Below, one piece after another: positions 1-64,000 of a DNA stretch of 64,000 nt. Source of the stretch: an uncultured Thermococci archaeon. Its GTDB lineage: Archaea > CAYQAE01 > CAYVLA01. The stretch's first letter is position 1; every line of letters begins with the position of its first letter. Made by a program: the position numbers and the translations under genes. The stretch lies in assembly GCA_964549615.1 (NCBI GenBank), contig CAZJVP010000018.1, positions 13,802 to 77,801 on the forward strand, given 5' to 3'. The notes below the pieces were generated by a model. That model was not told the DNA's origin, ran no database searches, and saw nothing but the letters and a program-made list of their open reading frames with translations.

Positions 1-2
1 GG

Positions 3-392
3 AGGGCACTATTCTCGATCGGCTCCGTGAAGGGGGTGGAGTTCGGGGCCGGCTTTGGCGTGGCGGACTTAAGGGGATCCCAATCCAACGACCCGATAGC
101 GAACGTGGACGGCTCGCCGCGCCTGCTGACGAATCGGGCGGGAGGCATCCTCGGCGGAATCTCCACGGGCAACGACATCGTTGTCAGATTCGCCGTCAAA
201 CCGACGCCCTCCATCTCGGTCGTGCAGCAAACTCTTGACATGGTTACCATGGAGGATGTGGAGATACGAGTGGCGGGCAGGCATGACCCCTGCATCGTCC
301 CGCGCATCATACCGGTCGCGGAGGCCATGGTTGCAATGGTCCTTGCCGATCTGATGATCAGGGGCGGCTTCATCGGCCCCAGCAGGATATAG
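3..392 (+). CDS. aroC: Chorismate synthase, C-terminal part (5' truncated by window edge)
   Basis: Frame open from position 3 ([18 protein letters not shown]). Motifs [34 protein letters not shown]. Confidence 0.95.
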
Positions 393-410
393 CGTGCCGA
401 TCGGAACCCG

Positions 411-761
411 TTAGGTCCATACCACCCGCATTCGCTCGGTCCAACGGAAGATCCGGGTCCTCCTCCTCTGGGATCGAATCCAGCACGCCGTGCCCTTGGC
501 TGCCCTTTCCTTCAGCGACCTAGTCAGGACCCCTTTGCTCTTGCCGAACACCGAGTTGACCATCGAGAGTTTGGCGCAGACAAGGTCAGGGCACAGCCCG
601 CAATGCTCAAACGCGCGTTCGACGCAGCACTCATAGACCTTGCACCTGCCCCACCTCGACCCGAGGTTGGATCTGCACCCAGTGCAGGTTTCGTCCCTGT
701 AGCAGCTGCACCTTCCACAGTACCGGCCGCAGTAGCCGGCTAGTGAGATCTCTAACTTCAA
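411..761 (-). CDS. Cys-rich DUF3795-like protein (putative metal/Fe-S binding)
   Basis: CGRYCGRC...CTGC...CKVYECC...EHCGLC...C pattern; directly downstream of pyrF on the same strand. Confidence 0.7.
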   Translation of the reverse strand: MKLEISLAGYCGRYCGRCSCYRDETCTGCRSNLGSRWGRCKVYECCVERAFEHCGLCPDLVCAKLSMVNSVFGKSKGVLTRSLKERAAKGTACWIRSQRRRTRIFRWTERMRVVWT

Positions 762-774
762 CGCGCTCCTCCGG

Positions 775-1434
775 CTATCTCCGCACCTTGCTGGCTATCG
801 CCTGGGCGATCTCCTTGGCTGCAAGTCCAGGGTCTTTGGCGCTGCATATCGCCCTCCCCACGATCTCGAAGTCTGCGCCCATGGCTACGGCGTCGCCCGG
901 ATTGCCGCCCTGAATACCTATCCCGGGGCACAGTATCTGCATCGACGGTCCGACGATCTCCCTATAGGACGCCAGCTTCTCCGGCCTGTTCGCTGGGGCA
1001 ACGATGCCTGACGCTCCGACGTTCCGGGCCATCCGGGCTATTTCCTCCGAATGTTTTGAGATGAATTGGAGCGAGCCGGGGTGCGACATCTCGACCAACA
1101 CGTAGACGTCGCCGCCTGCCTCTACACACGCCCTCACGCTATCCTCGCCAGCAAAACCTTGGCAAATGACTCCCGATGCGCCGGAGCAGCGCATGATCTC
1201 GCAGGCCACCCTATTCGTGCTCGGGATGTCGGAGAGTTTGGCATCGACTATCACCGGCGCAAGCTCGGCCAGCCCGCGCACGCCGTGCAACCCGCGCTCT
1301 AGGATCACCGGCCAGTGGATCTTTATTGCATCGATATACTCCGCTGTCAGCTGAGCGACCTTGGCGGCCCGCTCGATGCCAATGACGTCCAACGCAAGGA
1401 TCAGATGGTTCTTTGGCTCGATCAACTGCGCCAT
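775..1434 (-). CDS. pyrF: Orotidine-5'-phosphate decarboxylase
   Basis: LILALD, DAKLSDIPST (DxKxxDIxxT), EMSHPG, PGIGIQGG, IVGRAI. Confidence 0.97.
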   Translation of the reverse strand: MAQLIEPKNHLILALDVIGIERAAKVAQLTAEYIDAIKIHWPVILERGLHGVRGLAELAPVIVDAKLSDIPSTNRVACEIMRCSGASGVICQGFAGEDSVRACVEAGGDVYVLVEMSHPGSLQFISKHSEEIARMARNVGASGIVAPANRPEKLASYREIVGPSMQILCPGIGIQGGNPGDAVAMGADFEIVGRAICSAKDPGLAAKEIAQAIASKVRR

Positions 1435-1437
1435 CCC

Positions 1438-1923
1438 TCAGAACTGGTCCAATATCTCCTTCTCCTCGACGAACCTCCCGCAGTAGTTGCACCTTAGGCG
1501 CAGGGGGTTCCTCGAGGCTACCCTGAAGGACGCGACGACGGGCTCCCGCGCGTTCGTGATGCAGTTGGGGTTGATGCACCGCACCGTTCCCTCGATGCTC
1601 TTGGGCAGGGAGACCGTAACCTTCTTTTTCACCTCGTAGTCCTGTATGAAGTTGATCGTCGCATCGGGGGTGATCAGCGATATCTTGTTTAGCTCGGATG
1701 CGGCCAGGGCGCGCCCCTCCACCTTGACTACATCCTTCCTGCCCATCCTGGATGAGGGCACGTTTATCGCGACCGTGACGATCTTGTTCGGGTCTTTGGT
1801 CACAGAATCCTTCGTCACGCCGAGGATCCTCAGGACGGCCAACGCATAGCCGGGCTTTATGTGGTCGATGACCGTTCCATCCTTGATCTTCTTCACCCTG
1901 AGTTCCGTCGATTGCGTCGACAT
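1438..1923 (-). CDS. pyrI: Aspartate carbamoyltransferase regulatory subunit
   Basis: KIKDGTVIDHI, KDVVKVEG, zinc ligands CINPNC and CNYC. Confidence 0.97.
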   Translation of the reverse strand: MSTQSTELRVKKIKDGTVIDHIKPGYALAVLRILGVTKDSVTKDPNKIVTVAINVPSSRMGRKDVVKVEGRALAASELNKISLITPDATINFIQDYEVKKKVTVSLPKSIEGTVRCINPNCITNAREPVVASFRVASRNPLRLRCNYCGRFVEEKEILDQF

Positions 1924-2925
<1,002 letters not shown>

Positions 2926-3207
2926 TCATCCCGGCTTGGCTCCGGCCTCTCGCGCTACGGCCCGGTCGGCGGCCCCCAGACACATATCGCCTCTTCGAGG
3001 CGGTCGTTTTTCGAGATAGATTCTCACAAATCTGGAGGCATGTTGGAGCGGGGCTGAACGTGAAGGCCAAGGGCAACGCGCGGCCCTTCGCCGACGGACG
3101 TCCGTGCAGATGAAGAGCCGGTGGAAGACGCGGTGGAGGGCCCGGCCAAATCATCCCCATCGGTTGCAGGCAGAAGCCAAGGCTGTTTGCAGGAGACGGA
3201 ATGCCGC

Positions 3208-3417
3208 CTAACTGTACTTGCTCGCCAACCTTATGTCCTCTTCGACGACGGTCTTCCTGCCTGCGTGTTTGGCCAATAGGACGGCTTTCTGGGCGATCCG
3301 AGTACCTTCCTCCTCCATCAGCTCGGCCAGTGCTCTAATGCCATCGGCGCCCACGCGGTCGATGTTAGCATTATCCTTAATCACCCGCTTCACTGCAGCA
3401 AGCGGCAAAATCCCCAA
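3208..3417 (-). CDS. Archaeal histone (HMfA/HMfB family)
   Basis: 69 aa: LPLAAVKRVIK...RVGAD...LAKHAGRKTVVEEDIRLA. TTG start with SD GAGGTGA at 3431-3425. Confidence 0.95.
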   Translation of the reverse strand: MGILPLAAVKRVIKDNANIDRVGADGIRALAELMEEEGTRIAQKAVLLAKHAGRKTVVEEDIRLASKYS

Positions 3418-3664
3418 GAACTTTTCACCTCAAGGTGCGAACGGCATTTGAAGGTGGGATGGATCGCCGATCCACGAATGAAAGGCCCCTCCGGCTGATT
3501 TCTGGTCGTATCTCGCTTAAATATGTTAGATTACCAACCGGAAGGCCACCTTGGCCCCATTTCGCCCGTGCAGGATCGGATGCCGTTCAGGATGCGATCT
3601 GGAGATTCCGATCGTGCAGCGGGCCTCTTGAAAGACTTAAGAAGCTCCGAGAGAAGTAAGAGCC

Positions 3665-4978
3665 GTGAGGGTCCGGGCGCCGGTTGACCTTCTCGTTGGA
3701 GAAAGCCGCCTAGTGACTCCGAGGGGGATCTTGAAAGCGAGCTTGGCCATCGACGGCGGGAAGATCGTGAAGATCGGAAAGCCCGCCATCATGCCGCAGG
3801 CCGACGAAACCGTCGTTCTTCCCTCGTCCTCGCTGGTCCTTCCGGCTCCTCTGGACGTTCACGGCCACCTGAGGGATCTGGAGCTGCGCCACAAGGGTGA
3901 CTTCGCTTCAGAGACTCAGGCAGCGGCGATAGGTGGCATCTCCTTCGTTGTGGATATGCCGAACTCCAAGCCTCCGACCTTGTCCGCAACTGCGTTCCAG
4001 GCCAAGAGGGACATGGCCTTAGGTAGGATCGCTGTGGATATCGGGCTGAACATGGGCGTCCAGGGGAACTGCGCGGAGCTTGAGAGTGTGAAGGAAAACA
4101 TCGCCTACGGCGAGATATTCGTTGGCCCCTCCACCGAAGGGCCGGTCGTGGGCTACGGGGAGCTCGCTTCCGCCTTACGGGTCATAGCTCGAACCGGGAA
4201 GGTCGCCTGCATTCACGCGGAGGATTCCACTTTCTTCCGAGAGACAGCCGGAGAATATGACCACACTCTAGCGAGGCCCCCGGAGGCGGAAGAGGAGGCC
4301 GTCTTGAGGGTGCTTTCGTTGAATGAGGGAATCGGGGCGAGACTTCACTTCTGTCACATCTCCACAGGAACGAGCCTGCGCACCATAGCCGCGTATAGGT
4401 CGAGGAAGATGGAAGTTACCTGTGAGGTGACGCCGCACCATCTGATCCTTTCGAGGGCAACTTACCTAGAACATGGAGCGGTGGCAAAGATGAACCCGCC
4501 GCTCAGGGAGCAACGGCACGTAACAGCGATGCTCGACGGCGTGAGATCAGGCTTGGTGGATGTCATCGCCTCGGATCATGCTCCTCATGCCCTTGAGGAG
4601 AAATCCCTCGGTGAGCCGGATGCGCCTGCTGGCGTCCCAGGATTCGAAACGCTTGTTCCAGCCGTCCTCACTTACTTTGAGGCCAACGGCGTTTCGCCGT
4701 CCGCTTTCGTTCGCCTGACGAGCGTGGAGCCCGCCCGCATCTTCAACATTCCGGGCAAGGGCTTTGGGGTTGGGCGAGACGCTGATTTGGTCGTCGTGGA
4801 CAGAAAGAGGCGGAAAGTCGATCCCGAAAGCTTTCTCTCGAAGGCAAAGTACTCCCCATTCGTTGGGATGAGCCTAAGGTTCTGGCCCAGCATGACGATC
4901 ATGCGCGGAACTGTCATTTCGGATGGCGGGGAGGTAGTAATAAGAGACCAAGGCCGCTTCGTTGCCGCCGGTGAGTAG
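3665..4978 (+). CDS. pyrC: Dihydroorotase
   Basis: DVHGHLRD, DMPNSKPP, IHAED, CEVTPHHL, KMNPPLR, ASDHAPH, SKAKYSPF; pyr gene context. Confidence 0.93.
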   Translation: MRVRAPVDLLVGESRLVTPRGILKASLAIDGGKIVKIGKPAIMPQADETVVLPSSSLVLPAPLDVHGHLRDLELRHKGDFASETQAAAIGGISFVVDMPNSKPPTLSATAFQAKRDMALGRIAVDIGLNMGVQGNCAELESVKENIAYGEIFVGPSTEGPVVGYGELASALRVIARTGKVACIHAEDSTFFRETAGEYDHTLARPPEAEEEAVLRVLSLNEGIGARLHFCHISTGTSLRTIAAYRSRKMEVTCEVTPHHLILSRATYLEHGAVAKMNPPLREQRHVTAMLDGVRSGLVDVIASDHAPHALEEKSLGEPDAPAGVPGFETLVPAVLTYFEANGVSPSAFVRLTSVEPARIFNIPGKGFGVGRDADLVVVDRKRRKVDPESFLSKAKYSPFVGMSLRFWPSMTIMRGTVISDGGEVVIRDQGRFVAAGE

Positions 4979-5393
4979 GTTGGACGACGAGATCGAGGCA
5001 ATAAGGGAAAAGAAAAGGCGGGAGATGATCGAGCGTCTTTCGGGCAAGGCGAACGAGGGACGGTCCGAACTGCCCGGCGGTGTGCTCGAGATGGACGACG
5101 CGTCGATCGACGCTGCCATCCAGTCCTACCCGTCTCTTGTGGTGGACTGCTGGGCAGCTTGGTGCGGTCCGTGCCGGGCAATGGCCCCGGTGATAGAGCA
5201 GCTCGCAAAGAAGCACAAGGGTAAGATCGTCTTCGGAAAGATCAATGTGGACCGGAACCCGGGCACGGCCGCCCGGTTTCAGGTCATGAGCATTCCTGCC
5301 TTCCTGGTGTTCAGGCGGGGCGAGCACGTCGACACGATCATCGGTGCGATGCCGGCCGAACGGCTCGAGCAGAGGCTGGCGAAGTACTTCTAG
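4971..5393 (+). CDS. trxA: Thioredoxin
   Basis: WAAWCGPCR active site and MSIPA cis-Pro loop. Start GTG 4971 or TTG 4980 (uncertain). Confidence 0.93.
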   Translation: MSRLDDEIEAIREKKRREMIERLSGKANEGRSELPGGVLEMDDASIDAAIQSYPSLVVDCWAAWCGPCRAMAPVIEQLAKKHKGKIVFGKINVDRNPGTAARFQVMSIPAFLVFRRGEHVDTIIGAMPAERLEQRLAKYF

Positions 5394-6162
5394 GGATCGG
5401 TTCCCTACGACCACATGCATCCCGTTTGAAGAGTCCGAACTCCGTCTCCTTGAGCTCCTTCCAGAAGAACACAGGGCCATCCCTGCAAACGGTGAAGCAA
5501 CCAAGCGCGCAGCTGCCGCAAAGGCCGATGCCGCACTTGAAGTACCTCTCGACGAGAAGTTGGCATTCGACCCCGGCGGTTTCGGCCATCATGCCGGCAG
5601 TCGCCATCATTGCCTCGGGCCCGCAGGCGAAGATGCAGTCGAATGCGGAAAGCGGAGGAAGGTGATCGGTGACGTTTCCGGCCATCCCAAGGCTGCCGTC
5701 GACCGTGCAGATCTGCGTCTTGCCCAATCGCCCGAACTCCTGGGCGTATATCGCATCGACGGCACTATTGAAGCCCAGAAAGATGGTTGGACTCGTTTTT
5801 CTGTGAGCCAGCTCCGAAGCTAGATGGAGAATTGGCGATGCGCCGATCCCGCCGCCTACCAGGATCGGCCTCTCATAGGCGAGGTCGAAGGCGCGCCCGT
5901 AGGGCCCCCTGATGCCGAGCAGGTCGCCCGGCTTGCAGCGGGCAAGCGCCCGGGTGAAGGGACCCACCTGCTTGACGGTCATGAGAAGCTCTTTCCTCGA
6001 GATCCTGGTCACGGCCATCGGCTTCTCGTCAGCGCCGTTCCACACCATGATGAACTGGCCGGGTCGTGGCAGCTTCTCGAGAGGGTTCTCGATCCTGACG
6101 CAGGCTATGTTCCGAGCGATCTCCTTGGCCTCCATCACGCGAGCTGGCTTGGGCCTCTCCAT
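5338..6162 (-). CDS. pyrK: Dihydroorotate dehydrogenase electron-transfer subunit
   Basis: PGQFIMVW, IRGPYG, GGGIG, CGPEAM, [2Fe-2S] motif CGIGLCGSC...VCRDGPVF; abuts pyrD. Confidence 0.95.
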   Translation of the reverse strand: MERPKPARVMEAKEIARNIACVRIENPLEKLPRPGQFIMVWNGADEKPMAVTRISRKELLMTVKQVGPFTRALARCKPGDLLGIRGPYGRAFDLAYERPILVGGGIGASPILHLASELAHRKTSPTIFLGFNSAVDAIYAQEFGRLGKTQICTVDGSLGMAGNVTDHLPPLSAFDCIFACGPEAMMATAGMMAETAGVECQLLVERYFKCGIGLCGSCALGCFTVCRDGPVFFWKELKETEFGLFKRDACGRREPIPRSTSPASARAVRPASHR

Positions 6163-7089
6163 CTAAGTGCCTCCGTGGGCAGCTCCTATGATGTCTTTAT
6201 GGGAGACTCCGCGATCCTCGAGGAAGCGTTCTATGCCCGCCGATATCTCCCTGAAGGCTTGAAGTCCACGATGGTAGACAGCTGTGCCTATCTGAACCAA
6301 CGTGGCACCGGCCTCCATGAGCTCGATCGCGTCCTCTGCTCTCGCGATGCCGCCGACGCCTATGATTGGGATATCCACCGACTCGTATATGTCGTAGACG
6401 CACCTCACTGCGATCGGCTTGATGCACGGACCCGTCAGGCCTCCCCTGAGGTTGGATAGTATCGGCCTCCTTCTCTCGATCTCGATGGCCATCCCCGGCC
6501 CCACGCTGTTTATCGCGCAAATGGCATCGGCGCCGCCCGCCTCTGCATGTTCCGCGATTTCCTCTATCCGCGGGACGTTTGGGCTGAGCTTCGCTATCAC
6601 GGGCTTCTCGGTATTTTCCCTGCACTCCTGGACGATTTGCTTCACAAGCCCGGGGTCCGAGCCGACCGCAAGCCCGTACCGTTTTGAGTGCGGGCAGGAA
6701 AGGTTCAGCTCAAAACCGTCCACCACGGGCTCAAGGGCTCTCAGGGAAGTGCGGAACTCCCGGCATGACGCGCCGTAGATGGAGGCAATTAGCGGAATCT
6801 GGAAGGGCTCCTTCGAGATCCCTTCTTTGAGGTCCTCGAGGAAGGCCTGCACGCCCGGATTGGCCAGGCCGACGGCGTTCAGGAATCCTGACTCGACCTC
6901 GACGAGTATCGGCCCGCGGTAGCCAGGGTTGGGCTTGGGGCCGATCGATTTCGTCACCAAGGCCCCCGCACCCTCCCTTTCCACCCTCTTCAGGGATCCG
7001 TAGGTCTCGCCTAGGATTCCGGCGGCGAGCATCACCGGGTTCCGTATCTTCATCCCTGCAACCGATTCCCAACGGGTCAAGAATTCCAC
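6163..7089 (-). CDS. pyrD: Dihydroorotate dehydrogenase family 1B catalytic subunit
   Basis: NPVMLAAG, VTKS, NAVGLANPG, ELNLSCPH, KLSPN, GGLTG..IKP, IIGVGGI. Confidence 0.97.
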   Translation of the reverse strand: MEFLTRWESVAGMKIRNPVMLAAGILGETYGSLKRVEREGAGALVTKSIGPKPNPGYRGPILVEVESGFLNAVGLANPGVQAFLEDLKEGISKEPFQIPLIASIYGASCREFRTSLRALEPVVDGFELNLSCPHSKRYGLAVGSDPGLVKQIVQECRENTEKPVIAKLSPNVPRIEEIAEHAEAGGADAICAINSVGPGMAIEIERRRPILSNLRGGLTGPCIKPIAVRCVYDIYESVDIPIIGVGGIARAEDAIELMEAGATLVQIGTAVYHRGLQAFREISAGIERFLEDRGVSHKDIIGAAHGGT

Positions 7090-7090
7090 C

Positions 7091-8941
7091 CTAGCCCTTC
7101 TTCCTCCACCTGAAACCCAGCGTGCCCATGACTAGAGTCACACCGCCGTAGGCTCCAACCGAGATAAGGTTCCCCAAGGCCTCGCCGAGCGTCGCGTCCT
7201 TTATCATGCCAGCCTTGAGAAGGTCTGCGACGTAGGTGATCGGCACGTACCTCGATGCCTGCCTCACTATGGAGGGGCTGAGTTCGAAGGGGTAGAAAAT
7301 GCCCGAGATGATCAGCATGATGAAACACAGGCCGAATGACGCCGTCAGGGCCTCAAGTTCGGTCTTGCTCACGGATGAGACCAACAGTCCGAGTCCAACG
7401 AAGCCAACCGAGGCGTATAGCCCAAAGAAGAAGGTCTTTGGCACGTTGACGATGTATATGTCGAATAGCAGCACGGCGCAGGCCGTCAGGATGATTATCT
7501 GCACGGCCGCGATTCCCAGGCAGACGAGGCACTTCCCCCCGACGTAGGTCCACCTGCCCACGTTGCAGACGAAGATCCTGCGGAGGATGCCCTTCTCCCT
7601 GTCCCTGACGACGCTCAGCACGGTGTAGACCAGGACCGAGAAGAGTATCCCGAAGGCGAAGATGCCGGGGGAGATGTAGTCGACATACCTCTTCCTCTCG
7701 GATCCGAAGTAGAGGGGCATCTCGGTGAGGTAGAGAGGGGATGTCAGGAACGCTTTTTCCATTTCGCCCACTCTCTCCAGCAGACTCTTTCCCTCTCTGC
7801 CGAGCTCGGCCAAGTCGACGGATTCAAGCCGCATCCGGACGGCCTCGACGCGTCGACTCATGTTGACGATTTCCAACTGTCGTGAGATGACCACATCCAT
7901 CAGGCTTGACGCGCTGCTCAGGACCGTCTCGGCGATCGATCCGATCTCCTCGGGGGTCTTGTCCGGGCTTTCGCTGGAGAGCGTCTGGATGAGCCTATCT
8001 CTTAGGAGGGGGAGCGCTAGCTTGATGATGGCGGCTTGCTCCGGCGTGATCTCCGAGAGGTTGGACGTGAAGCCAGACAGATCCGCGGCCATTTGCAGGG
8101 GCAGCCCCCCTACGTCGCCAAGGTGAGGATATGCGTACCTGAGGAAGTGGTAGCATGAATCAAGCAGCGGCTTTGAATCGGAGAGCCCTCTCAACGTGCC
8201 AACGACGGCGGATTGGTTTATCATCGAGACGAGCATTTTCTGCGCAGGCGTTCCGTTCGCCATGATCTCCCGCAGGCCGGTCTCAGTTGCGGCAACCATC
8301 GAGCTTATCGCGTCGTCATCGACAGACTCGATCTTGGCCAACAGATCTAGCGCGTCTCGGGTCTCCTGCCCGGATCGACCCTGCTCGAGCATGGCCTCGA
8401 TGCTCGTCAGAGCCTCCACGAGGCGGGGGATGATTCCCTCCTTCAGGCTCTTTACGTACGTCCAAGCTAGCTCGTCCACAACCTCTTCCTTAGCCTGGAG
8501 CATCGTCACCTCTATCGCTGCGGTCAGGAGCGGTCTCGTCTCGTCCGCATGGATCCGAATCCAGCTTCGTTTGAATTCCCTCATCTTCTCGGTTATCCAG
8601 GGGTCGACCTCGATGATGGAGTCGATCTTCTCGGCGACCAGATCCTTTCTGGCGTCCTCAACCGTTTCGTAGACGATGGCCGTCGCGTTCTGCTGCTCGA
8701 TCCCATCCACGATCATCTGGGCATAGGTCGAGTTGCGATGCTTCACCACCCCGATCACAAGCTCCCTCTTCTCGAACTGCTGGTAGCCTAGGCTGAATGT
8801 GACGCCGACCACGATGACCACGATGACCGGTAACACTATGGTCAGCAGGATGGTTCGCCTCTCGCGCGCTATCTTCCTCGCGTCTGTCAGGGCGATCCAG
8901 ATGGGCTTTCGACCAGCTGACAACGTCCTAGGCCCCCTCAT
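7091..8941 (-). CDS. ABC-2 type exporter permease with large extracytoplasmic helical domain
   Basis: N-terminal TM helix, ~350 aa soluble region, then YVDYISPG, VVRDREKGILRR, SGIFYP, PITY and C-terminal TM helices. Confidence 0.85.
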   Translation of the reverse strand: MRGPRTLSAGRKPIWIALTDARKIARERRTILLTIVLPVIVVIVVGVTFSLGYQQFEKRELVIGVVKHRNSTYAQMIVDGIEQQNATAIVYETVEDARKDLVAEKIDSIIEVDPWITEKMREFKRSWIRIHADETRPLLTAAIEVTMLQAKEEVVDELAWTYVKSLKEGIIPRLVEALTSIEAMLEQGRSGQETRDALDLLAKIESVDDDAISSMVAATETGLREIMANGTPAQKMLVSMINQSAVVGTLRGLSDSKPLLDSCYHFLRYAYPHLGDVGGLPLQMAADLSGFTSNLSEITPEQAAIIKLALPLLRDRLIQTLSSESPDKTPEEIGSIAETVLSSASSLMDVVISRQLEIVNMSRRVEAVRMRLESVDLAELGREGKSLLERVGEMEKAFLTSPLYLTEMPLYFGSERKRYVDYISPGIFAFGILFSVLVYTVLSVVRDREKGILRRIFVCNVGRWTYVGGKCLVCLGIAAVQIIILTACAVLLFDIYIVNVPKTFFFGLYASVGFVGLGLLVSSVSKTELEALTASFGLCFIMLIISGIFYPFELSPSIVRQASRYVPITYVADLLKAGMIKDATLGEALGNLISVGAYGGVTLVMGTLGFRWRKKG

Positions 8942-9866
8942 CTTCTGTCAGGACGTCGAACACCTCGTCGGGCGGTACCTCGAATGAGATCGACGATGCT
9001 TGGATTCCCTTTGCTTCCAAGAGCCCGACGAGGCTGAAGGCCTCCGACCGAGAATCCACTTCGATCTGCACGCCGCCCAGCGTTGGCAGGATCTTTCTCG
9101 GAGATACGAGAGCCGTCAACCTGCCCTCATCCACTTTCGGAATGCCCCTGACGATGAGCCGTGCTCTGCAGGCAGAGCTGATCGCGCCCCACGTTCCCTG
9201 GGAAACAACCCTTCCCCGATGAAGGACGGCCAGACGGTCGCACAGGCGGCTGGCGTCCAAGAGGTCGTGGGTCGTCAGAAGGCAGGTGAGGCCCTGCTCG
9301 CGGTTCATCTTAAGGATTAGCTTCTCGACATCCCTCTTCGTCCTCGGGTCGAAGCCCGCCGTGACCTCGTCGACCATGATCAGTTGCGGCGAATGGACTA
9401 TGGAGCACGCGAAGTGGACCTTCTTCTTCATCCCGACCGAATACGTTTCGACGGGATCGTCCTTGCGCTCAAGCAGCCCCATGAAACGTATCAGGCGGTC
9501 AACCTGTTCGCCCAGGGTGCCCGATGGGACATCCAGAAGCCTACCGAAGTACCTCAAGTTCTCCTCGGCGCTGAGCCTTTCCTCCACACTCGTTTCCTGC
9601 GGTATGACACCGATGATCCTCCGAAGCCTCGCCGCTTGGCGTATCGGGTCCAGGCCCAGTACCCTGATCCTCCCCGACGACGGCTTCACCATCCCCGACA
9701 GCACGTCGATGAGTGTGGACTTGCCCGCTCCGTTCGTGCCGACAATGCCGAAGATCTCGCCCTTCTTGATCTCAAGGTTGATGTTGCTCAGGGCCTGAAC
9801 CTTGCCGAAATTGACGGTGAGATCGACCACGCTTACTGCCGCTTCGGATTCCTGAGCTTCCGCCAT
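8928..9866 (-). CDS. ABC transporter ATP-binding protein (drug-exporter type)
   Basis: Walker A GTNGAGKST, signature YSVGMKKK, Walker B LIMVDE, TTHD. Start placed at ATG 9866. Confidence 0.93.
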   Translation of the reverse strand: MAEAQESEAAVSVVDLTVNFGKVQALSNINLEIKKGEIFGIVGTNGAGKSTLIDVLSGMVKPSSGRIRVLGLDPIRQAARLRRIIGVIPQETSVEERLSAEENLRYFGRLLDVPSGTLGEQVDRLIRFMGLLERKDDPVETYSVGMKKKVHFACSIVHSPQLIMVDEVTAGFDPRTKRDVEKLILKMNREQGLTCLLTTHDLLDASRLCDRLAVLHRGRVVSQGTWGAISSACRARLIVRGIPKVDEGRLTALVSPRKILPTLGGVQIEVDSRSEAFSLVGLLEAKGIQASSISFEVPPDEVFDVLTEDEGA

Positions 9867-9945
9867 CCGGGGTGCGGCTGGGAATGCCCGTCGATTAATA
9901 GGTTTTGGCCAGCCTAGCGACCCTTGGCTTCCCGACGAAAGACAA

Positions 9946-9974
9946 TTTAACAAGGCGTCGGTTTAATCGGGTGA
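9946..9974 (+). promoter_or_regulatory. TATA (TTTAA, 9946-9950) and SD (GGTGA, 9970-9974) of the mtd-ftr-hdr-fwd operon
   Basis: Purine-rich GAAAGA then TTTAAC about 33 nt before ATG 9981; GGTGA 6 nt before the start. Confidence 0.55.
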
Positions 9975-9980
9975 TCTCCC

Positions 9981-10817
9981 ATGGTTCATGTAGTCATCAT
10001 GAAGTGCGGCAACATCGCAACGTCCACCATGGTCGACCTTCTCCTGGACGAGATAGCCGCAAGAGATGATCTTCAAGTGACCGTGGTCGGTTCCGGCCCA
10101 AAGATGACTCCCGCCGAAACTACGCGGATAGCTGGGTACATCCCATCCACAAACCCCGACATCCTCGTGGTGTGCGGTCCAAATGCTGCCTCGCCGGGCA
10201 TGACGAGGCTTCGGGAGGCGCTCGCCGATGTCAAAGCGCCGAAGATAGTGATAGGAGATGGCCCTAGCAAGAAGGTGAAGGACAAGCTGGAACAGGAGGG
10301 TTTTGGATATCTGATAATGGAGGCGGATCCTCTCATCGGGGCAAGGCGCGAGTTCCTAGATCCGACCGAAATGGCGATCTTCAACGCGGATGTGATTAGG
10401 GTCTTGGCCACGGTGGGCAGCTTGAGAACCGTGCAGGAGGAACTGGACAAGGCCATACAGTCAGTGAAGAATGGAAAGGTGTATCTTCCCCGGTTGGTGG
10501 TATCCGAGTCCCGTTCCCTGGCAAAGGCCGGTTTTTCCAATCCCTATGCGAGGGCAAAGGCAGCGGTTGCCTTCCGACTTGCCGATCTTGCAGCCCAGGT
10601 CAACTATAACGCCTGCTTCGTCGAGAAGGACGTCAAGAAGTACATCAGGCTCGCGGCGGCAGCACATGAAGCAGTGAGGACGGCTGCCCAATTGGCGGAC
10701 GAGGCCCGCGAGATCGAGAAGGCATCGGACAAGGTCCTGAGAACCCCCCACTCTAGGAAGGGCAGGATTCTTCGGAAAAGGGCTTTGCTGGCCAAACCCC
10801 AGGAGGCGGTCCAGTGA
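9981..10817 (+). CDS. mtd: F420-dependent methylene-H4MPT dehydrogenase
   Basis: KCGNIATS..VDLLLDE, VVGSGPKM, ADPLIGARREFLDPTEMAIFNAD, FSNPYARAKA, VLRTPH. Confidence 0.95.
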   Translation: MVHVVIMKCGNIATSTMVDLLLDEIAARDDLQVTVVGSGPKMTPAETTRIAGYIPSTNPDILVVCGPNAASPGMTRLREALADVKAPKIVIGDGPSKKVKDKLEQEGFGYLIMEADPLIGARREFLDPTEMAIFNADVIRVLATVGSLRTVQEELDKAIQSVKNGKVYLPRLVVSESRSLAKAGFSNPYARAKAAVAFRLADLAAQVNYNACFVEKDVKKYIRLAAAAHEAVRTAAQLADEAREIEKASDKVLRTPHSRKGRILRKRALLAKPQEAVQ

Positions 10818-11716
10818 ACGGGGAAACAGTTGAGGACACGTTTGCGGAAGCCTTTCGGTCGTACTACTCCCGCGTGTTGATCACCGGCTCAACATCCGAG
10901 CTGGCTAGGACCGCCGCGGTCACCTCAACAGGATTCGCCACGTCGGCACTAGGATGCGGCGTTGAGGCTGGTATCGAGACTGAGCTTCCGGAGAAACAAG
11001 CGCCGGATGGCAGGCCCGGCATCATCTGCCAGTACCACATCTGGAGCAGGGACCCCAAGAAGATGTATGGAGTCCTGCTCGCTAGGATCGGGCACTGCGT
11101 TCTGACCGCCCCGAGTACCGCGGTTTTTGATGCTACGGCAAACCCCTTGGCCAAGATCGATCTGGGTGTGAAGCTCGGGTTCTTCGGCGATGGCTACGAG
11201 GAAGAAGGAGAGATCGGGGGCAGAAAGGTCATCATCATACCCATCATGGGGGGAGAGTTCAAGATCGAGAGAGAGGTGGGAATGAGCAAGGGCATCTCAG
11301 GGGGAAACCTGTGGTTCATGGGGTCCTCCCAGTCTGCTGCAATCGAGGCGGCACGGTCAGCCACAGCGGCAATAAGCGGAGTAAAGGGCGTCATCACCCC
11401 CTTCCCGGGCGGGGTCTGCAGCTCCGGATCCAAGGTGGGAGCCGAGAGGTACAAGTTCCTAGCCAACTCAACCAATCATCCCTATTGCCCAACGCTGAGG
11501 GGCAAGATCCGGGATTCCAAGGTTCCGAAGGGCGTGGAGTCCATTATGGAAGTAGTCATCAACGGAACCAGCCTCAAGTCTGTCCAAAGAGCAATGAAGG
11601 TGGGCATCGATGCAGCCCTTGGGACGAAGGGGCTCATCAGGATCTCCGCAGGGAACTTCGGCGGAAAACTTGGGCGGTTCAAGATCCATTTAAGAGACTT
11701 GCAGGATGCGCCGTGA
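10814..11716 (+). CDS. ftr: Formylmethanofuran:H4MPT formyltransferase
   Basis: VEDTFAEAF, TGFATS..GCGVEAG, PDGRPG, FFGDGYE, SGSKVG, ISAGNFGGKLG. Confidence 0.96.
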   Translation: MNGETVEDTFAEAFRSYYSRVLITGSTSELARTAAVTSTGFATSALGCGVEAGIETELPEKQAPDGRPGIICQYHIWSRDPKKMYGVLLARIGHCVLTAPSTAVFDATANPLAKIDLGVKLGFFGDGYEEEGEIGGRKVIIIPIMGGEFKIEREVGMSKGISGGNLWFMGSSQSAAIEAARSATAAISGVKGVITPFPGGVCSSGSKVGAERYKFLANSTNHPYCPTLRGKIRDSKVPKGVESIMEVVINGTSLKSVQRAMKVGIDAALGTKGLIRISAGNFGGKLGRFKIHLRDLQDAP

Positions 11717-11752
11717 CCATCGCCCCCGCAAACCCTTGAACGAGGCAAGCCA

Positions 11753-13201
11753 ATGCAGCACAGGCAAGAGCTCGAGAAGGTCCTCGATATCGACAAACTG
11801 AAGTACTGCTACGAATGCGGCATCTGCACATCCAGCTGCCCGGTCGCAGAGTTGATGCCAAGAGTGTACAATCCACGAAGCCTGCTCCAACAGATCCCAC
11901 TCGATTTCCAGCAGGCCACGAAGAGCAAGGAGATCTGGCTTTGCGCATGGTGCTACCGGTGCTACAGGAGGTGTCCGCAAGGGCTTAGAGTTCCGGATAT
12001 TCTCTTGCTGCTCAAGGACACTGCAGCCCAGAGCGGATCCCTTGAAGGATTCAAAGAGGCATTGGAGGTGATCCTCAGAGAGGTCCCTTTGCCCTTGGCC
12101 TGCCTATACGCTTGCTTCAACCCTGCGCGAGGCAACGTGGAGAAGCCGGGGACAATCGAGGCCGTGAGGCACCTGGTGGCCAACTACCGGCACCTGACAA
12201 GAGGGGAGAAAGCCGACATCGCCAGCCCCCGAAAGGAGAGGATAGCCATAGTGGGATCGGGTCCGGCCGGCCTGACCGCCGCCCAGGAGCTCGCGAAGAA
12301 GGGATACTTGGTCACCGTGTTCGAATCGATGCCCAGACCTGGCGGCATGTTGGGTTGGTGCATACCGGCATATAGGTTGCCAAGAGAGGCCGTCGAGGCT
12401 GAGATCCAACGGATAAGGGACCTCGGGGTCGACTTCCGAACCAATGTGACGGTCGGCAAAGACCTGTCCATCGACGACATCTTGAAGGAAGGCTACGATG
12501 CCTTGTTCATCGCCATAGGAGCCCAGAAGGTGAGAAAGCTCGGCATTGAGGGCGAGAACCTCCGCGGGGTCCTTGATGCCCTTGACTTCCTGAGGAAGGC
12601 AGGCACAGGAGAGAAGATCGAACTCGGAAACAAGGTTGCGGTGGTTGGTGGCGGAGATGTGGCGATGGATGCAGCCAGGATCGCTAGGGTTGCCCTCCAT
12701 CTTGGAGCAAAGGATGTCACGATACTGTACAGGAGGTCGAGAGACGAGATGCCGGCAAACCCCTGGGAGGTCAAGGAAACCGAGGATGAGGGCGTCAGGA
12801 TCGAGTTCCTGGTTGCGCCCAAGAGGATCCTGGGCAAGGATGGACGCGTTGCGGCCTTGGAGTGCGTTCGCATGAAGCTGGGAAGGCCCGACCAAACCGG
12901 CAGGAGAAGGCCAATACCGATCCAAGGATCTGAGTTCATGATGGAGGTCGACAGCGTGATACCGGCGATAGGCGAAAGCCCAAGCCTCTTTCCGCTCCCA
13001 AAGGGGGTCAGGATCACGAAAAGAAACACCATCGCGGCCGATCCTTTCACCCTCCAGACCGGCGTTCCTGGAATATTTGCCGGAGGCGATGTTGTACGCG
13101 GGCCGTCGACGGTGATCGAGGCCGTGGTGGACGGAAAGAGGGCCGCAGAATCGATTCACCGATACCTGCTAGACAGATCCAAGACGGGCCAAGGTGGTTG
13201 A
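11753..13201 (+). CDS. Fusion: HdrC-like 2x[4Fe-4S] domain + GltD/NfnB-like FAD/NAD(P)H oxidoreductase
   Basis: CYECGICTSSCP and IWLCAWCYRCYRRCPQG (HdrC-type); then IVGSGPAGL, GGML..IPAYRLP, VVGGGDVAMDAAR, YRRS..EMPA, FAGGDVVRGP. Confidence 0.88.
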   Translation: MQHRQELEKVLDIDKLKYCYECGICTSSCPVAELMPRVYNPRSLLQQIPLDFQQATKSKEIWLCAWCYRCYRRCPQGLRVPDILLLLKDTAAQSGSLEGFKEALEVILREVPLPLACLYACFNPARGNVEKPGTIEAVRHLVANYRHLTRGEKADIASPRKERIAIVGSGPAGLTAAQELAKKGYLVTVFESMPRPGGMLGWCIPAYRLPREAVEAEIQRIRDLGVDFRTNVTVGKDLSIDDILKEGYDALFIAIGAQKVRKLGIEGENLRGVLDALDFLRKAGTGEKIELGNKVAVVGGGDVAMDAARIARVALHLGAKDVTILYRRSRDEMPANPWEVKETEDEGVRIEFLVAPKRILGKDGRVAALECVRMKLGRPDQTGRRRPIPIQGSEFMMEVDSVIPAIGESPSLFPLPKGVRITKRNTIAADPFTLQTGVPGIFAGGDVVRGPSTVIEAVVDGKRAAESIHRYLLDRSKTGQGG

Positions 13202-15653
13202 GATGCCGGAAGCGGAAGCCATCGGAAAGACGATCACGGAAACCGCCCTGCCTGTCCGAGACGATGAGATTAGAGTAGGCGTCTATGTCTGCCATTGTGG
13301 ACTGAATATCGCGGGCTCCGTTGACTGCGAGGAAGTGGCAAGATTCGCCGGGGGCCTTCCGGATGTCGTCGTTTCAAGGAGTAGCCGTTACACCTGCTCG
13401 GACCAGGGACAGGAACTGATCAAGAGCGACATCAAGGAACACAAGCTGAACCGCGTTGTGGTTGCGTCCTGCACACCTCGTCTCCACGAACCCACCTTCA
13501 GAAAGGCGTGTGAGGAAGCCGGATTGAACAAGTATCTCTTTGAGATGGCAAACATCAGAGAGCACTGCAGCTGGATACATCTCTACGAGAAGGAAAAGGC
13601 CACTGAGAAGGCCAAGGACCTTGTCAGGATGGCCGTGGCCAAGGCCCGATTTCTGCAACCACAGGTTGAGCTTGAAGTCCCGGTCACAAGGCGGACACTC
13701 GTTGTGGGCGGGGGAGTCGCAGGCATCCAGGCGGCCCTAGATCTCGCAGATGCTGGTTACCAGGTGTACCTCGTGGAGAAGAACCCGAGCATCGGCGGCA
13801 GGATGGCGCAGATAGACAAGACCTTCCCGACCATGGACTGTTCCATCTGCATCCTCGCGCCCAAGATGTCGGAAGCGGGAAGGCATCCAAACATCGAGTT
13901 GATGACGAATAGCGAGGTCATTGAGGTAAGTGGTTACATCGGCAATTTCAAGGTAAAGGTATTGAAGAAGCCAAGATACGTGGTGAAATGTAACAGCTGT
14001 GGTGAGTGCGCCAACGTATGTCCCGTCCAGGTCCCAAACGAGTTCGACGCAAACTTCGCCCCAAGAAAGGCCATCTACATCCCCTTTGCACAAGCGGTCC
14101 CGTCCACGTACATAGTGGACATGGATCACTGCATAAGGTGTTACGAGTGCATCAAGGCCTGCAAGGTCGCCGGTGCGGGGGCCATCGACTTCAATCAGAA
14201 GCCCGAAGTGGAGGAACGTGAGGTCGGCACGATCATCGTGGCAACGGGCGCGGATGTGTACGATCCCAGTTCGCTCACCGAGTATGGGTACGGGAGATAC
14301 GCAAACGTGATAACGTCGCTTGAGTTCGAACGCCTGATAAATGCCGGGGGCCCATCGGGCGGCCGGCTGATCCGGCCCAGCGATGGCAAGATCCCGGAGT
14401 CGGTGGCCTTCATCCAGTGTATTGGTTCGCGATCGGACAGGAGTGGTCACCTGTACTGTAGCAACGTCTGCTGTATGAACACGATCAAGGATGCCTTGCT
14501 CATAAAGGAGCACTGGCCGGAAACGAAGATCTACGTCTTCTATCTCGACATAAGGGCCTTCGGCAAAGGGTTCGAGGACCTGTTCAAGAGGGCAAAGAAG
14601 GAGGGCGTCATTTTCATCCGCGGCCTGCCGGCCGAGATCTACGAGAACGGAAGGAAGAACCTGATTCTCACCGGCGAGAACACTTTGAGGGGGGAGATCT
14701 ATAACATCGAGGTCGGACTAGTAACACTTTCGGTCGGGCTTAGGCCCGGACAGGACGCGGATATCGTCCAACGGCTCTTCAACCTATCCAGGACCCCGGA
14801 TGGCTTCTTCATGGAGGCGCATCCGAAGCTTCGTCCAGTGGATGCTCCAACGGGAGGCATATTCTTCGCGGGGTGCGCGGAATCCCCAAAGGACATCAAG
14901 GACTCCGTGACCCAAGCCAGCGCGGCGGCGGCGAGGGCAAACATCCTCATGGCTAAGGGAAGCGTGACGGTCGAAGCAATAACGCCCACTCTGATTCGGG
15001 AGAACTGCAAGGCCTGTGGGCTTTGCGCCAAAGTCTGCCCCTACAACGCCATTCGCGTCGACAAGGAGACGAAAACGACGGAGGTGATCGACGCGGCCTG
15101 CGCGGGATGCGGAACCTGCGGCGCAGAGTGCCCCTCGGGTGCGTTGGTCATGCGCCATTTCACGGACCAACAGATCATGGCCCAGATCGACGCAGCGACG
15201 GAAGATGACGCTGGAAAGAAGGTCATTGCCTTCTGCTGCAACTGGTGCTCATATGCAGCAGCGGATTTTGCTGGAGTCAGCAGGATGCAGCAACCCACTC
15301 TTGCCCGCGTGATCCGGACCATGTGCTCGGGAAGGGTGACAAGCAAGTTCATCGAACGGGCTTTTTCTAGAGGCGCAGGTGCTGTCCTGGTTTCCGGTTG
15401 CCACCCGGGTGACTGTCACTACATCAATGCCAACTACCAGACCCAGAAGCGAGTCGAGAGATTCTGGAAGACGATGGAAAAGAAAGGATTGGATAGGAGG
15501 CGGCTCCAGCTAGCCTGGTTCAGCGCTGCGGAGGGCGAGGCCTTTGCAAGGAAAATCAAGGAAATGCAGGAGATCGTGGAGAGCCTGACTCCCGACGAGA
15601 TCGAGAGATCGAAGGCGGTCTGGAAGACGGCTGTCGAGGCTGAGTCATCTTGA
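13194..15653 (+). CDS. hdrA: Heterodisulfide reductase subunit A fused to a C-terminal MvhD domain
   Basis: VYVCHCGLNI, VASCTPRLHE, NIREHCSW, GGGVAG, DKTFPTMDC, IQCIGSR, CSNVCC, two ferredoxin domains; MvhD motifs FCCNWCSY, MCSGRV, GCHPGDCHY. Confidence 0.95.
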   Translation: MVEMPEAEAIGKTITETALPVRDDEIRVGVYVCHCGLNIAGSVDCEEVARFAGGLPDVVVSRSSRYTCSDQGQELIKSDIKEHKLNRVVVASCTPRLHEPTFRKACEEAGLNKYLFEMANIREHCSWIHLYEKEKATEKAKDLVRMAVAKARFLQPQVELEVPVTRRTLVVGGGVAGIQAALDLADAGYQVYLVEKNPSIGGRMAQIDKTFPTMDCSICILAPKMSEAGRHPNIELMTNSEVIEVSGYIGNFKVKVLKKPRYVVKCNSCGECANVCPVQVPNEFDANFAPRKAIYIPFAQAVPSTYIVDMDHCIRCYECIKACKVAGAGAIDFNQKPEVEEREVGTIIVATGADVYDPSSLTEYGYGRYANVITSLEFERLINAGGPSGGRLIRPSDGKIPESVAFIQCIGSRSDRSGHLYCSNVCCMNTIKDALLIKEHWPETKIYVFYLDIRAFGKGFEDLFKRAKKEGVIFIRGLPAEIYENGRKNLILTGENTLRGEIYNIEVGLVTLSVGLRPGQDADIVQRLFNLSRTPDGFFMEAHPKLRPVDAPTGGIFFAGCAESPKDIKDSVTQASAAAARANILMAKGSVTVEAITPTLIRENCKACGLCAKVCPYNAIRVDKETKTTEVIDAACAGCGTCGAECPSGALVMRHFTDQQIMAQIDAATEDDAGKKVIAFCCNWCSYAAADFAGVSRMQQPTLARVIRTMCSGRVTSKFIERAFSRGAGAVLVSGCHPGDCHYINANYQTQKRVERFWKTMEKKGLDRRRLQLAWFSAAEGEAFARKIKEMQEIVESLTPDEIERSKAVWKTAVEAESS

Positions 15654-17410
15654 AGTGCATCCTGAACACCGGCAGGACATTGGAACAGGGCGTGGCATTG
15701 GAGGCTGGCAAGACATCGCAGCAGTACTATGAGGCTACCGCTCTGGCCTACGTCAACGATGACGACATGGAGGATCTGGGGTTGGAAGAGAATATGCCAA
15801 TGGAGATCTCCACGGAGTCTGGGTCGGTTGTCGTAAGATGCAGGAAGGGCTGGATAGACCGGGGCCAGATCTTCATGCCCTGGGGCCCCTGGGCCAACGC
15901 GATCGTGGGTTCCGACACATCGGGGACTGGCATGCCAAGATATAAGGGCGTTGAGGTGGAGGTCAGCCCAACCAACAAGCCGATTACAACGCTCCACGAT
16001 CTCTTCGTTGAGAAGGACAGGATGGTCAGAGCCGTCAGCGAGATTCCGAGATACTCCCCAAGCGCAACTACCCAGCTCGAGTCCAAGGGGCAGGGCGAGA
16101 GTGTTCAAACCACAATCAGCAACGTGGTCTGTCCTTTCTGTGGCTGCCTGTGTGATGATGTGGAGATCGTGACTGAGAGGGGAAGAATAGTAGATGCGGT
16201 AGTGGGTTGTGAGCTTTCCAAGAGCAGGTTCCTGAATTGGGACAAAGATCGAGTCAAACCGGCGATCAGGAAGGATGGGAAACTTGTCGAAGTGACCCTT
16301 GACAAGGCTATAGAAAAGGCGGCCGAGATTCTCAGAAAGGCCGACTACCCTCTGATCTACGGCCTGAGTTCAACGGAAGTGGACGCTCAGAGGGCAGCCA
16401 TCAACCTTGCTGAGATGATCGGTGCAACAATCGATAACACAACCTCGGTATGCCACGGTCCAACCACGCTTGCTGCCCAAGATTGCGGTGTGCCGGAGAT
16501 GACATTGGGGGAAGTGAGAAACAGAGCCGACTTAGTCATCTACTGGGGATGCAATCCCGCGGAGGCACACATCCGACACGTAACGCGGTACGCCACGACT
16601 CCGAAGGGCATGTTCATCAAAGGCGGAAGAAAAGACCGATTCGTGATCCACGTGGACGTTAGGGAAACGAAGACCGCGAAGGCTGACCCCAGGTGGCACT
16701 TCGTCTACCAACTCGCCAACATGTTCGTGAAAGTTAGACCCGGCCAGGACTACGAGCTGTTCTCGGCCCTAAGGGCCAGGTTAAGGGGACATGAGGTGGG
16801 TGAAGTTGCCGGGGTGCCCGCAAGCACTATCGACGACCTCGTCAACCGAATGAAGACGTGCAAGTTCGGAGTCATATTCTTTGGTCTGGGTCTCACAATG
16901 TCGAGCGGCCGGCACATGAACATCGATGCAGTCCTGCGACTGGTCAGAGACCTGAATGACCACACCAAGTTCACGATCCTCCCGATGAGGGGCCACCACA
17001 ACGTAGCGGGGATCAACCATGTGATGCTGTGGACCACGGGATACCCCTATGCCGTCAACTTCTCGCGAGGCTATCCCATCTACAACCCGGGCGAGTTCTC
17101 GGCCGTGGACGTGCTTGCCCGAGGGGAATGCGATGCAGCCTTGATAGTCGCATCCGACCCGGTCGCTCACTTCCCGGTCCAGGCCGTCAAGCATCTTGCT
17201 GGAATCCCAACGATCGTAGTCGACCCGAAGATGAGCATGACCTCGCTGATGGCCGAGGTTCTGATCCCATCCGCGATAGCAGGAATCGAGTGCGACGGAA
17301 CCGCCTATCGAATGGATGGCGTGCCCATCAGGCTCAGGAAGGTCGTCGATTCAGCATTCGAGCCAGACAAGCTGATCTTGGATAGGATCATCGAGAGGGT
17401 CCGGAGTTGA
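15650..17410 (+). CDS. fwdB: Formylmethanofuran dehydrogenase subunit D-B fusion (Mo/W-pterin)
   Basis: FwdD part LNTGRTLEQG...MPWGPWAN...TGMPRYKG; FwdB part CPFCGCLCDD, SVCHGP, EVRNRAD, WGCNP, PMRGHHNV, AYRMDGVP. Confidence 0.93.
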   Translation: MKCILNTGRTLEQGVALEAGKTSQQYYEATALAYVNDDDMEDLGLEENMPMEISTESGSVVVRCRKGWIDRGQIFMPWGPWANAIVGSDTSGTGMPRYKGVEVEVSPTNKPITTLHDLFVEKDRMVRAVSEIPRYSPSATTQLESKGQGESVQTTISNVVCPFCGCLCDDVEIVTERGRIVDAVVGCELSKSRFLNWDKDRVKPAIRKDGKLVEVTLDKAIEKAAEILRKADYPLIYGLSSTEVDAQRAAINLAEMIGATIDNTTSVCHGPTTLAAQDCGVPEMTLGEVRNRADLVIYWGCNPAEAHIRHVTRYATTPKGMFIKGGRKDRFVIHVDVRETKTAKADPRWHFVYQLANMFVKVRPGQDYELFSALRARLRGHEVGEVAGVPASTIDDLVNRMKTCKFGVIFFGLGLTMSSGRHMNIDAVLRLVRDLNDHTKFTILPMRGHHNVAGINHVMLWTTGYPYAVNFSRGYPIYNPGEFSAVDVLARGECDAALIVASDPVAHFPVQAVKHLAGIPTIVVDPKMSMTSLMAEVLIPSAIAGIECDGTAYRMDGVPIRLRKVVDSAFEPDKLILDRIIERVRS

Positions 17411-19035
17411 GTGTCGTCACAAGCAGTCTTGTCATAAGGAACGGCACCGTCTACGACCCGGCCAATGGGATAGACGGGGAGAAGATGGACCTGTTCATCG
17501 AGAACGGAAAGATGGTCGAGGAAACCAGAGGCAGGGAGATAGACGCATCAGGATTGGTTGTGTTCCCCGGGGGGATCGATATCCATTCCCACATCGCAGG
17601 GTCCAAGGTCAACCTCGGCAGGCTGTTCAGGCCGGAGGACCACAGGAAGGACCATGTCAGCAGGACCCACCTTACAAGAAGCGGCGTGGGATACTCGGTT
17701 CCGACGACCTTTGTGACCGGTTACAGATATGCCAAGCTCGGCTACACAACTATCATGGAGGCTGCAAGCCCTCCCCTGATGACGAGGCATACTCACGAGG
17801 AACTGAATGACACCCCCATCGTCGACAAAGCGTGCTACACTCTCATGGGAAACAATCACTTCGTCATGGACTACATCAAGAAGGGAGAGATGGAGAAACT
17901 CCGAGATTACGTGGCTTGGCTCCTGAACGCCACGAAGGGATATGCGGTGAAGATAGTCAACCCCGGCGGCGTGGAGAACTGGAAGTGGGGCAGAAATGTG
18001 GAAAGCATAGATGACAAGGTCGACAACTATGAGGTCACCCCCAGAGAGATACTGGTTGGCCTCTCTAGGGTCAACGACGACCTTGGTCTGCCGCATGCGA
18101 TACACGTTCACGCCAACAATCTGGGTTCGCCCGGCAATTACGAGACCACCCTGCAGACCATGGACGCTGTGAAAGGCAGAATGCATCTGACCCATCTGCA
18201 GTTCCACTCGTACGCGGGAGACAGCTGGGCCAAATTCAGCTCCGGCGTCGACGAGGTGGTCAAATCAGTGGATAAACACGACAACATCACATGCGATATG
18301 GGCCAGGTGATCTTCGGCGACACTACCACGATGACGGCCGACGGCCCGTGGCAACACCGCCTCTATGGGCTGACGGGCAACAAGTGGTTCAATGCTGATG
18401 TAGAAATGGAGACCGGAGCGGGGGTCGTTCCCTACTACTTCACCAGGAAGAGTCCCGTTAACTCGGTTCAGTGGGCAATAGGTCTGGAGATTGCCCTCAT
18501 GGTCAAAGATCCTTGGAAGGTCTGCCTCACGACCGACCATCCCAACGGGGGACCCTTCTATATGTACCCAAAGGTCATCTCGTGGCTCATGAGCAAGAAG
18601 GCGCGGGACCAAACCCTAGGATCGATCCACAAGGCCGCCTCCGCTAGAACTGCCCTGCCCAGCCTCGATAGGGAGTACTCCCTCTACGACATCGCCATCG
18701 TCACGAGGGCAGCGCAGGCCCGGGCCCTGGGGCTGAAGAACAAGGGGCATTTGGGGGTTGGAGCCGACGCCGACGTGGCGATCTATGAGTTCGCCGAGGA
18801 CCACGTACAGCGCTCCTTCTCGAAAACGCGGTACACAATCAAGGAGGGAAGGGTCGTCGCTGTGAACGGAGAGATCGTCGACTCGTTTCAAGGAAGAACC
18901 TTTTGGGCTGATGCTCAGGGCGGGGTGACCGATGAGGTCAGGGAAGCATTTGCGAAATACTACACGGTCTCGTTTGAGAATTATCCCGTTCAGGACGATT
19001 ATCTACCCAGAGCCGAGGCCGTTCCATGTGGCTAG
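17407..19035 (+). CDS. fwdA: Formylmethanofuran dehydrogenase subunit A
   Basis: VYDPANG, DIHSHIAG, KIVNPGG, HVHANNLG, TADGP, TTDHPNGGP, GHLGVGADAD. Confidence 0.97.
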   Translation: MSVVTSSLVIRNGTVYDPANGIDGEKMDLFIENGKMVEETRGREIDASGLVVFPGGIDIHSHIAGSKVNLGRLFRPEDHRKDHVSRTHLTRSGVGYSVPTTFVTGYRYAKLGYTTIMEAASPPLMTRHTHEELNDTPIVDKACYTLMGNNHFVMDYIKKGEMEKLRDYVAWLLNATKGYAVKIVNPGGVENWKWGRNVESIDDKVDNYEVTPREILVGLSRVNDDLGLPHAIHVHANNLGSPGNYETTLQTMDAVKGRMHLTHLQFHSYAGDSWAKFSSGVDEVVKSVDKHDNITCDMGQVIFGDTTTMTADGPWQHRLYGLTGNKWFNADVEMETGAGVVPYYFTRKSPVNSVQWAIGLEIALMVKDPWKVCLTTDHPNGGPFYMYPKVISWLMSKKARDQTLGSIHKAASARTALPSLDREYSLYDIAIVTRAAQARALGLKNKGHLGVGADADVAIYEFAEDHVQRSFSKTRYTIKEGRVVAVNGEIVDSFQGRTFWADAQGGVTDEVREAFAKYYTVSFENYPVQDDYLPRAEAVPCG

Positions 19036-19102
19036 ATCAGGACAGGGCATCAGTTTCATCGTGGGACACGGGTTCGAGCAGCAATCCGCGTGAGGGAGCA
19101 CC

Positions 19103-19915
19103 GTGATCAGGCTTAGACCGAGACAGGAATCGAGAATCCCAGTGGAGGCGGAATGCATATCGCCCGACGCCTTCTCGGGGAAGTCGGCAGCGCAAGTGGA
19201 GGATATGAAGATCCTATGGGGCAACAAGACGAAGAGGTTGGTCGATCTCTTCGAGGTCGTTGAGGATCCGGCAGAGCCTAACGAGATAGTGGTGGACGGG
19301 GACGTGAGATTCGTCAAGCATATCGGCGCCAAGATGAGCATGGGAAGGGTGATCGTGAACGGCGATGCGGGCATGCACCTCGGCCGGGGGATGGCGGGGG
19401 GCGAGATAATCGTAAACGGAGATGCTGGGGACTGGCTGGGAACGGAGATGGTCGGCGGGCTTATCAGAGTTAAGGGAAACGTGGGAAACTTGGCTGGGTC
19501 TGCCTACCGGGGCTCCAAGTCCGGCATGAAGGGTGGGATGATCGTCATCGAGGGGGGTGCAGGCGATGAGCTGGGCGAGTTGATGGAGGGTGGAACGATA
19601 GCCGTGAAAGGCAACGTGCAATCATTTGCGGGGGCGCTGATGTCGGGCGGGGCGATCGTTTGCTTCGGGGGTCTGGGCGGGAGACCGGGCGCTGGGATGA
19701 CCAACGGAACCCTACTTGCCTTCAGCCAGCCAAGGCTTCTTCCGACGTTCAGATACGCGCGAACGTACAAACCGACTTTCATCAAGCCTATCCTTGAGGA
19801 GCTTAGGAAGCAAGGCCTCCCAGTGGAAGACCGGCAGATAGAAGGCTTGTACGACGCGTACGAGGGAGATCTTGCATGCGACGGGAAGGGGAAGATCCTC
19901 GTTTGGAAAGACTAG
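19103..19915 (+). CDS. fwdC: Formylmethanofuran dehydrogenase subunit C
   Basis: PVEAECISPD, WGNK, repeated GxxMxGGxIxVxG beta-helix, AYRGSKSGMKGG, LLPTF, GDL..GKG. Confidence 0.96.
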   Translation: MIRLRPRQESRIPVEAECISPDAFSGKSAAQVEDMKILWGNKTKRLVDLFEVVEDPAEPNEIVVDGDVRFVKHIGAKMSMGRVIVNGDAGMHLGRGMAGGEIIVNGDAGDWLGTEMVGGLIRVKGNVGNLAGSAYRGSKSGMKGGMIVIEGGAGDELGELMEGGTIAVKGNVQSFAGALMSGGAIVCFGGLGGRPGAGMTNGTLLAFSQPRLLPTFRYARTYKPTFIKPILEELRKQGLPVEDRQIEGLYDAYEGDLACDGKGKILVWKD

Positions 19916-19966
19916 GCACAGATCTCCACGGGCGGTGCTTCTGCCCAGTGTGTCTGGATCCCGATG

Positions 19967-20863
19967 CTATGGATAGCGAACGTCGACCGTCAGCCCATCC
20001 CGCCCAATGATCGTCCTGGGGAAGTCGACTTCCTTGGCTATGGTCTCCTCGTCATATCTAGGTGAAAAATGGGTCAACAGGAGTCTCTTGGCTCCCGCCT
20101 TTCTCGCAAGCTGGCATGAAAGCTTGACAGTGGAGTGCCCGGTCTCCACGGCGCGGTCGGCGAGGTCATCGCAGAAGGTTGCCTCGCATATCAGAAGATC
20201 GGCGCCCCTGGACAGTCGGATTGCCAACTCCGTCGGGAGGACGTCTCCAAGGTAGACGATCTTCCGACCCTGCCGCGGCGGCCCAACCACCTCGCTAGGG
20301 CTGATTGTCCTGCCCCTCCAATGAATGGCCTTCCCCATCTGCAGATCCTTGTAAAGCCTGCCTTGGGGTATGCCGAGGGCTCGCGCCTTCTCCAAGTAGA
20401 ACCTCCCCGGCCTTTGGTCCTCCTGAAGGAGGTAGCCCAGCGTCGGCACGAGGTGTTCGACCGCCCCACAATAGACAGCATAGCCGTCGAATCTCACAAT
20501 GGCTCCAGATTCAAGCTCATGTCCCACGATCCTGAAACTAGATTGGAAATTGCCAATGGAGTTCAAGAGATGCGAAATCTTCTCCATTCCCGGGGGGCCG
20601 TAGATGTCAAGGGGATGGTCTCTTCCGAAGAAGGACATGCTTTGAACCAATCCGAACAGCCCAAGATAGTGATCTCCGTGGAAGTGCGTCACAAATATCT
20701 TGGAAACCCTCATGAAGCTGAGGCCAAACCTTATCATCTGTCGCTGGGTGCCTTCCCCGCAGTCGAAGAGTATTATTTCCCTCTGCCTTCGGACCGCCAC
20801 AGCTGGCAAGCCGCGCTCCGGCGTCGGAACGCCGCAGGAAGTCCCCAGCAATGTTACCTTCAT
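19967..20863 (-). CDS. rnz: Ribonuclease Z
   Basis: LGTS.GVPT, FDCGEGTQRQ, THFHGDH, exosite arm, CEATF, GHST, HFSPRY. Confidence 0.95.
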   Translation of the reverse strand: MKVTLLGTSCGVPTPERGLPAVAVRRQREIILFDCGEGTQRQMIRFGLSFMRVSKIFVTHFHGDHYLGLFGLVQSMSFFGRDHPLDIYGPPGMEKISHLLNSIGNFQSSFRIVGHELESGAIVRFDGYAVYCGAVEHLVPTLGYLLQEDQRPGRFYLEKARALGIPQGRLYKDLQMGKAIHWRGRTISPSEVVGPPRQGRKIVYLGDVLPTELAIRLSRGADLLICEATFCDDLADRAVETGHSTVKLSCQLARKAGAKRLLLTHFSPRYDEETIAKEVDFPRTIIGRDGLTVDVRYP

Positions 20864-20956
20864 GTTGGAGACGGGGTTCCGAGGTCGCCCTGATTAGTGT
20901 TCCGTTATGTTTCGCATTCGAGAGGAGCTCGGATGTGGGTCAGACAGGACAGGATC

Positions 20957-23689
20957 CTAATCCAGTACCAAGGTTGCCTTGACTAGGGAGGGGTCCACGC
21001 TCTGGATGGTGAATTCCATCTTGCGACAGATGTGTATCATCCTTTCGTTCTCTGCACTTATCAAGCCCCAGATGGAGGCCAGCTTCTTGTCTTCGGCGAT
21101 TCCGATCATCTTATCCACTAGCTTGGTCCCCAAGCCCAGTCCCTGCCAAGGATCTCCGACGAGCACGGAAATTTCAGCCGACTTTCCGTCGGGCCCCACG
21201 AGCAGCCTCGCCATGCCGATGATCTTCCTCTTGCCCTTTTCGACCAACTCTGCAACGATGGCCATCTCACGGCGATAGTCTATGTTCGTGAGGCGAACCA
21301 GATCCTCATGCTCTATTTGTTTTAAGGCTCCGAAGAACCCGAACCTGATCGACTGGGGTGACAATGCCTTGAGCAGCTTCCACAGCAGGGGCTCGTCCTC
21401 GGGCCTGACAGGTCGAAGGGTCACGGGCCGCCCGTCTCTGAGCGCCCATTGCTCAATGTATTTTCCGGGGTACGGTTGGATGACCAGATGGGAGCGTGGC
21501 TCAACCCCCGAGATTGCGAGATCCTTGTCAATAACGATCCTTGCGTCTAGGGCGATGAATTCCCGGCCGACGACGGCCAACGGGTTGATATCGACCTCGC
21601 GGATCTCAGGAAAGTCGATGATCATCTGCGAGAAGCGGACTAGATACTCCTCAAGATAGTCCAGCTTGACGGGGGGTTTGCTCCGGTAGCCTTGAAGCAG
21701 CGAGTAGACCTTCGTCTGTTCCATCAGCCTCCTAGCTAGAACGCGGTTCAGCGGAGGCAAGCCCACGGCTATGTCTCGATAGATCTGCACGCCCGTTCCC
21801 CCTTGGCCGAACATTATCGCAGGGCCAAACGTCGGGTCCGTTTTGCACCCAAGAATAAGCTCATAATCCACGCCCGTCACCATCTTCTGGACGGTGACCC
21901 CAAACAACCGGGCGGAAGGATCGTGCTTCTTGGCATTGGCCATAATCTCGTCGAACGCGTTTCTGACCTCCGCGCACGAATTCAGCCCCAGCACAACGCC
22001 GCCACAGTCGCTCTTGTAGGTGATGTCGGGGGAGTAGATCTTCAGAACCACGGGGAATCCTATGCTTGACGCCACGTTCATGGCGGCGCTCGCGCTCTCA
22101 GCGACGCGCGTCTCAACAACCGGAATGCCGTAGGTCTGCAGGAACTTCTTGGACTCCTCCTCCGTGAGTATGTGTCGTCCGCTGCGGGCGACCCTAACCA
22201 CCATAGCCTTGAGATGGTTCCTTGGAGGGATCGCTTCAACCGGCAACTCCTCGGGGGTCTGGTATAGCTGCTCCAAGTTCCTGGAGTATTGGTACATGTA
22301 CATGTAGGACTTCACGGCCCTCTCCGGGGACGAGTAGGCTGGTATGCGTTTCTCTCGGAGGAGCTCAAGTCCCGCCTCGACCTTCCTTTTTCCGAGAAAA
22401 GATGCAAGAATCGGTTTCCTGCCTGTTCTCGGTAGCTCTGTAATCGCCCTTGCAACGTCATCGGAGGATGCCGCCCCTTGCGGCGTGTATATCACCAGAA
22501 TTCCGTCGACGTTCTTGTCTCCGATACAAGCCACAATCGCGTTGCGGTATCGTTGGCCGTCCGCATCCCCTCCGATGTCGACGGGATTTTTCTTGCTAGC
22601 ATGGGAGGGCAGCACCCTTGATAGAGTCCCCACAGTCTCTCTTGAGAGCTGTGGTAGTTCCCCGCCTCTTTCAAGCAACACGTCGGCGGCCATGATGCCA
22701 GGGCCGCCGGCGTTCGTTATTATCGCGAGCCTAGAGCCTCTTGGAGGTCTCTGCGTCGCCAAGATCTCCGAGACGTTGAAGAGATCCTCTATCTCATCTA
22801 CCCTTGTGATGCCAACCCTCTGGAAGGCCGCGTCAAAGACCTTGTTCTCATCGGTCAAAGACCCCGTGTGCGATACAGCGGTATGAGATGCTGCGGCCTC
22901 TGCGCTCTGAGCGAACTTGCCCGACTTGATTGCCACGATGGGCTTGGTCCTTGAAAAGGCCCTTGAGGCGCTGAGGAAGTTTGGCGCGTCCGTGACCGAT
23001 TCTATGTACATGAGGATGCTTCGGGTCTCGGGGTCCTGCCCGAAGAAATCGATCAGATCCCCGAAGTTGATGTCGGCCATGTTCCCCAACGATACGAAGC
23101 TGCTGAATCCAACATTCGTATCCATGGACCAGTCCAGAATTGCCGAACCCAAGGCACCGCTTTGCGAGATCAATGCGATGTTCCCCATTCTAGGCATCTG
23201 GTCCGCGAAACTTGCGTTCAACCCTATCGAGGGGACGATCAGGCCGAGGCAGTTTGGGCCGAGAATCCTCATGCCATACCTGCGTCCCGCGTCGATGACC
23301 TGGTTCTCCAACGCCGCGCCCGAGGGACCAACTTCCCTGAAGCCTGCCGACACTATGATGATCGCAGGAATCCCAGCCTCCCCACAATCCTCCACGATCG
23401 CTGGAACCGTCGGAGCAGGGGTGGCGATGACCGCCAGGTCGACGGGACTTGCAAGCTCTTTGACGGTGGCGTGGCAACTGATTCCCAAGACAACGCTTCG
23501 ATTTGGGTTAATCGGGTGCACCTCGCCACGATATCCCTTGATCAGGTTCTCCATTATCGTGCGTCCGACGGAGCCGCTTTCTTCGCTGGCCCCGACGACT
23601 GCGATGGTATCCGGCCTAAACATTTTCTGGAGGTTCTCCACTCCCATGGGGGTGATCTCCAGCCCCGCGCTCATGGGCTTTCTGCCCAT
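20957..23689 (-). CDS. Acetate-CoA ligase (ADP-forming)-like alpha+beta domains fused to a C-terminal GNAT (Pat/Pka-type architecture)
   Basis: AVVGAS, LGPNCLG, SQSGALG, SHTGSL, TNAGGPG, NPVD, ATP-grasp KSDCGGV/DINPL; GNAT motif VGDPWQGLGLG. Confidence 0.92.
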   Translation of the reverse strand: MGRKPMSAGLEITPMGVENLQKMFRPDTIAVVGASEESGSVGRTIMENLIKGYRGEVHPINPNRSVVLGISCHATVKELASPVDLAVIATPAPTVPAIVEDCGEAGIPAIIIVSAGFREVGPSGAALENQVIDAGRRYGMRILGPNCLGLIVPSIGLNASFADQMPRMGNIALISQSGALGSAILDWSMDTNVGFSSFVSLGNMADINFGDLIDFFGQDPETRSILMYIESVTDAPNFLSASRAFSRTKPIVAIKSGKFAQSAEAAASHTAVSHTGSLTDENKVFDAAFQRVGITRVDEIEDLFNVSEILATQRPPRGSRLAIITNAGGPGIMAADVLLERGGELPQLSRETVGTLSRVLPSHASKKNPVDIGGDADGQRYRNAIVACIGDKNVDGILVIYTPQGAASSDDVARAITELPRTGRKPILASFLGKRKVEAGLELLREKRIPAYSSPERAVKSYMYMYQYSRNLEQLYQTPEELPVEAIPPRNHLKAMVVRVARSGRHILTEEESKKFLQTYGIPVVETRVAESASAAMNVASSIGFPVVLKIYSPDITYKSDCGGVVLGLNSCAEVRNAFDEIMANAKKHDPSARLFGVTVQKMVTGVDYELILGCKTDPTFGPAIMFGQGGTGVQIYRDIAVGLPPLNRVLARRLMEQTKVYSLLQGYRSKPPVKLDYLEEYLVRFSQMIIDFPEIREVDINPLAVVGREFIALDARIVIDKDLAISGVEPRSHLVIQPYPGKYIEQWALRDGRPVTLRPVRPEDEPLLWKLLKALSPQSIRFGFFGALKQIEHEDLVRLTNIDYRREMAIVAELVEKGKRKIIGMARLLVGPDGKSAEISVLVGDPWQGLGLGTKLVDKMIGIAEDKKLASIWGLISAENERMIHICRKMEFTIQSVDPSLVKATLVLD

Positions 23690-23739
23690 ATTAATCTATC
23701 ACGAGGCCGACGTGATGCCATGAAAGGGAAAGTGCGTTG

Positions 23740-23865
23740 GTCCTTGCACCTGGACCAATCCATCGGACAGCTGACAAGCCGGGGCCCTATCCCGGGTCTT
23801 CGCTGGGCTTCCTTCACGAACAAGCCATCGATGTTGCCATGTCTCCTGTCTGCAACATTCTTTAG
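23740..23865 (-). pseudogene. Remnant of a GNAT-family acetyltransferase
   Basis: Manual translation HGNIDGLFVKEAQRRPGIGPRLVSCPMDWSRCKD fits GNAT motif A (V-x4-R-x-x-G-x-G); in-frame TGA at 23868-23866. Confidence 0.55.
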
Positions 23866-24064
23866 TCAAAACCGCCGAAAACCCGGCAGGAGATCGTTCC
23901 ACCATCCTACGGCATCCTTCAGCTAGGATTCTCTCGGGTGCCTGACAATACTGGGGGGTGCTCCCGGACCGGCCGGCGTCGAACTACGCTTTTTGCCGAT
24001 GATGAGTTGGCCTTTTGCCGATCAATTTAAAAGGATCGGGCGCGAAGACCTGAAAGGTCGGGCC

Positions 24065-24286
24065 GTGACGAGGGTCAAGCTGTGTCTTGATGCGGGTTGT
24101 TCAAGGCAGATCCTCTTGGAGGACGGTCGCTGCATAGTCGAGATCAAGGACAAATGCACGGCCGTCCGCGTCCCCCGGGACTTCAAACTGAAATCTGAGC
24201 AGATAGCCCGTGAAACCAAGAGGCAGATTATCCTCTCGGGTGAGCTGTTCAAGGGCGTCAGGGAAGGCTGCGATCTCGAGATCTGA
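24065..24286 (+). CDS. Small hypothetical protein (73 aa, 5 Cys)
   Basis: GTG start 33 nt after TTTAAAA (24026-24032); reads MTRVKLCLDAGCSRQILLEDGRCIVEIKDKC... Confidence 0.6.
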   Translation: MTRVKLCLDAGCSRQILLEDGRCIVEIKDKCTAVRVPRDFKLKSEQIARETKRQIILSGELFKGVREGCDLEI

Positions 24287-24309
24287 CGAGGCCAACTGGC
24301 AATGGCCGG

Positions 24310-25027
24310 ATCGAGCCATCTCCCTGATCGCACCCAAAACGCTGCGCATCGAATCCTCCACGCGTATCACGAACACGCAGCGAAGAGCCCAAGCCTAGTT
24401 CCTGCATTCATGAGGGCTGGCAAGTTCGGAAGGTGATGCAACCGCTCACTGCGTTGCGGAATTGCTTCCCAACCTTGGCCAATCTGGAGCCCGGATCATG
24501 CCCGCGATCGGCCTAGGGGACCTCATCTGCGTGGGTCTCTCGATGACCCCCCCGCCGTCATCCCTTCACGGGTATCTCCTCTCGAGAACGTGCATCGCGT
24601 TGACAGACAGCTTGAGCCCCTGTGTCACCTCAATGGGGGCATTTGACCGCGGAGGCGCGCACCCTTCCCAGGAAAGCGAGCGCCAAGCACACCGCGATCA
24701 GGGCCACGGGCATCTGCCTGCCCTATGTCCGTCCTTCGCTGTCCGCTGCGAATAGATTGGGTAGGCCTTGCAACATCGGCAAGGTTGGTCCTCGATCAGG
24801 ACTCTATGGCACACCGTCATGAACACCCTCAACGTCCGATATGCACCCAGGGAACCGCTGGCGAATCCTTGCAACAACCTCGGCTGCCACTCTCTGCGCC
24901 AACTATGCGTCCTTCCTCCCGGCGGGGACCATTGGCTTGTCGCTGGCGCCGATGATCCTTGCCTCGTCGAAGCGACCAATTGCCGTTCTGTTCTCGGATC
25001 AGGGCTCCCGTTTTTTTCCCGGGTCAC
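24310..25027 (-). pseudogene. nrdJ: Decayed N-terminal fragment of a class II (B12-dependent) ribonucleotide reductase with ATP-cone
   Basis: Ordered fragments across frames: RFDEARII...LAQRVAAEVVARIRQRFPG..DVE.VHD / VLIED.NLADVA.KAY.IY (ATP cone), LKLSVNAMHVLERRY*RDDGGGVIERPTQM, PNLPALMNAGTRLG..AAC / FVIRVEDSMRSV..AIREMA. Stops at 24905-24903 and 24568-24566, plus frameshifts. Confidence 0.85.
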
Positions 25028-25089
25028 CTCAGATCGAGTCTACTAAGATATAAAGCCCAAAGGTGTTTAGGGATGCAGCCGGCGTCTGG

Positions 25090-25920
25090 ATGGATCTGCT
25101 CTTCGTCTACTCAGGAAACTACGGCGAGAGGGTCATCGGGAACCTCATGAACTATCACAGGTTCTGCACCGTCTGCGATCCCGCTTGCAGCAGCTGCAGG
25201 TTTGGCCAGTTCAACTGGTCCTCCGAGATAAGACAGGCCCTTATCGTGCCTGGGCCCAGTGATGCCCTGCCGCCGCAGGAAGGGTCCTCCCTGGCAATCA
25301 ATGCGCCAGAGGCCGAGGTGGCATTTCTAATCGACGTGCATCCAGAGGTCATGTTGGATTTTGTTGAATCCCTTCGGGGCACCCGGGTAAGGGCGGTCAT
25401 CGTGCCGATTGAAAGACCCGGGATCGGGGCCGGGCTCCTGAGGCAGGTCCGTTCCATCCTTGACGAGCTCAAGGTGGAGCTGGCCTGTCCAAAACCCTTC
25501 TGTTCCCTCACTCCGCACGATTCCTCGCCAACGATCAACGCCTTCATCGAGAAGTTCAGAATCGGAAGGCCGCTCATTGAAGTCGAGACTGAAACCGCAG
25601 CATCCGGCGAGCATACAATCTCCAAGGCACGTGTCCTAAGGAGTTCACCTTGTGGTGCGACCTGGTACATCTGCCGTAAGCTTGTGGGAACCCGGGTTGA
25701 GGCAGAGGCAGTTGCGGAGGTGGTTGCGCGCGCTCACCACACCTACCCCTGCACAGCCTCCATGGTCATGGACCGGGAGACCGGAGACACATTCCTTCAC
25801 GCGGGCGGGCGCATCGCCCGGGAGAGCGTGTTTGAGGCGCTGCGCCGTAACCTCGCGCAGAGGGGCAGGTATGCGGAGGCACAGCGCATGGCGGACTCGG
25901 CCTTGAAGAAGACGCCCTAA
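25090..25920 (+). CDS. DUF166-family protein with an extra CxxCxxxCxxC insertion
   Basis: GNYGERVIGNL, CPKPFCSL, RSSPCGATWY, HHTYPCTASM. TATA-like GATATAAAG at 25047-25055 supports ATG 25090. Confidence 0.75.
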   Translation: MDLLFVYSGNYGERVIGNLMNYHRFCTVCDPACSSCRFGQFNWSSEIRQALIVPGPSDALPPQEGSSLAINAPEAEVAFLIDVHPEVMLDFVESLRGTRVRAVIVPIERPGIGAGLLRQVRSILDELKVELACPKPFCSLTPHDSSPTINAFIEKFRIGRPLIEVETETAASGEHTISKARVLRSSPCGATWYICRKLVGTRVEAEAVAEVVARAHHTYPCTASMVMDRETGDTFLHAGGRIARESVFEALRRNLAQRGRYAEAQRMADSALKKTP

Positions 25921-25930
25921 CGCAGCCGGA

Positions 25931-26623
25931 TCAGCCGCCTTCGGCCTTCTCCGCGACGGCTCTGGCCACCTCCTCGCACAAGCACTCGGCCGCGACCTGC
26001 ATTATCTCCTTCTTAAGCTCTGGATCGGTGTCCATCCCCGCGAGGCAAGGGTAATCGTGATGGGCGCGGATCGCCTTGTCTCTTGACTCGGACACATCGA
26101 CCCCAACGAGCCTCCCGGCCACGAATCGCGCCGATCCACATGGAGTATCCCTCTTCACCCTGGCCGAAACGATCACTCCCTGTTTCTGCTCGATCTCCAA
26201 GCGCGGCTTTCCCAGTATGGTGGAGAAAGCTCGAATCAGAGGATGCGCGCTCCCGTCGAGTTGACAGAAAGGTTTGGGAAACTCATGCTTTATTCCGAGT
26301 TCGTCCAATTCCTTGGCCAGCTGCCTTTTCAACCCCTCGGGCAGCAGGTGCCAGTCCTCTATCGGCACCAGAACCTCCTTTGCCCCCGTGCGTTTCGCGA
26401 CCTCGGGTATCACTGGAGCGACATCAGGGTTCAGAAACAGTGCCAGCAGAAGATCACACTCAGGCGGGTCCTTTGGAATGACCGTCTCAAGGTCATCGAT
26501 CAACCCATGCACCGCCTCGGGGTACTCGTGTATCCCGACTATCATATTCGCGAGCCCGTGCTCAACAAGGTTGTTCACGACCTTCTCGCCAAGAGGTCCT
26601 CTGGAGAGGATGTATATTCTCAA
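25931..26623 (-). CDS. DUF166-family protein, last gene of the cdh operon
   Basis: GPLGEKVVNNL, FPKPFCQL, RDTPCGSA, HHDYPCLAGM. Start at TTG 26623 or ATG 26671. Confidence 0.75.
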   Translation of the reverse strand: MRIYILSRGPLGEKVVNNLVEHGLANMIVGIHEYPEAVHGLIDDLETVIPKDPPECDLLLALFLNPDVAPVIPEVAKRTGAKEVLVPIEDWHLLPEGLKRQLAKELDELGIKHEFPKPFCQLDGSAHPLIRAFSTILGKPRLEIEQKQGVIVSARVKRDTPCGSARFVAGRLVGVDVSESRDKAIRAHHDYPCLAGMDTDPELKKEIMQVAAECLCEEVARAVAEKAEGG

Positions 26624-26655
26624 TGGATCTCGTCCAGATGATGGCGCTAAGCAGT

Positions 26656-28053
26656 CTACTGTTTCTTCCATTTCTTTTCAAGGAAGGACGGGATGGATGA
26701 GGAATCCAGCGGACCCACGAGAACATCAAAGCCTGTCGCATCCTCTATGTCTCCCCTGAGCCTTGCCGCCATGCCTGGGATGATCAGGGTCTTGTGATCG
26801 ATCTTGCTCTTGACATCGTATTTCTGGATCGCGTCGGCCACCTTCTTGGCGTCCAGCTGGCCACCCGCCACCGAGGACTGTACGCCAATGCCCTCCGTGT
26901 CCACGACCAGGAGGCGGCAGGACAAATTGGCGGCCTGGATGTCGGATTCCACGGTGTAGAAGGTCAAGGCAAAGTTCGTCGTCAGCAACAACGGCGCACT
27001 ACGGTCGGGCGCTCCGTACTCCTTCAGGCCGGGCTCCACGGCCACCGGCCTCCGGGGATCCGTGTAGATGTTTTGGCGGAGGGTGAGGACCGCAAGATGG
27101 GCCCACGGTTCCATCGTCTTCAGCACCAGAAGGTCGGCGTACCTTCCGATGAGCGCGGAGGCCAGCATGGCCTCCCTAAGCGATTTCTCAGCCTCGTCGC
27201 CCTCATCCATCCACACGCTTGCGGGAACGCCCATCAAGGGGTACCCAACGATCTCCTGCTCGCCTTCAATGGCCGCGATCCTGAGCTTGGCGAAGTCTTG
27301 GATGGTGGAACCAAGTCCCGCCGAATACGGGTATGTCCCAGGGTCAAGGACGATGTCAGTAACACCGGCGGATCTCACCTTCGAGATGATCCTCACCAAC
27401 CCGTCCAGGGAGCCGGACGAAACCGCAAGCGGGCAGCGGTGCTTGGTTGCCAGGCTCGCCATCTGCTCCCAGTTCTCCTCGGCAGCCGCATAGAGGAGGG
27501 GACGGTTCGGCCCCACTTCCTCCAAGGCCGCCTCCAATTCCTTGGGATTCAGACTGCACAGGATGAGAGGCTTGCCCGAGGCAGCGCAGAGCTTGGCCGA
27601 CTTCGCGAAGCGCTCCGGATCTCCGCTTGCGCACCTTACGGCGATCAAGTCCAAGGTGAGCACCTCCCCAACCCTCTCAAACCTGACGCTTGCGATCGCC
27701 CTTGCACGTTCGGAGATCTGCTCCGGGGTCAACTCATCAGCCACCTCCACCGCTAGCGCAGTCCTGTTGTAGTACGTGAGCTCGTGACGCCGGACCACCT
27801 CCTGGCCTCCAACCAACACGCCCTTGTCCTCCGTGCCGATCAGCACCTGGCGAACCGGCGGTCTCAGGAGGTCCTCAAGCTCCCGCCTTAGCCCGTCATA
27901 TTTGGCCTCCAGCAGAGGCGGACAGTCCGCCACCTTCACCTTCCTGTCGATTAGGCTTGACGCGAAGGCCATGCAAGTCTTCTGGGCACACAAGGCACAG
28001 TTGGTCTTCGGAAGATATCTGTAGATCGTAAGCGGAGTCGTGTTCTTTTTCAT
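26656..28053 (-). CDS. cdhE: CODH/ACS complex gamma subunit (corrinoid Fe-S protein, large)
   Basis: IYRYLPKTNCALC...TCMAFA, RQNIYTDPRRP, TTNFALTFYTVESD, LIIPGMAARL. Confidence 0.96.
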   Translation of the reverse strand: MKKNTTPLTIYRYLPKTNCALCAQKTCMAFASSLIDRKVKVADCPPLLEAKYDGLRRELEDLLRPPVRQVLIGTEDKGVLVGGQEVVRRHELTYYNRTALAVEVADELTPEQISERARAIASVRFERVGEVLTLDLIAVRCASGDPERFAKSAKLCAASGKPLILCSLNPKELEAALEEVGPNRPLLYAAAEENWEQMASLATKHRCPLAVSSGSLDGLVRIISKVRSAGVTDIVLDPGTYPYSAGLGSTIQDFAKLRIAAIEGEQEIVGYPLMGVPASVWMDEGDEAEKSLREAMLASALIGRYADLLVLKTMEPWAHLAVLTLRQNIYTDPRRPVAVEPGLKEYGAPDRSAPLLLTTNFALTFYTVESDIQAANLSCRLLVVDTEGIGVQSSVAGGQLDAKKVADAIQKYDVKSKIDHKTLIIPGMAARLRGDIEDATGFDVLVGPLDSSSIPSFLEKKWKKQ

Positions 28054-28071
28054 CTTGCACCCTCACCTTCT

Positions 28072-29265
28072 CTATATCCCCACGACCCATGACCGTGGAT
28101 CCATCTTCCTACTGGGGTTGCCAGAGAACATCGCGGACAGCACATCCTTGTAAAGCTTGACGGCCAGCGGGTGAAGCATCATGCACAGGTCCGCACCTGC
28201 CAGTGTCAGAGTCAATGCCTGAACGGCTTCCCAGATCGGGCCCCTGTACTTCCTATCCCCCCACTCATCCTTCTTCTTCCAAGACTCCCTTGCTCCCCAC
28301 GCGTTGGTCACGCCCAGGCTAATTGGCATCTGGAGCGAGGCATCCCCTTTCAGGCCTGCAAGTCGGATCCTCTCTGTCACTGAGAAGCTGTAGTCTATCC
28401 CGTATCCAAGGGCGCCTGATGTCGGATCGATGATTATATGGTCCTTGGGCACACCGAAGTCCAGCAGCTTCTGGTTGAGCGATTTCTGCATGTTGACGTC
28501 CAAGTCAGTCCAGGAGAGCACGTTGTGGCCATAGTCGATCGCCGCCTGCGAGACTTTCTTCCAATCCTGGGACAGCGTCGCAGACGCCAACATCACCCTT
28601 TCCCCCGCAGCGGCTTCGGCTGCCTTCTCGAGGACCAGAGGGTCGTTCTCAGGATTCCCGGACCCGCCCACCGCGATCGGGAGATGCGTTGCCTTCAGAA
28701 CATCCCCAACGACCTCGGCAGCCTCCTCAGGGGTCTTGTACAGCTCCTTTCCTCCCTCAACTTTCAGGAGCAGCGGATCCGTGCTGACGAGGTGAAGGGT
28801 GATCATCTCGGCCTTGAGTTCTTCCTCACAGAACCTGGCCCACTTGCAGGGATCGTCCCAGACCGGGGAGTAGACCTTCCTCTGTTCCAAGGCAAACTGC
28901 GGTTGGGGCATGTCGAATACGTCGTAGGTAACGACCGGCCGATTGGGCATCGCCCCCTCCATGGGGTAGAACGGCGGAGCGGTCTCGCCGCCCAGCTCCA
29001 CGACCGATCCCCGGGTCCCTCCGTCGGCCTTGGTAGCCCCGATCGTGACCTCTTCGATCCTCCCTTTGAACTCCTCGGGCTTGAACTCAAACCTTGCCTC
29101 TTCGGCGGCCCTGACTTCTTTGGCCACCTCCGGAACGATTCCCAGCCTGCCCGCTGACGGCAAGAGGTCAAGCTCAAGCCTATCCAGCTCGATCGTCACG
29201 TTCTGAAGCTCGATCTGCTCCAGTTTCTCGAGAGCCCGCAGAAGCTTCTCGATGTCAAGACTCAC
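28072..29265 (-). CDS. cdhD: CODH/ACS complex delta subunit
   Basis: IGATKADGGTRG, DVFDMP, LHLVSTDP, GGSGNPENDP.VLEKAAE, DPTSGALGYG, NAWGARE, MMLHP. Confidence 0.96.
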   Translation of the reverse strand: MSLDIEKLLRALEKLEQIELQNVTIELDRLELDLLPSAGRLGIVPEVAKEVRAAEEARFEFKPEEFKGRIEEVTIGATKADGGTRGSVVELGGETAPPFYPMEGAMPNRPVVTYDVFDMPQPQFALEQRKVYSPVWDDPCKWARFCEEELKAEMITLHLVSTDPLLLKVEGGKELYKTPEEAAEVVGDVLKATHLPIAVGGSGNPENDPLVLEKAAEAAAGERVMLASATLSQDWKKVSQAAIDYGHNVLSWTDLDVNMQKSLNQKLLDFGVPKDHIIIDPTSGALGYGIDYSFSVTERIRLAGLKGDASLQMPISLGVTNAWGARESWKKKDEWGDRKYRGPIWEAVQALTLTLAGADLCMMLHPLAVKLYKDVLSAMFSGNPSRKMDPRSWVVGI

Positions 29266-30023
29266 TTGCGACCCTCCAAGATCTTGCCCACAACGAAGCC
29301 TTTGACGGCGGAAAGGGCCTTGGAGGCGGGGTCCAAGGTGAATACGGACCTGCCCTCCCTGTCCGCCGTGGATACCTCGCTATCCTCGGGTATGATTGCA
29401 TCGATGCTGAGTCCGACCTGGGAGGCCATCCTCGCAAGATCCTCCCTACCATCGTTCACCCTGTTGGCTATCAGGTGGAACCTTCCGAACCTGGATCCGA
29501 GACTCTCAGCCAGCTTCATCATACGCTTCGCCGTTCTGAACCCCTTTAGGGAGAAGTCCGTGACTATGATGGCTTCGTCCACTGAACCGGCGGTCCTGCG
29601 ACTGATGTGCTCAAGTCCGGCCTCGGCGTCGATGACCACATAACGATATGAATTCGCCAAGGAGTCCAAGAGGTTTCGGAGGATGTTGTTGACTGCGCAG
29701 TAGCATCCTGGACCTTCGGGCCTACCCATCGCGAGGAGGTCGAATTTGTCCCCCTCGACCAGGATCTCGAAGATTCTGGACTCTAGCCAGATCCGCTTAT
29801 CAACCTCCGGCCCCATTCGCCTTTGCTCGCGGGATAGCTCCTCTCTGATGTCCCCCAAGGTCGATCCAACGCTCACCCCCAGAGTCTCCCCGAGGTTTGA
29901 ATCCGGATCGGCATCCACGGCGAGAATGGGGGCCTCCGCGCCCTCCTCTATCAGGGACCGCACGATCAGACCGGCAACTATCGTCTTGCCGGTTCCGCCT
30001 TTCCCCGCCACAAGTATGCGCAT
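29262..30023 (-). CDS. cooC: CooC/AcsF-type Ni-insertion ATPase
   Basis: GKGGTGKT, VDADPDSNL, MGRPEGPGCYCAVN, DAEAGLEHISR. Confidence 0.92.
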   Translation of the reverse strand: MRILVAGKGGTGKTIVAGLIVRSLIEEGAEAPILAVDADPDSNLGETLGVSVGSTLGDIREELSREQRRMGPEVDKRIWLESRIFEILVEGDKFDLLAMGRPEGPGCYCAVNNILRNLLDSLANSYRYVVIDAEAGLEHISRRTAGSVDEAIIVTDFSLKGFRTAKRMMKLAESLGSRFGRFHLIANRVNDGREDLARMASQVGLSIDAIIPEDSEVSTADREGRSVFTLDPASKALSAVKGFVVGKILEGRK

Positions 30024-30028
30024 GGGCC

Positions 30029-31399
30029 CTACTTTCCTCCCCTCCTAACGATGATGCGTTCGGCCTGTATTCGGGCGTTCTCGAGGATTATCCTGATCCC
30101 GGATCCCGCCGGCCAGCCGACGGCTTCCGCGGGCAGCTCCATCCTAGGAGCCACCAGCGCCTCCTCAGCCGCTTCCTTCCCCTCCTTCCATCGACCAACC
30201 ACAGGATGGCCACGCTGTCTGAGCGCTTCCTTGAGGCCCTCGATGTTGGCAACTTCTCTCTCCGTCGGGATCTTGTCTCTGAGATCTTCGGGGATCGCTT
30301 CTAGGACTGCCTCCTTGGTCCGGCTGGGAAGCCAGACGATCCGATTCCATCCCCCATCAGCTTGCAGGAACTTGGGTGAGCGCATGTACTCTATCGCCAT
30401 GCCCAGAAAGCCGTGGCTCTGTTTCCCCCCTCCAACCTGCGTCGCCATGGCCGAGAAGGTAAGGCCATTGACGGCCTCTCCCTGGAAATCCCTGGGCACT
30501 ATCCCTATCCCGTCAACCTCGGGGATGTAGAAGGCGATGGACTCGAAGCACCCGCAACTTGTGTGTGGATAGTCGAAGATGCTGTGCATATAGACCCTTT
30601 CCACCTCGCCCAAGGATCTCTCCTTGGTCACCGCGTTTATGCCCGAGTACTCTCCCGTCAGATCGTTGAGAAGCTCGCCTTTCGGAATCCGAAAGTTTGG
30701 CCCCTTGGGGTCAACCCTTGATGCAGCTCGAGCATCAAACCAGGTTATCGCGCCGCACAGAGCGATCCTGGTTGGCGTAATTGTGCAGACGTGAGTGGGG
30801 GCGAAGCTTTGACAAAGGACGCACCCGTAGAACTCATCAACGTCCTCGTCCCTCAGCGCCCGGGCCCTGGCATCCCGCGCCTTGTAGATCTCCATGGCCC
30901 TCTTCTGGAACTCCACGATCTCTTTGTCTTCGGTGAAGAAGGTAAATGAGATCTTCTCCGCTATCGGAAGCTCGGCCTTGAACAGCTTGATCAGGGCCAT
31001 GCCCAGGTATCTCAGGCTGTTGAACCCCTTCGCATACGCTTTCTTGCTGAGGCGACACCAGATGTCGTACCTTTGGTTCAGATGCATGAATCCCTCAATG
31101 TAGTTGCAGAACTCGTGGATCCGCCTTTCCAGCACCGCTTCCAGATCCTTCTCGATCTGCTCGCCGGCAACCTCCATGAGAATCCCAAAGTTGTAGTGCC
31201 CTCCCTCCTCCATCTGCGAGAGGTCGGGCCCGATGATGGTCACCTTTCCGTCCTCGACCTCCGAGAGCTCCTTGGCTTGGGTGAGCTCGGCCTTGTACTT
31301 GACCTTCGGCCCACCGAGCTCGACGTACATGTCGGGGGTCCGAATTCGCTCTCCCTCGTAGATCATGCCCATCTCAAAGGGTAGCTCTGAAGACTCCAT
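30029..31399 (-). CDS. cdhC: CODH/ACS complex beta subunit (acetyl-CoA synthase)
   Basis: YEGERIR, MHLNQRYDIW, FYGCVLCQSFAPTHVC, HTSCGCFE, KFLQADGGW. Confidence 0.97.
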   Translation of the reverse strand: MESSELPFEMGMIYEGERIRTPDMYVELGGPKVKYKAELTQAKELSEVEDGKVTIIGPDLSQMEEGGHYNFGILMEVAGEQIEKDLEAVLERRIHEFCNYIEGFMHLNQRYDIWCRLSKKAYAKGFNSLRYLGMALIKLFKAELPIAEKISFTFFTEDKEIVEFQKRAMEIYKARDARARALRDEDVDEFYGCVLCQSFAPTHVCTITPTRIALCGAITWFDARAASRVDPKGPNFRIPKGELLNDLTGEYSGINAVTKERSLGEVERVYMHSIFDYPHTSCGCFESIAFYIPEVDGIGIVPRDFQGEAVNGLTFSAMATQVGGGKQSHGFLGMAIEYMRSPKFLQADGGWNRIVWLPSRTKEAVLEAIPEDLRDKIPTEREVANIEGLKEALRQRGHPVVGRWKEGKEAAEEALVAPRMELPAEAVGWPAGSGIRIILENARIQAERIIVRRGGK

Positions 31400-31923
31400 T
31401 ACTCCTCACCCCTAAGAAGGCCGGCAAGCCTCTGCATCTGCGCATGCCACGTAGCCGGGACCAGGTTCGAGAAGGAATACCTCGCGTTAGGCTGGTAGTG
31501 TCTTCCAAGGCTAACGGTTCCTACCCCGCGCCCAAAGTGCTTCATCAATGAGAACATCTGCGACGCGTAGTAGTAATCCATGCCTAGAAAGATGACCAGA
31601 TCGTAGGCGCCTTTTCCATCGAACCCCTGCCAGTCGGGGTCCCTTAACCTGTCCATTACCTCCAGCACATTCATGTACACGTCCGGCTTCACCCCACTGG
31701 CGACCGCCATCAGCGGCCTGGTTCTCGGTGAGGCGACGAGGCTTGAACTCGGTATTGCCCTGACGACGGATAGCATCGCCCCGTCATCTGAGATCTCCGG
31801 CCCCAAGACGGTTAGGATGCGCCTCGCCCTGGATATGATCTTGCTCATCCTGTCCGCGTCAGCCACCACGGCCCTTACGTGCCCGGGATCATTTCCAAGA
31901 AACCAAGGCGTCGACTCCGACAT
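31399..31923 (-). CDS. cdhB: CODH/ACS complex epsilon subunit
   Basis: LRDPDWQGFDGKGAYDLVIFLG, YQPNARYSFSN; lies between cdhA and cdhC. Confidence 0.92.
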   Translation of the reverse strand: MSESTPWFLGNDPGHVRAVVADADRMSKIISRARRILTVLGPEISDDGAMLSVVRAIPSSSLVASPRTRPLMAVASGVKPDVYMNVLEVMDRLRDPDWQGFDGKGAYDLVIFLGMDYYYASQMFSLMKHFGRGVGTVSLGRHYQPNARYSFSNLVPATWHAQMQRLAGLLRGEE

Positions 31924-31926
31924 GGA

Positions 31927-34254
31927 TCATCTGCCTCTCACTAATCTTTCAAGCAAAGTGGGATCGGGGATCTTCCTGGGTTCCCAGTTTCTATCCTTCA
32001 ACAGTTGAAGTATCTCAGTCTTCATCGTTATTGGGATGTCGGCCTGGGTTCTGACGAAAAGGTGCAGGTCCTCTGGCATCGATCCGAGGTACTTCCTGTG
32101 CAGGTCGACGTAATGGGTCAGCTTGATCTGCCGCCCTTTGCTTGTGTCGTTGGGCCTGATGCACAGCTTGGCCGCTGCAACTATGGCGTCCTCCTTCGAA
32201 TCCGCCACGTACAGGAGGTGAAGCGGCGCGGGCTCGGTTTGAATTCTCGACCCATCGCGGGCATCATAGACCCACCAGTCCTCGTTCTTGTCCTGTCTAC
32301 CGACGTACGTCCTCCGGTACTTCGAAGCCTGGCTGCTGACAATGGCCGGGATGCCCAGCCGGTTGAACCCGGTCGCTATGGATGCCGCCTTCTGGGACAT
32401 CGCCCCCCAAGCTATGCCGACGGCGCCTACCCTGTTGAGGACGTAGTCGGCTATCTCCTCGAAATTGCCCCTCAGACGCCTCCCTGCGAATATGCTGGCG
32501 ACCTTTATCGCGGCTCCCGAGATGTGGGCATTCGCGACGCACGATCCCACGTTGCACAGGCAGCCTCCGTCGAAGTCCCCTGGGTATCTTTCGTAAAGGC
32601 TCTTGCCTTCCTCATCCGCGTATGTCGCAAGATCCATCGCCGAGCAGCCGGACGCGGTCACGATGTATCTGCGATCAAGAAAGATCCTTGCCATCTCGCC
32701 TATCTCCTTGTATCCCCCTGGATAGTTCGGACAGCCGACGAAAGCGACCACCCCCGGGATCTCCCCCAGGACTATTGGCGCTCCGACCTTTCTGATCTCA
32801 ACGTCCTGGATGGGTCCCCTGCCAGCCCGGAGTTTGAACTTCTCCTTGCTGATCCTGCCGGATGCACCCTCATTTATCATGTTGATTATGGGCATGTGTT
32901 GAGGGCAGGCCGATTCGCAGCGGGCACAGCCCGTGCAGCGCTCGTAGAACTCCTCGAAGAGGGAGAAATCCCCTTCGGCCGCCCTTGCCATCGCCTTCGG
33001 GATGTCCAAGTTGCTTTGACACTCCCTAACGCACGCCTCGCACTCGGTGCACCTAACGGCCATGGAGGAGAGGCGCTCCGCGTCGAGCTTCTTCCCATGT
33101 CCTTTCTTGTGCAGCTCAATTGCAGTCCTTACGGCCACCTCGCCGGCCTTTGCCTCATCTGTAATGAGCGCGCCGGGGGCCTTGTCCTGAACAAGGTCCC
33201 GCACTATCTCGTCCGCAGGATCATTCGTCCTATCCTGAAGTCCGTAGCAGATCTTGGCCGTGGTTGCGATCACCGGGGTTTTAAGTTTCTTGGCCTCCTC
33301 AAGAACATCGGCTCTCACGCATTGCTCATCGACGATTATGACATCGGCTATCCCCATTCGGATGAACCTTAGTTGCTTGGAGAGCGGGCCGATCACCTTG
33401 GTGGCCTTGCTGTACCTTGAGAGATCCAGGGCAGTGCAGCAGATGCCCGCAACCTCCACATCCTCCTGCAGCCCATTCCTCTCAAGGTACTCTATGACCT
33501 CTGCACCGGGCAGGACGCTATGACCTATGGCTAGGATCACGGGCTTTGCCGGGTCGATGCAGCCCAGCCCTATGTCCACGAGGGGCGCATCGGCGTCCCC
33601 TTTGGGATAGGGAAGCGCCACGACCTGGGCGAGGTCGGCAATTTCCATGAACATGTGGTCAATCATACTTATGTGAAGGGATTTGGACTCGAAGTCCATG
33701 TAGCTTCCCTCCTGCCCGGTGTGCGTGGCCGATAGGAGATCCATCAGCTGGCGCTCCCCGTATTCCAAAGGGGGCAGTAGGTCGGCCAGGGTGGTGGGCT
33801 TGCTGCCATGTATCAGACGCACGAGCGGCGCCTCGACCTGGATCTTGTCGCCAAGGTTGATAGGGTGGCCGGGGCCGTATTTCTCCACGAGCCTCTCCAC
33901 CAACTCCCTGGCGTGAGCGCCGTGGGCAGACGCACCGATGCAGCATGCGAGAAGTATGATCCTTCCCTGCTGGCTTTCTATGTCAAGGCCGCAGGCACCC
34001 TTCTTGCCGTTGGAGAGATCGCATTTCCCGTAGGTGCAGAGGCAGCACATGTCGCAGAATGGGGCATACATGGGCCTGTACCGCGACAGCAGCTTCCGGT
34101 CCCATTCCCTCAGATCCAAAGGACCCGGAGCCGGCGTCGGGCCGCAGACCTCTTCCCATTCTTCGACCAGGACCTTTCCGACCTTTATCTCCAGCCCTCT
34201 GATCCTTCCAAAAGAGGTGACTACCTCATCGGCCTTAATTCTCGCTGCGCTCAT
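31927..34254 (-). CDS. cdhA: CODH/ACS complex alpha subunit (CO dehydrogenase)
   Basis: GPTP, CDMCCLCTYGKCDL, HTGQEG, GICCTA, VDEQCVR, two CxxCxxCxxxC, GSCVANAH, WGAMSQKA. Confidence 0.97.
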   Translation of the reverse strand: MSAARIKADEVVTSFGRIRGLEIKVGKVLVEEWEEVCGPTPAPGPLDLREWDRKLLSRYRPMYAPFCDMCCLCTYGKCDLSNGKKGACGLDIESQQGRIILLACCIGASAHGAHARELVERLVEKYGPGHPINLGDKIQVEAPLVRLIHGSKPTTLADLLPPLEYGERQLMDLLSATHTGQEGSYMDFESKSLHISMIDHMFMEIADLAQVVALPYPKGDADAPLVDIGLGCIDPAKPVILAIGHSVLPGAEVIEYLERNGLQEDVEVAGICCTALDLSRYSKATKVIGPLSKQLRFIRMGIADVIIVDEQCVRADVLEEAKKLKTPVIATTAKICYGLQDRTNDPADEIVRDLVQDKAPGALITDEAKAGEVAVRTAIELHKKGHGKKLDAERLSSMAVRCTECEACVRECQSNLDIPKAMARAAEGDFSLFEEFYERCTGCARCESACPQHMPIINMINEGASGRISKEKFKLRAGRGPIQDVEIRKVGAPIVLGEIPGVVAFVGCPNYPGGYKEIGEMARIFLDRRYIVTASGCSAMDLATYADEEGKSLYERYPGDFDGGCLCNVGSCVANAHISGAAIKVASIFAGRRLRGNFEEIADYVLNRVGAVGIAWGAMSQKAASIATGFNRLGIPAIVSSQASKYRRTYVGRQDKNEDWWVYDARDGSRIQTEPAPLHLLYVADSKEDAIVAAAKLCIRPNDTSKGRQIKLTHYVDLHRKYLGSMPEDLHLFVRTQADIPITMKTEILQLLKDRNWEPRKIPDPTLLERLVRGR

Positions 34255-35387
34255 CCCTCCCCACCTTCCTCCTCAACGGGCACCTCTGCAGACCTGAACG
34301 GCAAGGCCGACTCCTTTCTCATCAGATCGAAAAGCTTCAGATTGCCCCTGTACCGTTTGGACCTAGACATCCTCCTGAGCGTTTTCGGCTTCGTCGGCCT
34401 TGCCGTCTCCAAGATTCCATCCTTGACGAGCGCATTCAAGATCTCCTCGCCCCTTTGTGTTCTGGCAATCACCGTGCACCAACCATCTGCAGCGCCGACG
34501 GCCCCAACCGACACGTCCGCAAACTCGGCGGTGAAGTCGCGGCAAGCAAGGCATCCAGGGTTGATCACCGATTTCATCTCGGGAAGCGGGATCTCCACGA
34601 ATTGGCTTCCCGCTTGCACTTTGAAGTTGCCTTTTATGTTGAGCTTCGTGATCGTCTTCGGGTCCACCCCCCTTTCCGGCAGGAAGGTGGTCACCATCTT
34701 CTCGCAGAAGTTCTCGCTGCAAAAGATCCCAACGAGGAGCGCCACCCTCTGGGTGAGGCTCTTGAGTCCACCGAACTCCAACTTCCTGAAGGCTGCTAGG
34801 TGGCACGGCAGGCCAACGAGGGCCACGCTCTCCAGCTTCTCCTGCCGGGCCCACCTCAAGGCCACTAGGTTAGGCGACAGGTTGTATTTCGATTTCGATG
34901 CCTGCCTTGCCTCCTCCCAGCTCCTTGCCAGGAACGGCGACCCAATAAAGCTCTCATCGGCCTTGCAGACGATCGCCCCATCTATCCTTTTCTTCTCGAA
35001 GGCGTACTTGAGGATGGCCGAAACAACCCCCCCGTCCTGAGCCCGGCCTACAACCTCCGGATCGACCGCCCTTGCAGCAATAATCTGGACATGGTACCCG
35101 AGCTCGTCCTTCTCGCCCCTGAAGAGCCTGCTCTCGATCTCCTCGGTGTACATGAAACTCCTGGGACAATGAATGGCGCAAAGCCCGCAGGTTATGCATT
35201 TCGCGCTGCCCTTCATCACCGGGAGCCCGTCGCGGCCAAACTCGATGACGTTTCGCGGGCAGACGGCCGAGCAAGCACCGCAACCGGAGCACAGGTCTCT
35301 CAGGACCACCTCATTCACCAGTCCCTGGAAGCCCTGCTCCCTCATCCTCAACGTGAAACTCTCGATTGCCTGCTCATCCGTTTCCAA
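34251..35387 (-). CDS. FrhB/FpoF-like F420-binding flavoprotein with an N-terminal 2x[4Fe-4S] ferredoxin domain
   Basis: CSGCGACSAVCP and CITCGLCAIHCPR, AQDGGVVSA, SKY, VGLPCH, GIFCSENF, GCLACRDFTAEFADVSVG, GWCTVIART. TTG 35387 follows AAGGTGG. Confidence 0.9.
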   Translation of the reverse strand: METDEQAIESFTLRMREQGFQGLVNEVVLRDLCSGCGACSAVCPRNVIEFGRDGLPVMKGSAKCITCGLCAIHCPRSFMYTEEIESRLFRGEKDELGYHVQIIAARAVDPEVVGRAQDGGVVSAILKYAFEKKRIDGAIVCKADESFIGSPFLARSWEEARQASKSKYNLSPNLVALRWARQEKLESVALVGLPCHLAAFRKLEFGGLKSLTQRVALLVGIFCSENFCEKMVTTFLPERGVDPKTITKLNIKGNFKVQAGSQFVEIPLPEMKSVINPGCLACRDFTAEFADVSVGAVGAADGWCTVIARTQRGEEILNALVKDGILETARPTKPKTLRRMSRSKRYRGNLKLFDLMRKESALPFRSAEVPVEEEGGEG

Positions 35388-36168
35388 TGGAATCCACCTT
35401 CCCGACCAGCTTCTCGGCAAGCCCCTCGATGGCTGATACTGCCTTGCTCTCGGGGTGAGCATCGATCAGGGCCTTCCCCTTCATCTGGGCGTCGATCACG
35501 CATTCATCGTGGGGAACAATCTGAAGTATCTCAAATCCGCTGAGGGAATCCACTACGAATCTTTGCTCGGCTCCGTTCCTCACCTTGTTCGCAACAATGG
35601 CCTGCCTCAAGCCGAGCTGATCCGCAAGGGCACCGATTCGTTTGGCCGTCATTATCCCCGGAACCGTTGGTTCAACGATTATAAGGAGGAGGTCAGCGTA
35701 CCTCGCGGTCCCCCTGCCCAAGTGTTCAATCCCCGCCTCCATGTCGACCACGACATGGTGTTCGTCGGCCAGCACCCTTCTCAGGAAGGCCTTGAGGAAA
35801 GCGTTGGCCGGACATGTGCACCCGCTCCCGGCGGACCTGATGGTTCCGAGCAGCACGAATCGCACTCCGTCAGGTCCCTCTATCGCCAGCTTCTGCGGGA
35901 GATCCGAGACCTTTGGGTTAGCCTTGAAGACTGCGCCTATGGAGTAGGGTTCGGCCCCCGTCCTTTCCCGGATCAACTCTTTCATATCAGACAGGGGCAG
36001 TAGGTCCGAGACCTGCTCGTCTGGGATCCCAAGGCTGGAATGGAGGTTGTAGTTGGCATCCGCGTCTATCGCAAGGACCTTCAGTCCTCGTCTGGCCAGC
36101 TGCCTCGTAAGGGTTCCAGCGATGACGGTTTTTCCGGTTCCTCCCTTGCCGCTGACGCACACCTTCAC
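35374..36168 (-). CDS. cooC: Second CooC-type Ni-insertion ATPase, first gene of the cdh operon
   Basis: SGKGGTGKT, IDADANYNL, GSGCTCP, DMEAGIEHLGRGTA. Confidence 0.92.
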   Translation of the reverse strand: MKVCVSGKGGTGKTVIAGTLTRQLARRGLKVLAIDADANYNLHSSLGIPDEQVSDLLPLSDMKELIRERTGAEPYSIGAVFKANPKVSDLPQKLAIEGPDGVRFVLLGTIRSAGSGCTCPANAFLKAFLRRVLADEHHVVVDMEAGIEHLGRGTARYADLLLIIVEPTVPGIMTAKRIGALADQLGLRQAIVANKVRNGAEQRFVVDSLSGFEILQIVPHDECVIDAQMKGKALIDAHPESKAVSAIEGLAEKLVGKVDSIGNG

Positions 36169-36848
36169 GAGATACCCTTTCCTAGGCTATTGCGCAGCCG
36201 ATCGGGCATAAATATCTCCTCCAAATATGAAAGTCTGCAACTTTCCGCGTGCGCCGTTCTTGCGGTTCCCGGCCACTCAACACCCGTCAGCCTCTCGGCT
36301 GCCCAGCCAAGGCTCGCGAAACGGGGGCACGATCCTTTTGAAATCATGAACGGGTTAATCAAGGTGGCACAGACGGCAGAACAGCCCCGGTCGTCTCTGC
36401 AATCATGCCGAGCTCGATCTCTCCGGCGCCAACGGCCGCAGCCACCTGATCAACGGGGGATGTCGTCACGGTCGTCCTCTCGGACGGCCTCGTCTGACGC
36501 GCTGCCTTGGCCGAAATCGGAGGAATCTTCGCCTGAATGCGTCAGCTCGGGAAGATGCTCCTGTGAAACCCGGAGAATTCCAGCATGTCGGTTCACCACC
36601 TGTTTTCGACTATTTCAACAGAGACCTGGTGGATTCAGACTGCACAATTGGTTGTGCACTGGCCAGTCAATCTGTAAAGGACGCAGTCGCTAGGTGGAAG
36701 GAGAGGAAAAAAAGTAATCCACCGGCCGAGATCCCAAGCAAGACGGGCTGAGGAAGGACCCTCTCTGCCCAGGTCTTGGAGATGGCCGACAACATCGAGG
36801 TTTTGGAGGTGGAGGTGATGCGCCCAATCCAGTCCTAGGGACCTTGGC

Positions 36849-37973
36849 CTACCTCTTCGACCTGCCAAACTCCTCCAACGTCCGCTGCAGCAGCTTTTCC
36901 AGACGGAGGACGTGGTTATCCCACGTGAGGTCCTTGACGCTCCGAACGGCATTAGCGGACATCTCCGCCCGCTTGGAGTCGTCAGATAGCTCCTTGATTC
37001 CCTGCGCTAGGGAATTCGCATCTCTGGTACGCAACACGCAGTTGTGGCCGTCAACCAGGATGGTGTCGTAGCCGAAATTGGGCGCCACGATGGGGAGCCC
37101 GCACGCAAGGGCCTCGTAGCAAATCATCGTCAGATCGCGCCTGTACTCGTTGCCTATGAAGAGGAAGATGTCGCTGCTCGCGAAAGCATCCTCCACGTTG
37201 CTTAGAAAGCCGCCCACATATGTGAGGTTTGGTGCGTCCAGGTCCTCGATGAACTTCCTTTGCGGGCCGTCGCCGGCCACAAGGAAGTGGACCTCGTTTC
37301 GGAGCCTCTTGACGATCTTGACGAGTATGTCGACTCCCTTCTGGTAGCTCAGCCTGCCTGCGAAAAAGACGACAGGTTTGTCGTCAGGCAGTCCAAAATC
37401 CACCGATGGCTTCCTTTCAGGCTTGAAGCGGTCATGATCGATTCCGAAGGGTATCCTGTGGTATTTCGTCAGGCCCAACCGTTCGAGCTCTGCGGCCACA
37501 GTCCTAGACTCAAGTAGCAGGCAATCGCACTTCATGTACATTCTCTTGGAGTAGAAATCCATGAGCGGCTTCCAGGGAGCAAAGAGCGACCGAAAAGCAG
37601 CCCCCATGCTCACCGATTCGAGGCAGTGAAGGAAGGCCACGATCGGCCTGCGGTTGTTCTTCGCCGCGAAAAGGGCGATCGAGCCGAGAGGAGCTATCGA
37701 CTGGAGGAAAACGATGTCGTAGTCTATGACCACCTTCTTGGCCTCGCCGTAGGCGGGGAAGGTGAAGTCGTAGCCATGAACTGCGATGTCGATGCTTTTC
37801 AACCTGTGGACATGGATGCCGTTGGGATCCCGGTCGGTCTGCCTCATGCCGAACATCGGGGCTAGCACGCCGACCTCATTTCCGCGAACCAGCCGCTTAG
37901 ACGTTTCATCGATATACCTAACCACGCCATCGGTCTTTGGAAAGTAGGAATCCGTGGCGTAGAGGATTTTCAT
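36849..37973 (-). CDS. Glycosyltransferase family 4 (GT-B)
   Basis: TDSYFPKTDGV, FGIDHDRF, AGRLSYQKG, AGDGP, YEALACGLPIV. Confidence 0.9.
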   Translation of the reverse strand: MKILYATDSYFPKTDGVVRYIDETSKRLVRGNEVGVLAPMFGMRQTDRDPNGIHVHRLKSIDIAVHGYDFTFPAYGEAKKVVIDYDIVFLQSIAPLGSIALFAAKNNRRPIVAFLHCLESVSMGAAFRSLFAPWKPLMDFYSKRMYMKCDCLLLESRTVAAELERLGLTKYHRIPFGIDHDRFKPERKPSVDFGLPDDKPVVFFAGRLSYQKGVDILVKIVKRLRNEVHFLVAGDGPQRKFIEDLDAPNLTYVGGFLSNVEDAFASSDIFLFIGNEYRRDLTMICYEALACGLPIVAPNFGYDTILVDGHNCVLRTRDANSLAQGIKELSDDSKRAEMSANAVRSVKDLTWDNHVLRLEKLLQRTLEEFGRSKR

Positions 37974-38034
37974 TTGGCGCCCCCGGGCCTCGATAACAAA
38001 AAAATCTTATTACCGGGCGACACAGCCAAAAACC

Positions 38035-38658
38035 GTGTACCTAAAGCTCGACCCCAACAACTGGGCTACCGTAGCGAGGCGAGCCAGATCCATCATGGTC
38101 AGGGGGGGCCTAGTCGTGTATCCGACGGATACCGTCTACGGGCTTGGGGCTGATGCTTCGAATGAGCGGGCCGTTGACGCCGTCTACCTCGCCAAGGGCC
38201 GGCCGCCGGAGAAGGCGATCTCGATTGCCGTTGCAAGCATAGAAAAGATCAGACAGCTTGCGGAACTTGATGCCGGGCTCGAAAAGGCTCTCTCGATGAT
38301 GATGCCCGGCGCCTACACCGTTCTACTCCGGGCCAAGGGCAAGATGGCACACCTCTCAAGCCGCGGGAGGATCGGGATCAGAATCCCGAAGCACGACTTC
38401 GCCCTCATGCTCTGCCGCGATTTCCCGATCACGTGCACGAGCGCTAACCTCTCGGGTCAGCCCAGCCCAAGGTCGGCCTCCGAGGTGAACGTTGCCGCGG
38501 ACCTCGTCATCGATGGCGGGCCCTGTCCGTTGGGCCTGGAGTCGACCGTGATCGATCTTTCATCCGATTGCCCGAGGGTTCTGAGGAAAGGGTCCGGCGA
38601 CCTGGGGGCCGTGAGGCGGGCCCTTCTTGATTCAGGCCTTCCCGATCTAGCGGAGTAG
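38035..38658 (+). CDS. tsaC: L-threonylcarbamoyladenylate synthase (single-domain TsaC/YrdC type)
   Basis: VYPTDTVYGL, KGRP..K, PGAYT, IGIRIP, TSANLSG, STVIDL; no SUA5 C-terminal domain. Confidence 0.92.
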   Translation: MYLKLDPNNWATVARRARSIMVRGGLVVYPTDTVYGLGADASNERAVDAVYLAKGRPPEKAISIAVASIEKIRQLAELDAGLEKALSMMMPGAYTVLLRAKGKMAHLSSRGRIGIRIPKHDFALMLCRDFPITCTSANLSGQPSPRSASEVNVAADLVIDGGPCPLGLESTVIDLSSDCPRVLRKGSGDLGAVRRALLDSGLPDLAE

Positions 38659-38702
38659 CGGCTTTCCCAACTGCGTGTCGCCCCAAGACCCGTGTGGTGC
38701 GA

Positions 38703-39230
38703 TTAGCTACGGCGCCCGCCTTCCAGTCTGCGAAACGCCTGCGCAAGGCCCGCAACGAGCGAATCCGCGCCTTCACGGACCATGGGCGATAATGGCTCCC
38801 CGAATCCGCAGCTCTGGATCTGCACGCCCAGGAGGAAGGTGTCGACACGGGCCCCCTTCTGCCTTGAGACGATCCTGCAGAAGAGCGAGAGGGGCAGCCT
38901 GTGCGTGGAAACGGCGTGCCCCCAGATGTCATCCTCCTCAGCTTGGACCAATGTACCCGGATTCAGCCCCGCCTGAGCGGCATCGACGAGGATGACGTGG
39001 GACGGATCGTGGGAAACCACCTCGGACAGGTAGTTCTCCGGAACCTCCCCGCAGGGAATCACCGCTACGAAGCTGGGCATTTCCAGCGCGAGGAGACGCT
39101 GGGCGACGTAGAGTCCAACGCCATCATCGCCGCGAAGCTCGTTTCCCACCCCGCAGACCACGACCCTGGTCGCATCGGCCAGCCTTCTGGACACCGCCGC
39201 GACTAGGCCTGTCCTTTCCAGGACTCGCAC
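38703..39230 (-). CDS. [NiFe]-hydrogenase maturation protease (HycI-like)
   Basis: GVGNELRGDDGVG, GEVPEN, LVDAA, STHRLPL, LGVQ..FGEPLS. Confidence 0.9.
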   Translation of the reverse strand: MRVLERTGLVAAVSRRLADATRVVVCGVGNELRGDDGVGLYVAQRLLALEMPSFVAVIPCGEVPENYLSEVVSHDPSHVILVDAAQAGLNPGTLVQAEEDDIWGHAVSTHRLPLSLFCRIVSRQKGARVDTFLLGVQIQSCGFGEPLSPMVREGADSLVAGLAQAFRRLEGGRRS

Positions 39231-39377
39231 GAATCAAGTTCACCCAAGCTCGGAAAAATGTCTCCGGCTAGGAGTCTACCGGCTCTTTGAGTGTCTGGGG
39301 GTGGGCTCTGCGCTACCTGTCTCCCGTTGCCAGTTGGCACGAATCCTATAAGTACCTCAAGATACCTGACTGTCTCG

Positions 39378-40475
39378 ATGAAGGAGCAGGCACACAAGTG
39401 CCTGGGACTGGATCCTGGGAGTCTTTCGTGGAAGGCCGCCGTCCTCGACGACCATGGGCTCATCTGGACCGGCAAGGTTGCCACAGAAGACGTCTGTAGG
39501 GACCCGGACATCATGAAGTCCTTGGTATACGAGCATCGAGACGGCCTTCAAGCAATCGCTGCGCCATCAGGCTTCGGCTTGCCTCTGGTCCCCATCGACA
39601 GGATCGGGAAGCGAGAACTGAGTTTGATGACGCTGAAGAGAGACGGGCCAGGCATCGTGGGTGTGGCGAGGGCGATAGAGGTACTGAAGGCCGTACAGCG
39701 AGACATTGGGGCCAAGTGCTTCGTCCTGCCCTCCGTCAAGCACCTCACGACCGTTCCCGTGCGGCGCAAGATAAACCGCGTTGACCTGGGCACCACGGAC
39801 AAGCTTTGTGCCGCTGCACATGCGCTCCAGAAACTAGTTGAAAAACAGTCCGCCTCCTATGAGGATATCTCCTTCGTGTTGGGGGAGATAGGCAGCTCCT
39901 TTGTTGGGATGGTGTGCGTGAAGAGGGGCAAGGTGGTTGATGGAATCGGGGGAACGAATGCAAGCTTCGGGGTGGGTGCATCAGGCGCGTTGGACGCCGA
40001 GCTGGCTCACATCTGGCATTTCCCCGACAAGGCTAGCCTGTACAGCGGCGGGTTGGCTGATGCGGCTGGCATGCCTCTCGGGCAGATCGAGGAGAGCCTG
40101 TCAGGCACCCTTCCCCCGCGGGCCAGGCACGCTTTTGCAAGGTTTGTCGAGTCCGTGACTTGCGACGCCTCTGCAATGGCATCTAGGAACGGCGTCGAGA
40201 CCTTTGTGCTTTCGAGCGTGCTAGGCCCCAAGATGAACGAGGCCATCGAAGACTCCTTGAAGCGGGTCGGGCTTAAAGTGGTCAAAGGAATCAACGATGA
40301 GATGTCGGCCAGCATCGGCGCGGCATTCCTGGTCAACGGCCTGATCGGCGGAAGATACCGACGCCTTTCGGAAACGCTGGCGATCGCAAAGGCTAGGGGC
40401 TCGATCATGGATCACATCTTCTATAGGGGGACGCCGGCTCTCCCGCACGTTGGGGAGACTTGTGCTCTTGATTGA
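39378..40475 (+). CDS. DUF1464-family ASKHA-fold (butyrate-kinase-like) protein
   Basis: GLDPGS, APSGFGLP, LPSVKHLTTVP..RKINRVDLGTTDK, VDGIGG, GALDAE, ASIGAA..NGL.GG.Y. Confidence 0.75.
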   Translation: MKEQAHKCLGLDPGSLSWKAAVLDDHGLIWTGKVATEDVCRDPDIMKSLVYEHRDGLQAIAAPSGFGLPLVPIDRIGKRELSLMTLKRDGPGIVGVARAIEVLKAVQRDIGAKCFVLPSVKHLTTVPVRRKINRVDLGTTDKLCAAAHALQKLVEKQSASYEDISFVLGEIGSSFVGMVCVKRGKVVDGIGGTNASFGVGASGALDAELAHIWHFPDKASLYSGGLADAAGMPLGQIEESLSGTLPPRARHAFARFVESVTCDASAMASRNGVETFVLSSVLGPKMNEAIEDSLKRVGLKVVKGINDEMSASIGAAFLVNGLIGGRYRRLSETLAIAKARGSIMDHIFYRGTPALPHVGETCALD

Positions 40476-41604
40476 TCCGGACCGCGAGGAGCTTCGCATA
40501 GAGGAGGATATGCGATGGGCAGGTGAAACCGATTCCCGCGTTAGCTCAGATGCCAAGGCCGCACTACGCAAGCTCCAGGATGCAAGGAAGGAGCTTGAAT
40601 CGGAGCTACAGAAGCTAAAGGACCGCAGGGACTACTTGGTTGGGGTCGTTGAAGGCAAGATCAAACCGGGCGTCATCGACCTTCCTGCGGATGAGGCGCA
40701 GAACATAGGGACGAAGATCAAGCTGAGGCTCAAGGGCGTCAGGGGGCTTGCGATCGAGAAGGCAAGGGATGAGCTTGGCTCGCTTGAGGACAAGATCCGA
40801 TCGGCCCAAGCCAAGATGTCTGAGATCGATGACAGCACTGCCGGTCTCAGGGACCGCCAATCGGAGGCGAAGGCGCGGCTCGCCGAGCTGACCGAAACCC
40901 TCAAGGCCCAGAGGGCCATCATCAGGCAGGTCTCAATGATCAACCAAAATATCTCAGCCATGGTCTCAACGTTCGGGTGGTTCAACCCTTACCTGCTCGG
41001 CCGCAAGTGTTTGGACGAGATGCTCATCACCAGGGGGAATCTGCTCAGGGCCAAGCGCTCAATCCAGAAAAGATCCGAAGAGATCAGCGAACTTGACCAC
41101 AAGATCACGCTGATCAAGGCACGGCTGAAGTCCGTCCTCGGTGAGGCCTACGATGGCTGCTTGATCCCGATCGTCTTCAAGGGCGGCTCAAGCCCGGAGG
41201 GAAAGAAGTTCCTGGACAACGACCTCACCGGGGAGGACATCAAATCGCTTAACCTCTCAAGCAAACTCTCCCACCCGAAGACAATCTCCGGAAGGGCGGA
41301 CAGGCTAAGGTCGATCCTGTGGGATCGCCGTTTTCTCATATCCGAGTCGCTGACGGAGATAGGCCATCTGGGCGAGCTGAAAGCGTATGCCAGGCGGCTT
41401 CTGCAGTCGGCGAGGTGCAAAGCACGGATCGCGCAGAGGGTCCTGGATTCAAAGCAGGAGACCTTTGCCCAGGTTTTGGACGTCGCCGAGGGCTGCCTCG
41501 CTCTGCGCGGCCTGGCGGCCGCCTACGATGAACAGTCGCGTGAGGCGGCCCGCAGGAGGGAACGGGCGGTGGTCGCGGTGGACAGGTTCCGAAGCGATTT
41601 ATAA
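40450..41604 (+). CDS. Hypothetical coiled-coil protein
   Basis: 384-aa ORF with E/K/L/R-rich heptad-like runs; overlaps the upstream gene; exact start uncertain. Confidence 0.7.
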   Translation: MGRLVLLIDPDREELRIEEDMRWAGETDSRVSSDAKAALRKLQDARKELESELQKLKDRRDYLVGVVEGKIKPGVIDLPADEAQNIGTKIKLRLKGVRGLAIEKARDELGSLEDKIRSAQAKMSEIDDSTAGLRDRQSEAKARLAELTETLKAQRAIIRQVSMINQNISAMVSTFGWFNPYLLGRKCLDEMLITRGNLLRAKRSIQKRSEEISELDHKITLIKARLKSVLGEAYDGCLIPIVFKGGSSPEGKKFLDNDLTGEDIKSLNLSSKLSHPKTISGRADRLRSILWDRRFLISESLTEIGHLGELKAYARRLLQSARCKARIAQRVLDSKQETFAQVLDVAEGCLALRGLAAAYDEQSREAARRRERAVVAVDRFRSDL

Positions 41605-41627
41605 AACATCTAGGGCGCTGTGGGTGA

Positions 41628-42374
41628 GTGCGGCCCGACGACAAGGCGTGGGCAATCGGCATAACGGTCGCGGTGGCGGCCTTCTTCGCGATGATCATAA
41701 TGGCTGGGAGGGTCTATCTCACGGACCTGGATCGCGCTTTCATGATTTCGAGTGAAACCGATGTCGTCGAGGCCAGACTCACCCTCTGGATGTTGAGGAA
41801 CGATTCAAGGAGCACCCCCATCCGGGTCAACCCGCCCGCCCAAGGGGATGCCACCCTCGGAGGGAAGAAAGTGTACATTCAGAGGGAGTTCATGGCGCTG
41901 AGCAGCCAGGCAACCTTGCAGATCAGGAGTGCGAGGCCGATCCTGGTCGACTCGGAGTCGCCCCCGTCAGGCACGCAGTTGGAAGTTGAGGTTCTCCACT
42001 TCAAGGCGCCTGGCCACCGGCCCGTTATCGTTGTGGAGCCGGATCCAAATCTGACAAGATCCACCGAGCTATACATGGACGAGATCAATCCCACAAGGGT
42101 CAGCTACGATACCTTCGACCTTCAGCTTCATTGGCGCAAAGGGTTTGCAGGGCGTGGGTACCACGCGAACTTCCGGAAGGCTTTCTTCACGTTCTCCGGC
42201 GAAGATGACCTTTGGAGAATTGAGGCGCACGACAGCATATCCGGCAGGACGGAATCCTTCAATGCAATGGCCCTGTTCAAGGTCAGGGCCAGGCTCATCC
42301 TGACCTGGGACGACGGGACGCGTGCGAGCACGGATTGGATGGAGACGCAGTTCTTTGCCGTCGACTTGGCCTGA
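41628..42374 (+). CDS. Hypothetical protein with N-terminal membrane anchor or signal and a beta-rich domain
   Basis: AWAIGITVAVAAFFAMIIMA hydrophobic stretch; TTTATAAA at 41598-41605 suggests a leaderless transcript. Confidence 0.7.
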   Translation: MRPDDKAWAIGITVAVAAFFAMIIMAGRVYLTDLDRAFMISSETDVVEARLTLWMLRNDSRSTPIRVNPPAQGDATLGGKKVYIQREFMALSSQATLQIRSARPILVDSESPPSGTQLEVEVLHFKAPGHRPVIVVEPDPNLTRSTELYMDEINPTRVSYDTFDLQLHWRKGFAGRGYHANFRKAFFTFSGEDDLWRIEAHDSISGRTESFNAMALFKVRARLILTWDDGTRASTDWMETQFFAVDLA

Positions 42375-42407
42375 TCGTCGGTACGCCAGGCTCTTCCTCC
42401 TTCGAGT

Positions 42408-43202
42408 TCAGACGACCATCGCCAGATAGGTGGCCATTGACCCTGCGAAGACGAAGGGGATCGCTGGAACCATTCCCTTCTTGTCCGAGACGACGATGGC
42501 AAACCCAAGGCCGAACGCGCCTCCTAGGGCAACCCAAAGGGCACCCATGGCCGAATATGTCAGGGCGCAGGACGCAACGAACATGGAGGGCACGGCGAGA
42601 TCCGATATGCCGACGGCCGACTCCATCCCGGGCATCTCGATGAGAAATGTGGAGCGGCTCCCGCGCACGCTTTCCGCGACGAGGCTCATGTGCTTGCTGA
42701 AGCGGACCGCGATCACATCGTAGACCGAAAGGTAGCCCATCAGTGCTATGACGGGAACGATGCTCAGGTTCATGCCCATTATCGCGCCAACGGTTGCGGC
42801 GGTCAGGATCGACAAGCCCGTGGCCAGGAGCCAGTGTGCGTAAAGCCTCTTCAAGCCGGCGACCCCGGCAGCGACGGCCAGCCAGGCAAACGTGCCCTGT
42901 GGGTAAACGGACTGCAGCAACAGGAAGAGGCTGACGAAGACTATGGCGCTCTCCAGGTTCCTGAAGAGCGTCTTGGCCAAGCCCAGCTTCATTGCGACGG
43001 CGATGAATCCGACGCAGGCCATGAGGAAGACGTAGATGTAGAGGGAGGATGCGATGGTATCACCCCCCTCCAGGTAGCGAATCCTCGGCTCCCTGCCCCC
43101 CGGTGAATCCGGGCTCGGGACCGTGACCAGGTCGACGATGGCGAGGGTTACGGCCTGCGTCGCGCAGAAGACTGCGAGCAGTCCCAGGATCGTCTTTTTC
43201 AC
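42408..43202 (-). CDS. Presenilin/SPP-family intramembrane aspartyl protease (PSH-like)
   Basis: About 9 hydrophobic segments; SVYDVIAV..SKHM (YD), GISDL.VP (GxGD variant), PAIPF (PAL variant). Confidence 0.85.
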   Translation of the reverse strand: MKKTILGLLAVFCATQAVTLAIVDLVTVPSPDSPGGREPRIRYLEGGDTIASSLYIYVFLMACVGFIAVAMKLGLAKTLFRNLESAIVFVSLFLLLQSVYPQGTFAWLAVAAGVAGLKRLYAHWLLATGLSILTAATVGAIMGMNLSIVPVIALMGYLSVYDVIAVRFSKHMSLVAESVRGSRSTFLIEMPGMESAVGISDLAVPSMFVASCALTYSAMGALWVALGGAFGLGFAIVVSDKKGMVPAIPFVFAGSMATYLAMVV

Positions 43203-43338
43203 GTGCCTCTCTTCCCCCAGGCGCAGATAATTGCTTCCGGCCGGATGGTCCCCAGCGCACTGCGCCTCAGCACCTGCCGGCTGGCGCTTGCTCGGCGTTC
43301 AGAAGAAATATATAAGGTGAACTAGGGCGGGCAGCCCG

Positions 43339-44907
43339 ATGGAAGCTGCCACGCCGAAAGCCCGCCTCAAGTGCGTTCAATGCGGGTATGAGGCGGAGGT
43401 GACGGCGCGCAAGGACCTGAGCGTAGGCAAGATGATCCCCGGGCTTTGCCCCGATTGCCAGGGGAACATGATAGTGACGAAGGATCTGACCGCGATCCAG
43501 CACGTGATCCCGACGGACAAGGTGCTGGAGATCGTCAGGGGGCATTTCCCGGTTCATCGCATCGAGGAAGGTTACAACTACCTCCGCCTCGAGGTGGGGG
43601 AGCCCTACAGCAAGGCATCTTTTTCTCAGACCCTTGGGCAGCTCGAATCGACCGGATCGCTCGCCATCGTGAGGAAGTTCGGCGAAAGGAACATCATGAC
43701 GGTTTTCCCGAGGGTGCCGGAAGCCAACGTCCGGGTGCGTAACAACCTCATCCTGCTGGGGTTGACCATCCTTTCGACCTTCTCTGCCGGGCTTTTCCTC
43801 ACGGGCTTCCTTTCCGGGGCCGCCATGTTCGAGGTCGCGAAATGGGATGCCATCCTGTACTCGATCGGCATCATGTCCATTCTCGGCCTCCACGAGATGG
43901 GGCACAAGCTAGGGTCGATGAAGTACAAGGTGGAGGCAACCTATCCGTACTTCATCCCCGTTCCATGGCCCTTCATCCTCGGCACGATGGGAGCGATCAT
44001 CAAGATGAAGGGGTCGCTGCCGGACCGCAATGCGATGCTTAGGATAGGCGCGGCAGGCCCGATCTGCGGCTTCGTGGTTGCAATTCCTGTGACCATGGTC
44101 GGCCTTGCCCTGTCAACGCCCGAGGTGCCCGCAGTCCGGGGCGGACCGAGTATACTGATCGGTGCCTCCCCCCTCTTCAGGCTTCTGCGCAATATCGTTG
44201 TTCCGAATAGCTACGGGCTTTCCCTGCACCCGCTCGCAGTTGCCGGATGGGCGGGAATGCTGGTCACGATGTTGAACCTCTTGCCGGCAGGAATGCTCGA
44301 CGGCGGGCATGTGACGAGAGCGGTTTTCGGAATGAGGATTCACCGCCTTCTCGGATACCTGACGGGCTTCTTGCTTCTGGGGTTATTCCTGATTCAGCAG
44401 CTGAGCGGCGTTTCGTTCGCGGGCTGGTTACTGTGGGGGATCTTGGCCCTCTTCTTCTCGAGGGTTGGGCACCCCGGTTCACTCGACGAGTCCTCGGCAT
44501 TGAGCAAGACGAGCTTGGCGATCGGCGCGGCGGTCGTGGCGATCTTCGTTCTCGCCGCGGTGCCTCTTCCGATAAGGCTGGTTGACCAGCCCAAGGTCTA
44601 CGTATCGGCGTTCACCGCATCGCCGATCTCGGTATCGCAGGGCAGTTACATGGTGCATGCTAGGCTGAACAACCTCGCCAGCCTGAACCGGGTTCAGGGG
44701 ATCGACGCCCGGATCATACTGCCCGAGGGGGCGTCCCTCATCTCCGGGTCCAACCCGGTTGTGAGCTTGCCTGAGATTTCAGACAGAGCGGACGTGTACT
44801 GGAACATAACCCTGACGAGCTCCAGGCTGGTGAACGGAGTTTACTGCCTGGTGACTTCCGAGAATGGTGGCTCCGATGAGGCGCGCCTGAGGCTCGCATC
44901 CCACTAG
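43339..44907 (+). CDS. Site-2 protease (M50) with N-terminal Zn ribbon and C-terminal Ig-like extension
   Basis: [36 protein letters not shown]; CVQC...CPDC at the N-terminus; TATATAA about 25 nt before the ATG. Confidence 0.92.
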
Positions 44908-45893
44908 TCTATGTCGAGGTTCAGGTACTCAGCGATCTCCTTGTACCTGTTTCGCACCGTGACCTCCGTGACCCCGGTGATGTCGGATATCTCCTTCTGT
45001 GTGCGCTTGACATCCTCGAGCACGCAGGCGATGTATATGGCGGCCGCCGCGATTCCCGTCGGACCCTTTCCGGACCCAAGGCCCTCGTTGATGACCTGTC
45101 TTAGGATCTCGATCGCTCTCGTCTCGACGGTTCCCGGCAGGCCGAGCTCGCTCGTGAAGCGCGGTACGTAGTCTATCGCGTTGATGGGAGGCAGATGTAT
45201 CGTCAGCCCCCTGGCGATGACGCGATAGCTCTTTCCGATCTCCTTCTTGTTGTGTTTGGTAACCTCTGCTAGTTCCTCCAGGGTCCTGGGTATCCCGAAC
45301 TGTCGGCAGGATATGTAGATCGCTGAGGCGGTCGAAGACTCTATCGACCTCCCCCTTATCAGATCCTTCTCTACCGTCTTCCTGTAGATCATCGCCGCGG
45401 CCTCGCGGACATTCTTCGGAAGCTGCAACTGGGCCGCAACGCGATCGAGCTCCGAAAGGGCGTATGAGAGGTTCCTCTCAACCGAATTGGAGACCCTCGC
45501 CCGCTTGTTCCATTTCCTGAGTCGGTACATCTGGGCCTTGGTCTCTGGCGACAGGCTCCTGCCGAAGATATCCCGGTCGCTGTCGTCAATCATCGTGGAC
45601 AGGCCCTTGTCATGTATGGTGTAGGTCATTGGAGCCCCGGTCCTCTCTCGGGACATCGTCTGGTCGGTATCGAAGGCTCTCCATTCTGGGCCGGAGTCGA
45701 TTATCTTGTCCTCGATCACGAGGCCGCAGTCGCAACAAATGATCTCGGCGCGCTTGTAGTCCCTGACTTGGCGAAACGACCCGCACTCAGGGCACTGTAT
45801 CTTTCGAGGTTCGGTGACGGACGGTTCTTCGTCGATATCCCCCTTGACCAAGGGATTGTAGGTCGAATTCTCATCTGAGGTAAAGGAGGGCAT
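44904..45893 (-). CDS. tfb: Transcription initiation factor IIB (paralog 2)
   Basis: [57 protein letters not shown]. Confidence 0.97.
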
Positions 45894-45959
45894 TAAAGAA
45901 GATCAACCTCCTTGACTCGCTGAGGAAGGGGGGCCAAATCGGCTATGACCAGTATCAGG

Positions 45960-45996
45960 TGCATCGTAGTATAAAAACCTATGCATTCTATATGCA
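45960..45996 (-). promoter_or_regulatory. Internal promoter of the second tfb with TGCAT/ATGCA inverted repeats
   Basis: TTTTTATA (minus strand, 45977-45970) in an AT-rich spacer; TGCAT at 45960 and 45982, ATGCA at 45981 and 45992; SD-like GGAGGT at 45910-45905. Confidence 0.55.
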
Positions 45997-46036
45997 GCGA
46001 AAACGAAATTATATTCAGTTATATAGCAATCTTCGG

Positions 46037-46984
46037 TTACGGAACGCGTAGCCCGAGGTACTCGACCATCTCCTTATACCGGTTTCTGACCGTGACCTCG
46101 GTCACCCTCGCGACCTCTGCGACCTCCCGCTGGGTTCGCTGTTCGTGGCTCAGTTCTGCAGCTATGTATAGGGCCGCGGCGGCGACGCCCATTGGCCCTC
46201 GGCCCGACGTGAGGCCTTGACTTACCACCTTGCCTAGGATCTCGATCGCCTTTCCCTGCACCTCGCCGGACAGCTTTAGATCGCTGGCGAACCGGGGTAT
46301 GTAGTCAACGGGGGAAGTAGGCGCTAGTTTGATGCCGAGCTCTCTGGCAAGGAACCGGTAGCTCCGCCCTATTTCCTTCTTGTCGACTTTCGTGACCGCT
46401 GCGATTTCCTCCAATGTCCGGGGCACCGCGAACTGCCGGCATGCCACGTAGAGCGCCGATGCTGTGAGAGACTCTATGGATCTACCGCGGATCAGCCTCC
46501 GCTCTATGGTGCGCCGGTAGGTCACGGAGGCGGCTTCCCGCACGTTCCTTGGAAGCCTCAGCTGTGCGCCGATCCTGTCAATCTCGGAAAGCGCGAAAGA
46601 GAGGTTGCGTTCCGTCGAATCCGAGATCCGGGCCCGCATCTGCCATTTCCTGAGCCGGCTCATCTGCGCTCTGCTCTGAGGGGAGAGCGCCCTTCCGTAT
46701 ATGTCCTTGTCCCGCCAGTCGATTACCGTCGAAAGGCCCATGTCGTGGATCGTGTAAGTCATTGGGGCACCGCCCCTCTGCCTCTTCTCGCGCTGTTCGG
46801 CGTCGAAGGCTCTCCATTCCGGGCCAAGGTCCAAGAGGTGGTCATCGACTACCAAGCCGCATGATGCGCATGTGACCTCCGCCCTCTCATAGTCCCTGAT
46901 CAGCCTCTTGCATCCGCACTCTGGGCAACTTGATTCCTCAACGATCTCCGGGCCATCGGATTTTAGGTCGCGGAAGTCCTCCAC
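46037..46984 (-). CDS. tfb: Transcription initiation factor IIB (paralog 1)
   Basis: [46 protein letters not shown]; overlaps gar1. Confidence 0.97.
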
Positions 46985-47229
46985 CTGCCCAGCCTCCGAT
47001 CCTTGCCGGTGAGGTAATAGACCTGCTGACCAGGCGAAGCCTTGGCGGACGTACCTTGGATGCTCACCGAGACGAACGGAGTTTGCGCAGGCCCGAAGAC
47101 GTCAACGACTTGACCCAGTTGGACTAGATTGGCATCTACCACAGTAGCTCTGAGAGGCGGCACTGCCTCGCCCCTGACTAAGAGGCGCCCGGACCGAGTC
47201 CTTCCCACAATCTTGCCGAGAGCTTTCAA
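46963..47229 (-). CDS. gar1: H/ACA RNP subunit Gar1/Naf1
   Basis: LGKIV...G.LLVR...[16 protein letters not shown]; gar1-tfb adjacency is common in archaea. Confidence 0.88.
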
Positions 47230-47639
47230 CCAAAGCCCACCCAAGGCAACTGGCGACAGATGTACCGGTGCCCGACCCCTGCCCTAGTTTCCCTTTCCCC
47301 GGCGGCAATCGGGACATTCCCCGAAATAAAAAGTTTACCGTGTCTGTCCGTGTCCGTGTCCTCCCTTGGCGTGATTCGAGGTCCCAGATTGTGCTGGGAA
47401 TAACCTGTATGGCACTCCACCATGAATCGGATGTGCAACCCGACAAGCGTGACGCCAGGTTAGAAACATGGGCCGGAAAACGATCAACCGTGCGGTCGAG
47501 ATGGGGGATGAAGCATTTCAAGGACGAGGCCCTTGACCGTCTCTTGACCGAAGAAGAAGCGAAACAAATTTCGGTTAGGCCCGGCCCGGGGCTCGACGAA
47601 AACAGTATATACGCTCTACCGACGCCAAAAGGACTCGGA

Positions 47640-49214
47640 ATGGCCATGGCCAGGATACTCATTTGCGATCCTCTTCAAAAGAGGGCACTGGAAATCATGG
47701 GTGAGAGGCACCAAGTCGTCGATATGCCCCACATAACGAGGGAGGAGCTTCTGGAGAAGGTTGCGGACGTGGATGCCATCGTCGTGCGGGCAAGGACGAA
47801 CGTTGACTCGGAAGTCATCGCAAGGGGCAGAAGACTGAAAGTCATCGCCCGCGCTGGGGTCGGTACCGATAACATCGATGTTGACGCAGCAACTCAGATG
47901 GGCGTGCTGGTGGTAAACTCGCCCGATCCCTCGATAAATGCCGTCGCGGAGCACACCTTCGCTCTGCTTCTTGGGGTGTGCAGGCGCATCGTCAAGGCCC
48001 ACGAGAGCGCGAGGGCTGGGGAGGCCGGGAAAACGGAGTTGGTGGGTACTGAGATTTCGGGGAAGACGCTTGGTATCGTTGGGCTCGGTAGGATTGGCAC
48101 AAGGGTTGCCATGATCGCCAAGGGCTTCGGCCTCAACACGATAGCTGCCGACCCGTATGCATCCCCAGCATACGCGGAGAAGCATGGAGCGGAGCTGGTC
48201 GCATTGCACGAACTGCTCAAGAGGTCGGACTTCGTAACCCTGCACGTTCCGCTCACCGACTCGACCAGGAATCTCATCGGCAAGCGAGAGCTCGATATGA
48301 TGAAGCCAACGGCCATCCTGATCAACACCTCAAGAGCCGGGATCGTCGACAACGATGCGCTGGTGGATGCCCTAAAGAGGAGGCGCATTGCCGGAGCAGG
48401 TCTTGACGTTTTCGATGAGGAGTGCGCAGAGGAGCTCGCTAGCCTCGAAAACGTGCTCATGACTCCCCACATCGGCGCGTCGACGAAAGAGGCCCAGAGC
48501 CAGATCGCGGAGCTCATCGCAACCGAGGTGGTGGACGCGCTCGAGGGAAAGCCGACTAGGAACCCCGTTAACATGCCCCACGTTGACAGGAAGGCGTTGG
48601 AACTCCTCCAGCCCTACCTGCATCTGACGGATAGGATGGTTCGCGTCGTATCCCGGTTCTTGGCGGGCAACCCCAACCTGATCTCGATTTCACTTTTCGG
48701 GGAGGCGAGCGAGATCGAGCACCCGGATTTCCTGCTTAGAAGCGTGGTGGTCGGAATCCTTTCGCCCTTCCATGAGGTGAACATTGTAAATGCGATGGCC
48801 ACCGCCGACAGGATGGGGATCAAGACGGAGATTTCCAAGGGCACCGGAAGGGACTCCTACCTCAGCAGCATCGAGATCAAGATCGGAACCTCTGAGGATA
48901 CGTACGCCATCAAGGGGGCCCTTGTCGATTCGGACAAGCCCAGGATAGTCGGGCTTCTGGGTTATGAGTTGGAGTTCGTGCCCGCTGGCCACATCCTCAT
49001 CACCCAACACATGGACGTCCCGGGCATGGTGGGCATGGTGGGTACGAAGCTGGGATCGGCGGGAGTAAACATCGCAACCATGCAGCTGGCAAGGAAGAGG
49101 ATCGGCGAGCAGGCCATGATGGTGATTCAGACCGACAAGGAGGCGCAGGCCGACCTAGTCCAGGAGATAGGCAGGATCAAGGGGGTCTCCAAGGTCGTGG
49201 CAATGAGCCTATGA
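47640..49214 (+). CDS. serA: D-3-phosphoglycerate dehydrogenase (with ASB and ACT domains)
   Basis: IARAGVGTDNIDV, AVAEH, GLGRIG, INTSRAG, TPHIGAST.EAQ, DVPGMVG ACT domain. Start moved to ATG 47640/47646; TATA-like GTATATA near 47604. Confidence 0.95.
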   Translation: MAMARILICDPLQKRALEIMGERHQVVDMPHITREELLEKVADVDAIVVRARTNVDSEVIARGRRLKVIARAGVGTDNIDVDAATQMGVLVVNSPDPSINAVAEHTFALLLGVCRRIVKAHESARAGEAGKTELVGTEISGKTLGIVGLGRIGTRVAMIAKGFGLNTIAADPYASPAYAEKHGAELVALHELLKRSDFVTLHVPLTDSTRNLIGKRELDMMKPTAILINTSRAGIVDNDALVDALKRRRIAGAGLDVFDEECAEELASLENVLMTPHIGASTKEAQSQIAELIATEVVDALEGKPTRNPVNMPHVDRKALELLQPYLHLTDRMVRVVSRFLAGNPNLISISLFGEASEIEHPDFLLRSVVVGILSPFHEVNIVNAMATADRMGIKTEISKGTGRDSYLSSIEIKIGTSEDTYAIKGALVDSDKPRIVGLLGYELEFVPAGHILITQHMDVPGMVGMVGTKLGSAGVNIATMQLARKRIGEQAMMVIQTDKEAQADLVQEIGRIKGVSKVVAMSL

Positions 49215-49943
49215 CTAATCCCAGATGCTCCTTATCCCTTTGTCCGAGATGAAGCTGCCCCTGTACCTTGAGAAGAAGGATGTCACCAGGTAGGAATCCG
49301 GGAACGGCGACTCGGGTTCCAAGATCGGCTTAGGTTGGACGGACAAGGATTCCGGCGTGACCACGTGAAAGCCCAGCAGCCTCCTCTGCTCCTGCACCAT
49401 CCTAAAAACCGCCCGCCCCAGCTTGTTATATATGGCGGCCTCTGGGTTCCCATATTTCGTCCGCCTTACGACGCTGCCATAGATCAGCAGACCGTGCCTG
49501 GGGCTTACGCCTAGCGAACCGGCGGTTCTGTAGCGCGTGAGCGAGAGGTACTCTTGGAGAAGATCATGCAGCCCGGGATTCAGATCTTTCACGATGAGGA
49601 CCTTCTCCCGCTCGACGGCGCTCCTGAATCTTCCCAAGGTCGCATCCGAACTGGACACCACCTCGTGGTCGGGTTTCAGATCGCACAGCCGTCGTATGTA
49701 GCTCTCAAGCTCCTGACACGCGTCCTCGAAACAGGCAATGATCGCACACTTTCCTTCCCCCAGGAACGTCCCCGTCACGTCGACCCTTACCGGCTCGGGA
49801 AGCTTGCTTGAGGGCATGATGATGTAGCTGAGATACGTCTTCCATTGATGGGTCGAGAGGGAATCGATGAACTCCAGTGCCTTTTCCTTTGGCCTCATGC
49901 GACCATCCGGCCCAACCATGTCCTGAAAGATTATTAAGTGCAT
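49215..49943 (-). CDS. Hypothetical protein
   Basis: Long ORF abutting the serA stop; no recognised motif; start uncertain (49943, 49919 or 49898). Confidence 0.6.
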   Translation of the reverse strand: MHLIIFQDMVGPDGRMRPKEKALEFIDSLSTHQWKTYLSYIIMPSSKLPEPVRVDVTGTFLGEGKCAIIACFEDACQELESYIRRLCDLKPDHEVVSSSDATLGRFRSAVEREKVLIVKDLNPGLHDLLQEYLSLTRYRTAGSLGVSPRHGLLIYGSVVRRTKYGNPEAAIYNKLGRAVFRMVQEQRRLLGFHVVTPESLSVQPKPILEPESPFPDSYLVTSFFSRYRGSFISDKGIRSIWD

Positions 49944-50006
49944 TTTCCCAACAACGGTAGAGTTCGGCAGAAGAGATCCCTCTTGATAGAAAGGATCCGT
50001 AGGCTG

Positions 50007-50366
50007 ATGGACGAAACGCAGTTCCAGCCAGCAAAGCTCGATAAGGAAACCGAGATGAAGCTGGGGCGGTACAAACTATCCTTTCAAGACCACCGCGAAG
50101 CCTATGACTTAGCAGCGCGGATCATCCGCGACATCGTGGCCTCGATCGAGTCCAAGTCCGGCAAGGACTACGAGGAGTTCAAGGAACTGATGGAGATGGG
50201 TGTAAGTTACAAGGACAGCATCCTCCAGATCGTAAAGGAGAAGGTGGACGCGCTCACCGAGTGGATGGATACCATAAAAGAGGTCAAGACGAGGGACGAC
50301 GCGCTAGGTCTGGTCGTTCGCTATTATCTGGGCAACAGCATCAAGAACTTCAGGCGGAATCTCTAG
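50007..50366 (+). CDS. Hypothetical alpha-helical protein
   Basis: Protein-like charged helical sequence from MDETQFQPAK; no recognised motif. Confidence 0.6.
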   Translation: MDETQFQPAKLDKETEMKLGRYKLSFQDHREAYDLAARIIRDIVASIESKSGKDYEEFKELMEMGVSYKDSILQIVKEKVDALTEWMDTIKEVKTRDDALGLVVRYYLGNSIKNFRRNL

Positions 50367-51559
50367 CCCGTCACCGACTTGAGGTATGACTCCAAGCGGG
50401 AAAGTGCCTCATCAAGCATCCCTTCCGGAGGCAGGAAGACGAGCCTGAAGTGACCCTTGCCATGTTCCTCGTGGAATCCGCTCCCGTGCACCAGCAGGAC
50501 GTGGCAGTTCTCCAGCACGTTCAGGACGAACTTCTCGTCGTCCATCCCAAGGCTCGGGTGTATCCTGGGAAACATGTAGAAGGAACCGGACGGGCGCGTC
50601 ACCGAGAGTCCGTCCATCTCGTTGATCCTTCGCGCCACGAGGTCTCTCCTCGGCCTGAGCCTCCGGACCATATCTTTGATGTGATCGTCGGGGCCGTCCA
50701 GCGCGGCGGCCAGTCCATATTGGGCTACCGTGTTGGCACACAGCCTTGCCCTGGCCTGCTTGAGCAGGCCCTCCTTTATGTCGGAGATCGCGCCGGAGGG
50801 GTCTCGGAAGGCGACGTAGCCAACCCGCCACCCGGGAGCCAGGTAGACTTTTGACATCCCATTGAGAACGACCGTCGGGACATCCTTGTTGACCGAGGCA
50901 GGGCTCGCAGCTTCTCCGTCGAAGCATATCTTGTCGTAGATCTCATCGGATATCACGAAGATGTCGTTCTCCCCCGCGATATCCATCAGCGCCTTCATGT
51001 CGGACCGACTGTGCACCGCCCCGGTCGGATTGTTGGGCGAACAGATGATCATGGTTCTCGTCCTTGGGCTGATCTTCCTGCGCACGTCGTCGATGTCCGG
51101 CCTCCAGCCCTCCGACTCAATGGTGCGGTACGCGACGGGGTTGGCCCCGAAGAGCTTCGTGTACTGGACGTACGCGGGATAGGACGGCCCAGGGACCAGT
51201 GCCTCCGCGGATTCATCGAGGGTGGCAGCGAGGACCATCTCTAACCCTTCGGTCACGCCTGTCGTCGCCACGACGTCCTGCGGATCCACGTCCACGCCGT
51301 CCCGTTTCTCTTTCCTGGAGACGGCTTCTCTGAGCTCTGGGATGCCCTCAGAGTCCGAGTATCCCGAGCGGCCCTCCTCTATGGCGCGGATCAAGGCTTG
51401 GTTGATGTGGTCGGGCGTCTTGAAGTCGAACATGATGGGATCCCCGATGTTCAGTTTGATGATCCGGTGGCCCTGCCGCTCCAATATCCTGGCGTGCTCG
51501 ACGACCTCTCTTATGGCATAGGACATGGACCGGACTCGGGAGGAACTGAGAAGAACCAA
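50363..51559 (-). CDS. Class I/II PLP aminotransferase resembling archaeal alanine aminotransferase
   Basis: YAIRE, LNIGDP..FDF, YSDSEG, PNNPTG, SDEIYD, NGMSKVY..PGWRVG, VHGSGF, HFRLVFLPP. Start set at TTG 51559. Confidence 0.9.
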   Translation of the reverse strand: MVLLSSSRVRSMSYAIREVVEHARILERQGHRIIKLNIGDPIMFDFKTPDHINQALIRAIEEGRSGYSDSEGIPELREAVSRKEKRDGVDVDPQDVVATTGVTEGLEMVLAATLDESAEALVPGPSYPAYVQYTKLFGANPVAYRTIESEGWRPDIDDVRRKISPRTRTMIICSPNNPTGAVHSRSDMKALMDIAGENDIFVISDEIYDKICFDGEAASPASVNKDVPTVVLNGMSKVYLAPGWRVGYVAFRDPSGAISDIKEGLLKQARARLCANTVAQYGLAAALDGPDDHIKDMVRRLRPRRDLVARRINEMDGLSVTRPSGSFYMFPRIHPSLGMDDEKFVLNVLENCHVLLVHGSGFHEEHGKGHFRLVFLPPEGMLDEALSRLESYLKSVTG

Positions 51560-51700
51560 GTGATTTCCGCCACTCCTTGGAAGAGCCCAATGCGTTGGGA
51601 CGTGCCCCTCGTTTTCGTCGCTCGCGGCGACCGGTACTCGGCGGCGGGGAGGGAGCGACACTTTTATATCTTACCAATGGGACGGGCAGCAGGTGATGGG

Positions 51701-52105
51701 TTGAAGGTTCTCGTGCCCACTGCGGGCCCAACGCCTGCTTCACGGAGTGCGGATTTCATCGCGGGCCTGTGCAAGGACATAGACGCAGAGATGATCGTCA
51801 TCCATGTGAGATCCAAGGACACCAAGCTGACCCAGGCGGAGGAGAAAGAAGCACTTAGGATCTTCGAGGATGCCGCGAGGAAGGCGGGCGTCAAGGTTCG
51901 AACCAGGCTGGTCGAGGGTGACGTCGTCCGCAGCATTCTGGATGCCGCGGAGAAGGATTCGGTAGATCTCATAGTCATGGGGGCAACGGGCGAAACGACG
52001 CTGAAGAAGTGGATAAAGGGAAACGTGCTCGTCGAGGTCATGCAGAGGGCGACCCTTCCTGTGACCGTGATACCATCGGCCTTGAGGCCCGACCTTTACA
52101 GGTAG
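51701..52105 (+). CDS. Universal stress protein (UspA family)
   Basis: KVLVPT, VIHV, EGDVVRSIL, DLIVMGATG...KGNV, LPVTVI; SD AGGTGA at 51691 and TTTTATAT at 51662. Confidence 0.9.
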   Translation: MKVLVPTAGPTPASRSADFIAGLCKDIDAEMIVIHVRSKDTKLTQAEEKEALRIFEDAARKAGVKVRTRLVEGDVVRSILDAAEKDSVDLIVMGATGETTLKKWIKGNVLVEVMQRATLPVTVIPSALRPDLYR

Positions 52106-52109
52106 CAAT

Positions 52110-53396
52110 TTAGATCCACCTGAGGTCTGCGCCTAGGCTGGACAGGTCACGGACGAAGTTAGGATACGACACCGAGATACACGAGGCACCCCTAACCACC
52201 AGACCGCCCGAGACCAAGCCAAGAACGGCGAGTGCCATTGCAATCCTGTGGTCGCCGTGTGAGTGGACCACGCCGCCCTTGGGGCGGTCGCCGCCTCTGA
52301 AATCCAGGCCGTCCCTGCGCTCAGAGACACCAATGCCGATGCGCTCCAATTCCTCGCGGATCACTGCAATCCTGTCGGACTCCTTCAGGCGCGCGTGTTC
52401 CACCCCTGTGATCCTAGTTGGCCCCTCCGCCACGGCGGCAAGGACCGATAGGGGAGGTAGTAGGTCGGGGCTGTCGGAGAGGTCGGCGTCGATCCCGCTT
52501 AGGTTCCCTCCCATTACCGTGACGACGTCGCCGTGCCTGCGCACATCACAACCCATATTCTCCAGCATCGAGAGGAAGCGCTCATCGGCCTGCAGCGACC
52601 CTGGCCGCAGCCCTCCGACCTTGACGCTGGACCCGGTGATCGCGGCCGCGGCCATGATGAAGGAAGCTGACGAGTAGTCTCCGTCTACCTCGTAGACGCG
52701 CGCGGCGTAGCGTCCGCCAGCATCGACGACGAATCTGTTGCCGTTCGCGGTCGGCATCACCCCGAAATCACGCATCGCTTTCAGGGTCAGGTCTACGTAA
52801 GGCCTTGACTTGAGATCACCCCGAACTCGAAGCCTAAGCCCCTCTTCAAAGTACGGCGCGGGCATGAGGAGCGAGGATATGAACTGGGAGCTTACTGAGC
52901 CAGTTATCTCCGCTTCTCCTCCCCTAACCCGGCCGGTGCCTACGATCTCTATCGGGGCCTTTCCTGTTCCGCCCAATGAGCGCGCCTGTATCCCGAGGCT
53001 AGCCAAGCAGGAGATGAGATCCTCCATCGGCCTGGACCGGAGGGATTCGTCGCCCGTGACGACCACCTTACCCGGCACTAGACCGGCGAGGGTCGTGATG
53101 AAACGAAGGCTGGTTCCGGAGTTCCCGGCATCGATAACGTGGTCAGGGGGCGAGAAATCCCCGCAGTTGCCCTTGACCTTCATTGCGTCATCGTGCGTCA
53201 TGGCCCTGATTCCAAGGCTTTGTAGGGCTCGGAGAGTAGCCATCGTGTCGGAACAGACAAGCACGTTCTTCAGCTCCGACTCCCCATCGGCTAGGGAGGC
53301 GATGACCAAGGCGCGGTGGGTGAGACTCTTGGATCCAGGCGCTTTGACGTATCCGCCGAGGTTGGAGGACTTTCCGCAGGCCAGATCTGCGGGCAT
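52110..53396 (-). CDS. aroA: 3-phosphoshikimate 1-carboxyvinyltransferase (EPSP synthase)
   Basis: PGSKSLTHRA, GNSGTSLRF, RSRPM, SSQFISSL, GDYSSA, RLKESDRI, DHRIAM, SYPNF. Confidence 0.96.
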   Translation of the reverse strand: MPADLACGKSSNLGGYVKAPGSKSLTHRALVIASLADGESELKNVLVCSDTMATLRALQSLGIRAMTHDDAMKVKGNCGDFSPPDHVIDAGNSGTSLRFITTLAGLVPGKVVVTGDESLRSRPMEDLISCLASLGIQARSLGGTGKAPIEIVGTGRVRGGEAEITGSVSSQFISSLLMPAPYFEEGLRLRVRGDLKSRPYVDLTLKAMRDFGVMPTANGNRFVVDAGGRYAARVYEVDGDYSSASFIMAAAAITGSSVKVGGLRPGSLQADERFLSMLENMGCDVRRHGDVVTVMGGNLSGIDADLSDSPDLLPPLSVLAAVAEGPTRITGVEHARLKESDRIAVIREELERIGIGVSERRDGLDFRGGDRPKGGVVHSHGDHRIAMALAVLGLVSGGLVVRGASCISVSYPNFVRDLSSLGADLRWI

Positions 53397-53419
53397 GAGC
53401 ACCGTTCCACCGACGAACA

Positions 53420-53427
53420 TTTATAAG
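53420..53427. promoter_or_regulatory. Bidirectional TATA box between divergent aroA and aroA'
   Basis: TTTATAAG reads CTTATAAA on the other strand; 24 nt from ATG 53396 (-) and 41 nt from ATG 53468 (+). Confidence 0.6.
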
Positions 53428-53467
53428 TTTCGTGCTACAGTGTGTCACGCTAGCGCGGTGAAAAGCG

Positions 53468-54274
53468 ATGTCGGAGATTGGAAAGTACATCAGAATGGAG
53501 CGCATCATGAACCGCAAGACGAGGAAGACCGTGATCGTTCCCCTTGACCACGGCGTGACCCTGGGACCGGTTCGCGGGATCATTGACCTGAGGGAGACCG
53601 TCAACCAATGCGCCGAAGGTGGAGCCAACGCCGTCGTTGAGCACAAGGGGATGGTGCAATCAGGGTACAGGGGCTATGGCAAGGACATAGGGCTCATCAT
53701 CCACATTTCAGCAAGCACCAGTCTAGCGCCTGATCCGAACAAGAAAGTTCTGGTTGCGACGGTTGAGGAAGCCCTCAAGATGGGCGCGGATGCCGTCTCG
53801 ATCCACATTAACGTCGGCGCGGCCGACGAGGACCTGATGTTGAGTTCGCTCGGGTCAATTTCGGAGAGGTGCCAGTTCTGGGGCATGCCGCTCCTCGCCA
53901 TGATGTACCCTAGAGGCGAGAAGATCGCCGATCAGAACGACGTGCAATACGTCAAACACGCGGCGAGGGTGGGTGCAGAGCTCGGTGCAGACATCGTCAA
54001 GACGAACTACACAGGAAGCCCCGAAACCTTCAAAGAGGTTGTTAAGGGCTGTCCGGTCCCCGTCATCGCCGCGGGCGGACCGAAGACGAAGACGGACGAG
54101 GAGTTCCTGACGCAGGTCAAAGGTGCGATGGAGGCCGGAGGGATGGGGGTCGCAGCCGGGCGCAACGTATTTCAGCACGACAGAGTGGCGGACATGGTGA
54201 GAGCCATTGCCAAGATCGTCCACGAGAACTGGGAAGTCGAGGAAGCCCTCAAGTTCATCAAGAGCGGGAAATGA
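53468..54274 (+). CDS. 2-amino-3,7-dideoxy-D-threo-hept-6-ulosonate synthase (archaeal AroA', DhnA aldolase family)
   Basis: [53 protein letters not shown]; precedes DHQ synthase II. Confidence 0.92.
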
Positions 54275-55358
54275 ACCGGACGCCAGAAAGCTCTTCTGGG
54301 TTAGGGCGGACGCCGCGGAGTCCCTGCAGGAAAGGAAGGCAATCTTCGAGTTGGCGGCGCGCTGCGGCGCAGACCTCATCGTGGTTAGGCCCGAAGATCT
54401 GGACGAGATCCCTCGCACCGAGGCGAACAAGCTAGGCGTCATTTCGAGCGCGGATGACGTTCCCGCCGATGTGACGCGGATAGAGCCGAACCCGCGCCCG
54501 GGTGCGGGAAGCCGTGCGGCCGTGGCCCTCGTGGTCATAGGGAGCCCCGCCGAGCAAGAACTTGCGATTGAGGTGGCCCAAGACTACGGGACGCTCGTAG
54601 TCGATTGCAAGGACTGGCGGATCATACCTCTGGAGAACCTCGTTGCTGCGTGCCAGCGTACGCGCACGCGACTTCTTGCGACGGTCTCTGGTCCGGAGGA
54701 CGGGGCACTCGCCCTTGGCATCCTCGAGAAGGGAGTGGACGGGGTGCTCCTCCAGAGCCGGGATCCTGGGGCTGTGGAGGCAACCGGCTCTCTCGTGAGA
54801 CGGGGAGCCTCCGTGATCCCGCTTGAGCAAGTCGAGGTGGTATCGGTTGCGCCGGCTGGCATGGGCGACCGGGCTTGCATAGATACCTGTTCGCTGCTGG
54901 AAAAGGGGGAAGGATTGCTGGTGGGAAGCAAGGCGGACGGCCTGGTGCTGGTCCACGCGGAAACGGTGGAGACGCAGTACGTCAAGTCCCGCCCGTTCAG
55001 AGTCAATGCAGGCGCCGTCCACAGCTACGTCCTGGACAGGGATAACAGGACCCGCTACATCAGCGACCTGCGTGCAGGGGATTCTGCGCTCGTGGTCAAG
55101 GCCAACGGGTCCACTCGCGTTGTCACGATAGGCAGGGTCAAGATCGAGACGAGGCCTCTCGCGATCGTGGAGCTGAAACGCGGGAATCGGAATCTCAATC
55201 TGGTGTTGCAGGACGCCGAGACGATTCGACTTGTGAGGGCGGACGGAGAGCCCGTGTCGATCAAAGAACTGAAGAAAGGCGACCGGGTTCTTGCCTACCT
55301 GGGGGGGCAGGCAAGGCATTTCGGCATGGCCATCGAGGAGAAGCTGATTGAGAGATAG
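54207..55358 (+). CDS. 3-dehydroquinate synthase II (archaeal AroB'); start unresolved
   Basis: [64 protein letters not shown]. Confidence 0.93.
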
Positions 55359-56052
55359 TGCGCGACCCCGGATCTGTGCCACGGTGGCTGTTCCCAGCTT
55401 TGACCGCCTGGAACAAACTGCAAGGGCGGCCGTTTCGCAGGGAGCGGACCTCATTGAGCTGCGGCTTGATTACCTGCCCCGACTGCCTGTCGCCGAGGAG
55501 CTCAAGTGGTGCAGGGACCTAGGGGTGCCGGTCATTGGCACGATAAGGAAAGGATCGGAAGGGGGGAACTACAAGGGCGCCGAGGCAGAAAGACTGCGCT
55601 GCCTTGAAAGGGTGGCCTGCCTCCTGCACTACGTGGACATGGAGTTCGAGTCAGCTACGCATGAAAGGATCGGCTGGCTGAAGGAAAACGGTTCAAAGGT
55701 CATCGTTTCCTACCACGACTTCAGGTCGACCCCAAGGGATGACAGGCTCTTGAGCATAGTCTGCAGGACAAGGGCGCTTGGAGCGGATGTCTGCAAGATC
55801 GCAACATTGGTTCAGGGCCCCCAAGACGTGCTTCGAATGCTCCTCATCCCCACGATCGTGTCGCCCTCGGTCGTTGTGACCATGGGAAGGAAGGGCGTGC
55901 TCGGCCGCATCTTGGCTCCGTTGTTCGGCTCAGAGTTCACCTATGCTCACCCCGATGGACTTCCCCCGGTTGCGCCCGGGATGCTGTCCGTACAGACCAT
56001 GAGGCGTGCATATCTGGATATCGAGAACATATTGGGCGGAGGGGAGGATTGA
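55348..56052 (+). CDS. aroD: 3-dehydroquinate dehydratase type I
   Basis: ADLIELRLD, TIR..EGG, YVDME, IVSYHDF, KIA, MG..G..RI, APG. Confidence 0.92.
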   Translation: MRDSARPRICATVAVPSFDRLEQTARAAVSQGADLIELRLDYLPRLPVAEELKWCRDLGVPVIGTIRKGSEGGNYKGAEAERLRCLERVACLLHYVDMEFESATHERIGWLKENGSKVIVSYHDFRSTPRDDRLLSIVCRTRALGADVCKIATLVQGPQDVLRMLLIPTIVSPSVVVTMGRKGVLGRILAPLFGSEFTYAHPDGLPPVAPGMLSVQTMRRAYLDIENILGGGED

Positions 56053-56922
56053 ATGGTCACCTCAAGGACCGCGATCTATGGCCTAATAGGGCACCCTCTC
56101 GAACACTCGATATCGCCGCAGATTCACAACGCTGCCTACCGGAGCATGGGGCTCGACGCCGTGTACGTGTGCCTGCGGGTTCGGGGCGATGCGGCGAAGG
56201 CCGTGCGTGCGGCGCGAGATCTGGGGATCGGGGGGCTCAACGTCACCATACCCTACAAGTCGGAGGTCCTCAAAGCGTTGGACGCGATTGACGACTTGGC
56301 GAAGAAGATCGGGGCAGTCAACGTGATCCGCTTCGGAGACGAGACGAGGGGGTACAACACGGACGTGGGTGCCTCGATCCGGGCGCTCAAGGAAGTCGCC
56401 GGGAACGACCTGTCCGACCGTTCGGCCCTGGTTCTTGGTGCGGGCGGATCAGCGAGAGCCGTCGCGTTTGGCCTGGCCCAAGAAGGCTGTGCGGTCGTCG
56501 TGCTCAACAGGACCGCGAGCAGGTCGGCCAGGCTCGCAAGGGACGTGTCCTCGCACATCCCGTGGGCAAGGATATCCTCGGGCGGGCTAAACCCTGAGGA
56601 GCTCAAAGAAGCCATACAACGATCGGAGATAATCGTAAACGCCACGCCCGCCGGCATGTACCCAAATGTGGGGGAATCCCTCGTGGATCCCGGGATGTTG
56701 AGGCCTGATGCCATAGTCATGGATCTCGTCTACAATCCCCCGGAAACGAAGCTCCTGCGAGACGCAAGCAAGCTTGGCTGCAAGACCGTCGGAGGCTTGA
56801 AGATGCTCGTCTACCAGGCTGCCGATTCCGTAGAGATATGGACGGGCAGGAAGGCGCCGATCGACGTCATGATGTCAGCTGCCATCGAGGCGCTGGGGGG
56901 ATTTGCTTTTCAACAATCCTGA
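56053..56922 (+). CDS. aroE: Shikimate dehydrogenase
   Basis: IGHPLEHSISP, NVTIPYK, GAVN, NTD, LGAGGSAR, NATP.GM, DLVYNP, GLKMLVYQA. Confidence 0.97.
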   Translation: MVTSRTAIYGLIGHPLEHSISPQIHNAAYRSMGLDAVYVCLRVRGDAAKAVRAARDLGIGGLNVTIPYKSEVLKALDAIDDLAKKIGAVNVIRFGDETRGYNTDVGASIRALKEVAGNDLSDRSALVLGAGGSARAVAFGLAQEGCAVVVLNRTASRSARLARDVSSHIPWARISSGGLNPEELKEAIQRSEIIVNATPAGMYPNVGESLVDPGMLRPDAIVMDLVYNPPETKLLRDASKLGCKTVGGLKMLVYQAADSVEIWTGRKAPIDVMMSAAIEALGGFAFQQS

Positions 56923-57338
56923 GCCGTCGTTAGACAAAGGGAGCGAGAAGCCTCCACGTGCCTCTTTCGGCCGGAAAAAGCCGAATGAAACTCGGGAAGT
57001 TCAGCTGCTAACGCCGCGCGGGGACGTCTTCGTGAAAAACATCAACTCCAACTTAAAAGCCACCTTCATCACGGGGATGTGAAACAAGCCGCGTATAATT
57101 TTTCACCCTCTTGCAACCATTTAGGCGGGTTTTCGAGCGATGCTTTGCGAGTTAGTGCAAACCTTTTCCCCAGGACAACGCCGGCGACGTTGCGGACAGT
57201 TTCCCTAATTCATTGGGCGCGCGAAGTTTCGAAATTCACCCAGACCTCGGGAGCGGTCGCGCCCTGGGCCAGAGGGGCAAGGCTCTCGGTCGCAAAATGC
57301 ATCATCGCTGTGCGTTATGCAACATGGGAAGTGGATGC

Positions 57339-57346
57339 TTTTTATA
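57339..57346 (+). promoter_or_regulatory. TATA box of the AAA+-wHTH gene, bracketed by GGATG/CATCC
   Basis: TTTTTATA 50 nt before ATG 57396; GGATG at 57333-57337 and CATCC at 57349-57353. Confidence 0.5.
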
Positions 57347-57395
57347 GACATCCGATGATCCGCCAACCCTAGCGTGGGCCCCTCTCGGTGGAAGG

Positions 57396-58598
57396 ATGAA
57401 AGGACTGGACGAGATTCTCAGCAGGGTCCAGATGGCGGAGGACTACTCGCTCCTCGGTTTGTCCAGGCAGCCTTTCAAGATAAGTCCGATATCAGGCGAG
57501 CTACACTACTTCGTCGGAAGAGAAAAAGAGCTGCAGGACCTCCTCGAGAGCGTCGCGAAGAACAGAAACACCTTCCTCATCGGAGACATCGGCATGGGAA
57601 AGACCAGTCTCTTGAACGTCGGCGCGCTATGTCTCAAGAACAAATGGAGGGATAGATACCTCGTCGCCTGCGGTTCATACTACCCATCGATTCGCAAGAT
57701 GATGATATCCCTCGCATTGGACCTAGTGCGAAGAAACCGCCTGGTCGACCAGATAGATCGGTCCAAGCTCAGCGAGCTGAGGAAAGTCGTTGTGAGGATG
57801 ACGAAGTACGCCAAGTCCCCGGTCCACTACGACCTTCTCTCGGTGCAGGAGGATCTTGTTCTCCTGCGGGAGATACTCGACGAGGAATTCGTTTTCATGG
57901 TCGACAACGCGCAGACCATGGTCAAGTACGATTGCCAGGGCAACCTGCCGTTCTTTGACAACATGCTCTTCGAGCCCGAAATGACATGGATCCTTGCGGT
58001 CTATCCCGAGACGCCAAACACCCTCGAGAAGCTGTCGCCGTCGACCTATGGTAGGATCGGGAACGAGATCGACCTTGAGCCATTCACGAGGCCTGAGCAG
58101 ATAGAGATAGTCAAGTCCAGGTTGGAGGCGGCAAGGATTCCCGGCCTCCCGCAGCAGGAACCCTTGCATCCGTTCACGCAGGAAGCCATCGAGGTCGTCG
58201 TAGAGTACACGGACGGTAACCCGCGGCGCTTGATGGAGATATGCGAGAAAGCCGTCGACACCGCCCGGAACGCTGGAGCCCGGACCATATCGATCGGGAT
58301 AGTGGAGAAGGTGATAAAGGAGGCTAAGTTCTCTTTCACGTGGCGGATCCTGCGGCACCTTACTCCCAAACAGATCGACGTCTTGGACGCCTTGGTTCGT
58401 CGCCACGAAGGAAGGGCATCCCTCAGCGAACTGGTTGCGGAGTTAGACAGGACCAAGGGTACCGTGTGCCTTCACTTGAGCAACCTGATTCAGAAAGGCC
58501 TCGTAAGAAGAGAGGGGGACAAGCTGCACATGTCCTACGTGGTCGAGTGGGACCTGGATGAGATCAGGGACTTCCTCTCGAGTCGCCAAGGGGCGTGA
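57396..58598 (+). CDS. AAA+ ATPase with C-terminal ArsR/MarR-like winged HTH
   Basis: QPF..P, FVGREKE, Walker A GDIGMGKTS, Walker B FMVDN, PFT.EAI, GNPRRL..C, HTH SLSELVAELDRTKGTVCLHLSNL.QKGLV. Confidence 0.88.
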   Translation: MKGLDEILSRVQMAEDYSLLGLSRQPFKISPISGELHYFVGREKELQDLLESVAKNRNTFLIGDIGMGKTSLLNVGALCLKNKWRDRYLVACGSYYPSIRKMMISLALDLVRRNRLVDQIDRSKLSELRKVVVRMTKYAKSPVHYDLLSVQEDLVLLREILDEEFVFMVDNAQTMVKYDCQGNLPFFDNMLFEPEMTWILAVYPETPNTLEKLSPSTYGRIGNEIDLEPFTRPEQIEIVKSRLEAARIPGLPQQEPLHPFTQEAIEVVVEYTDGNPRRLMEICEKAVDTARNAGARTISIGIVEKVIKEAKFSFTWRILRHLTPKQIDVLDALVRRHEGRASLSELVAELDRTKGTVCLHLSNLIQKGLVRREGDKLHMSYVVEWDLDEIRDFLSSRQGA

Positions 58599-58720
58599 TC
58601 CCGCCACTTGGCCACCGGCCTTTCAGCTCCTCGACCTCCTGCGGGTGCAGGGGAGACCTTGGAACATTTTTAACGAGCGCGGATTAGACGTTGCGGGCCT
58701 TCCGATTGGCGGAAATTGTG

Positions 58721-59413
58721 ATGACCAAGAAGATCAATCTCCGGGGAAGGTACTTCGTCACGGGTTTCCACGGGATCGGTTGGACCGGCTACATCGCGAA
58801 CAGATTCCTCGTGGGCAAGGTTGGCGGAAGGAAGATAGGCTACCTCAGCTTCGAAGGGATGCGGCCCGTCATCAGGCTCTGGCGTAAGGAGATAAGCTAC
58901 CCTCATGACCTTTTTTTGGTCGGGGGGAACGTCTTTTTGGCCAACGAGGCTCCATTTCCAGATGAGAATACGATGGCGATCACCCACGACATCGTGAGGT
59001 GGGTGGGGAAGTCGAGGTTCAAGGCCATAATCGTCGTGGGGGGACTCACCCAAGCAGTGAGGAGGAAGGACGACCCACCCCTCATGGGGGTGGCCACCTC
59101 CAAGGCGAAGCGGTTGATGAAGAGATACAACATCCCGTGGATGCTCGACGATTTGAACATCGTCGGCCCGCTAGCAGGTCTTTTGCTCCACGCTGAGAGG
59201 ATGGACCTGCCTGCGCTTGCCCTCTTGCCTTTTGCGGAGGCCCGGCCTGACAGGCGAGCCGCTGCGATCGCGATCGACAAGCTGGCCGACATGCTAGGCT
59301 TCAAGATCGATACGCGGGAGCTCATAGAAGCAGAGGAGCTGGAACGTCAGATCCAGCAGATGGTTACAGCCCAGCTGAAGAACGAGGAAGAGGAAAGCTA
59401 CCATTACATGTGA
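58721..59413 (+). CDS. PAC2-family proteasome assembly chaperone
   Basis: TGFHGIGWTGYIA..L, IIVVGG, IVGPLAGLLL, RPDRRAA, KIDT.ELIE; C-terminus YHYM. Confidence 0.85.
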   Translation: MTKKINLRGRYFVTGFHGIGWTGYIANRFLVGKVGGRKIGYLSFEGMRPVIRLWRKEISYPHDLFLVGGNVFLANEAPFPDENTMAITHDIVRWVGKSRFKAIIVVGGLTQAVRRKDDPPLMGVATSKAKRLMKRYNIPWMLDDLNIVGPLAGLLLHAERMDLPALALLPFAEARPDRRAAAIAIDKLADMLGFKIDTRELIEAEELERQIQQMVTAQLKNEEEESYHYM

Positions 59414-60204
59414 AACCAGAACATGTCTTGCCCTAGCTCCTGGGCCTTCTGCTCCACGTACTTGTAGTACTCCCGTCTCTTGAGGCGGGAGGCGGCCTCC
59501 TCGTCGGCAATTATGGTTACTCTTGGATGGAGCTGAAGGACGGAGGCCGTGCACTCCGCGGATATGGGTCCCTCGATGGTCGCCCTCAGGGGCTGCGACT
59601 TGCTCGCCCCCGAGGCGAGGAGGAGGATGAAACGAGCATCCATTATGGTGCCCACCCCCATCGTCAATGCGAACCTTGGTACGTCCTCCTCCCGGCCAAA
59701 GAAGCGGGCGTTATCCCTTATGGTCTCGCGGGCCAGTGTCTTGACCCTGGTTCTTGACCCCAAGGACGAACTGGGTTCGTTGAAGCCGATGTGCCCATCC
59801 CTGCCAAGGCCGAGCAGCTGAAGGTCAATTCCGCCTGCATCCTTGATCGTCTTCTCGTACGCTTGGCCCTCCTTCTCGAGGTTCTTGGCCAACCCGTTGG
59901 GAATGTGAACCCGCGAGGGATCCACGTTCACGTGGTCGAAGAGGTTTCGCCACATGAAGTAGTGGTAGCTCTGCGGGTGATCGGGCGGCAGGCCGAGGTA
60001 CTCGTCCAGATTAAAGGTCGTTACCTTCGAGAAATCCAAGCCCTCCTCCTTGTGCATCCTGATGAGCTCCTTGTAGGTCCCAATCGGCGTGCTTCCCGTC
60101 GCAAGCCCTAGGACACAATTCGGTTTCCTCCGGATCATGGAAGCGATTATGGACGCACTCCTTCTGCTGAGTTCCTCGTAGTCACGGCAGATGATGACTC
60201 TCAA
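59404..60204 (-). CDS. nagB: Glucosamine-6-phosphate deaminase (bacterial-type)
   Basis: LGLATGSTP, TFNLDEY, HPQSY, GGIDLQLLGLGRDGHIGFNEP, NARFF, TMGVGTI, LQLHP. TTG start at 60204. Confidence 0.96.
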   Translation of the reverse strand: MRVIICRDYEELSRRSASIIASMIRRKPNCVLGLATGSTPIGTYKELIRMHKEEGLDFSKVTTFNLDEYLGLPPDHPQSYHYFMWRNLFDHVNVDPSRVHIPNGLAKNLEKEGQAYEKTIKDAGGIDLQLLGLGRDGHIGFNEPSSSLGSRTRVKTLARETIRDNARFFGREEDVPRFALTMGVGTIMDARFILLLASGASKSQPLRATIEGPISAECTASVLQLHPRVTIIADEEAASRLKRREYYKYVEQKAQELGQDMFWFHM

Positions 60205-60448
60205 TTCCGACCGACCAGCCTGCCTTCTAGGGCCGGAACAGCACTTGATCTCACGGGAAAAATTTTTCGGATCCATGGTGGCCATGATGGCTCGGCGGTT
60301 CGAACACAGGTAGGCATGTCCTCGGCAATGACGAGGCCGAACCCAGATCTCTCACAGCTGCGACCCGGGATCCTGGCGGCAAGATCGAAGGGAATCATTT
60401 TATTGCCCATGGCTTGAGGCAAGCTCGTTCGGTCTTCACAAGGGATCT

Positions 60449-61441
60449 GTGGACATGGACGTCATGAAGCGGTTCGAACGGATGTGCCGCAAGAGGCCGA
60501 AAAGGATAGCTCTGCCTGAAAGTGAAGATCCTCGGATCATGAGGGCTGCGTCGATAGCATCGAGAAGGTCTCTGGCCTTTCCGGTCTTGGTCGGGGATGA
60601 GGGCAAGATTCGCGAGGCGGCGAGAGAGGAATCCATTGACCTGTCGGGAATCCAGATCGTGAGCCCGGCAAGCAGTGCGGCGATGGAATCCTACGTGGAG
60701 GAGTACCTGACCATGCGAGGGGGAAGGAACATCACTAGGGAGATTGCCAGGAGGCTCCTATCCAAGAACCTGTTTTATGCGGCGATGATGGTGAGGATGG
60801 GCCACGCCGACGGGGTTGTGGCCGGCGCAACCCATCTCACCGCGAGCGTGATCAAGGCTGGGAAGCTGTTCATAGGGCTCCAGGACGATGGGACCGAGCC
60901 TTCCAGCTTCTTCATCATGGTGGTTCCGGGCTTCGACCCGCTGATATTTGCCGACTGCGCCGTGAACCCGAACCCTGAGCCAGAGCTGCTCGCGCGAATC
61001 GCGATAACGTCGGCTGCGAGCGCGACCAAGCTCTTGTCGGTTAGGCCGCGGGTCGCCATGCTGTCCTTCTCCACGAAGGGGTCCGCAGATCATCCCGACG
61101 TCAGGAAGGTTGTAACGGCCACCGAGATCGCGAGGAGACTCGACCCAGACCTGTGCCTAGATGGAGAACTTCAGGCCGATTCTGCGATAGTTCCGGAAAT
61201 CGCCCAGAGGAAGGGAGCCGCAGGTGTGCTGGGAGGACGTGCGAATGTTCTCATCTTCCCAGATCTTGACGCTGGGAACATAGCCTACAAGCTCGTCCAA
61301 CACCTCGCTCGGGCGAAGGCCTACGGTCCCTTCCTCCAGGGATTTCGAAAGCCCATAACGGATTTGTCGCGAGGGTGCAATGAGGATGAGGTCGTAGCCG
61401 CAATATTGGTCACGTCCATCCAGGCAGGTGCAGGCCAATGA
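60449..61441 (+). CDS. pta: Phosphate acetyltransferase (short, catalytic domain only)
   Basis: LPESED.R, ADGVVAG, FADCAVNPNP, VAMLSFSTKGS, DGELQAD, FPDLDAGNIAYK, GPFLQG..KP..DLSRG. Confidence 0.95.
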   Translation: MDMDVMKRFERMCRKRPKRIALPESEDPRIMRAASIASRRSLAFPVLVGDEGKIREAAREESIDLSGIQIVSPASSAAMESYVEEYLTMRGGRNITREIARRLLSKNLFYAAMMVRMGHADGVVAGATHLTASVIKAGKLFIGLQDDGTEPSSFFIMVVPGFDPLIFADCAVNPNPEPELLARIAITSAASATKLLSVRPRVAMLSFSTKGSADHPDVRKVVTATEIARRLDPDLCLDGELQADSAIVPEIAQRKGAAGVLGGRANVLIFPDLDAGNIAYKLVQHLARAKAYGPFLQGFRKPITDLSRGCNEDEVVAAILVTSIQAGAGQ

Positions 61442-62649
61442 AGATACTCACCCTGAACACAGGCAGCTCCTCGCTGAAGTACAGGCTATCGGAGCCCGAC
61501 CGGGGGACGATTTTGGTGGACGGCCTCATAGAGCGGATCGGTGAACCCCAGTCCAACGTGAAGCACGAGGCGAGGGGCCAGAGGATCCTGAGGACCCTTC
61601 CGATCGCGGACCACCGGGAGGCCTTCGACCTAATGCTGGAGTTGTTGCTGGGCTCAGAAGGGGGCGTCATACGGAGCCTTTCCGAGATAGCTGCAGTCGG
61701 GCATAGGGTAGTCCATGGCGGCGACAAGTTCTTCGAATCGGTCGTGATCTCAGACGAGACTCTGAGGGCGATGCATGAGTTCGACGATCTGGCACCACTT
61801 CACAACCCCATCAACTTGCTTGGCGTAACCATAGCGAGACGATTGCTGCCGAGCGTGCCGCACGTTGCCGTATTCGACACGGCCTTCCATCAGACAATGC
61901 CGAAGGTCGCCTACCTCTACGCCATACCCCTGGAACTGTACGACAAACACCGCATTCGAAGGTACGGGTTTCACGGCACCTCGCACGGGTACGTCTCCCA
62001 AAGGGCCGCAGAGGTCATCGGCAAGCCGCTCGAGAAGCTTAGGATGATCACCTGTCATCTAGGAAACGGTTGCAGCATGACCGCCATAAGGGAAGGAAGA
62101 TCAGTGGACACCTCGATGGGGTTCACGCCACTCGAGGGCTTGGTCATGGGCACGAGGAGCGGCGACGTGGATCCCTCGGTCGTTTTCTTCCTCGTCTCAA
62201 AGCGAGGGTACGACCTGGAGGCCGTCGAGGACATCCTGAACAGGAAGAGCGGGCTTCTCGGGATCTCTGGCATCTCCAACGACATGAAGACAGTGATCGA
62301 GGCAAGCCGCGAAGGCAACGAGAGAGCCAAACTGGCCATGGAGGTCTTTGCGTACAGGGTCAAGAAATACATCGGCGCGTACATTGCGGTTCTCGGCGGC
62401 CTGGATTGTCTGGTATTCACGGCCGGCATTGGCGAGAGATCCCCCGAAATGCGGGGACTCATCTGCTCGGAGATGGAGCATCTGGGGATCGTGATCGATC
62501 CGGACCTCAACGCGGGCTGCATCGCAAGGGAAGCGATCATCAGCAGGCCCGGCTCACAGGTGAAGGTAGTCGTTGTGCCAACGGACGAGGAGAAGGTGAT
62601 AGCATCGGAAACCTACCGCGTACTTTCGCGCATTGGTGAGAAGAGATGA
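61438..62649 (+). CDS. ackA: Acetate kinase
   Basis: NTGSSSLK, GHRVVHGG, LAPLHNP, FDTAFHQT, YGFHGTSH, HLGNG, DTSMGFTPLEGLVMGTRSGD, FTAGIGE, PTDEE. Confidence 0.97.
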   Translation: MKILTLNTGSSSLKYRLSEPDRGTILVDGLIERIGEPQSNVKHEARGQRILRTLPIADHREAFDLMLELLLGSEGGVIRSLSEIAAVGHRVVHGGDKFFESVVISDETLRAMHEFDDLAPLHNPINLLGVTIARRLLPSVPHVAVFDTAFHQTMPKVAYLYAIPLELYDKHRIRRYGFHGTSHGYVSQRAAEVIGKPLEKLRMITCHLGNGCSMTAIREGRSVDTSMGFTPLEGLVMGTRSGDVDPSVVFFLVSKRGYDLEAVEDILNRKSGLLGISGISNDMKTVIEASREGNERAKLAMEVFAYRVKKYIGAYIAVLGGLDCLVFTAGIGERSPEMRGLICSEMEHLGIVIDPDLNAGCIAREAIISRPGSQVKVVVVPTDEEKVIASETYRVLSRIGEKR

Positions 62650-63914
62650 AACTCTGCATCTTTGAAGACGATAAGTTCGAGGATTTCTATCCGATATCGC
62701 TAACCCGGCCCGTTTTCGGCCTGAGGCTGGGGATGGAGGAGCTATACAGGAGAGATTCGCGGATTCTGGGGCTCAAGTTGGAGAAAGCCTTCGCCCGAAG
62801 CTACCTCGCGCCAACGGCAAGCAGGTCTATGGGAATCCTGGTAAACTCAAGCTCCGGGATGGAGAAGGACGATTGGCTCCTGCTGAACGGCAGGTGCATG
62901 AACCCGGCAGGCATCCCACTCAACGAGACCGATGTGGCGGGCATGCGAGGGCAGGATGTCGCGTTCATAGTTGCCAGAAAGGAGACCATCAAGAGGAACC
63001 TTTCCGCGGATTTCCACGCGTTCATGGAGCGCCTGCTCAACGATTGCAGCAAAGTGGAGACCGACGTGCCCCTCGCCGCGCACGTCTGGGACCTTGTCCT
63101 GGCCAACTCGCGGGCCGTCACCGAGGACTTTCGGGCGCTCGGCAGAAGTGGAATCCATGGCAGCATGTCCGAGGCATCATGCGTTGTTGGCGGCGAGGAG
63201 CATGTCTACGTCGCCCCGACGGCGAGGGTGGATCCGCTTGTGGTTCTCGATGCGTCAAACGGTCCCATCTACCTGGACGAAGGGGCTAGGGTATATCCGC
63301 ACACCAGGATCGAGGGGCCAAGCTACGTGGGCCGAGATACCCAGATCGTGGGCGGCAAGATACGGGAAGGGTGTTCCATAGGCCCGGTTTGCAGGGTGGG
63401 CGGCGAGGTGGAGGAGAGCATCTTCCACGGCTACTCGAATAAGTATCACGACGGCTTCATAGGTCACAGTTACGTCGGTGAGTGGGTGAATCTGGGCGCC
63501 CTGACGACAAATAGTGACCTGAAGAACGACTACTCCACGGTCCAGGTGTTTCTCCGGGGACGCCTCGTCGACACGGGCCTGACCAAGGTCGGGTCGGCCA
63601 TAGGCGATCACGTCAAAACCGGGATCGGTACGCTCCTAAACACGGGCACGGCGGTTGGGGTCATGACCATCGTGATGCCCAGCGGCGAGGTTTCGCCGAA
63701 GAACATACCATCCTTCTGTCTGCTTCACCGCAACCAGATACGTGGCGGGCTTGGATTCGACAACCTGATCGAGACTGCAGAGAAGGCCATGTCAAGGAGA
63801 GGGGTCAAGCTCGGGCCGGATGAGATCGAGTTGCTTAAGCAAGTGTATGACCTAACCGCCGCAGAGAGGGAAAGTTTGATAAGGAGAGACCGAAGGAAAC
63901 GGGCGAGGGCGTGA
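62646..63914 (+). CDS. GlmU-like putative sugar nucleotidyltransferase / left-handed beta-helix acyltransferase
   Basis: FYPISLTRPVFGLRLG N-terminus, LLNGR, hexapeptide repeats, GGEVEES, NKYHDGFIGHSYVGEWVNLGA.T.NSDLKN, GDHVKTGI. Confidence 0.85.
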   Translation: MKLCIFEDDKFEDFYPISLTRPVFGLRLGMEELYRRDSRILGLKLEKAFARSYLAPTASRSMGILVNSSSGMEKDDWLLLNGRCMNPAGIPLNETDVAGMRGQDVAFIVARKETIKRNLSADFHAFMERLLNDCSKVETDVPLAAHVWDLVLANSRAVTEDFRALGRSGIHGSMSEASCVVGGEEHVYVAPTARVDPLVVLDASNGPIYLDEGARVYPHTRIEGPSYVGRDTQIVGGKIREGCSIGPVCRVGGEVEESIFHGYSNKYHDGFIGHSYVGEWVNLGALTTNSDLKNDYSTVQVFLRGRLVDTGLTKVGSAIGDHVKTGIGTLLNTGTAVGVMTIVMPSGEVSPKNIPSFCLLHRNQIRGGLGFDNLIETAEKAMSRRGVKLGPDEIELLKQVYDLTAAERESLIRRDRRKRARA

Positions 63915-64000
63915 GCGAAATGTCGGTCGAGGAGAGGATGATAAAGATAATCACCGATGTCCTAGGCGTCGAACGCGAGAAGATCACGATGGACTCAAGG
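63911..64000 (+). CDS. Acyl carrier protein-like gene (3' truncated by window edge; absent from the ORF track)
   Basis: GTGA overlap with the upstream stop; translates (M)SEMSVEERMIKIITDVLGVEREKITMDSR, matching ACP helix I and loop. The DSL serine motif would lie beyond the window. Confidence 0.72.
   Translation, partial: MSEMSVEERMIKIITDVLGVEREKITMDSR

Follow-up and report, generated by a model that had tools for sequence, protein, structure and literature searches.

The locus analysed here raises the question of where the electrons of an HdrA protein go in a non-methanogenic archaeon that keeps the electron-splitting Hdr core inside a CO2-reduction operon, and in which the disulfide-reducing half appears to be replaced by an NADPH-binding flavoprotein. 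The operon consists of seven ORFs on the same strand, mtd, ftr, P0001, HdrA2::MvhD, fwdD::B, fwdA and fwdC, at positions 9981-19915 (+) of the window, that is the whole 64,000-nucleotide stretch of DNA analysed (Table 1).

Table 1. Genes of the operon and domains of the P0001 fusion protein, with window positions and profile matches.
Feature	Position	Strand	Profile match
mtd, F420-dependent methylene-H4MPT dehydrogenase, 278 aa	9981..10817	+	PF01993 2.3e-112; NF002162 372.6 bits (cut-off 297)
ftr, formylmethanofuran:H4MPT formyltransferase, 300 aa	10814..11716	+	PF01913, PF02741; NF002554 397.9 bits (cut-off 297)
P0001, HdrC-like::NfnB/GltD-like fusion	11753-13201	+	TIGR03290; GltD/NfnB-type models
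P0001 residues 1-101, HdrC-like 2x[4Fe-4S] domain	11753..12055	+	TIGR03290
P0001 residues 102-482, helical linker and NfnB/GltD-like FAD/NADPH module	12056..13201	+	PF07992 2.5e-34
HdrA2::MvhD (P0002)	13194-15653	+	NF040770; PF02662
fwdD::fwdB fusion, redox subunit of formylmethanofuran dehydrogenase, 586 aa	15650..17410	+	NF042908; TIGR03129
fwdA, amidohydrolase subunit, 542 aa	17407..19035	+	TIGR03121 802.9 bits (cut-off 392.75)
fwdC, 270 aa	19103..19915	+	TIGR03122 270.4 bits (cut-off 130.65)

The gene order, coordinates and fusions given in the preliminary description are borne out by the ORFs found and by their profile matches. The genes overlap by 4 nt at the mtd/ftr, hdrA/fwdDB and fwdDB/fwdA junctions, and gaps of 36 and 67 nt separate ftr from P0001 and fwdA from fwdC, respectively. 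The P0001/hdrA junction is either an 8-nt overlap, with the GTG start at 13194 (819 aa), or a 1-nt spacing, with the ATG start at 13203 (816 aa), the latter being used in the 816-aa database form P0137. The fwdD::fwdB product (NF042908 on residues 1-120; TIGR03129 on 158-584, 567.2 bits) matches 5t5i_B (3.7e-139) and, compared to this structure, retains the CPFCGxLCDD motif and the metal-ligand position Cys118 (SVCHG).

HdrA2::MvhD is the sole HdrA of the genome and scores above the cut-off of the HdrA2 model NF040770 (1244.9 bits; cut-off 1100), with MvhD as a C-terminal [2Fe-2S] domain (PF02662 on residues 677-798, 2.9e-46). It holds FAD and the full set of cluster Cys motifs, none of which varies, in either HdrA arm or in MvhD, across 20/20 HdrA2 homologues (alignment A2). 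Recombinant HdrA2 of M. acetivorans by itself catalyses ferredoxin-dependent F420 reduction with a Km of 6.4 uM, a reaction for which NAD is no substitute according to the excerpt considered (PMC5296606). Family membership suggests that the HdrA2 encoded here may likewise bind F420.

The neighbouring P0001 combines an HdrC-like N-terminus with a flavoprotein. The HdrC model TIGR03290 aligns to residues 17-101 through model positions 2-86 of 144 (2.5e-19; 69.7 bits, under the cut-off of 160), and GltD/NfnB-type models cover residues about 45-477. Both CX2CX2CX3CP motifs (C19/22/25/29 and C64/67/70/74), with all eight Cys, are invariant in 20/20 aligned homologues (alignment A1), whereas the C-terminal part by which HdrC binds HdrB is missing. 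The flavoprotein half contains an FAD motif (GSGPAGL) and an NADPH motif (GGGDVA..YRRS..EMPA). It is matched by NF009410 and TIGR01316, both under their cut-offs, and by the PDB entries 9n5u_A (9.6e-97), 4ylf_B and 5jca_L, the last being also the best Foldseek match (E 1.8e-40); the pLDDT of the AF2 model is 85.1. These matches indicate a likeness to the NADPH-binding modules of NfnB, NfnL and NfnABC, and a preference for NADPH is suggested by the motif and by the fold likeness to NfnB/NfnL. The Fer4_20 cluster site is a degenerate remnant in which C121 is the only invariant Cys, and PF14691 finds no match in P0001. The fusion of HdrC to a pyridine-nucleotide flavoprotein, as proposed earlier, is thus real.

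The absence of hdrB, mcr and mvhA, noted earlier for the window, holds for the whole genome (completeness 99.46%, contamination 2.81%), in which the searches for McrA, HdrB and the CCG domain (PF02249, TIGR03288, PF02754) give 0 matches and no Mvh (3c) or Frh (3a) hydrogenase large subunit is found. The absence of fdh from the window needs correction, as a FrhB/FdhB-like gene is located at 34251-35462 (-); cdhA, also in the window, adjoins this gene. Searches of 5 genomes from the phylum find neither CCG nor McrA; a CCG match is obtained in 12/14 control genomes. No alternative partner for P0001-HdrA2, be it HdrB/CCG or a second HdrA, was found in this genome. No genome protein reached the FwdF cut-off in the search for FwdF/FwdG-type connectors, which covered FwdF, and none scored above the cut-off for a canonical Mer. 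The genome encodes CofH and Fno in addition to the F420-dependent Mtd of the operon.

A complex model of P0001 and HdrA2, built with our own 20-row alignments, gave ipSAE values of 0.54, 0.64 and 0.64 in three runs, compared to 0.00 for the best of three controls. The mark applied is reached by 58/80 solved complexes, 2/110 mismatched pairs and 7/44 blind neighbours. At least 96% of the contacts are common to the runs, and the partner pLDDT is at least 70. The predicted interface comprises residues 15-42 and 73-77 of P0001 and residues 409, 413-417, 420, 451-452, 477-481 and 493-502 of HdrA, where the docked loop binds the cluster of the thioredoxin-reductase domain; the whole MvhD and inserted ferredoxin domains were also offered, and P0001 chose neither. 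By elimination from the figure legend the contacted cluster would be HA4, the exit towards HdrC/HdrB according to an excerpt of PMC12350162. The model thus places the HdrC-like domain at what is taken to be the canonical HdrC site, as the preliminary description had anticipated. The pass may, however, reflect a memory of solved HdrA-HdrC complexes, and it indicates likeness and not binding.

The pair is conserved well beyond this genus. Among 85 related loci, 75 have a standalone P0001-type gene, 65 of which are informative (at least 300 nt downstream). In 59/65 an HdrA2::MvhD gene (at least 65% identity) follows directly 3', at a median distance of 59 nt, the remainder having another HdrA-like gene (4/65) or something else (2/65). 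In addition, many P0001 homologues and HdrA2 homologues among those listed come from contigs of matching length. These loci are mostly on Bathyarchaeia-type contigs, and order and close spacing hold across roughly 50-75% sequence identity. The gene that follows a complete HdrA2 encodes a 2x[4Fe-4S] ferredoxin (about 92-107 aa) in 33/45 loci and a polyferredoxin (about 320 aa) in 3/45. At least one subunit of a 2-oxoacid:ferredoxin oxidoreductase (OFOR) lies within four ORFs after HdrA2 in 36/45, and alpha, beta and gamma are all present in 29/45. The 4 Bathyarchaeia genomes with the pair all have CCG-domain proteins elsewhere, and an HdrBC-type partner is possible there.

With a probability of about 0.45, we regard P0001-HdrA2 as a heterodisulfide-independent (con)furcating module of the HdrA2 type acting on NADP(H), F420 and ferredoxin; homology to Methanosarcina HdrA2 makes a reversible reaction of this kind the likeliest. 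The bifurcating FAD and Fe-S arms would come from HdrA2::MvhD, and P0001 would stand in for HdrBC, its dicluster domain docking at the HdrC site by the thioredoxin-reductase-domain cluster. Electrons would pass from HdrA through the HdrC-like clusters to the NfnB/GltD-like FAD, where a hydride would be exchanged with NADP(H). F420(H2) is most likely the third substrate and second carrier of hydride, reacting at HdrA2 in the manner of the Methanosarcina enzyme. The low-potential arm would be the ferredoxin domain inserted in HdrA, serving a ferredoxin-type partner, putatively ferredoxin and the OFOR encoded just downstream on the Bathyarchaeia-type contigs, and ferredoxin or the co-operonic Fwd in this genus. 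The reversible net reaction, an F420-linked counterpart of Nfn, would be 2 F420H2 + NADP+ + Fd(ox) <-> 2 F420 + NADPH + Fd(red). As to its direction, we infer that standard potentials would favour the formation of 2 F420H2 from NADPH and reduced ferredoxin, and the F420H2 may supply Mtd within a Wood-Ljungdahl pathway run reductively, the organism lacking F420-reducing hydrogenase. NAD(P)(H) in place of the heterodisulfide agrees with the absence of HdrB/CCG, the docking and the NfnB-type half, but its suggested role as high-potential sink does not stand: F420H2-driven reduction of CO2 to formyl-methanofuran with NADP+ (about -320 mV) as sink is not affordable at standard potentials, which favour the reverse. 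The benefit is doubtful without a separation of the NADP and F420 pools or a use of NAD by the enzyme, as Fno would join the two pools and, together with the proposed reaction, make a dissipative ferredoxin:F420 route.

A simpler explanation is a non-bifurcating wire, an NADP+:ferredoxin or NADPH:F420 oxidoreductase working downhill between two carriers with no energetic coupling. The ferredoxin:F420 activity of HdrA2 alone (excerpt of PMC5296606) fits this, as do GltD-like modules, often plain NADPH electron-input units (cf. the GltD and DPD Foldseek matches), and the small potential differences among the three carriers, which leave little gain from coupling. It is nevertheless rather unlikely, given the invariant clusters in both HdrA arms and MvhD (20/20), a three-armed HdrA that exceeds the need of two substrates, and a ferredoxin gene kept with the pair in most loci. 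That the two proteins form no stable complex, P0001 acting by itself as a SudA/Xfn-like NADPH:acceptor oxidoreductase and HdrA2 as a lone ferredoxin:F420 oxidoreductase, is improbable: HdrA2 is active by itself in vitro (PMC5296606, same excerpt) and gene neighbours frequently do not bind, as the 7/44 above illustrates, but order and spacing are kept in 59/65 loci, the model passed where its controls gave 0.00, and a similar NfnB/GltD-type module is fused into HdrA in 43/80 genome_contigs loci. Moreover, we know of no role of an HdrC-type domain beyond bridging HdrA to a partner.

To the same small degree probable is that the NfnB-like FAD of P0001 is the, or a second, bifurcating flavin, with NADPH as mid-potential donor. 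Of its two electrons, one would reach acceptors of very low potential (Fwd, OFOR) by way of the HdrC-like clusters and HdrA, and the other would go through HdrA/MvhD to an acceptor of higher potential. P0001 does match best, in fold and in sequence, the bifurcating subunits NfnL/NfnB (5jca_L, 4ylf_B), the genes alongside encode the two CO2-handling enzymes of lowest potential, Fwd in this operon and OFOR in other loci, and 'two bifurcation sites' are raised for a fused HdrA-NfnB by Chadwick et al. (PMC9012536, in excerpt). Against this, P0001 has lost the cluster Cys that are canonical for NfnB in the Fer4_20 region, no NfnA/NfnS-like [2Fe-2S]/FAD partner gene lies beside the pair, and the genome has no evident high-potential acceptor. 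Less probable still is H2 as donor, as suggested earlier, a hydrogenase feeding the MvhD domain and HdrA bifurcating to NAD(P)+ and Fwd or ferredoxin, with the net reaction of a bifurcating hydrogenase. With H2 (near -414 mV) between NADP+ (near -320 mV) and ferredoxin (near -500 mV) it is the best balanced thermodynamically, and the MvhD domain is intact, but the three [NiFe] large subunits of the genome, all on contigs other than that of the operon, are only 3d-like (Hox-like with NuoE/F/G-type subunits), 3b-like (sulfhydrogenase-like with FAD/NAD and Fer4_22 subunits) and group-4 (membrane-bound type), and none of the 85 related loci has a hydrogenase among its conserved neighbours. Least probable is a retained thiol/disulfide substrate handled by an unrecognised disulfide reductase lacking the CCG domain; most characterised HdrA-type complexes end in HdrB-like or DsrC-type chemistry (partly after an excerpt of PMC5296606), and set against this are the CCG counts, the lack of McrA and, as weak evidence, the lack of a ComA match, which the M. 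acetivorans control shares.

The idea of an HdrA carrying an NfnB/GltD module has been published for its fused form ('HdrA-NfnB' or type III HdrA; excerpts of PMC9012536 and PMC12054007), while we found no description of the split, HdrB-free form. The widely conserved part of the gene order is the P0001-HdrA2 pair. Linkage to Fwd belongs to this genus alone (2/2 genomes): it occurs in 0/80 genome_contigs loci, and Fwd is near the pair in 1/80 metagenome loci (L170), with fwdDB placed divergently. A direct Hdr-Fwd contact is therefore weakly supported. The locus is also present, between the same flanks, in the sister genus (G002), as mtd-ftr-fwdD-fwdB-fwdA-fwdC and with no P0001-HdrA2 pair, which indicates that the pair was added to a pre-existing C1 operon.

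The stretch from mtd to fwdC holds seven open reading frames on one strand, which Pfam and NCBIfam models identify as F420-dependent Mtd, Ftr, a protein of 482 aa (P0001), an HdrA::MvhD protein of 819 aa (P0002), a FwdD::FwdB fusion, FwdA and FwdC (see table). Neighbouring genes overlap by 4 nt at mtd/ftr, hdrA/fwdDB and fwdDB/fwdA, and the P0001 gene and hdrA overlap by 8 nt or lie 1 nt apart, according to which hdrA start is used, where the 816-aa database form favours the ATG at 13203; at the remaining two junctions 36 and 67 nt separate the genes. P0002 matches the HdrA2 model NF040770 over residues 27-804 (1244.9 bits, cut-off 1100) and carries a C-terminally fused MvhD [2Fe-2S] domain (PF02662, 2.9e-46, residues 677-798). 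Its FAD and [4Fe-4S] motifs are intact, the HdrA2 cysteine motifs are invariant in all 20 sequences aligned, and the inserted ferredoxin domain is uninterrupted (C266-276, C313-323). P0001 and HdrA2 are two separate reading frames with their own starts, and no module is inserted in HdrA2. FwdA (TIGR03121), FwdB (TIGR03129) and FwdC (TIGR03122) all exceed the equivalog cut-offs. As FwdB aligned to 5t5i_B keeps the CPFCGxLCDD cluster motif and has a cysteine at the position of the metal ligand Cys118 of the M. wolfeii enzyme, the Fwd of the operon is expected to be redox-active.

P0001 combines two unlike parts. Residues 17-101 correspond to positions 2-86 of the 144 in the HdrC model TIGR03290, and with 69.7 bits against a cut-off of 160 and without the C-terminal part that holds HdrB, the protein is not a full-length HdrC. 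The two CX2CX2CX3CP motifs of this part (C19/22/25/29 and C64/67/70/74; PF13183, 2.3e-09) are invariant among the 20 homologues aligned. The remainder matches GltD/NfnB-type models, all below their curated cut-offs (gltA TIGR01316, 319.7 against 471.75 bits; PRK12771, 362.7 against 516 bits), and contains FAD and NAD(P)H Rossmann domains (PF07992, 2.5e-34) marked in the same alignment by GXGXXG for FAD and GXGXXA...YRR(S/T) for NADPH. The Fer4_20 domain, with its two [4Fe-4S] sites, gives no match in P0001 (PF14691), and the region equivalent to CGRVCxxPCExxC of type III HdrA, in which an NfnB/GltD module is inserted into HdrA itself, is degenerate (ACLYACFNP), only C121 being invariant.

Coordinates of the operon, its surroundings and the loci compared
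Feature	Location	Coordinates	Strand	Remarks
C1 operon	window	9981-19915	+	mtd, ftr, P0001, P0002, fwdD::fwdB, fwdA, fwdC
P0001	window	11753-13201	+	HdrC-like::NfnB/GltD-like fusion
P0002	window	13194-15653	+	HdrA2::MvhD
ADP-forming acetyl-CoA synthetase	window	20957-23689	-	910 aa; alpha and beta fused; extra C-terminal GNAT acetyltransferase domain
CODH/ACS cluster	window	~26.6-34.3 kb	-
FrhB/FdhB-like F420-binding Fe-S flavoprotein	window	34251-35462	-	403 aa; N-terminal 2x[4Fe-4S] domain; directly upstream of cdhA
Hox-like hydrogenase cluster (L101)	same genome, contig C52	2406-10054		NuoE-like 193 aa; NuoF::Fer4_20::GltD-like 1022 aa; NuoG-like 660 aa; small and large hydrogenase subunits
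Group-4 [NiFe] hydrogenase (L104)	same genome, contig C104	~78900-86500		Mrp-type antiporter subunits; 457-aa polyferredoxin with eight Fer4 repeats
C1 operon of the sister genus (L106)	G002:C1:12000-31000	8503-14672	-	mtd-ftr-fwdD-fwdB-fwdA-fwdC; without the P0001-HdrA2 pair; fwdD and fwdB unfused
fwdD::B, fused (L170)	metagenome locus L170	2-1516	-	44% identity
P0001 homologue (L170)	metagenome locus L170	1844-3205	+	divergent from fwdD::B

Among five genomes of the phylum, P0001 and HdrA2 (together, the pair) are confined to the two of this genus, the second of which has an identical operon with 58-80% protein identity. The locus of the sister genus is flanked in the same way, by an ABC transporter pair and, at the opposite end, an MBL-fold gene, and since its syntenic C1 operon lacks the pair, the pair has been inserted into a pre-existing C1 operon. 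Mtd and Ftr of the window are 62-68% identical to those of the sister genus, the Fwd subunits only 36-48%; the fwd genes of this genus may, judged from the sequences, have come in together with the pair.

The assembly, of 3.21 Mb and 99.46% completeness, gave no matches to McrA, the HdrB equivalog (TIGR03288) or the CCG domain (PF02754), a model that rings in 12 of 14 control genomes, and CCG and McrA are likewise without a match in all five genomes of the phylum. No second HdrA was found in the genome by tblastn with P0002, and no separate HdrC-like protein with P0001 as query. The 1022-aa reading frame on contig C52 was considered as a second HdrA and discarded, because it fuses NuoF to GltD and belongs to a Hox-like hydrogenase cluster. 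No large subunit of Mvh (group 3c MvhAG) or Frh was found, the PF00374 matches falling in three loci only, which were typed by their neighbours: a Hox-like locus with NuoE-, NuoF::GltD- and NuoG/MopB-type subunits, a sulfhydrogenase-like locus of four genes, and a membrane-bound group-4 enzyme with a polyferredoxin. The NuoG-like protein of the Hox-like locus has a molybdopterin-oxidoreductase domain; in its subunits this locus is similar to Bfu/NfnABC-type enzymes, a hint that the hydrogenase is linked to both NADH and NADPH. The group-4 enzyme might supply reduced ferredoxin at the expense of an ion gradient. The genome encodes Mtd, Ftr, Fwd and CODH/ACS as well as Fno and the F420 biosynthesis gene CofH. 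The best genome match to FwdF (NF042909) reaches 44.5 bits against a cut-off of 375, and that to Mer (TIGR03555) 98.9 bits against 348.7; no canonical Mer was found, and a divergent enzyme, or one of another kind, may catalyse the step from methylene to methyl. ComA was not found in the genome either, which is weak evidence.

AF2 predicts the structure of P0001 with confidence (pLDDT 85.1, pTM 0.86), and the nearest solved folds according to Foldseek are NfnL (5jca_L, E 1.8e-40), NfnABC, Xfn, NfnB, StnC, GltD and DPD. Alignments to 9n5u_A and 9bov_A show that P0001 shares GXGXXA and YRR(S/T)..EMPA with NADPH enzymes, a motif that we take, in part from PMC12054007, to mark NADPH preference. Overlapping tblastn matches had at one stage been read to mean that P0001 is the excised insert of a type III HdrA, and hence docks at the inserted ferredoxin domain. 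This argument was set aside, as the type III insert keeps the NfnB Fer4_20 cluster motifs where P0001 has an HdrC-type domain, and as the identity of P0001 to the insert (~40-47%) is not above that of ordinary GltD/NfnB paralogues (39-43%). After that reading had been dropped, the complex model picked the HdrC site. The prediction, with HdrA2 residues 27-819 (MvhD and the inserted ferredoxin domain included), P0001 residues 1-150 and 20-row alignments for each, gave the verdict ‘supports binding’ (ipSAE 0.54, 0.64 and 0.64; best of three controls 0.00), at an ipSAE mark that 58 of 80 solved complexes attain, as do 2 of 110 mismatched pairs; as HdrA-HdrC complexes are already solved, the pass may reflect memory of likeness. 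At least 96% of the contacts are common to the docking runs, with a partner pLDDT of at least 70. On P0001 the predicted contacts involve residues 15-42 and 73-77, around the first cluster motif, and on HdrA residues 363, 409, 413-417, 420, 451-452, 477-481 and 493-502, a region formed by the loop with C409/C422/C426/C427, the sole cluster site in the thioredoxin-reductase domain. In the methanogen enzyme the high-potential electron is described as leaving FAD via HA4 towards CoM-S-S-CoB, with HA3 as the C-terminal shuttle cluster and HA5 on the path to the inserted ferredoxin domain (PMC12350162). With HA3 and HA5 placed elsewhere, the contacted cluster would by elimination be HA4, and the model puts the HdrC-like domain of P0001 at the probable canonical HdrC site next to it.

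Relatives of P0001 number thousands. The best 120 are 49-74% identical to it and nearly all full-length (~470-530 aa, one of 578 aa), and the named ones among these 120 are Bathyarchaeota. The HdrA2 relatives at 73-83% identity are named Bathyarchaeia, bar one filed as a bacterium, and many of the HdrA2 relatives listed sit on contigs whose size matches that of the P0001 matches. Two samples of loci were inspected. Among 80 loci from species genomes (genome_contigs), the type III form, with the GltD-like module inside HdrA, is found in 43, most of them bacterial, plain GltD-like genes in 20, a standalone P0001-type gene with other or no HdrA context in 13, and a standalone gene followed by HdrA2 in four, three of them Bathyarchaeia to judge from the record titles and one (L001) filed as an Anaerolineales MAG. 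The type III loci in bacterial MAGs (within L006-L075; Desulfobacterota, Chloroflexota, Bacillota, Zixibacteria and others by record title) usually adjoin a second, split HdrA-like gene and mvhD, and the 43 loci far exceed the nine archaeal sequences discussed in PMC12054007.

The second sample consisted of 80 metagenome loci and five genome-set loci (four titled Bathyarchaeia, and L001). A standalone P0001-type gene is present in 75 of these 85 and at least 300 nt follow it in 65, of which 59 have HdrA2::MvhD directly downstream at a median gap of 59 nt; the other six have another HdrA-like gene (four) or something else (two). The pair is accordingly common on Bathyarchaeia-type contigs, and the gene arrangement as such is a solid observation. 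Fwd, Ftr and Mtd almost never occur near homologues of the pair in the species-genome and metagenome loci: fwdDB was seen only in L170, in divergent orientation and on a contig that stops directly after the P0001 homologue, any HdrA2 region lying beyond its end, and mtd only in L009 and L184. In the 45 loci with a complete HdrA2, the next gene is a small 2x[4Fe-4S] ferredoxin in 33 and a polyferredoxin in three. At least one subunit of 2-oxoacid:ferredoxin oxidoreductase (OFOR) lies within the next four reading frames in 36 of the 45, and the alpha, beta and gamma subunits are all present in 29; seven of the nine loci without OFOR end within 1.2 kb. By these counts the conserved unit is P0001-HdrA2-(ferredoxin/OFOR), and in this genus Fwd takes the place of OFOR. 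CCG proteins are encoded elsewhere in all four Bathyarchaeia genomes with the pair, which limits a strict statement of ‘no HdrB’ to the phylum of the present genome.

Several known systems share parts of this arrangement. HdrA2B2C2 of Methanosarcina acetivorans (Yan, Wang and Ferry 2017, PMC5296606) has HdrA::MvhD in common with it; in that enzyme F420H2 donates the hydride and ferredoxin accepts electrons at low potential. The non-methanogen examined here lacks HdrB2, HdrC2 and the heterodisulfide, and a fusion of an HdrC-like domain with an NADPH flavoprotein takes the place of HdrB2C2. In ‘HdrA9-11’ of ANME-1 (Chadwick et al. 2022, PMC9012536) and ‘type III HdrA’ (Microbiol Spectr 2025, PMC12054007) HdrA carries an NfnB/GltD NAD(P)H module. 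Both papers describe such modules inside the ferredoxin domain in some HdrA proteins of ANME-1 and Bathyarchaeota, with NAD(P)H proposed as an extra redox partner, and both concern methane-metabolising archaea with HdrBC. In the type III sequences compared the module belongs to the low-potential arm and has retained the canonical NfnB motifs for its clusters; in the present genome a subunit of its own carries it together with an HdrC-type domain, and the prediction places this subunit at the HdrC site. Among solved structures, the C-terminal 370 residues of P0001 are closest to the NADPH-binding FAD subunit of NfnAB/NfnSL (4ylf, 5jca) and NfnABC (9n5u, 9bov), but the NfnA/NfnS partner is missing and the N-terminal Fe-S domain is replaced by one of HdrC type.

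HdrA and MvhD are tied genetically to formylmethanofuran dehydrogenase here, as they are in MvhADG-HdrABC, Fdh-Hdr-Fmd and Elp-Hdr(-Fmd) of hydrogenotrophic methanogens (5odh, 7bkc; PMC12350162), where the tie is also physical, FAD-HA4-HdrC is the high-potential path and the inserted ferredoxin domain the low-potential exit (PMC12350162). In contrast to those supercomplexes, a hydrogenase, Fdh or Elp arm, HdrB and the FmdF/MvhB polyferredoxin connector are all lacking, and the sink would be NADP+ at ~-320 mV instead of the heterodisulfide at ~-140 mV; with this weaker sink the methanogen energetics of CO2 reduction do not carry over. Finally, MetFV-HdrABC-MvhD of Moorella and FlxABCD-HdrABC of Desulfovibrio likewise link HdrA to pyridine nucleotides in non-methanogens, but keep HdrB and HdrC and take in NADH via separate Flx or MetF-type subunits (PMC5861303, PMC10553843).

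The enzyme would have three ports: the NADP(H) hydride site on P0001, reached from the HdrA FAD via HA4 and two HdrC-type clusters; HdrA's own flavin, presumed to be the bifurcating one; and the low-potential Fe-S arm. The sole experimental guide for the flavin port is HdrA2 of M. acetivorans, which alone performs ferredoxin-dependent F420 reduction (Km 6.4 uM) without using NAD, and together with HdrB2C2 bifurcates F420H2 (PMC5296606). From this chemistry we infer that the simplest reading would be 2 F420H2 + NADP+ + Fd(ox) <-> 2 F420 + NADPH + Fd(red), which follows the logic of Nfn, with ferredoxin and a pair of hydride carriers that differ little in potential, except that F420 would replace one pyridine nucleotide. 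Given potentials of -360 or -380 mV for F420, -420 to -520 mV for ferredoxin and -320 mV for NAD(P) (PMC5861303, PMC6019823, PMC5296606), the mean potential of the acceptors is below that of the donor, and the favoured direction would be NADPH + Fd(red) -> 2 F420H2. Formation of F420H2 would fit an organism that needs it for Mtd and has no Frh; NADPH and reduced ferredoxin would come from sugars, 2-oxoacids, or its own NAD(P)-linked and membrane hydrogenases, and in the Bathyarchaeia clusters OFOR would pass on reduced ferredoxin. The formyl-methanofuran couple lies at ~-530 mV. The preliminary description had suggested that NADP+ might stand in for the heterodisulfide as the sink that drives CO2 reduction, a process that would be clearly endergonic from F420H2; H2, which it offered as another donor, is better energetically, but no hydrogenase in the genome supports it. 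The Fno encoded in the genome would tend to short-circuit the coupling. As a whole, the reading that an HdrB-free HdrA2 bifurcase keeps F420, NADP and ferredoxin in balance in Wood-Ljungdahl archaea that are not methanogens, with its low-potential arm plugged directly into OFOR (Bathyarchaeia) or Fwd (this genus), is tentative, and we give it about one chance in four.

Bifurcation by HdrA provides methanogens with electrons of very low potential and is tied to the CoM-S-S-CoB heterodisulfide. A lineage without HdrB, CCG proteins and Mcr, but with an intact HdrA2 and an NADPH subunit, therefore serves as a natural knock-out: whatever HdrA2 does there, it must do without disulfide chemistry. If the proposed reading is true, the pair would be an archaeal F420-linked counterpart of Nfn, independent of the heterodisulfide, the operon would encode an Hdr-Fwd supercomplex without HdrB, hydrogenase or polyferredoxin, and the Hdr-Fwd coupling of methanogens would be a special case of an older, more general wiring of HdrA. 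The source of F420H2 and reduced ferredoxin for the Wood-Ljungdahl pathway of Bathyarchaeia is treated as an open question in two genome papers, PMC7886697 and PMC11697101, and a two-subunit enzyme, with M. acetivorans HdrA2 as precedent for recombinant expression, is directly testable. HdrA2 and, in fused form, NfnB/GltD modules on HdrA are already known. What is apparently new is the split form, an HdrC-type adaptor::NADPH flavoprotein with HdrA2 in genomes without HdrB, tied to OFOR or Fwd. Full-text searches of the literature brought up no account of an HdrC::NfnB-like subunit that is separate and paired with HdrA2, and an earlier mention is possible; PMC11697101 lists an ‘MvhB’ gene (2886) beside ‘MvhD/hdrA’ (2887).

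The surroundings of the operon, including the CODH/ACS cluster, are ordinary for a Wood-Ljungdahl archaeon. The FrhB/FdhB-like protein beside cdhA could link CODH to F420, and a ‘CODH’-associated group of FrhB paralogues is mentioned in PMC9012536. At the position of the ADP-forming acetyl-CoA synthetase, the second genome of the genus has a reading frame of 939 aa.

What the first reader, a model, noticed from the sequence alone, without database searches (positions are those of the whole stretch)
11753..13201. HdrC-GltD/NfnB chimeric protein with a visible fusion seam
Seen: residues ~1-90 are HdrC-like (CxxCxxCxxxCP; IWLCxxCxxCxxRCPQG). The next stretch, GFKEALEVILREVPLPLACLYACFNP, resembles a degenerate GltD/NfnB NPLPxxCGRVCxxPCE cluster motif with two Cys kept. 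An intact FAD domain and a GGGDVAMD...YRRS site follow. Known: YRR after the second Rossmann fold is typical of NADP(H)-using GltD/NfnB. HdrL proteins insert a similar domain in HdrA rather than HdrC. Inference: an NADP(H)-specific replacement for HdrB.
Basis: partly seen in the sequence, partly recalled or inferred. Interest (0 to 1): 0.78.

Follow-up and report, generated by a model that had tools for sequence, protein, structure and literature searches.

The report
HdrC–NfnB fusion beside HdrA2
An archaeal gene joins the iron-sulfur domain of heterodisulfide reductase subunit C to an NADPH-type flavoprotein, and probably lets the neighbouring HdrA2 enzyme trade electrons with NADP(H) instead of with a heterodisulfide.

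Summary
ORF 11753-13201 (+) encodes 482 aa. Residues 1-~98 are an HdrC-type domain with two CxxCxxCxxxCP motifs (profile match E 1.3e-34). Residues ~99-482 are a GltD/NfnB-type FAD and NAD(P)H module (profile match E 2.1e-30). The module's own cluster motif has decayed: a 5-residue deletion removed CExxC, and only C121 is invariant.

The two matches overlap at residues 70-113, and the seam lies near residues 95-100.

The fusion is not a one-off. At least 120 clusters, mostly from Bathyarchaeia, share it at full length, under generic names. Eight literature searches found no description of it.

The gene sits in an apparent operon, mtd-ftr-[fusion]-hdrA2-fwdDB-fwdA-fwdC, and is translationally coupled to HdrA2. 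The 64 kb window shows no HdrB signature.

Twenty of the 120 family clusters share a contig length with an HdrA2 cluster. The N-domain docks on HdrA2 in silico (0.67 against 0.00 for controls), though this may reflect solved HdrA-HdrC complexes.

Best reading: the fusion replaces HdrBC as an NADP(H)-linked arm of HdrA2, giving a heterodisulfide-free bifurcating or confurcating complex that serves the archaeal Wood-Ljungdahl methyl branch. The function, the third substrate and the cofactor specificity are inferred, not shown. I rate it a new variant of a known kind.

The parts
9981..10817 (+). mtd, F420-dependent methylene-H4MPT dehydrogenase; first gene of the apparent operon
   Evidence: Pfam MTD hit at E 2.3e-112. 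Its stop overlaps the ftr start by 4 nt.
10814..11716 (+). ftr, formylmethanofuran:H4MPT formyltransferase
   Evidence: Pfam FTR and FTR_C hits. A 36-nt gap separates it from the fusion gene.
11753..13201 (+). HdrC-GltD/NfnB fusion gene (P0001, 482 aa); GAGG lies 9 nt upstream of the ATG
   Evidence: Full-length homologues at 54-74% identity.
11753..12046 (+). HdrC-type alpha-helical ferredoxin domain, residues 1-98. It should bind two [4Fe-4S] clusters through motif A (C19, C22, C25, C29; nt 11807-11842) and motif B (C64, C67, C70, C74; nt 11942-11977).
   Evidence: HdrC TIGR03290 hit at E 2.5e-19, residues 17-101. PDB HdrC chains at E 1.7e-18. hhalign E 1.3e-34. All 8 Cys are invariant in 38 of 38 members.
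12047..12232 (+). Remnant of the GltD/NfnB N-module, residues 99-160. It keeps the helix GFKEALEVI, the PLP turn and C121, then the linker helix to the FAD domain. The CExxC part of the cluster motif is deleted and the K/E/Q ligand position is not conserved.
   Evidence: hhalign against the short GltD module at E 2.1e-30, showing an 8-residue insertion and a 5-residue deletion. Alignment to 9bov_A starts at residue 99. C121 is invariant and C117 variable.
12233..13177 (+). FAD and NAD(P)H-binding Rossmann domains, residues 161-475. The FAD site is GSGPAG (nt 12254-12271). The NAD(P)H site is GGGDVAMD (nt 12647-12670) with YRRS (nt 12728-12739).
   Evidence: Pyr_redox_2 hit at E 2.5e-34. PDB NfnABC, NfnB and StnC chains at E 1e-97 to 1e-80. 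Foldseek E 4.9e-41 to 5jca_L. AF2 model mean pLDDT 88.5.
13194..15653 (+). hdrA2 (HdrA-MvhD fusion). The likely start is the ATG at 13203, 1 nt after the fusion gene's stop, with a GGTGG Shine-Dalgarno inside the fusion gene's last codons.
   Evidence: NCBIfam NF040770 HdrA2 scores 1244.9 bits against a cut-off of 1100. FlpD/MvhD domain at residues 677-798. Sequence at the junction read. The database form is 816 aa.
15650..17410 (+). fwdD-fwdB fusion, formylmethanofuran dehydrogenase
   Evidence: TIGR03129 FwdB at E 1.6e-170 over residues 158-584, and FwdD NF042908 over residues 1-120. It overlaps hdrA2 by 4 nt.
17407..19035 (+). fwdA
   Evidence: TIGR03121 at E 1.1e-241. It overlaps fwdDB by 4 nt.
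19103..19915 (+). fwdC, last gene of the same-strand run
   Evidence: TIGR03122 at E 1.3e-80. The next ORF, 19967-20863, is on the - strand.

Best explanation
P0001 is a natural fusion protein. An HdrC-type domain with two [4Fe-4S] clusters (residues 1-~98) has been joined to a GltD/NfnB-type FAD and NAD(P)H module (residues ~99-482). The module's own cluster-binding motif then decayed.

The gene lies directly upstream of hdrA2 (an HdrA-MvhD fusion) and is translationally coupled to it. This is the place where hdrC and hdrB normally lie, and the window shows no HdrB.

Most likely mechanism:
1. The HdrC-like domain docks on HdrA2 as HdrC does.
2. Its two clusters connect HdrA2's bifurcating FAD to the fusion's own FAD.
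3. That FAD exchanges a hydride with NADP(H).

NADP(H) would therefore take the place of the CoM-S-S-CoB/HdrB arm. The result would be a heterodisulfide-free flavin-based bifurcating or confurcating enzyme linking NADP(H), low-potential ferredoxin (or Fwd directly) and a mid-potential carrier.

I take F420 as the most likely third partner, because the characterised HdrA2 interacts with F420 and ferredoxin. The reaction would then be Nfn-like and reversible: Fd(red) + NADPH + 2 F420 <-> Fd(ox) + NADP+ + 2 F420H2. It would balance the reductants needed by the Fwd, Ftr and Mtd steps encoded in the same operon.

Shown here: the domain anatomy, the homologies, the operon layout and the family's spread. 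Inferred: complex formation, NADPH specificity, the third substrate and the direction of the reaction.
For: Anatomy. The HdrC-like profile match is E 1.3e-34. The PDB HdrC match is E 1.7e-18 over residues 12-97. The GltD module match is E 2.1e-30. NfnB-like structures match at E 1e-97 to 1e-80, and Foldseek gives 4.9e-41.

Three cluster-motif segments are present (A, B and a decayed GltD motif), where a dicluster domain needs only two. That is the mark of a fusion followed by decay.

The HdrC match ends at HdrC residues 110-117 of 184, so the part of HdrC beyond the ferredoxin domain is absent.

Context. The operon is mtd-ftr-P0001-hdrA2-fwdDB-fwdA-fwdC, with 1-4 nt junctions from P0001 through fwdA. 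HdrA2 scores above the curated cut-off. No CCG-domain or NiFe large-subunit signature was found in the 64 kb window.

Conserved linkage (indirect). Twenty of the 120 listed family clusters have exactly the same longest-contig length as one of the 120 listed HdrA2 clusters. Among the 34 with contigs of at least 10 kb, 16 match.

Docking. ipSAE was 0.67, 0.66 and 0.68 in three runs, against 0.00 for the best of 3 controls. This mark was reached by 116 of 157 solved complexes and 2 of 215 mismatched pairs. The runs agree in at least 94% of contacts and the partner pLDDT is at least 68. My own alignments were used, so these counts hold only roughly.

NADPH. GGGDVA fits GxGxxA, and ILYRRSRDEMPA aligns with IVYRRTEREMPA of T. 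maritima NfnB. YRRS is kept in 36 of 38 members. The GxGxxG versus GxGxxA rule is as stated in passages of PMC12054007.

F420. [quoted passage not shown]

An open question this would answer. [quoted passage not shown]
Against: No experiment bears on this.

The docking pass may only reflect likeness to solved HdrA-HdrC complexes such as 5odc, 7bkb and 8rvu. It used the N-domain alone, so a clash with the fusion's own FAD domains was not tested.

The geometry is unresolved. Collinearity with GltD suggests the cluster that includes C74 is the one next to the fusion's FAD. The docking places motif A and C74-P-Q-G at the HdrA2 interface. Both cannot be a simple linear chain.

Gene linkage in relatives rests only on equal contig lengths. 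One matched pair (2526 nt) is too short to hold both full genes.

The rest of the genome is unseen, so HdrB, HdrC, Mvh or Frh could lie elsewhere.

NADP+ (about -320 mV, recalled) is a far weaker high-potential acceptor than heterodisulfide (about -140 mV, recalled). Bifurcation from F420H2 (about -340 mV, recalled) to ferredoxin and NADP+ is therefore not favourable under standard conditions, and only the confurcating direction or an H2/formate donor works easily.

Two of the 38 aligned members have FCMES in place of YRRS.

The search for longer fused forms found none, which gives no Rosetta-stone support.
Confidence: 0.55

Rival explanations
1. Same complex with a different third partner. 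Electrons from H2 or formate enter through the MvhD domain of HdrA2, from an Mvh hydrogenase or Fdh encoded elsewhere. They are bifurcated to NADP+ through P0001 and to Fwd or ferredoxin. This would give H2-driven CO2 reduction to formyl-methanofuran without a heterodisulfide, as in the Fdh-Hdr-Fmd supercomplex but with NADP+ as the sink.
For: HdrA2 carries a fused MvhD domain. The fwdDB, fwdA and fwdC genes follow hdrA2 with 4-nt overlaps. A hydrogenase maturation protease (HycI) gene lies at 38703-39230. The best fold match of the N-domain is HdrC of the Fdh-Hdr-Fmd complex, 7bkb_C, at a weak E of 0.058. The thermodynamics are favourable: H2 at about -414 mV lies between NADP+ and ferredoxin (recalled values).
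Against: No NiFe large-subunit motif and no Mvh or Fdh gene is in the window. The operon has no FwdF/G polyferredoxin to bridge HdrA and Fwd. The characterised HdrA2 uses F420H2 and no hydrogenase (PMC5296606 abstract and passages).
Confidence: 0.2
2. P0001 works without HdrA2, as a self-contained NADPH:ferredoxin oxidoreductase or an Nfn-like enzyme whose own FAD does the chemistry. The HdrC-like domain would only supply ordinary all-Cys clusters for ferredoxin contact, and adjacency to hdrA2 would reflect shared regulation of Wood-Ljungdahl genes.
For: The whole model superposes on NfnB, GltD and DPD over 400-517 alignment columns (aln_cols, gaps included) with TM about 0.65-0.70. The arginine of the IPxYRLP motif (R208), discussed for NfnB bifurcation in PMC10482914, is invariant. 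GltD-like modules are used in many contexts.
Against: No NfnA or PyrK-like partner is in the operon; the only PyrK-like gene (5338-6162) sits next to pyrD. The Glu, Lys or Gln ligand position of the FAD-proximal cluster is not conserved, and the GltD motif is decayed. The tight coupling to hdrA2, the repeated co-location signal and the docking pass are unexplained by this view.
Confidence: 0.15
3. There was no fusion event. The complete two-motif N-domain is an ancestral state of the alpha-helical ferredoxin domain shared by HdrC and GltD, and ordinary GltD/NfnB lost it.
For: Residues 70-113 align with both families. The spacing from CxxxCP to GSGPAG (98 residues) is nearly that of GltD modules (95-97).
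Against: A decayed third motif (PLP...C121) follows an already complete dicluster domain. Residues 1-100 match HdrC at E 1e-18 but match no GltD, NfnB or DPD chain among the 60 rows shown of 123 at E<=10. In the quick tree the FAD half sits among short-module GltD domains and not at the base, though the backbone is poorly supported.
Confidence: 0.07

Closest known systems
HdrABC / HdrA2B2C2 heterodisulfide reductase (Methanothermococcus, Methanosarcina acetivorans)
   Same: The HdrA2 partner scores above the curated cut-off. The N-domain has the two HdrC motifs and about 34-45% identity to HdrC-like proteins. The gene lies beside hdrA.
   Different: No HdrB and no CCG domain is in the window. 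The HdrC part stops after the ferredoxin domain and continues into a flavoprotein. The predicted terminal substrate is NADP(H), not CoM-S-S-CoB.
HdrL / type III HdrA (HdrA with an inserted GltD/NfnB domain; ANME-1 HdrA9-11, Bathyarchaeota A10, Desulfobacteraceae)
   Same: It uses the same kind of short GltD module and the same idea of wiring NAD(P)H into an Hdr complex (passages of PMC12054007 and PMC9012536; loci L001-L012).
   Different: In HdrL the module is inserted in HdrA's ferredoxin domain, and hdrC and hdrB are kept (L001). The HdrL module still hits Fer4_20 at E 9.4e-20. Here the module is on a separate polypeptide fused to HdrC, on the opposite arm of HdrA; HdrB is absent and Fer4_20 is not detected.
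NfnAB (NfnB/NfnL, T. maritima 4ylf, P. furiosus 5jca)
   Same: The FAD and NADPH domains match, at 38-39% identity over the structural alignment. The YRR and GxGxxA motifs are shared.
   Different: There is no NfnA partner. The N-domain is HdrC-type with all-Cys motifs. The Glu-ligated proximal-cluster site is not conserved. The canonical clade is separate in the quick tree with SH-aLRT support of 100.
StnC (8oh5) and NfnABC large subunits (9bov, 9n5u)
   Same: These are the best sequence matches for residues ~100-474 (E 1e-97 to 6e-80). In StnC the GltD-like module is a non-bifurcating NADPH entry point feeding a separate bifurcating module (PMC10482914 abstract and passages). That is the role proposed here.
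   Different: Those modules are fused to NuoG- or FdhF-like domains and feed a HydBC-type module, not HdrA.
Fdh-Hdr-Fmd supercomplex of Methanospirillum hungatei (7bkb)
   Same: Hdr is coupled to formylmethanofuran dehydrogenase. 7bkb_C is the best fold match of the N-domain, at a weak E of 0.058. Here hdrA2 and the fwd genes sit in one operon.
   Different: That complex uses HdrB/heterodisulfide and an FmdF polyferredoxin. Neither is seen in this operon.

Membership tests
HdrC (CoB-CoM heterodisulfide reductase subunit C; TIGR03290, NF041779) | Two CxxCxxCxxxCP motifs in an alpha-helical ferredoxin domain | tested here: met
   C19/22/25/29 and C64/67/70/74 are invariant in 38 of 38 members. 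hhalign E 1.3e-34.
HdrC (CoB-CoM heterodisulfide reductase subunit C; TIGR03290, NF041779) | Whole-protein score above the curated cut-off, with a full-length profile match | tested here: not met
   TIGR03290 scores 69.7 bits against a cut-off of 160 and covers profile positions 2-86 of 144. NF041779 scores 49.6 bits against 350.
HdrC (CoB-CoM heterodisulfide reductase subunit C; TIGR03290, NF041779) | C-terminal part beyond the ferredoxin domain, and a partner HdrB (CCG domains) | tested here: not met
   PDB HdrC alignments end at chain residues 110-117 of 183-185. No CCG domain or CCG motif is in the window. The rest of the genome was not seen.
HdrC (CoB-CoM heterodisulfide reductase subunit C; TIGR03290, NF041779) | Binds HdrA | tested here: inconclusive
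   The gene is adjacent and coupled to hdrA2. In-silico docking scored 0.67 against 0.00 for the best of 3 controls; that mark was reached by 116 of 157 solved complexes and 2 of 215 mismatched pairs. The three runs agree in at least 94% of contacts and the partner pLDDT is at least 68. My own alignments were used, so those counts hold only roughly, and the pass may be from memory of solved HdrA-HdrC complexes.
GltD / NfnB (Fer4_20 + Pyr_redox_2; TIGR01316, TIGR01318) | FAD and NAD(P)H Rossmann domains of the GltD type | tested here: met
   Pyr_redox_2 hit at E 2.5e-34. PDB NfnB, GltD and DPD matches. Foldseek 4.9e-41.
GltD / NfnB (Fer4_20 + Pyr_redox_2; TIGR01316, TIGR01318) | Fer4_20 N-domain with the GltD cluster motifs (CxxxCP ... 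CxxxCx2-5CxxxC plus a Glu/Lys/Gln ligand) | tested here: not met
   No Fer4_20 hit at E<=0.01. CExxC is deleted, and only C121 and the PLP turn are kept. In the list, 7 of 120 relatives carry a precomputed Fer4_20 hit.
GltD / NfnB (Fer4_20 + Pyr_redox_2; TIGR01316, TIGR01318) | Score above the curated cut-off of a GltD/NfnB model | tested here: not met
   The best match, PRK12771, scores 362.7 bits against 516. TIGR01316 scores 319.7 against 471.75.
GltD / NfnB (Fer4_20 + Pyr_redox_2; TIGR01316, TIGR01318) | NADPH specificity | not testable with these tools
   The GxGxxA and YRR motifs align with NADPH-binding NfnB. This is motif-level evidence only.
HdrL / type III HdrA | GltD domain inserted inside the HdrA polypeptide | tested here: not met
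   HdrA2 here is 816-819 aa with no GltD-type domain. The GltD module is on the neighbouring polypeptide.
HdrA2B2C2-type complex | HdrA-MvhD fusion subunit | tested here: met
   NF040770 scores 1244.9 bits against a cut-off of 1100, and the FlpD domain lies at residues 677-798.
HdrA2B2C2-type complex | Separate HdrB2 and HdrC2 subunits | tested here: not met
   None is in the window. The rest of the genome was not seen.

The most novel reading that the evidence does not exclude
In non-methanogenic Bathyarchaeia the long-puzzling Hdr does not reduce any disulfide. HdrA2 together with the HdrC-GltD fusion would be a new class of electron-bifurcating transhydrogenase that interconverts ferredoxin, NADP(H) and F420 (or H2). 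Encoded with the fwd genes, it would supply the low-potential electrons and F420H2 for archaeal acetogenesis. That would answer both open questions: which heterodisulfide is used, and where the F420H2 comes from.
Probability: 0.3. Interest if true: 0.8.

Novelty: new variant of a known kind. Interest (0 to 1): 0.6.

Why it matters
HdrA-based electron bifurcation is the energy-coupling core of methanogens. HdrA genes are also common in archaea and bacteria that make no CoM-S-S-CoB, and what they reduce there is an open question. It is stated as such for Bathyarchaeia, Korarchaeia and Culexarchaeia in the passages read.

A conserved gene in which the HdrC wire ends in an NADPH flavoprotein instead of HdrB gives a concrete, testable answer. 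It also adds a third way of attaching a GltD/NfnB module to a bifurcating core, beside HdrL and Stn/NfnABC.

The protein is small and soluble and has one obvious partner, so expression, cofactor analysis and NADPH, F420 and ferredoxin assays are straightforward.

Tried and rejected
- **Scan of genome contigs.** I used the N-domain profile to read the neighbourhoods of relatives. Neighbourhood conservation could therefore only be approached through equal contig lengths.
- **Search for longer fused forms, residues 1-165.** It found none among 395 candidates. This is weak evidence.
- **Residues 95-163 alone against the PDB.** Only chance-level hits came back. The GltD remnant is visible only with profiles or inside full-length alignments.
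- **AF2 model of the N-domain alone (pLDDT 69).** Foldseek gave no match at E<=0.001. The best was HdrC 7bkb_C at 0.058, followed by SdhB chains. This is consistent with the reading but inconclusive.
- **Tree of the FAD half.** The careful search did not finish and only the quick tree was used. Its backbone is poorly supported: 20 of 49 inner branches are open. The family needs 3 changes to be explained, and some long-branched NuoG-GltD rows nest inside it.
- **F420H2 bifurcation to NADP+ and ferredoxin as the forward reaction.** I considered and set this aside on recalled standard potentials. The confurcating direction, or an H2/formate donor, fits better.
- **Literature.** Eight searches found GltD inserted in HdrA but no HdrC-GltD fusion. 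Subscription papers (for example the first BA1 genome paper) and supplements were not seen.
Full report
**What is there**

The ORF at 11753-13201 (+) runs from ATG to TGA and encodes 482 aa, stored as P0001.
- motif A, C19-YE-C22-GI-C25-TSS-C29-P;
- motif B, IWL-C64-AW-C67-YR-C70-YRR-C74-PQG;
- the stretch GFKEALEVILREVPLPLACLYACFNP, residues 99-124;
- the FAD fingerprint GSGPAG, residues 168-173;
- GGGDVAMD, residues 299-306;
- YRRS, residues 326-329.

Pfam gives Fer4_8/Fer4_17 at residues 16-78 and Pyr_redox_2 at 163-460. It gives no Fer4_20, the usual GltD N-domain, at E<=0.01.

NCBIfam gives GltD-like models from residue 45-70 onward and HdrC TIGR03290 over residues 17-101 (E 2.5e-19). All of these are below their curated cut-offs.

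**Is it really a chimera?**

Three independent lines say yes.

1. *PDB sequence search.* Residues 1-100 alone hit five HdrC chains (E 1.7e-18 to 4.6e-12). No GltD, NfnB or DPD chain appears in the 60 rows shown of 123 matches at E<=10. The whole protein hits NfnABC, StnC, NfnB and GltD chains, with the best local alignments starting at residue 99-107.

2. *Search of 1.84 billion representatives with residues 1-105.* This returned 2197 proteins at E<=0.001. The top of the list holds a few 470-525 aa proteins with the same fused architecture. All five tested (P0125, P0132, P0133, P0176, P0193) have Pyr_redox_2 after the match. Below them come mainly 95-250 aa proteins. Of these, 14 of 14 tested match HdrC TIGR03290 at E 7.7e-17 to 8e-41, below cut-off, so they are HdrC-like.

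3. *Profile-profile comparison of the family N-domain (A2).*
   - Against HdrC-like proteins: probability 99.9%, E 1.3e-34, P0001 residues 8-113.
   - Against the short GltD module of HdrL- or Stn-type proteins: 99.8%, E 2.1e-30, residues 70-177.
   - Against canonical GltD N-termini: E 5.7e-21, residues 61-177.

The GltD alignment shows what happened at the seam. C70-xxx-C74-P and the next helix stand where the module has PCxxxCP plus a helix. An 8-residue HdrC-like insertion (TAAQSGSL) follows. From G99 the module continues, with GKFxEA, the PLP turn and VC. A 5-residue deletion has removed the CExxC of CxHPCExxC.

In 38 aligned family members all eight Cys of motifs A and B are invariant. 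C121 is invariant and C117 is not. The column that holds the Lys of LKRF or the Glu of LERF is not conserved in the family. In relatives that residue is the non-Cys ligand of the FAD-proximal cluster: Lys170 in StnC and a Glu in NfnB (PMC10482914 passages). My mapping of it to that column comes from the alignments.

The protein therefore has three cluster-motif segments where two suffice, and the third is decaying. That is the signature of a fusion, not of an ancestral state.

The seam is best placed at residues 95-100. Residues 70-113 are alignable to both parents, because both are alpha-helical ferredoxins that share the CxxxCP-helix element.

**Structure**

The full-length AF2 model is confident, with mean pLDDT 88.5 and pTM 0.89. 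It superposes on NfnI-L (5jca_L, E 4.9e-41, 454 columns), NfnABC (9bov_A, 9n5u_A), StnC, T. maritima NfnB, GltD and DPD.

The N-domain modelled alone is weaker, with pLDDT 69. Its best fold match is HdrC of the Fdh-Hdr-Fmd complex (7bkb_C, E 0.058), followed by SdhB iron-sulfur subunits. Nothing reaches E<=0.001. This is consistent but inconclusive.

**How common is it, and in whom?**

The 120 best clusters at 90% identity listed are 49-100% identical to P0001. Nearly all are full length. As far as I read the rows, they carry a Fer4_8-type hit, and 7 of 120 also carry a precomputed Fer4_20 hit.

The few source names given are generic:
- 'FAD-dependent oxidoreductase' from Candidatus Bathyarchaeaceae and Bathyarchaeota archaea;
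- 'Sulfide dehydrogenase subunit alpha precursor' from Bathyarchaeota archaeon BA1;
- 'NADPH-dependent glutamate synthase beta subunit-like oxidoreductase'.

The ESM Atlas places P0001 in a cluster of 69 members, 100% Archaea, most commonly Bathyarchaeota.

The window itself looks like a Bathyarchaeia-type archaeal acetogen. It carries Cdh/ACDS genes, Fwd, Ftr, Mtd, a Pta-Ack pair and two TFB genes.

**Context**

Seven same-strand genes form an apparent operon: mtd (9981), ftr (10814), P0001 (11753), hdrA2 (13194 or 13203), fwdD-B (15650), fwdA (17407) and fwdC (19103).

The junctions are tight. There are 4-nt overlaps at mtd/ftr, hdrA2/fwdDB and fwdDB/fwdA. A GGTGG ribosome-binding site for the ATG at 13203 lies inside the last codons of P0001.

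HdrA2 (HdrA fused to MvhD) scores 1244.9 bits against the curated cut-off of 1100 for NF040770. All of its cluster Cys are conserved in 30 relatives.

No CCG (HdrB/HdrD) domain and no NiFe large-subunit motif occurs in the window.

Comparing the two homologue lists gave indirect evidence instead. Twenty of the 120 P0001-family clusters have exactly the same longest-contig length as one of the 120 best HdrA2-family clusters, and 16 of the 34 with contigs of at least 10 kb do. Contigs of 4921, 5518 and 9817 nt can hold both genes only if they are near each other. One match, at 2526 nt, is too short for both full genes and may be a coincidence or a partial gene.

**Contrast with the known design**

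GltD/NfnB modules inserted into HdrA are in print. These are HdrL, type III HdrA and ANME-1 HdrA9-11 (passages of PMC12054007 and PMC9012536).

Locus L001, from a Bathyarchaeia MAG, is such a case. It encodes a 1125-aa HdrA with an inserted module that still hits Fer4_20 (E 9.4e-20). An HdrC-like gene and a CCG-domain HdrB gene follow it.

In the window the module is instead fused to HdrC, on the other arm of HdrA, and HdrB is gone.

In a quick tree of the FAD half (52 rows), canonical GltD/NfnB form their own clade with SH-aLRT support of 100. The family lies among short-module domains, with the Bathyarchaeia HdrL (L001) and a stand-alone short-module protein (L019) nearby. The backbone is weak, the family is not cleanly monophyletic, and the careful search did not finish.

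**Does it bind HdrA2?**

A co-fold of HdrA2 residues 20-680 with the N-domain scored 0.67, 0.66 and 0.68. The best of 3 controls scored 0.00. This mark was reached by 116 of 157 solved complexes and by 2 of 215 mismatched pairs. The runs agree in at least 94% of contacts, and the partner pLDDT is at least 68. My own alignments were used, so these counts hold only roughly.

The interface uses P0001 residues 15-43 (motif A) and 73-77 (C74-P-Q-G). On HdrA2 it uses residues 409-417, 477-481 and 493-502.

HdrA-HdrC complexes are solved, so the pass shows likeness rather than binding. The fusion's FAD domains were also left out.

One tension remains. Collinearity with GltD predicts that the cluster holding C74 is the one next to the fusion's own FAD. 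The docking puts that same cluster against HdrA2. I could not resolve the order of the clusters.

**Mechanism**

I commit to this reading. The fusion replaces HdrBC, and its two all-Cys clusters wire the bifurcating FAD of HdrA2 to a GltD-type FAD that exchanges hydride with NADP(H).

NADPH is suggested by GGGDVA, which fits GxGxxA, and by YRR aligned with NADPH-binding NfnB. Specificity is not shown.

The loss of the special Glu/Lys-ligated proximal cluster argues that the fusion's flavin is a plain entry or exit site, as in StnC (PMC10482914), and that bifurcation stays on HdrA2.

For the third partner I favour F420. The characterised HdrA2 interacts with F420 and ferredoxin (PMC5296606 passages), and the operon begins with the F420-dependent Mtd.

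Using recalled potentials (F420 about -340 mV, NADP about -320 mV, ferredoxin -420 to -500 mV), the easy direction is Fd(red) + NADPH reducing 2 F420. An H2 or formate donor acting through the MvhD domain, with Fwd as the direct low-potential acceptor, is the main rival.

Either version would explain why Hdr persists in Bathyarchaeia that make no heterodisulfide. The first would also explain where their F420H2 comes from. Both are stated as open questions in the preprint read.

**Novelty and limits**

Eight full-text searches found no description of an HdrC-GltD fusion. Subscription papers and supplements were not seen, so prior mention in a metabolic reconstruction cannot be excluded.

The finding is a new variant of a known kind, the modular flavin-based bifurcating complexes. 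It is widespread, generically annotated and easy to test.

All functional statements are inference. No genome outside this window was examined for HdrB, Mvh or Frh.

Noticed in passing
window 15650-17410 (+): FwdD and FwdB are fused in one 586-aa ORF. FwdD NF042908 covers residues 1-120 and FwdB TIGR03129 covers residues 158-584. The operon contains no FwdF/G polyferredoxin gene.
   Followed up: partly
window 34251-35462 (-): An FrhB-like F420-binding iron-sulfur flavoprotein gene (Fer4 plus FrhB_FdhB_N/C domains) overlaps the start of cdhA (31927-34254) by 4 nt, at the head of the cdh/ACDS gene run. This may link F420 to CO dehydrogenase/acetyl-CoA synthase.
   Followed up: no
window 60449-62649 (+): Phosphotransacetylase and acetate kinase genes lie side by side in an archaeon that also has the full Cdh complex and the methyl-branch genes. 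This fits an acetogenic Bathyarchaeia-type metabolism.
   Followed up: no
window 20957-23689 (-): A 910-aa ORF combines ADP-forming acyl-CoA synthetase domains (CoA_binding_2, Succ_CoA_lig, ATP-grasp_5) with a C-terminal GNAT acetyltransferase domain. This resembles Pat-type protein acetyltransferases.
   Followed up: no
window 25063-25920 (+) and 25931-26671 (-): Two convergent DUF166 paralogues lie directly beside the cdh gene cluster.
   Followed up: no
window 44904-45893 (-) and 46037-46984 (-): Two tandem TFIIB/TFB paralogues.
   Followed up: no
family alignment A1 (proteins P0058, P0087): Two of the 38 family members have FCMES where the others have YRRS, after the second Rossmann fold. 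They may have changed or lost NADPH binding.
   Followed up: no
proteins P0156 and P0242: The HdrC-like dicluster domain also occurs fused to signalling proteins. P0156 (445 aa) combines a response-regulator receiver, a GcvH domain and the HdrC-like domain. P0242 (650 aa) is a histidine kinase with the domain at its C-terminus.
   Followed up: no
loci L008, L013, L014, L051: Bacterial and Thermoplasmata proteins fuse a 2Fe-2S/ferredoxin N-terminus of the NuoG type to the same short GltD module. A CxxCxxCxxxCP motif lies about 25 residues upstream of the module's PCxxxCP. This layout recalls P0001.
   Followed up: partly
locus L019 642-3413 (+): A Bathyarchaeia contig carries a stand-alone 482-aa short-module GltD protein with a Fer4_20 hit and no HdrC motifs. 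It sits next to a thioredoxin-reductase-like flavoprotein gene and a malic enzyme gene. It is among the nearer relatives of the family's FAD half in the quick tree.
   Followed up: partly
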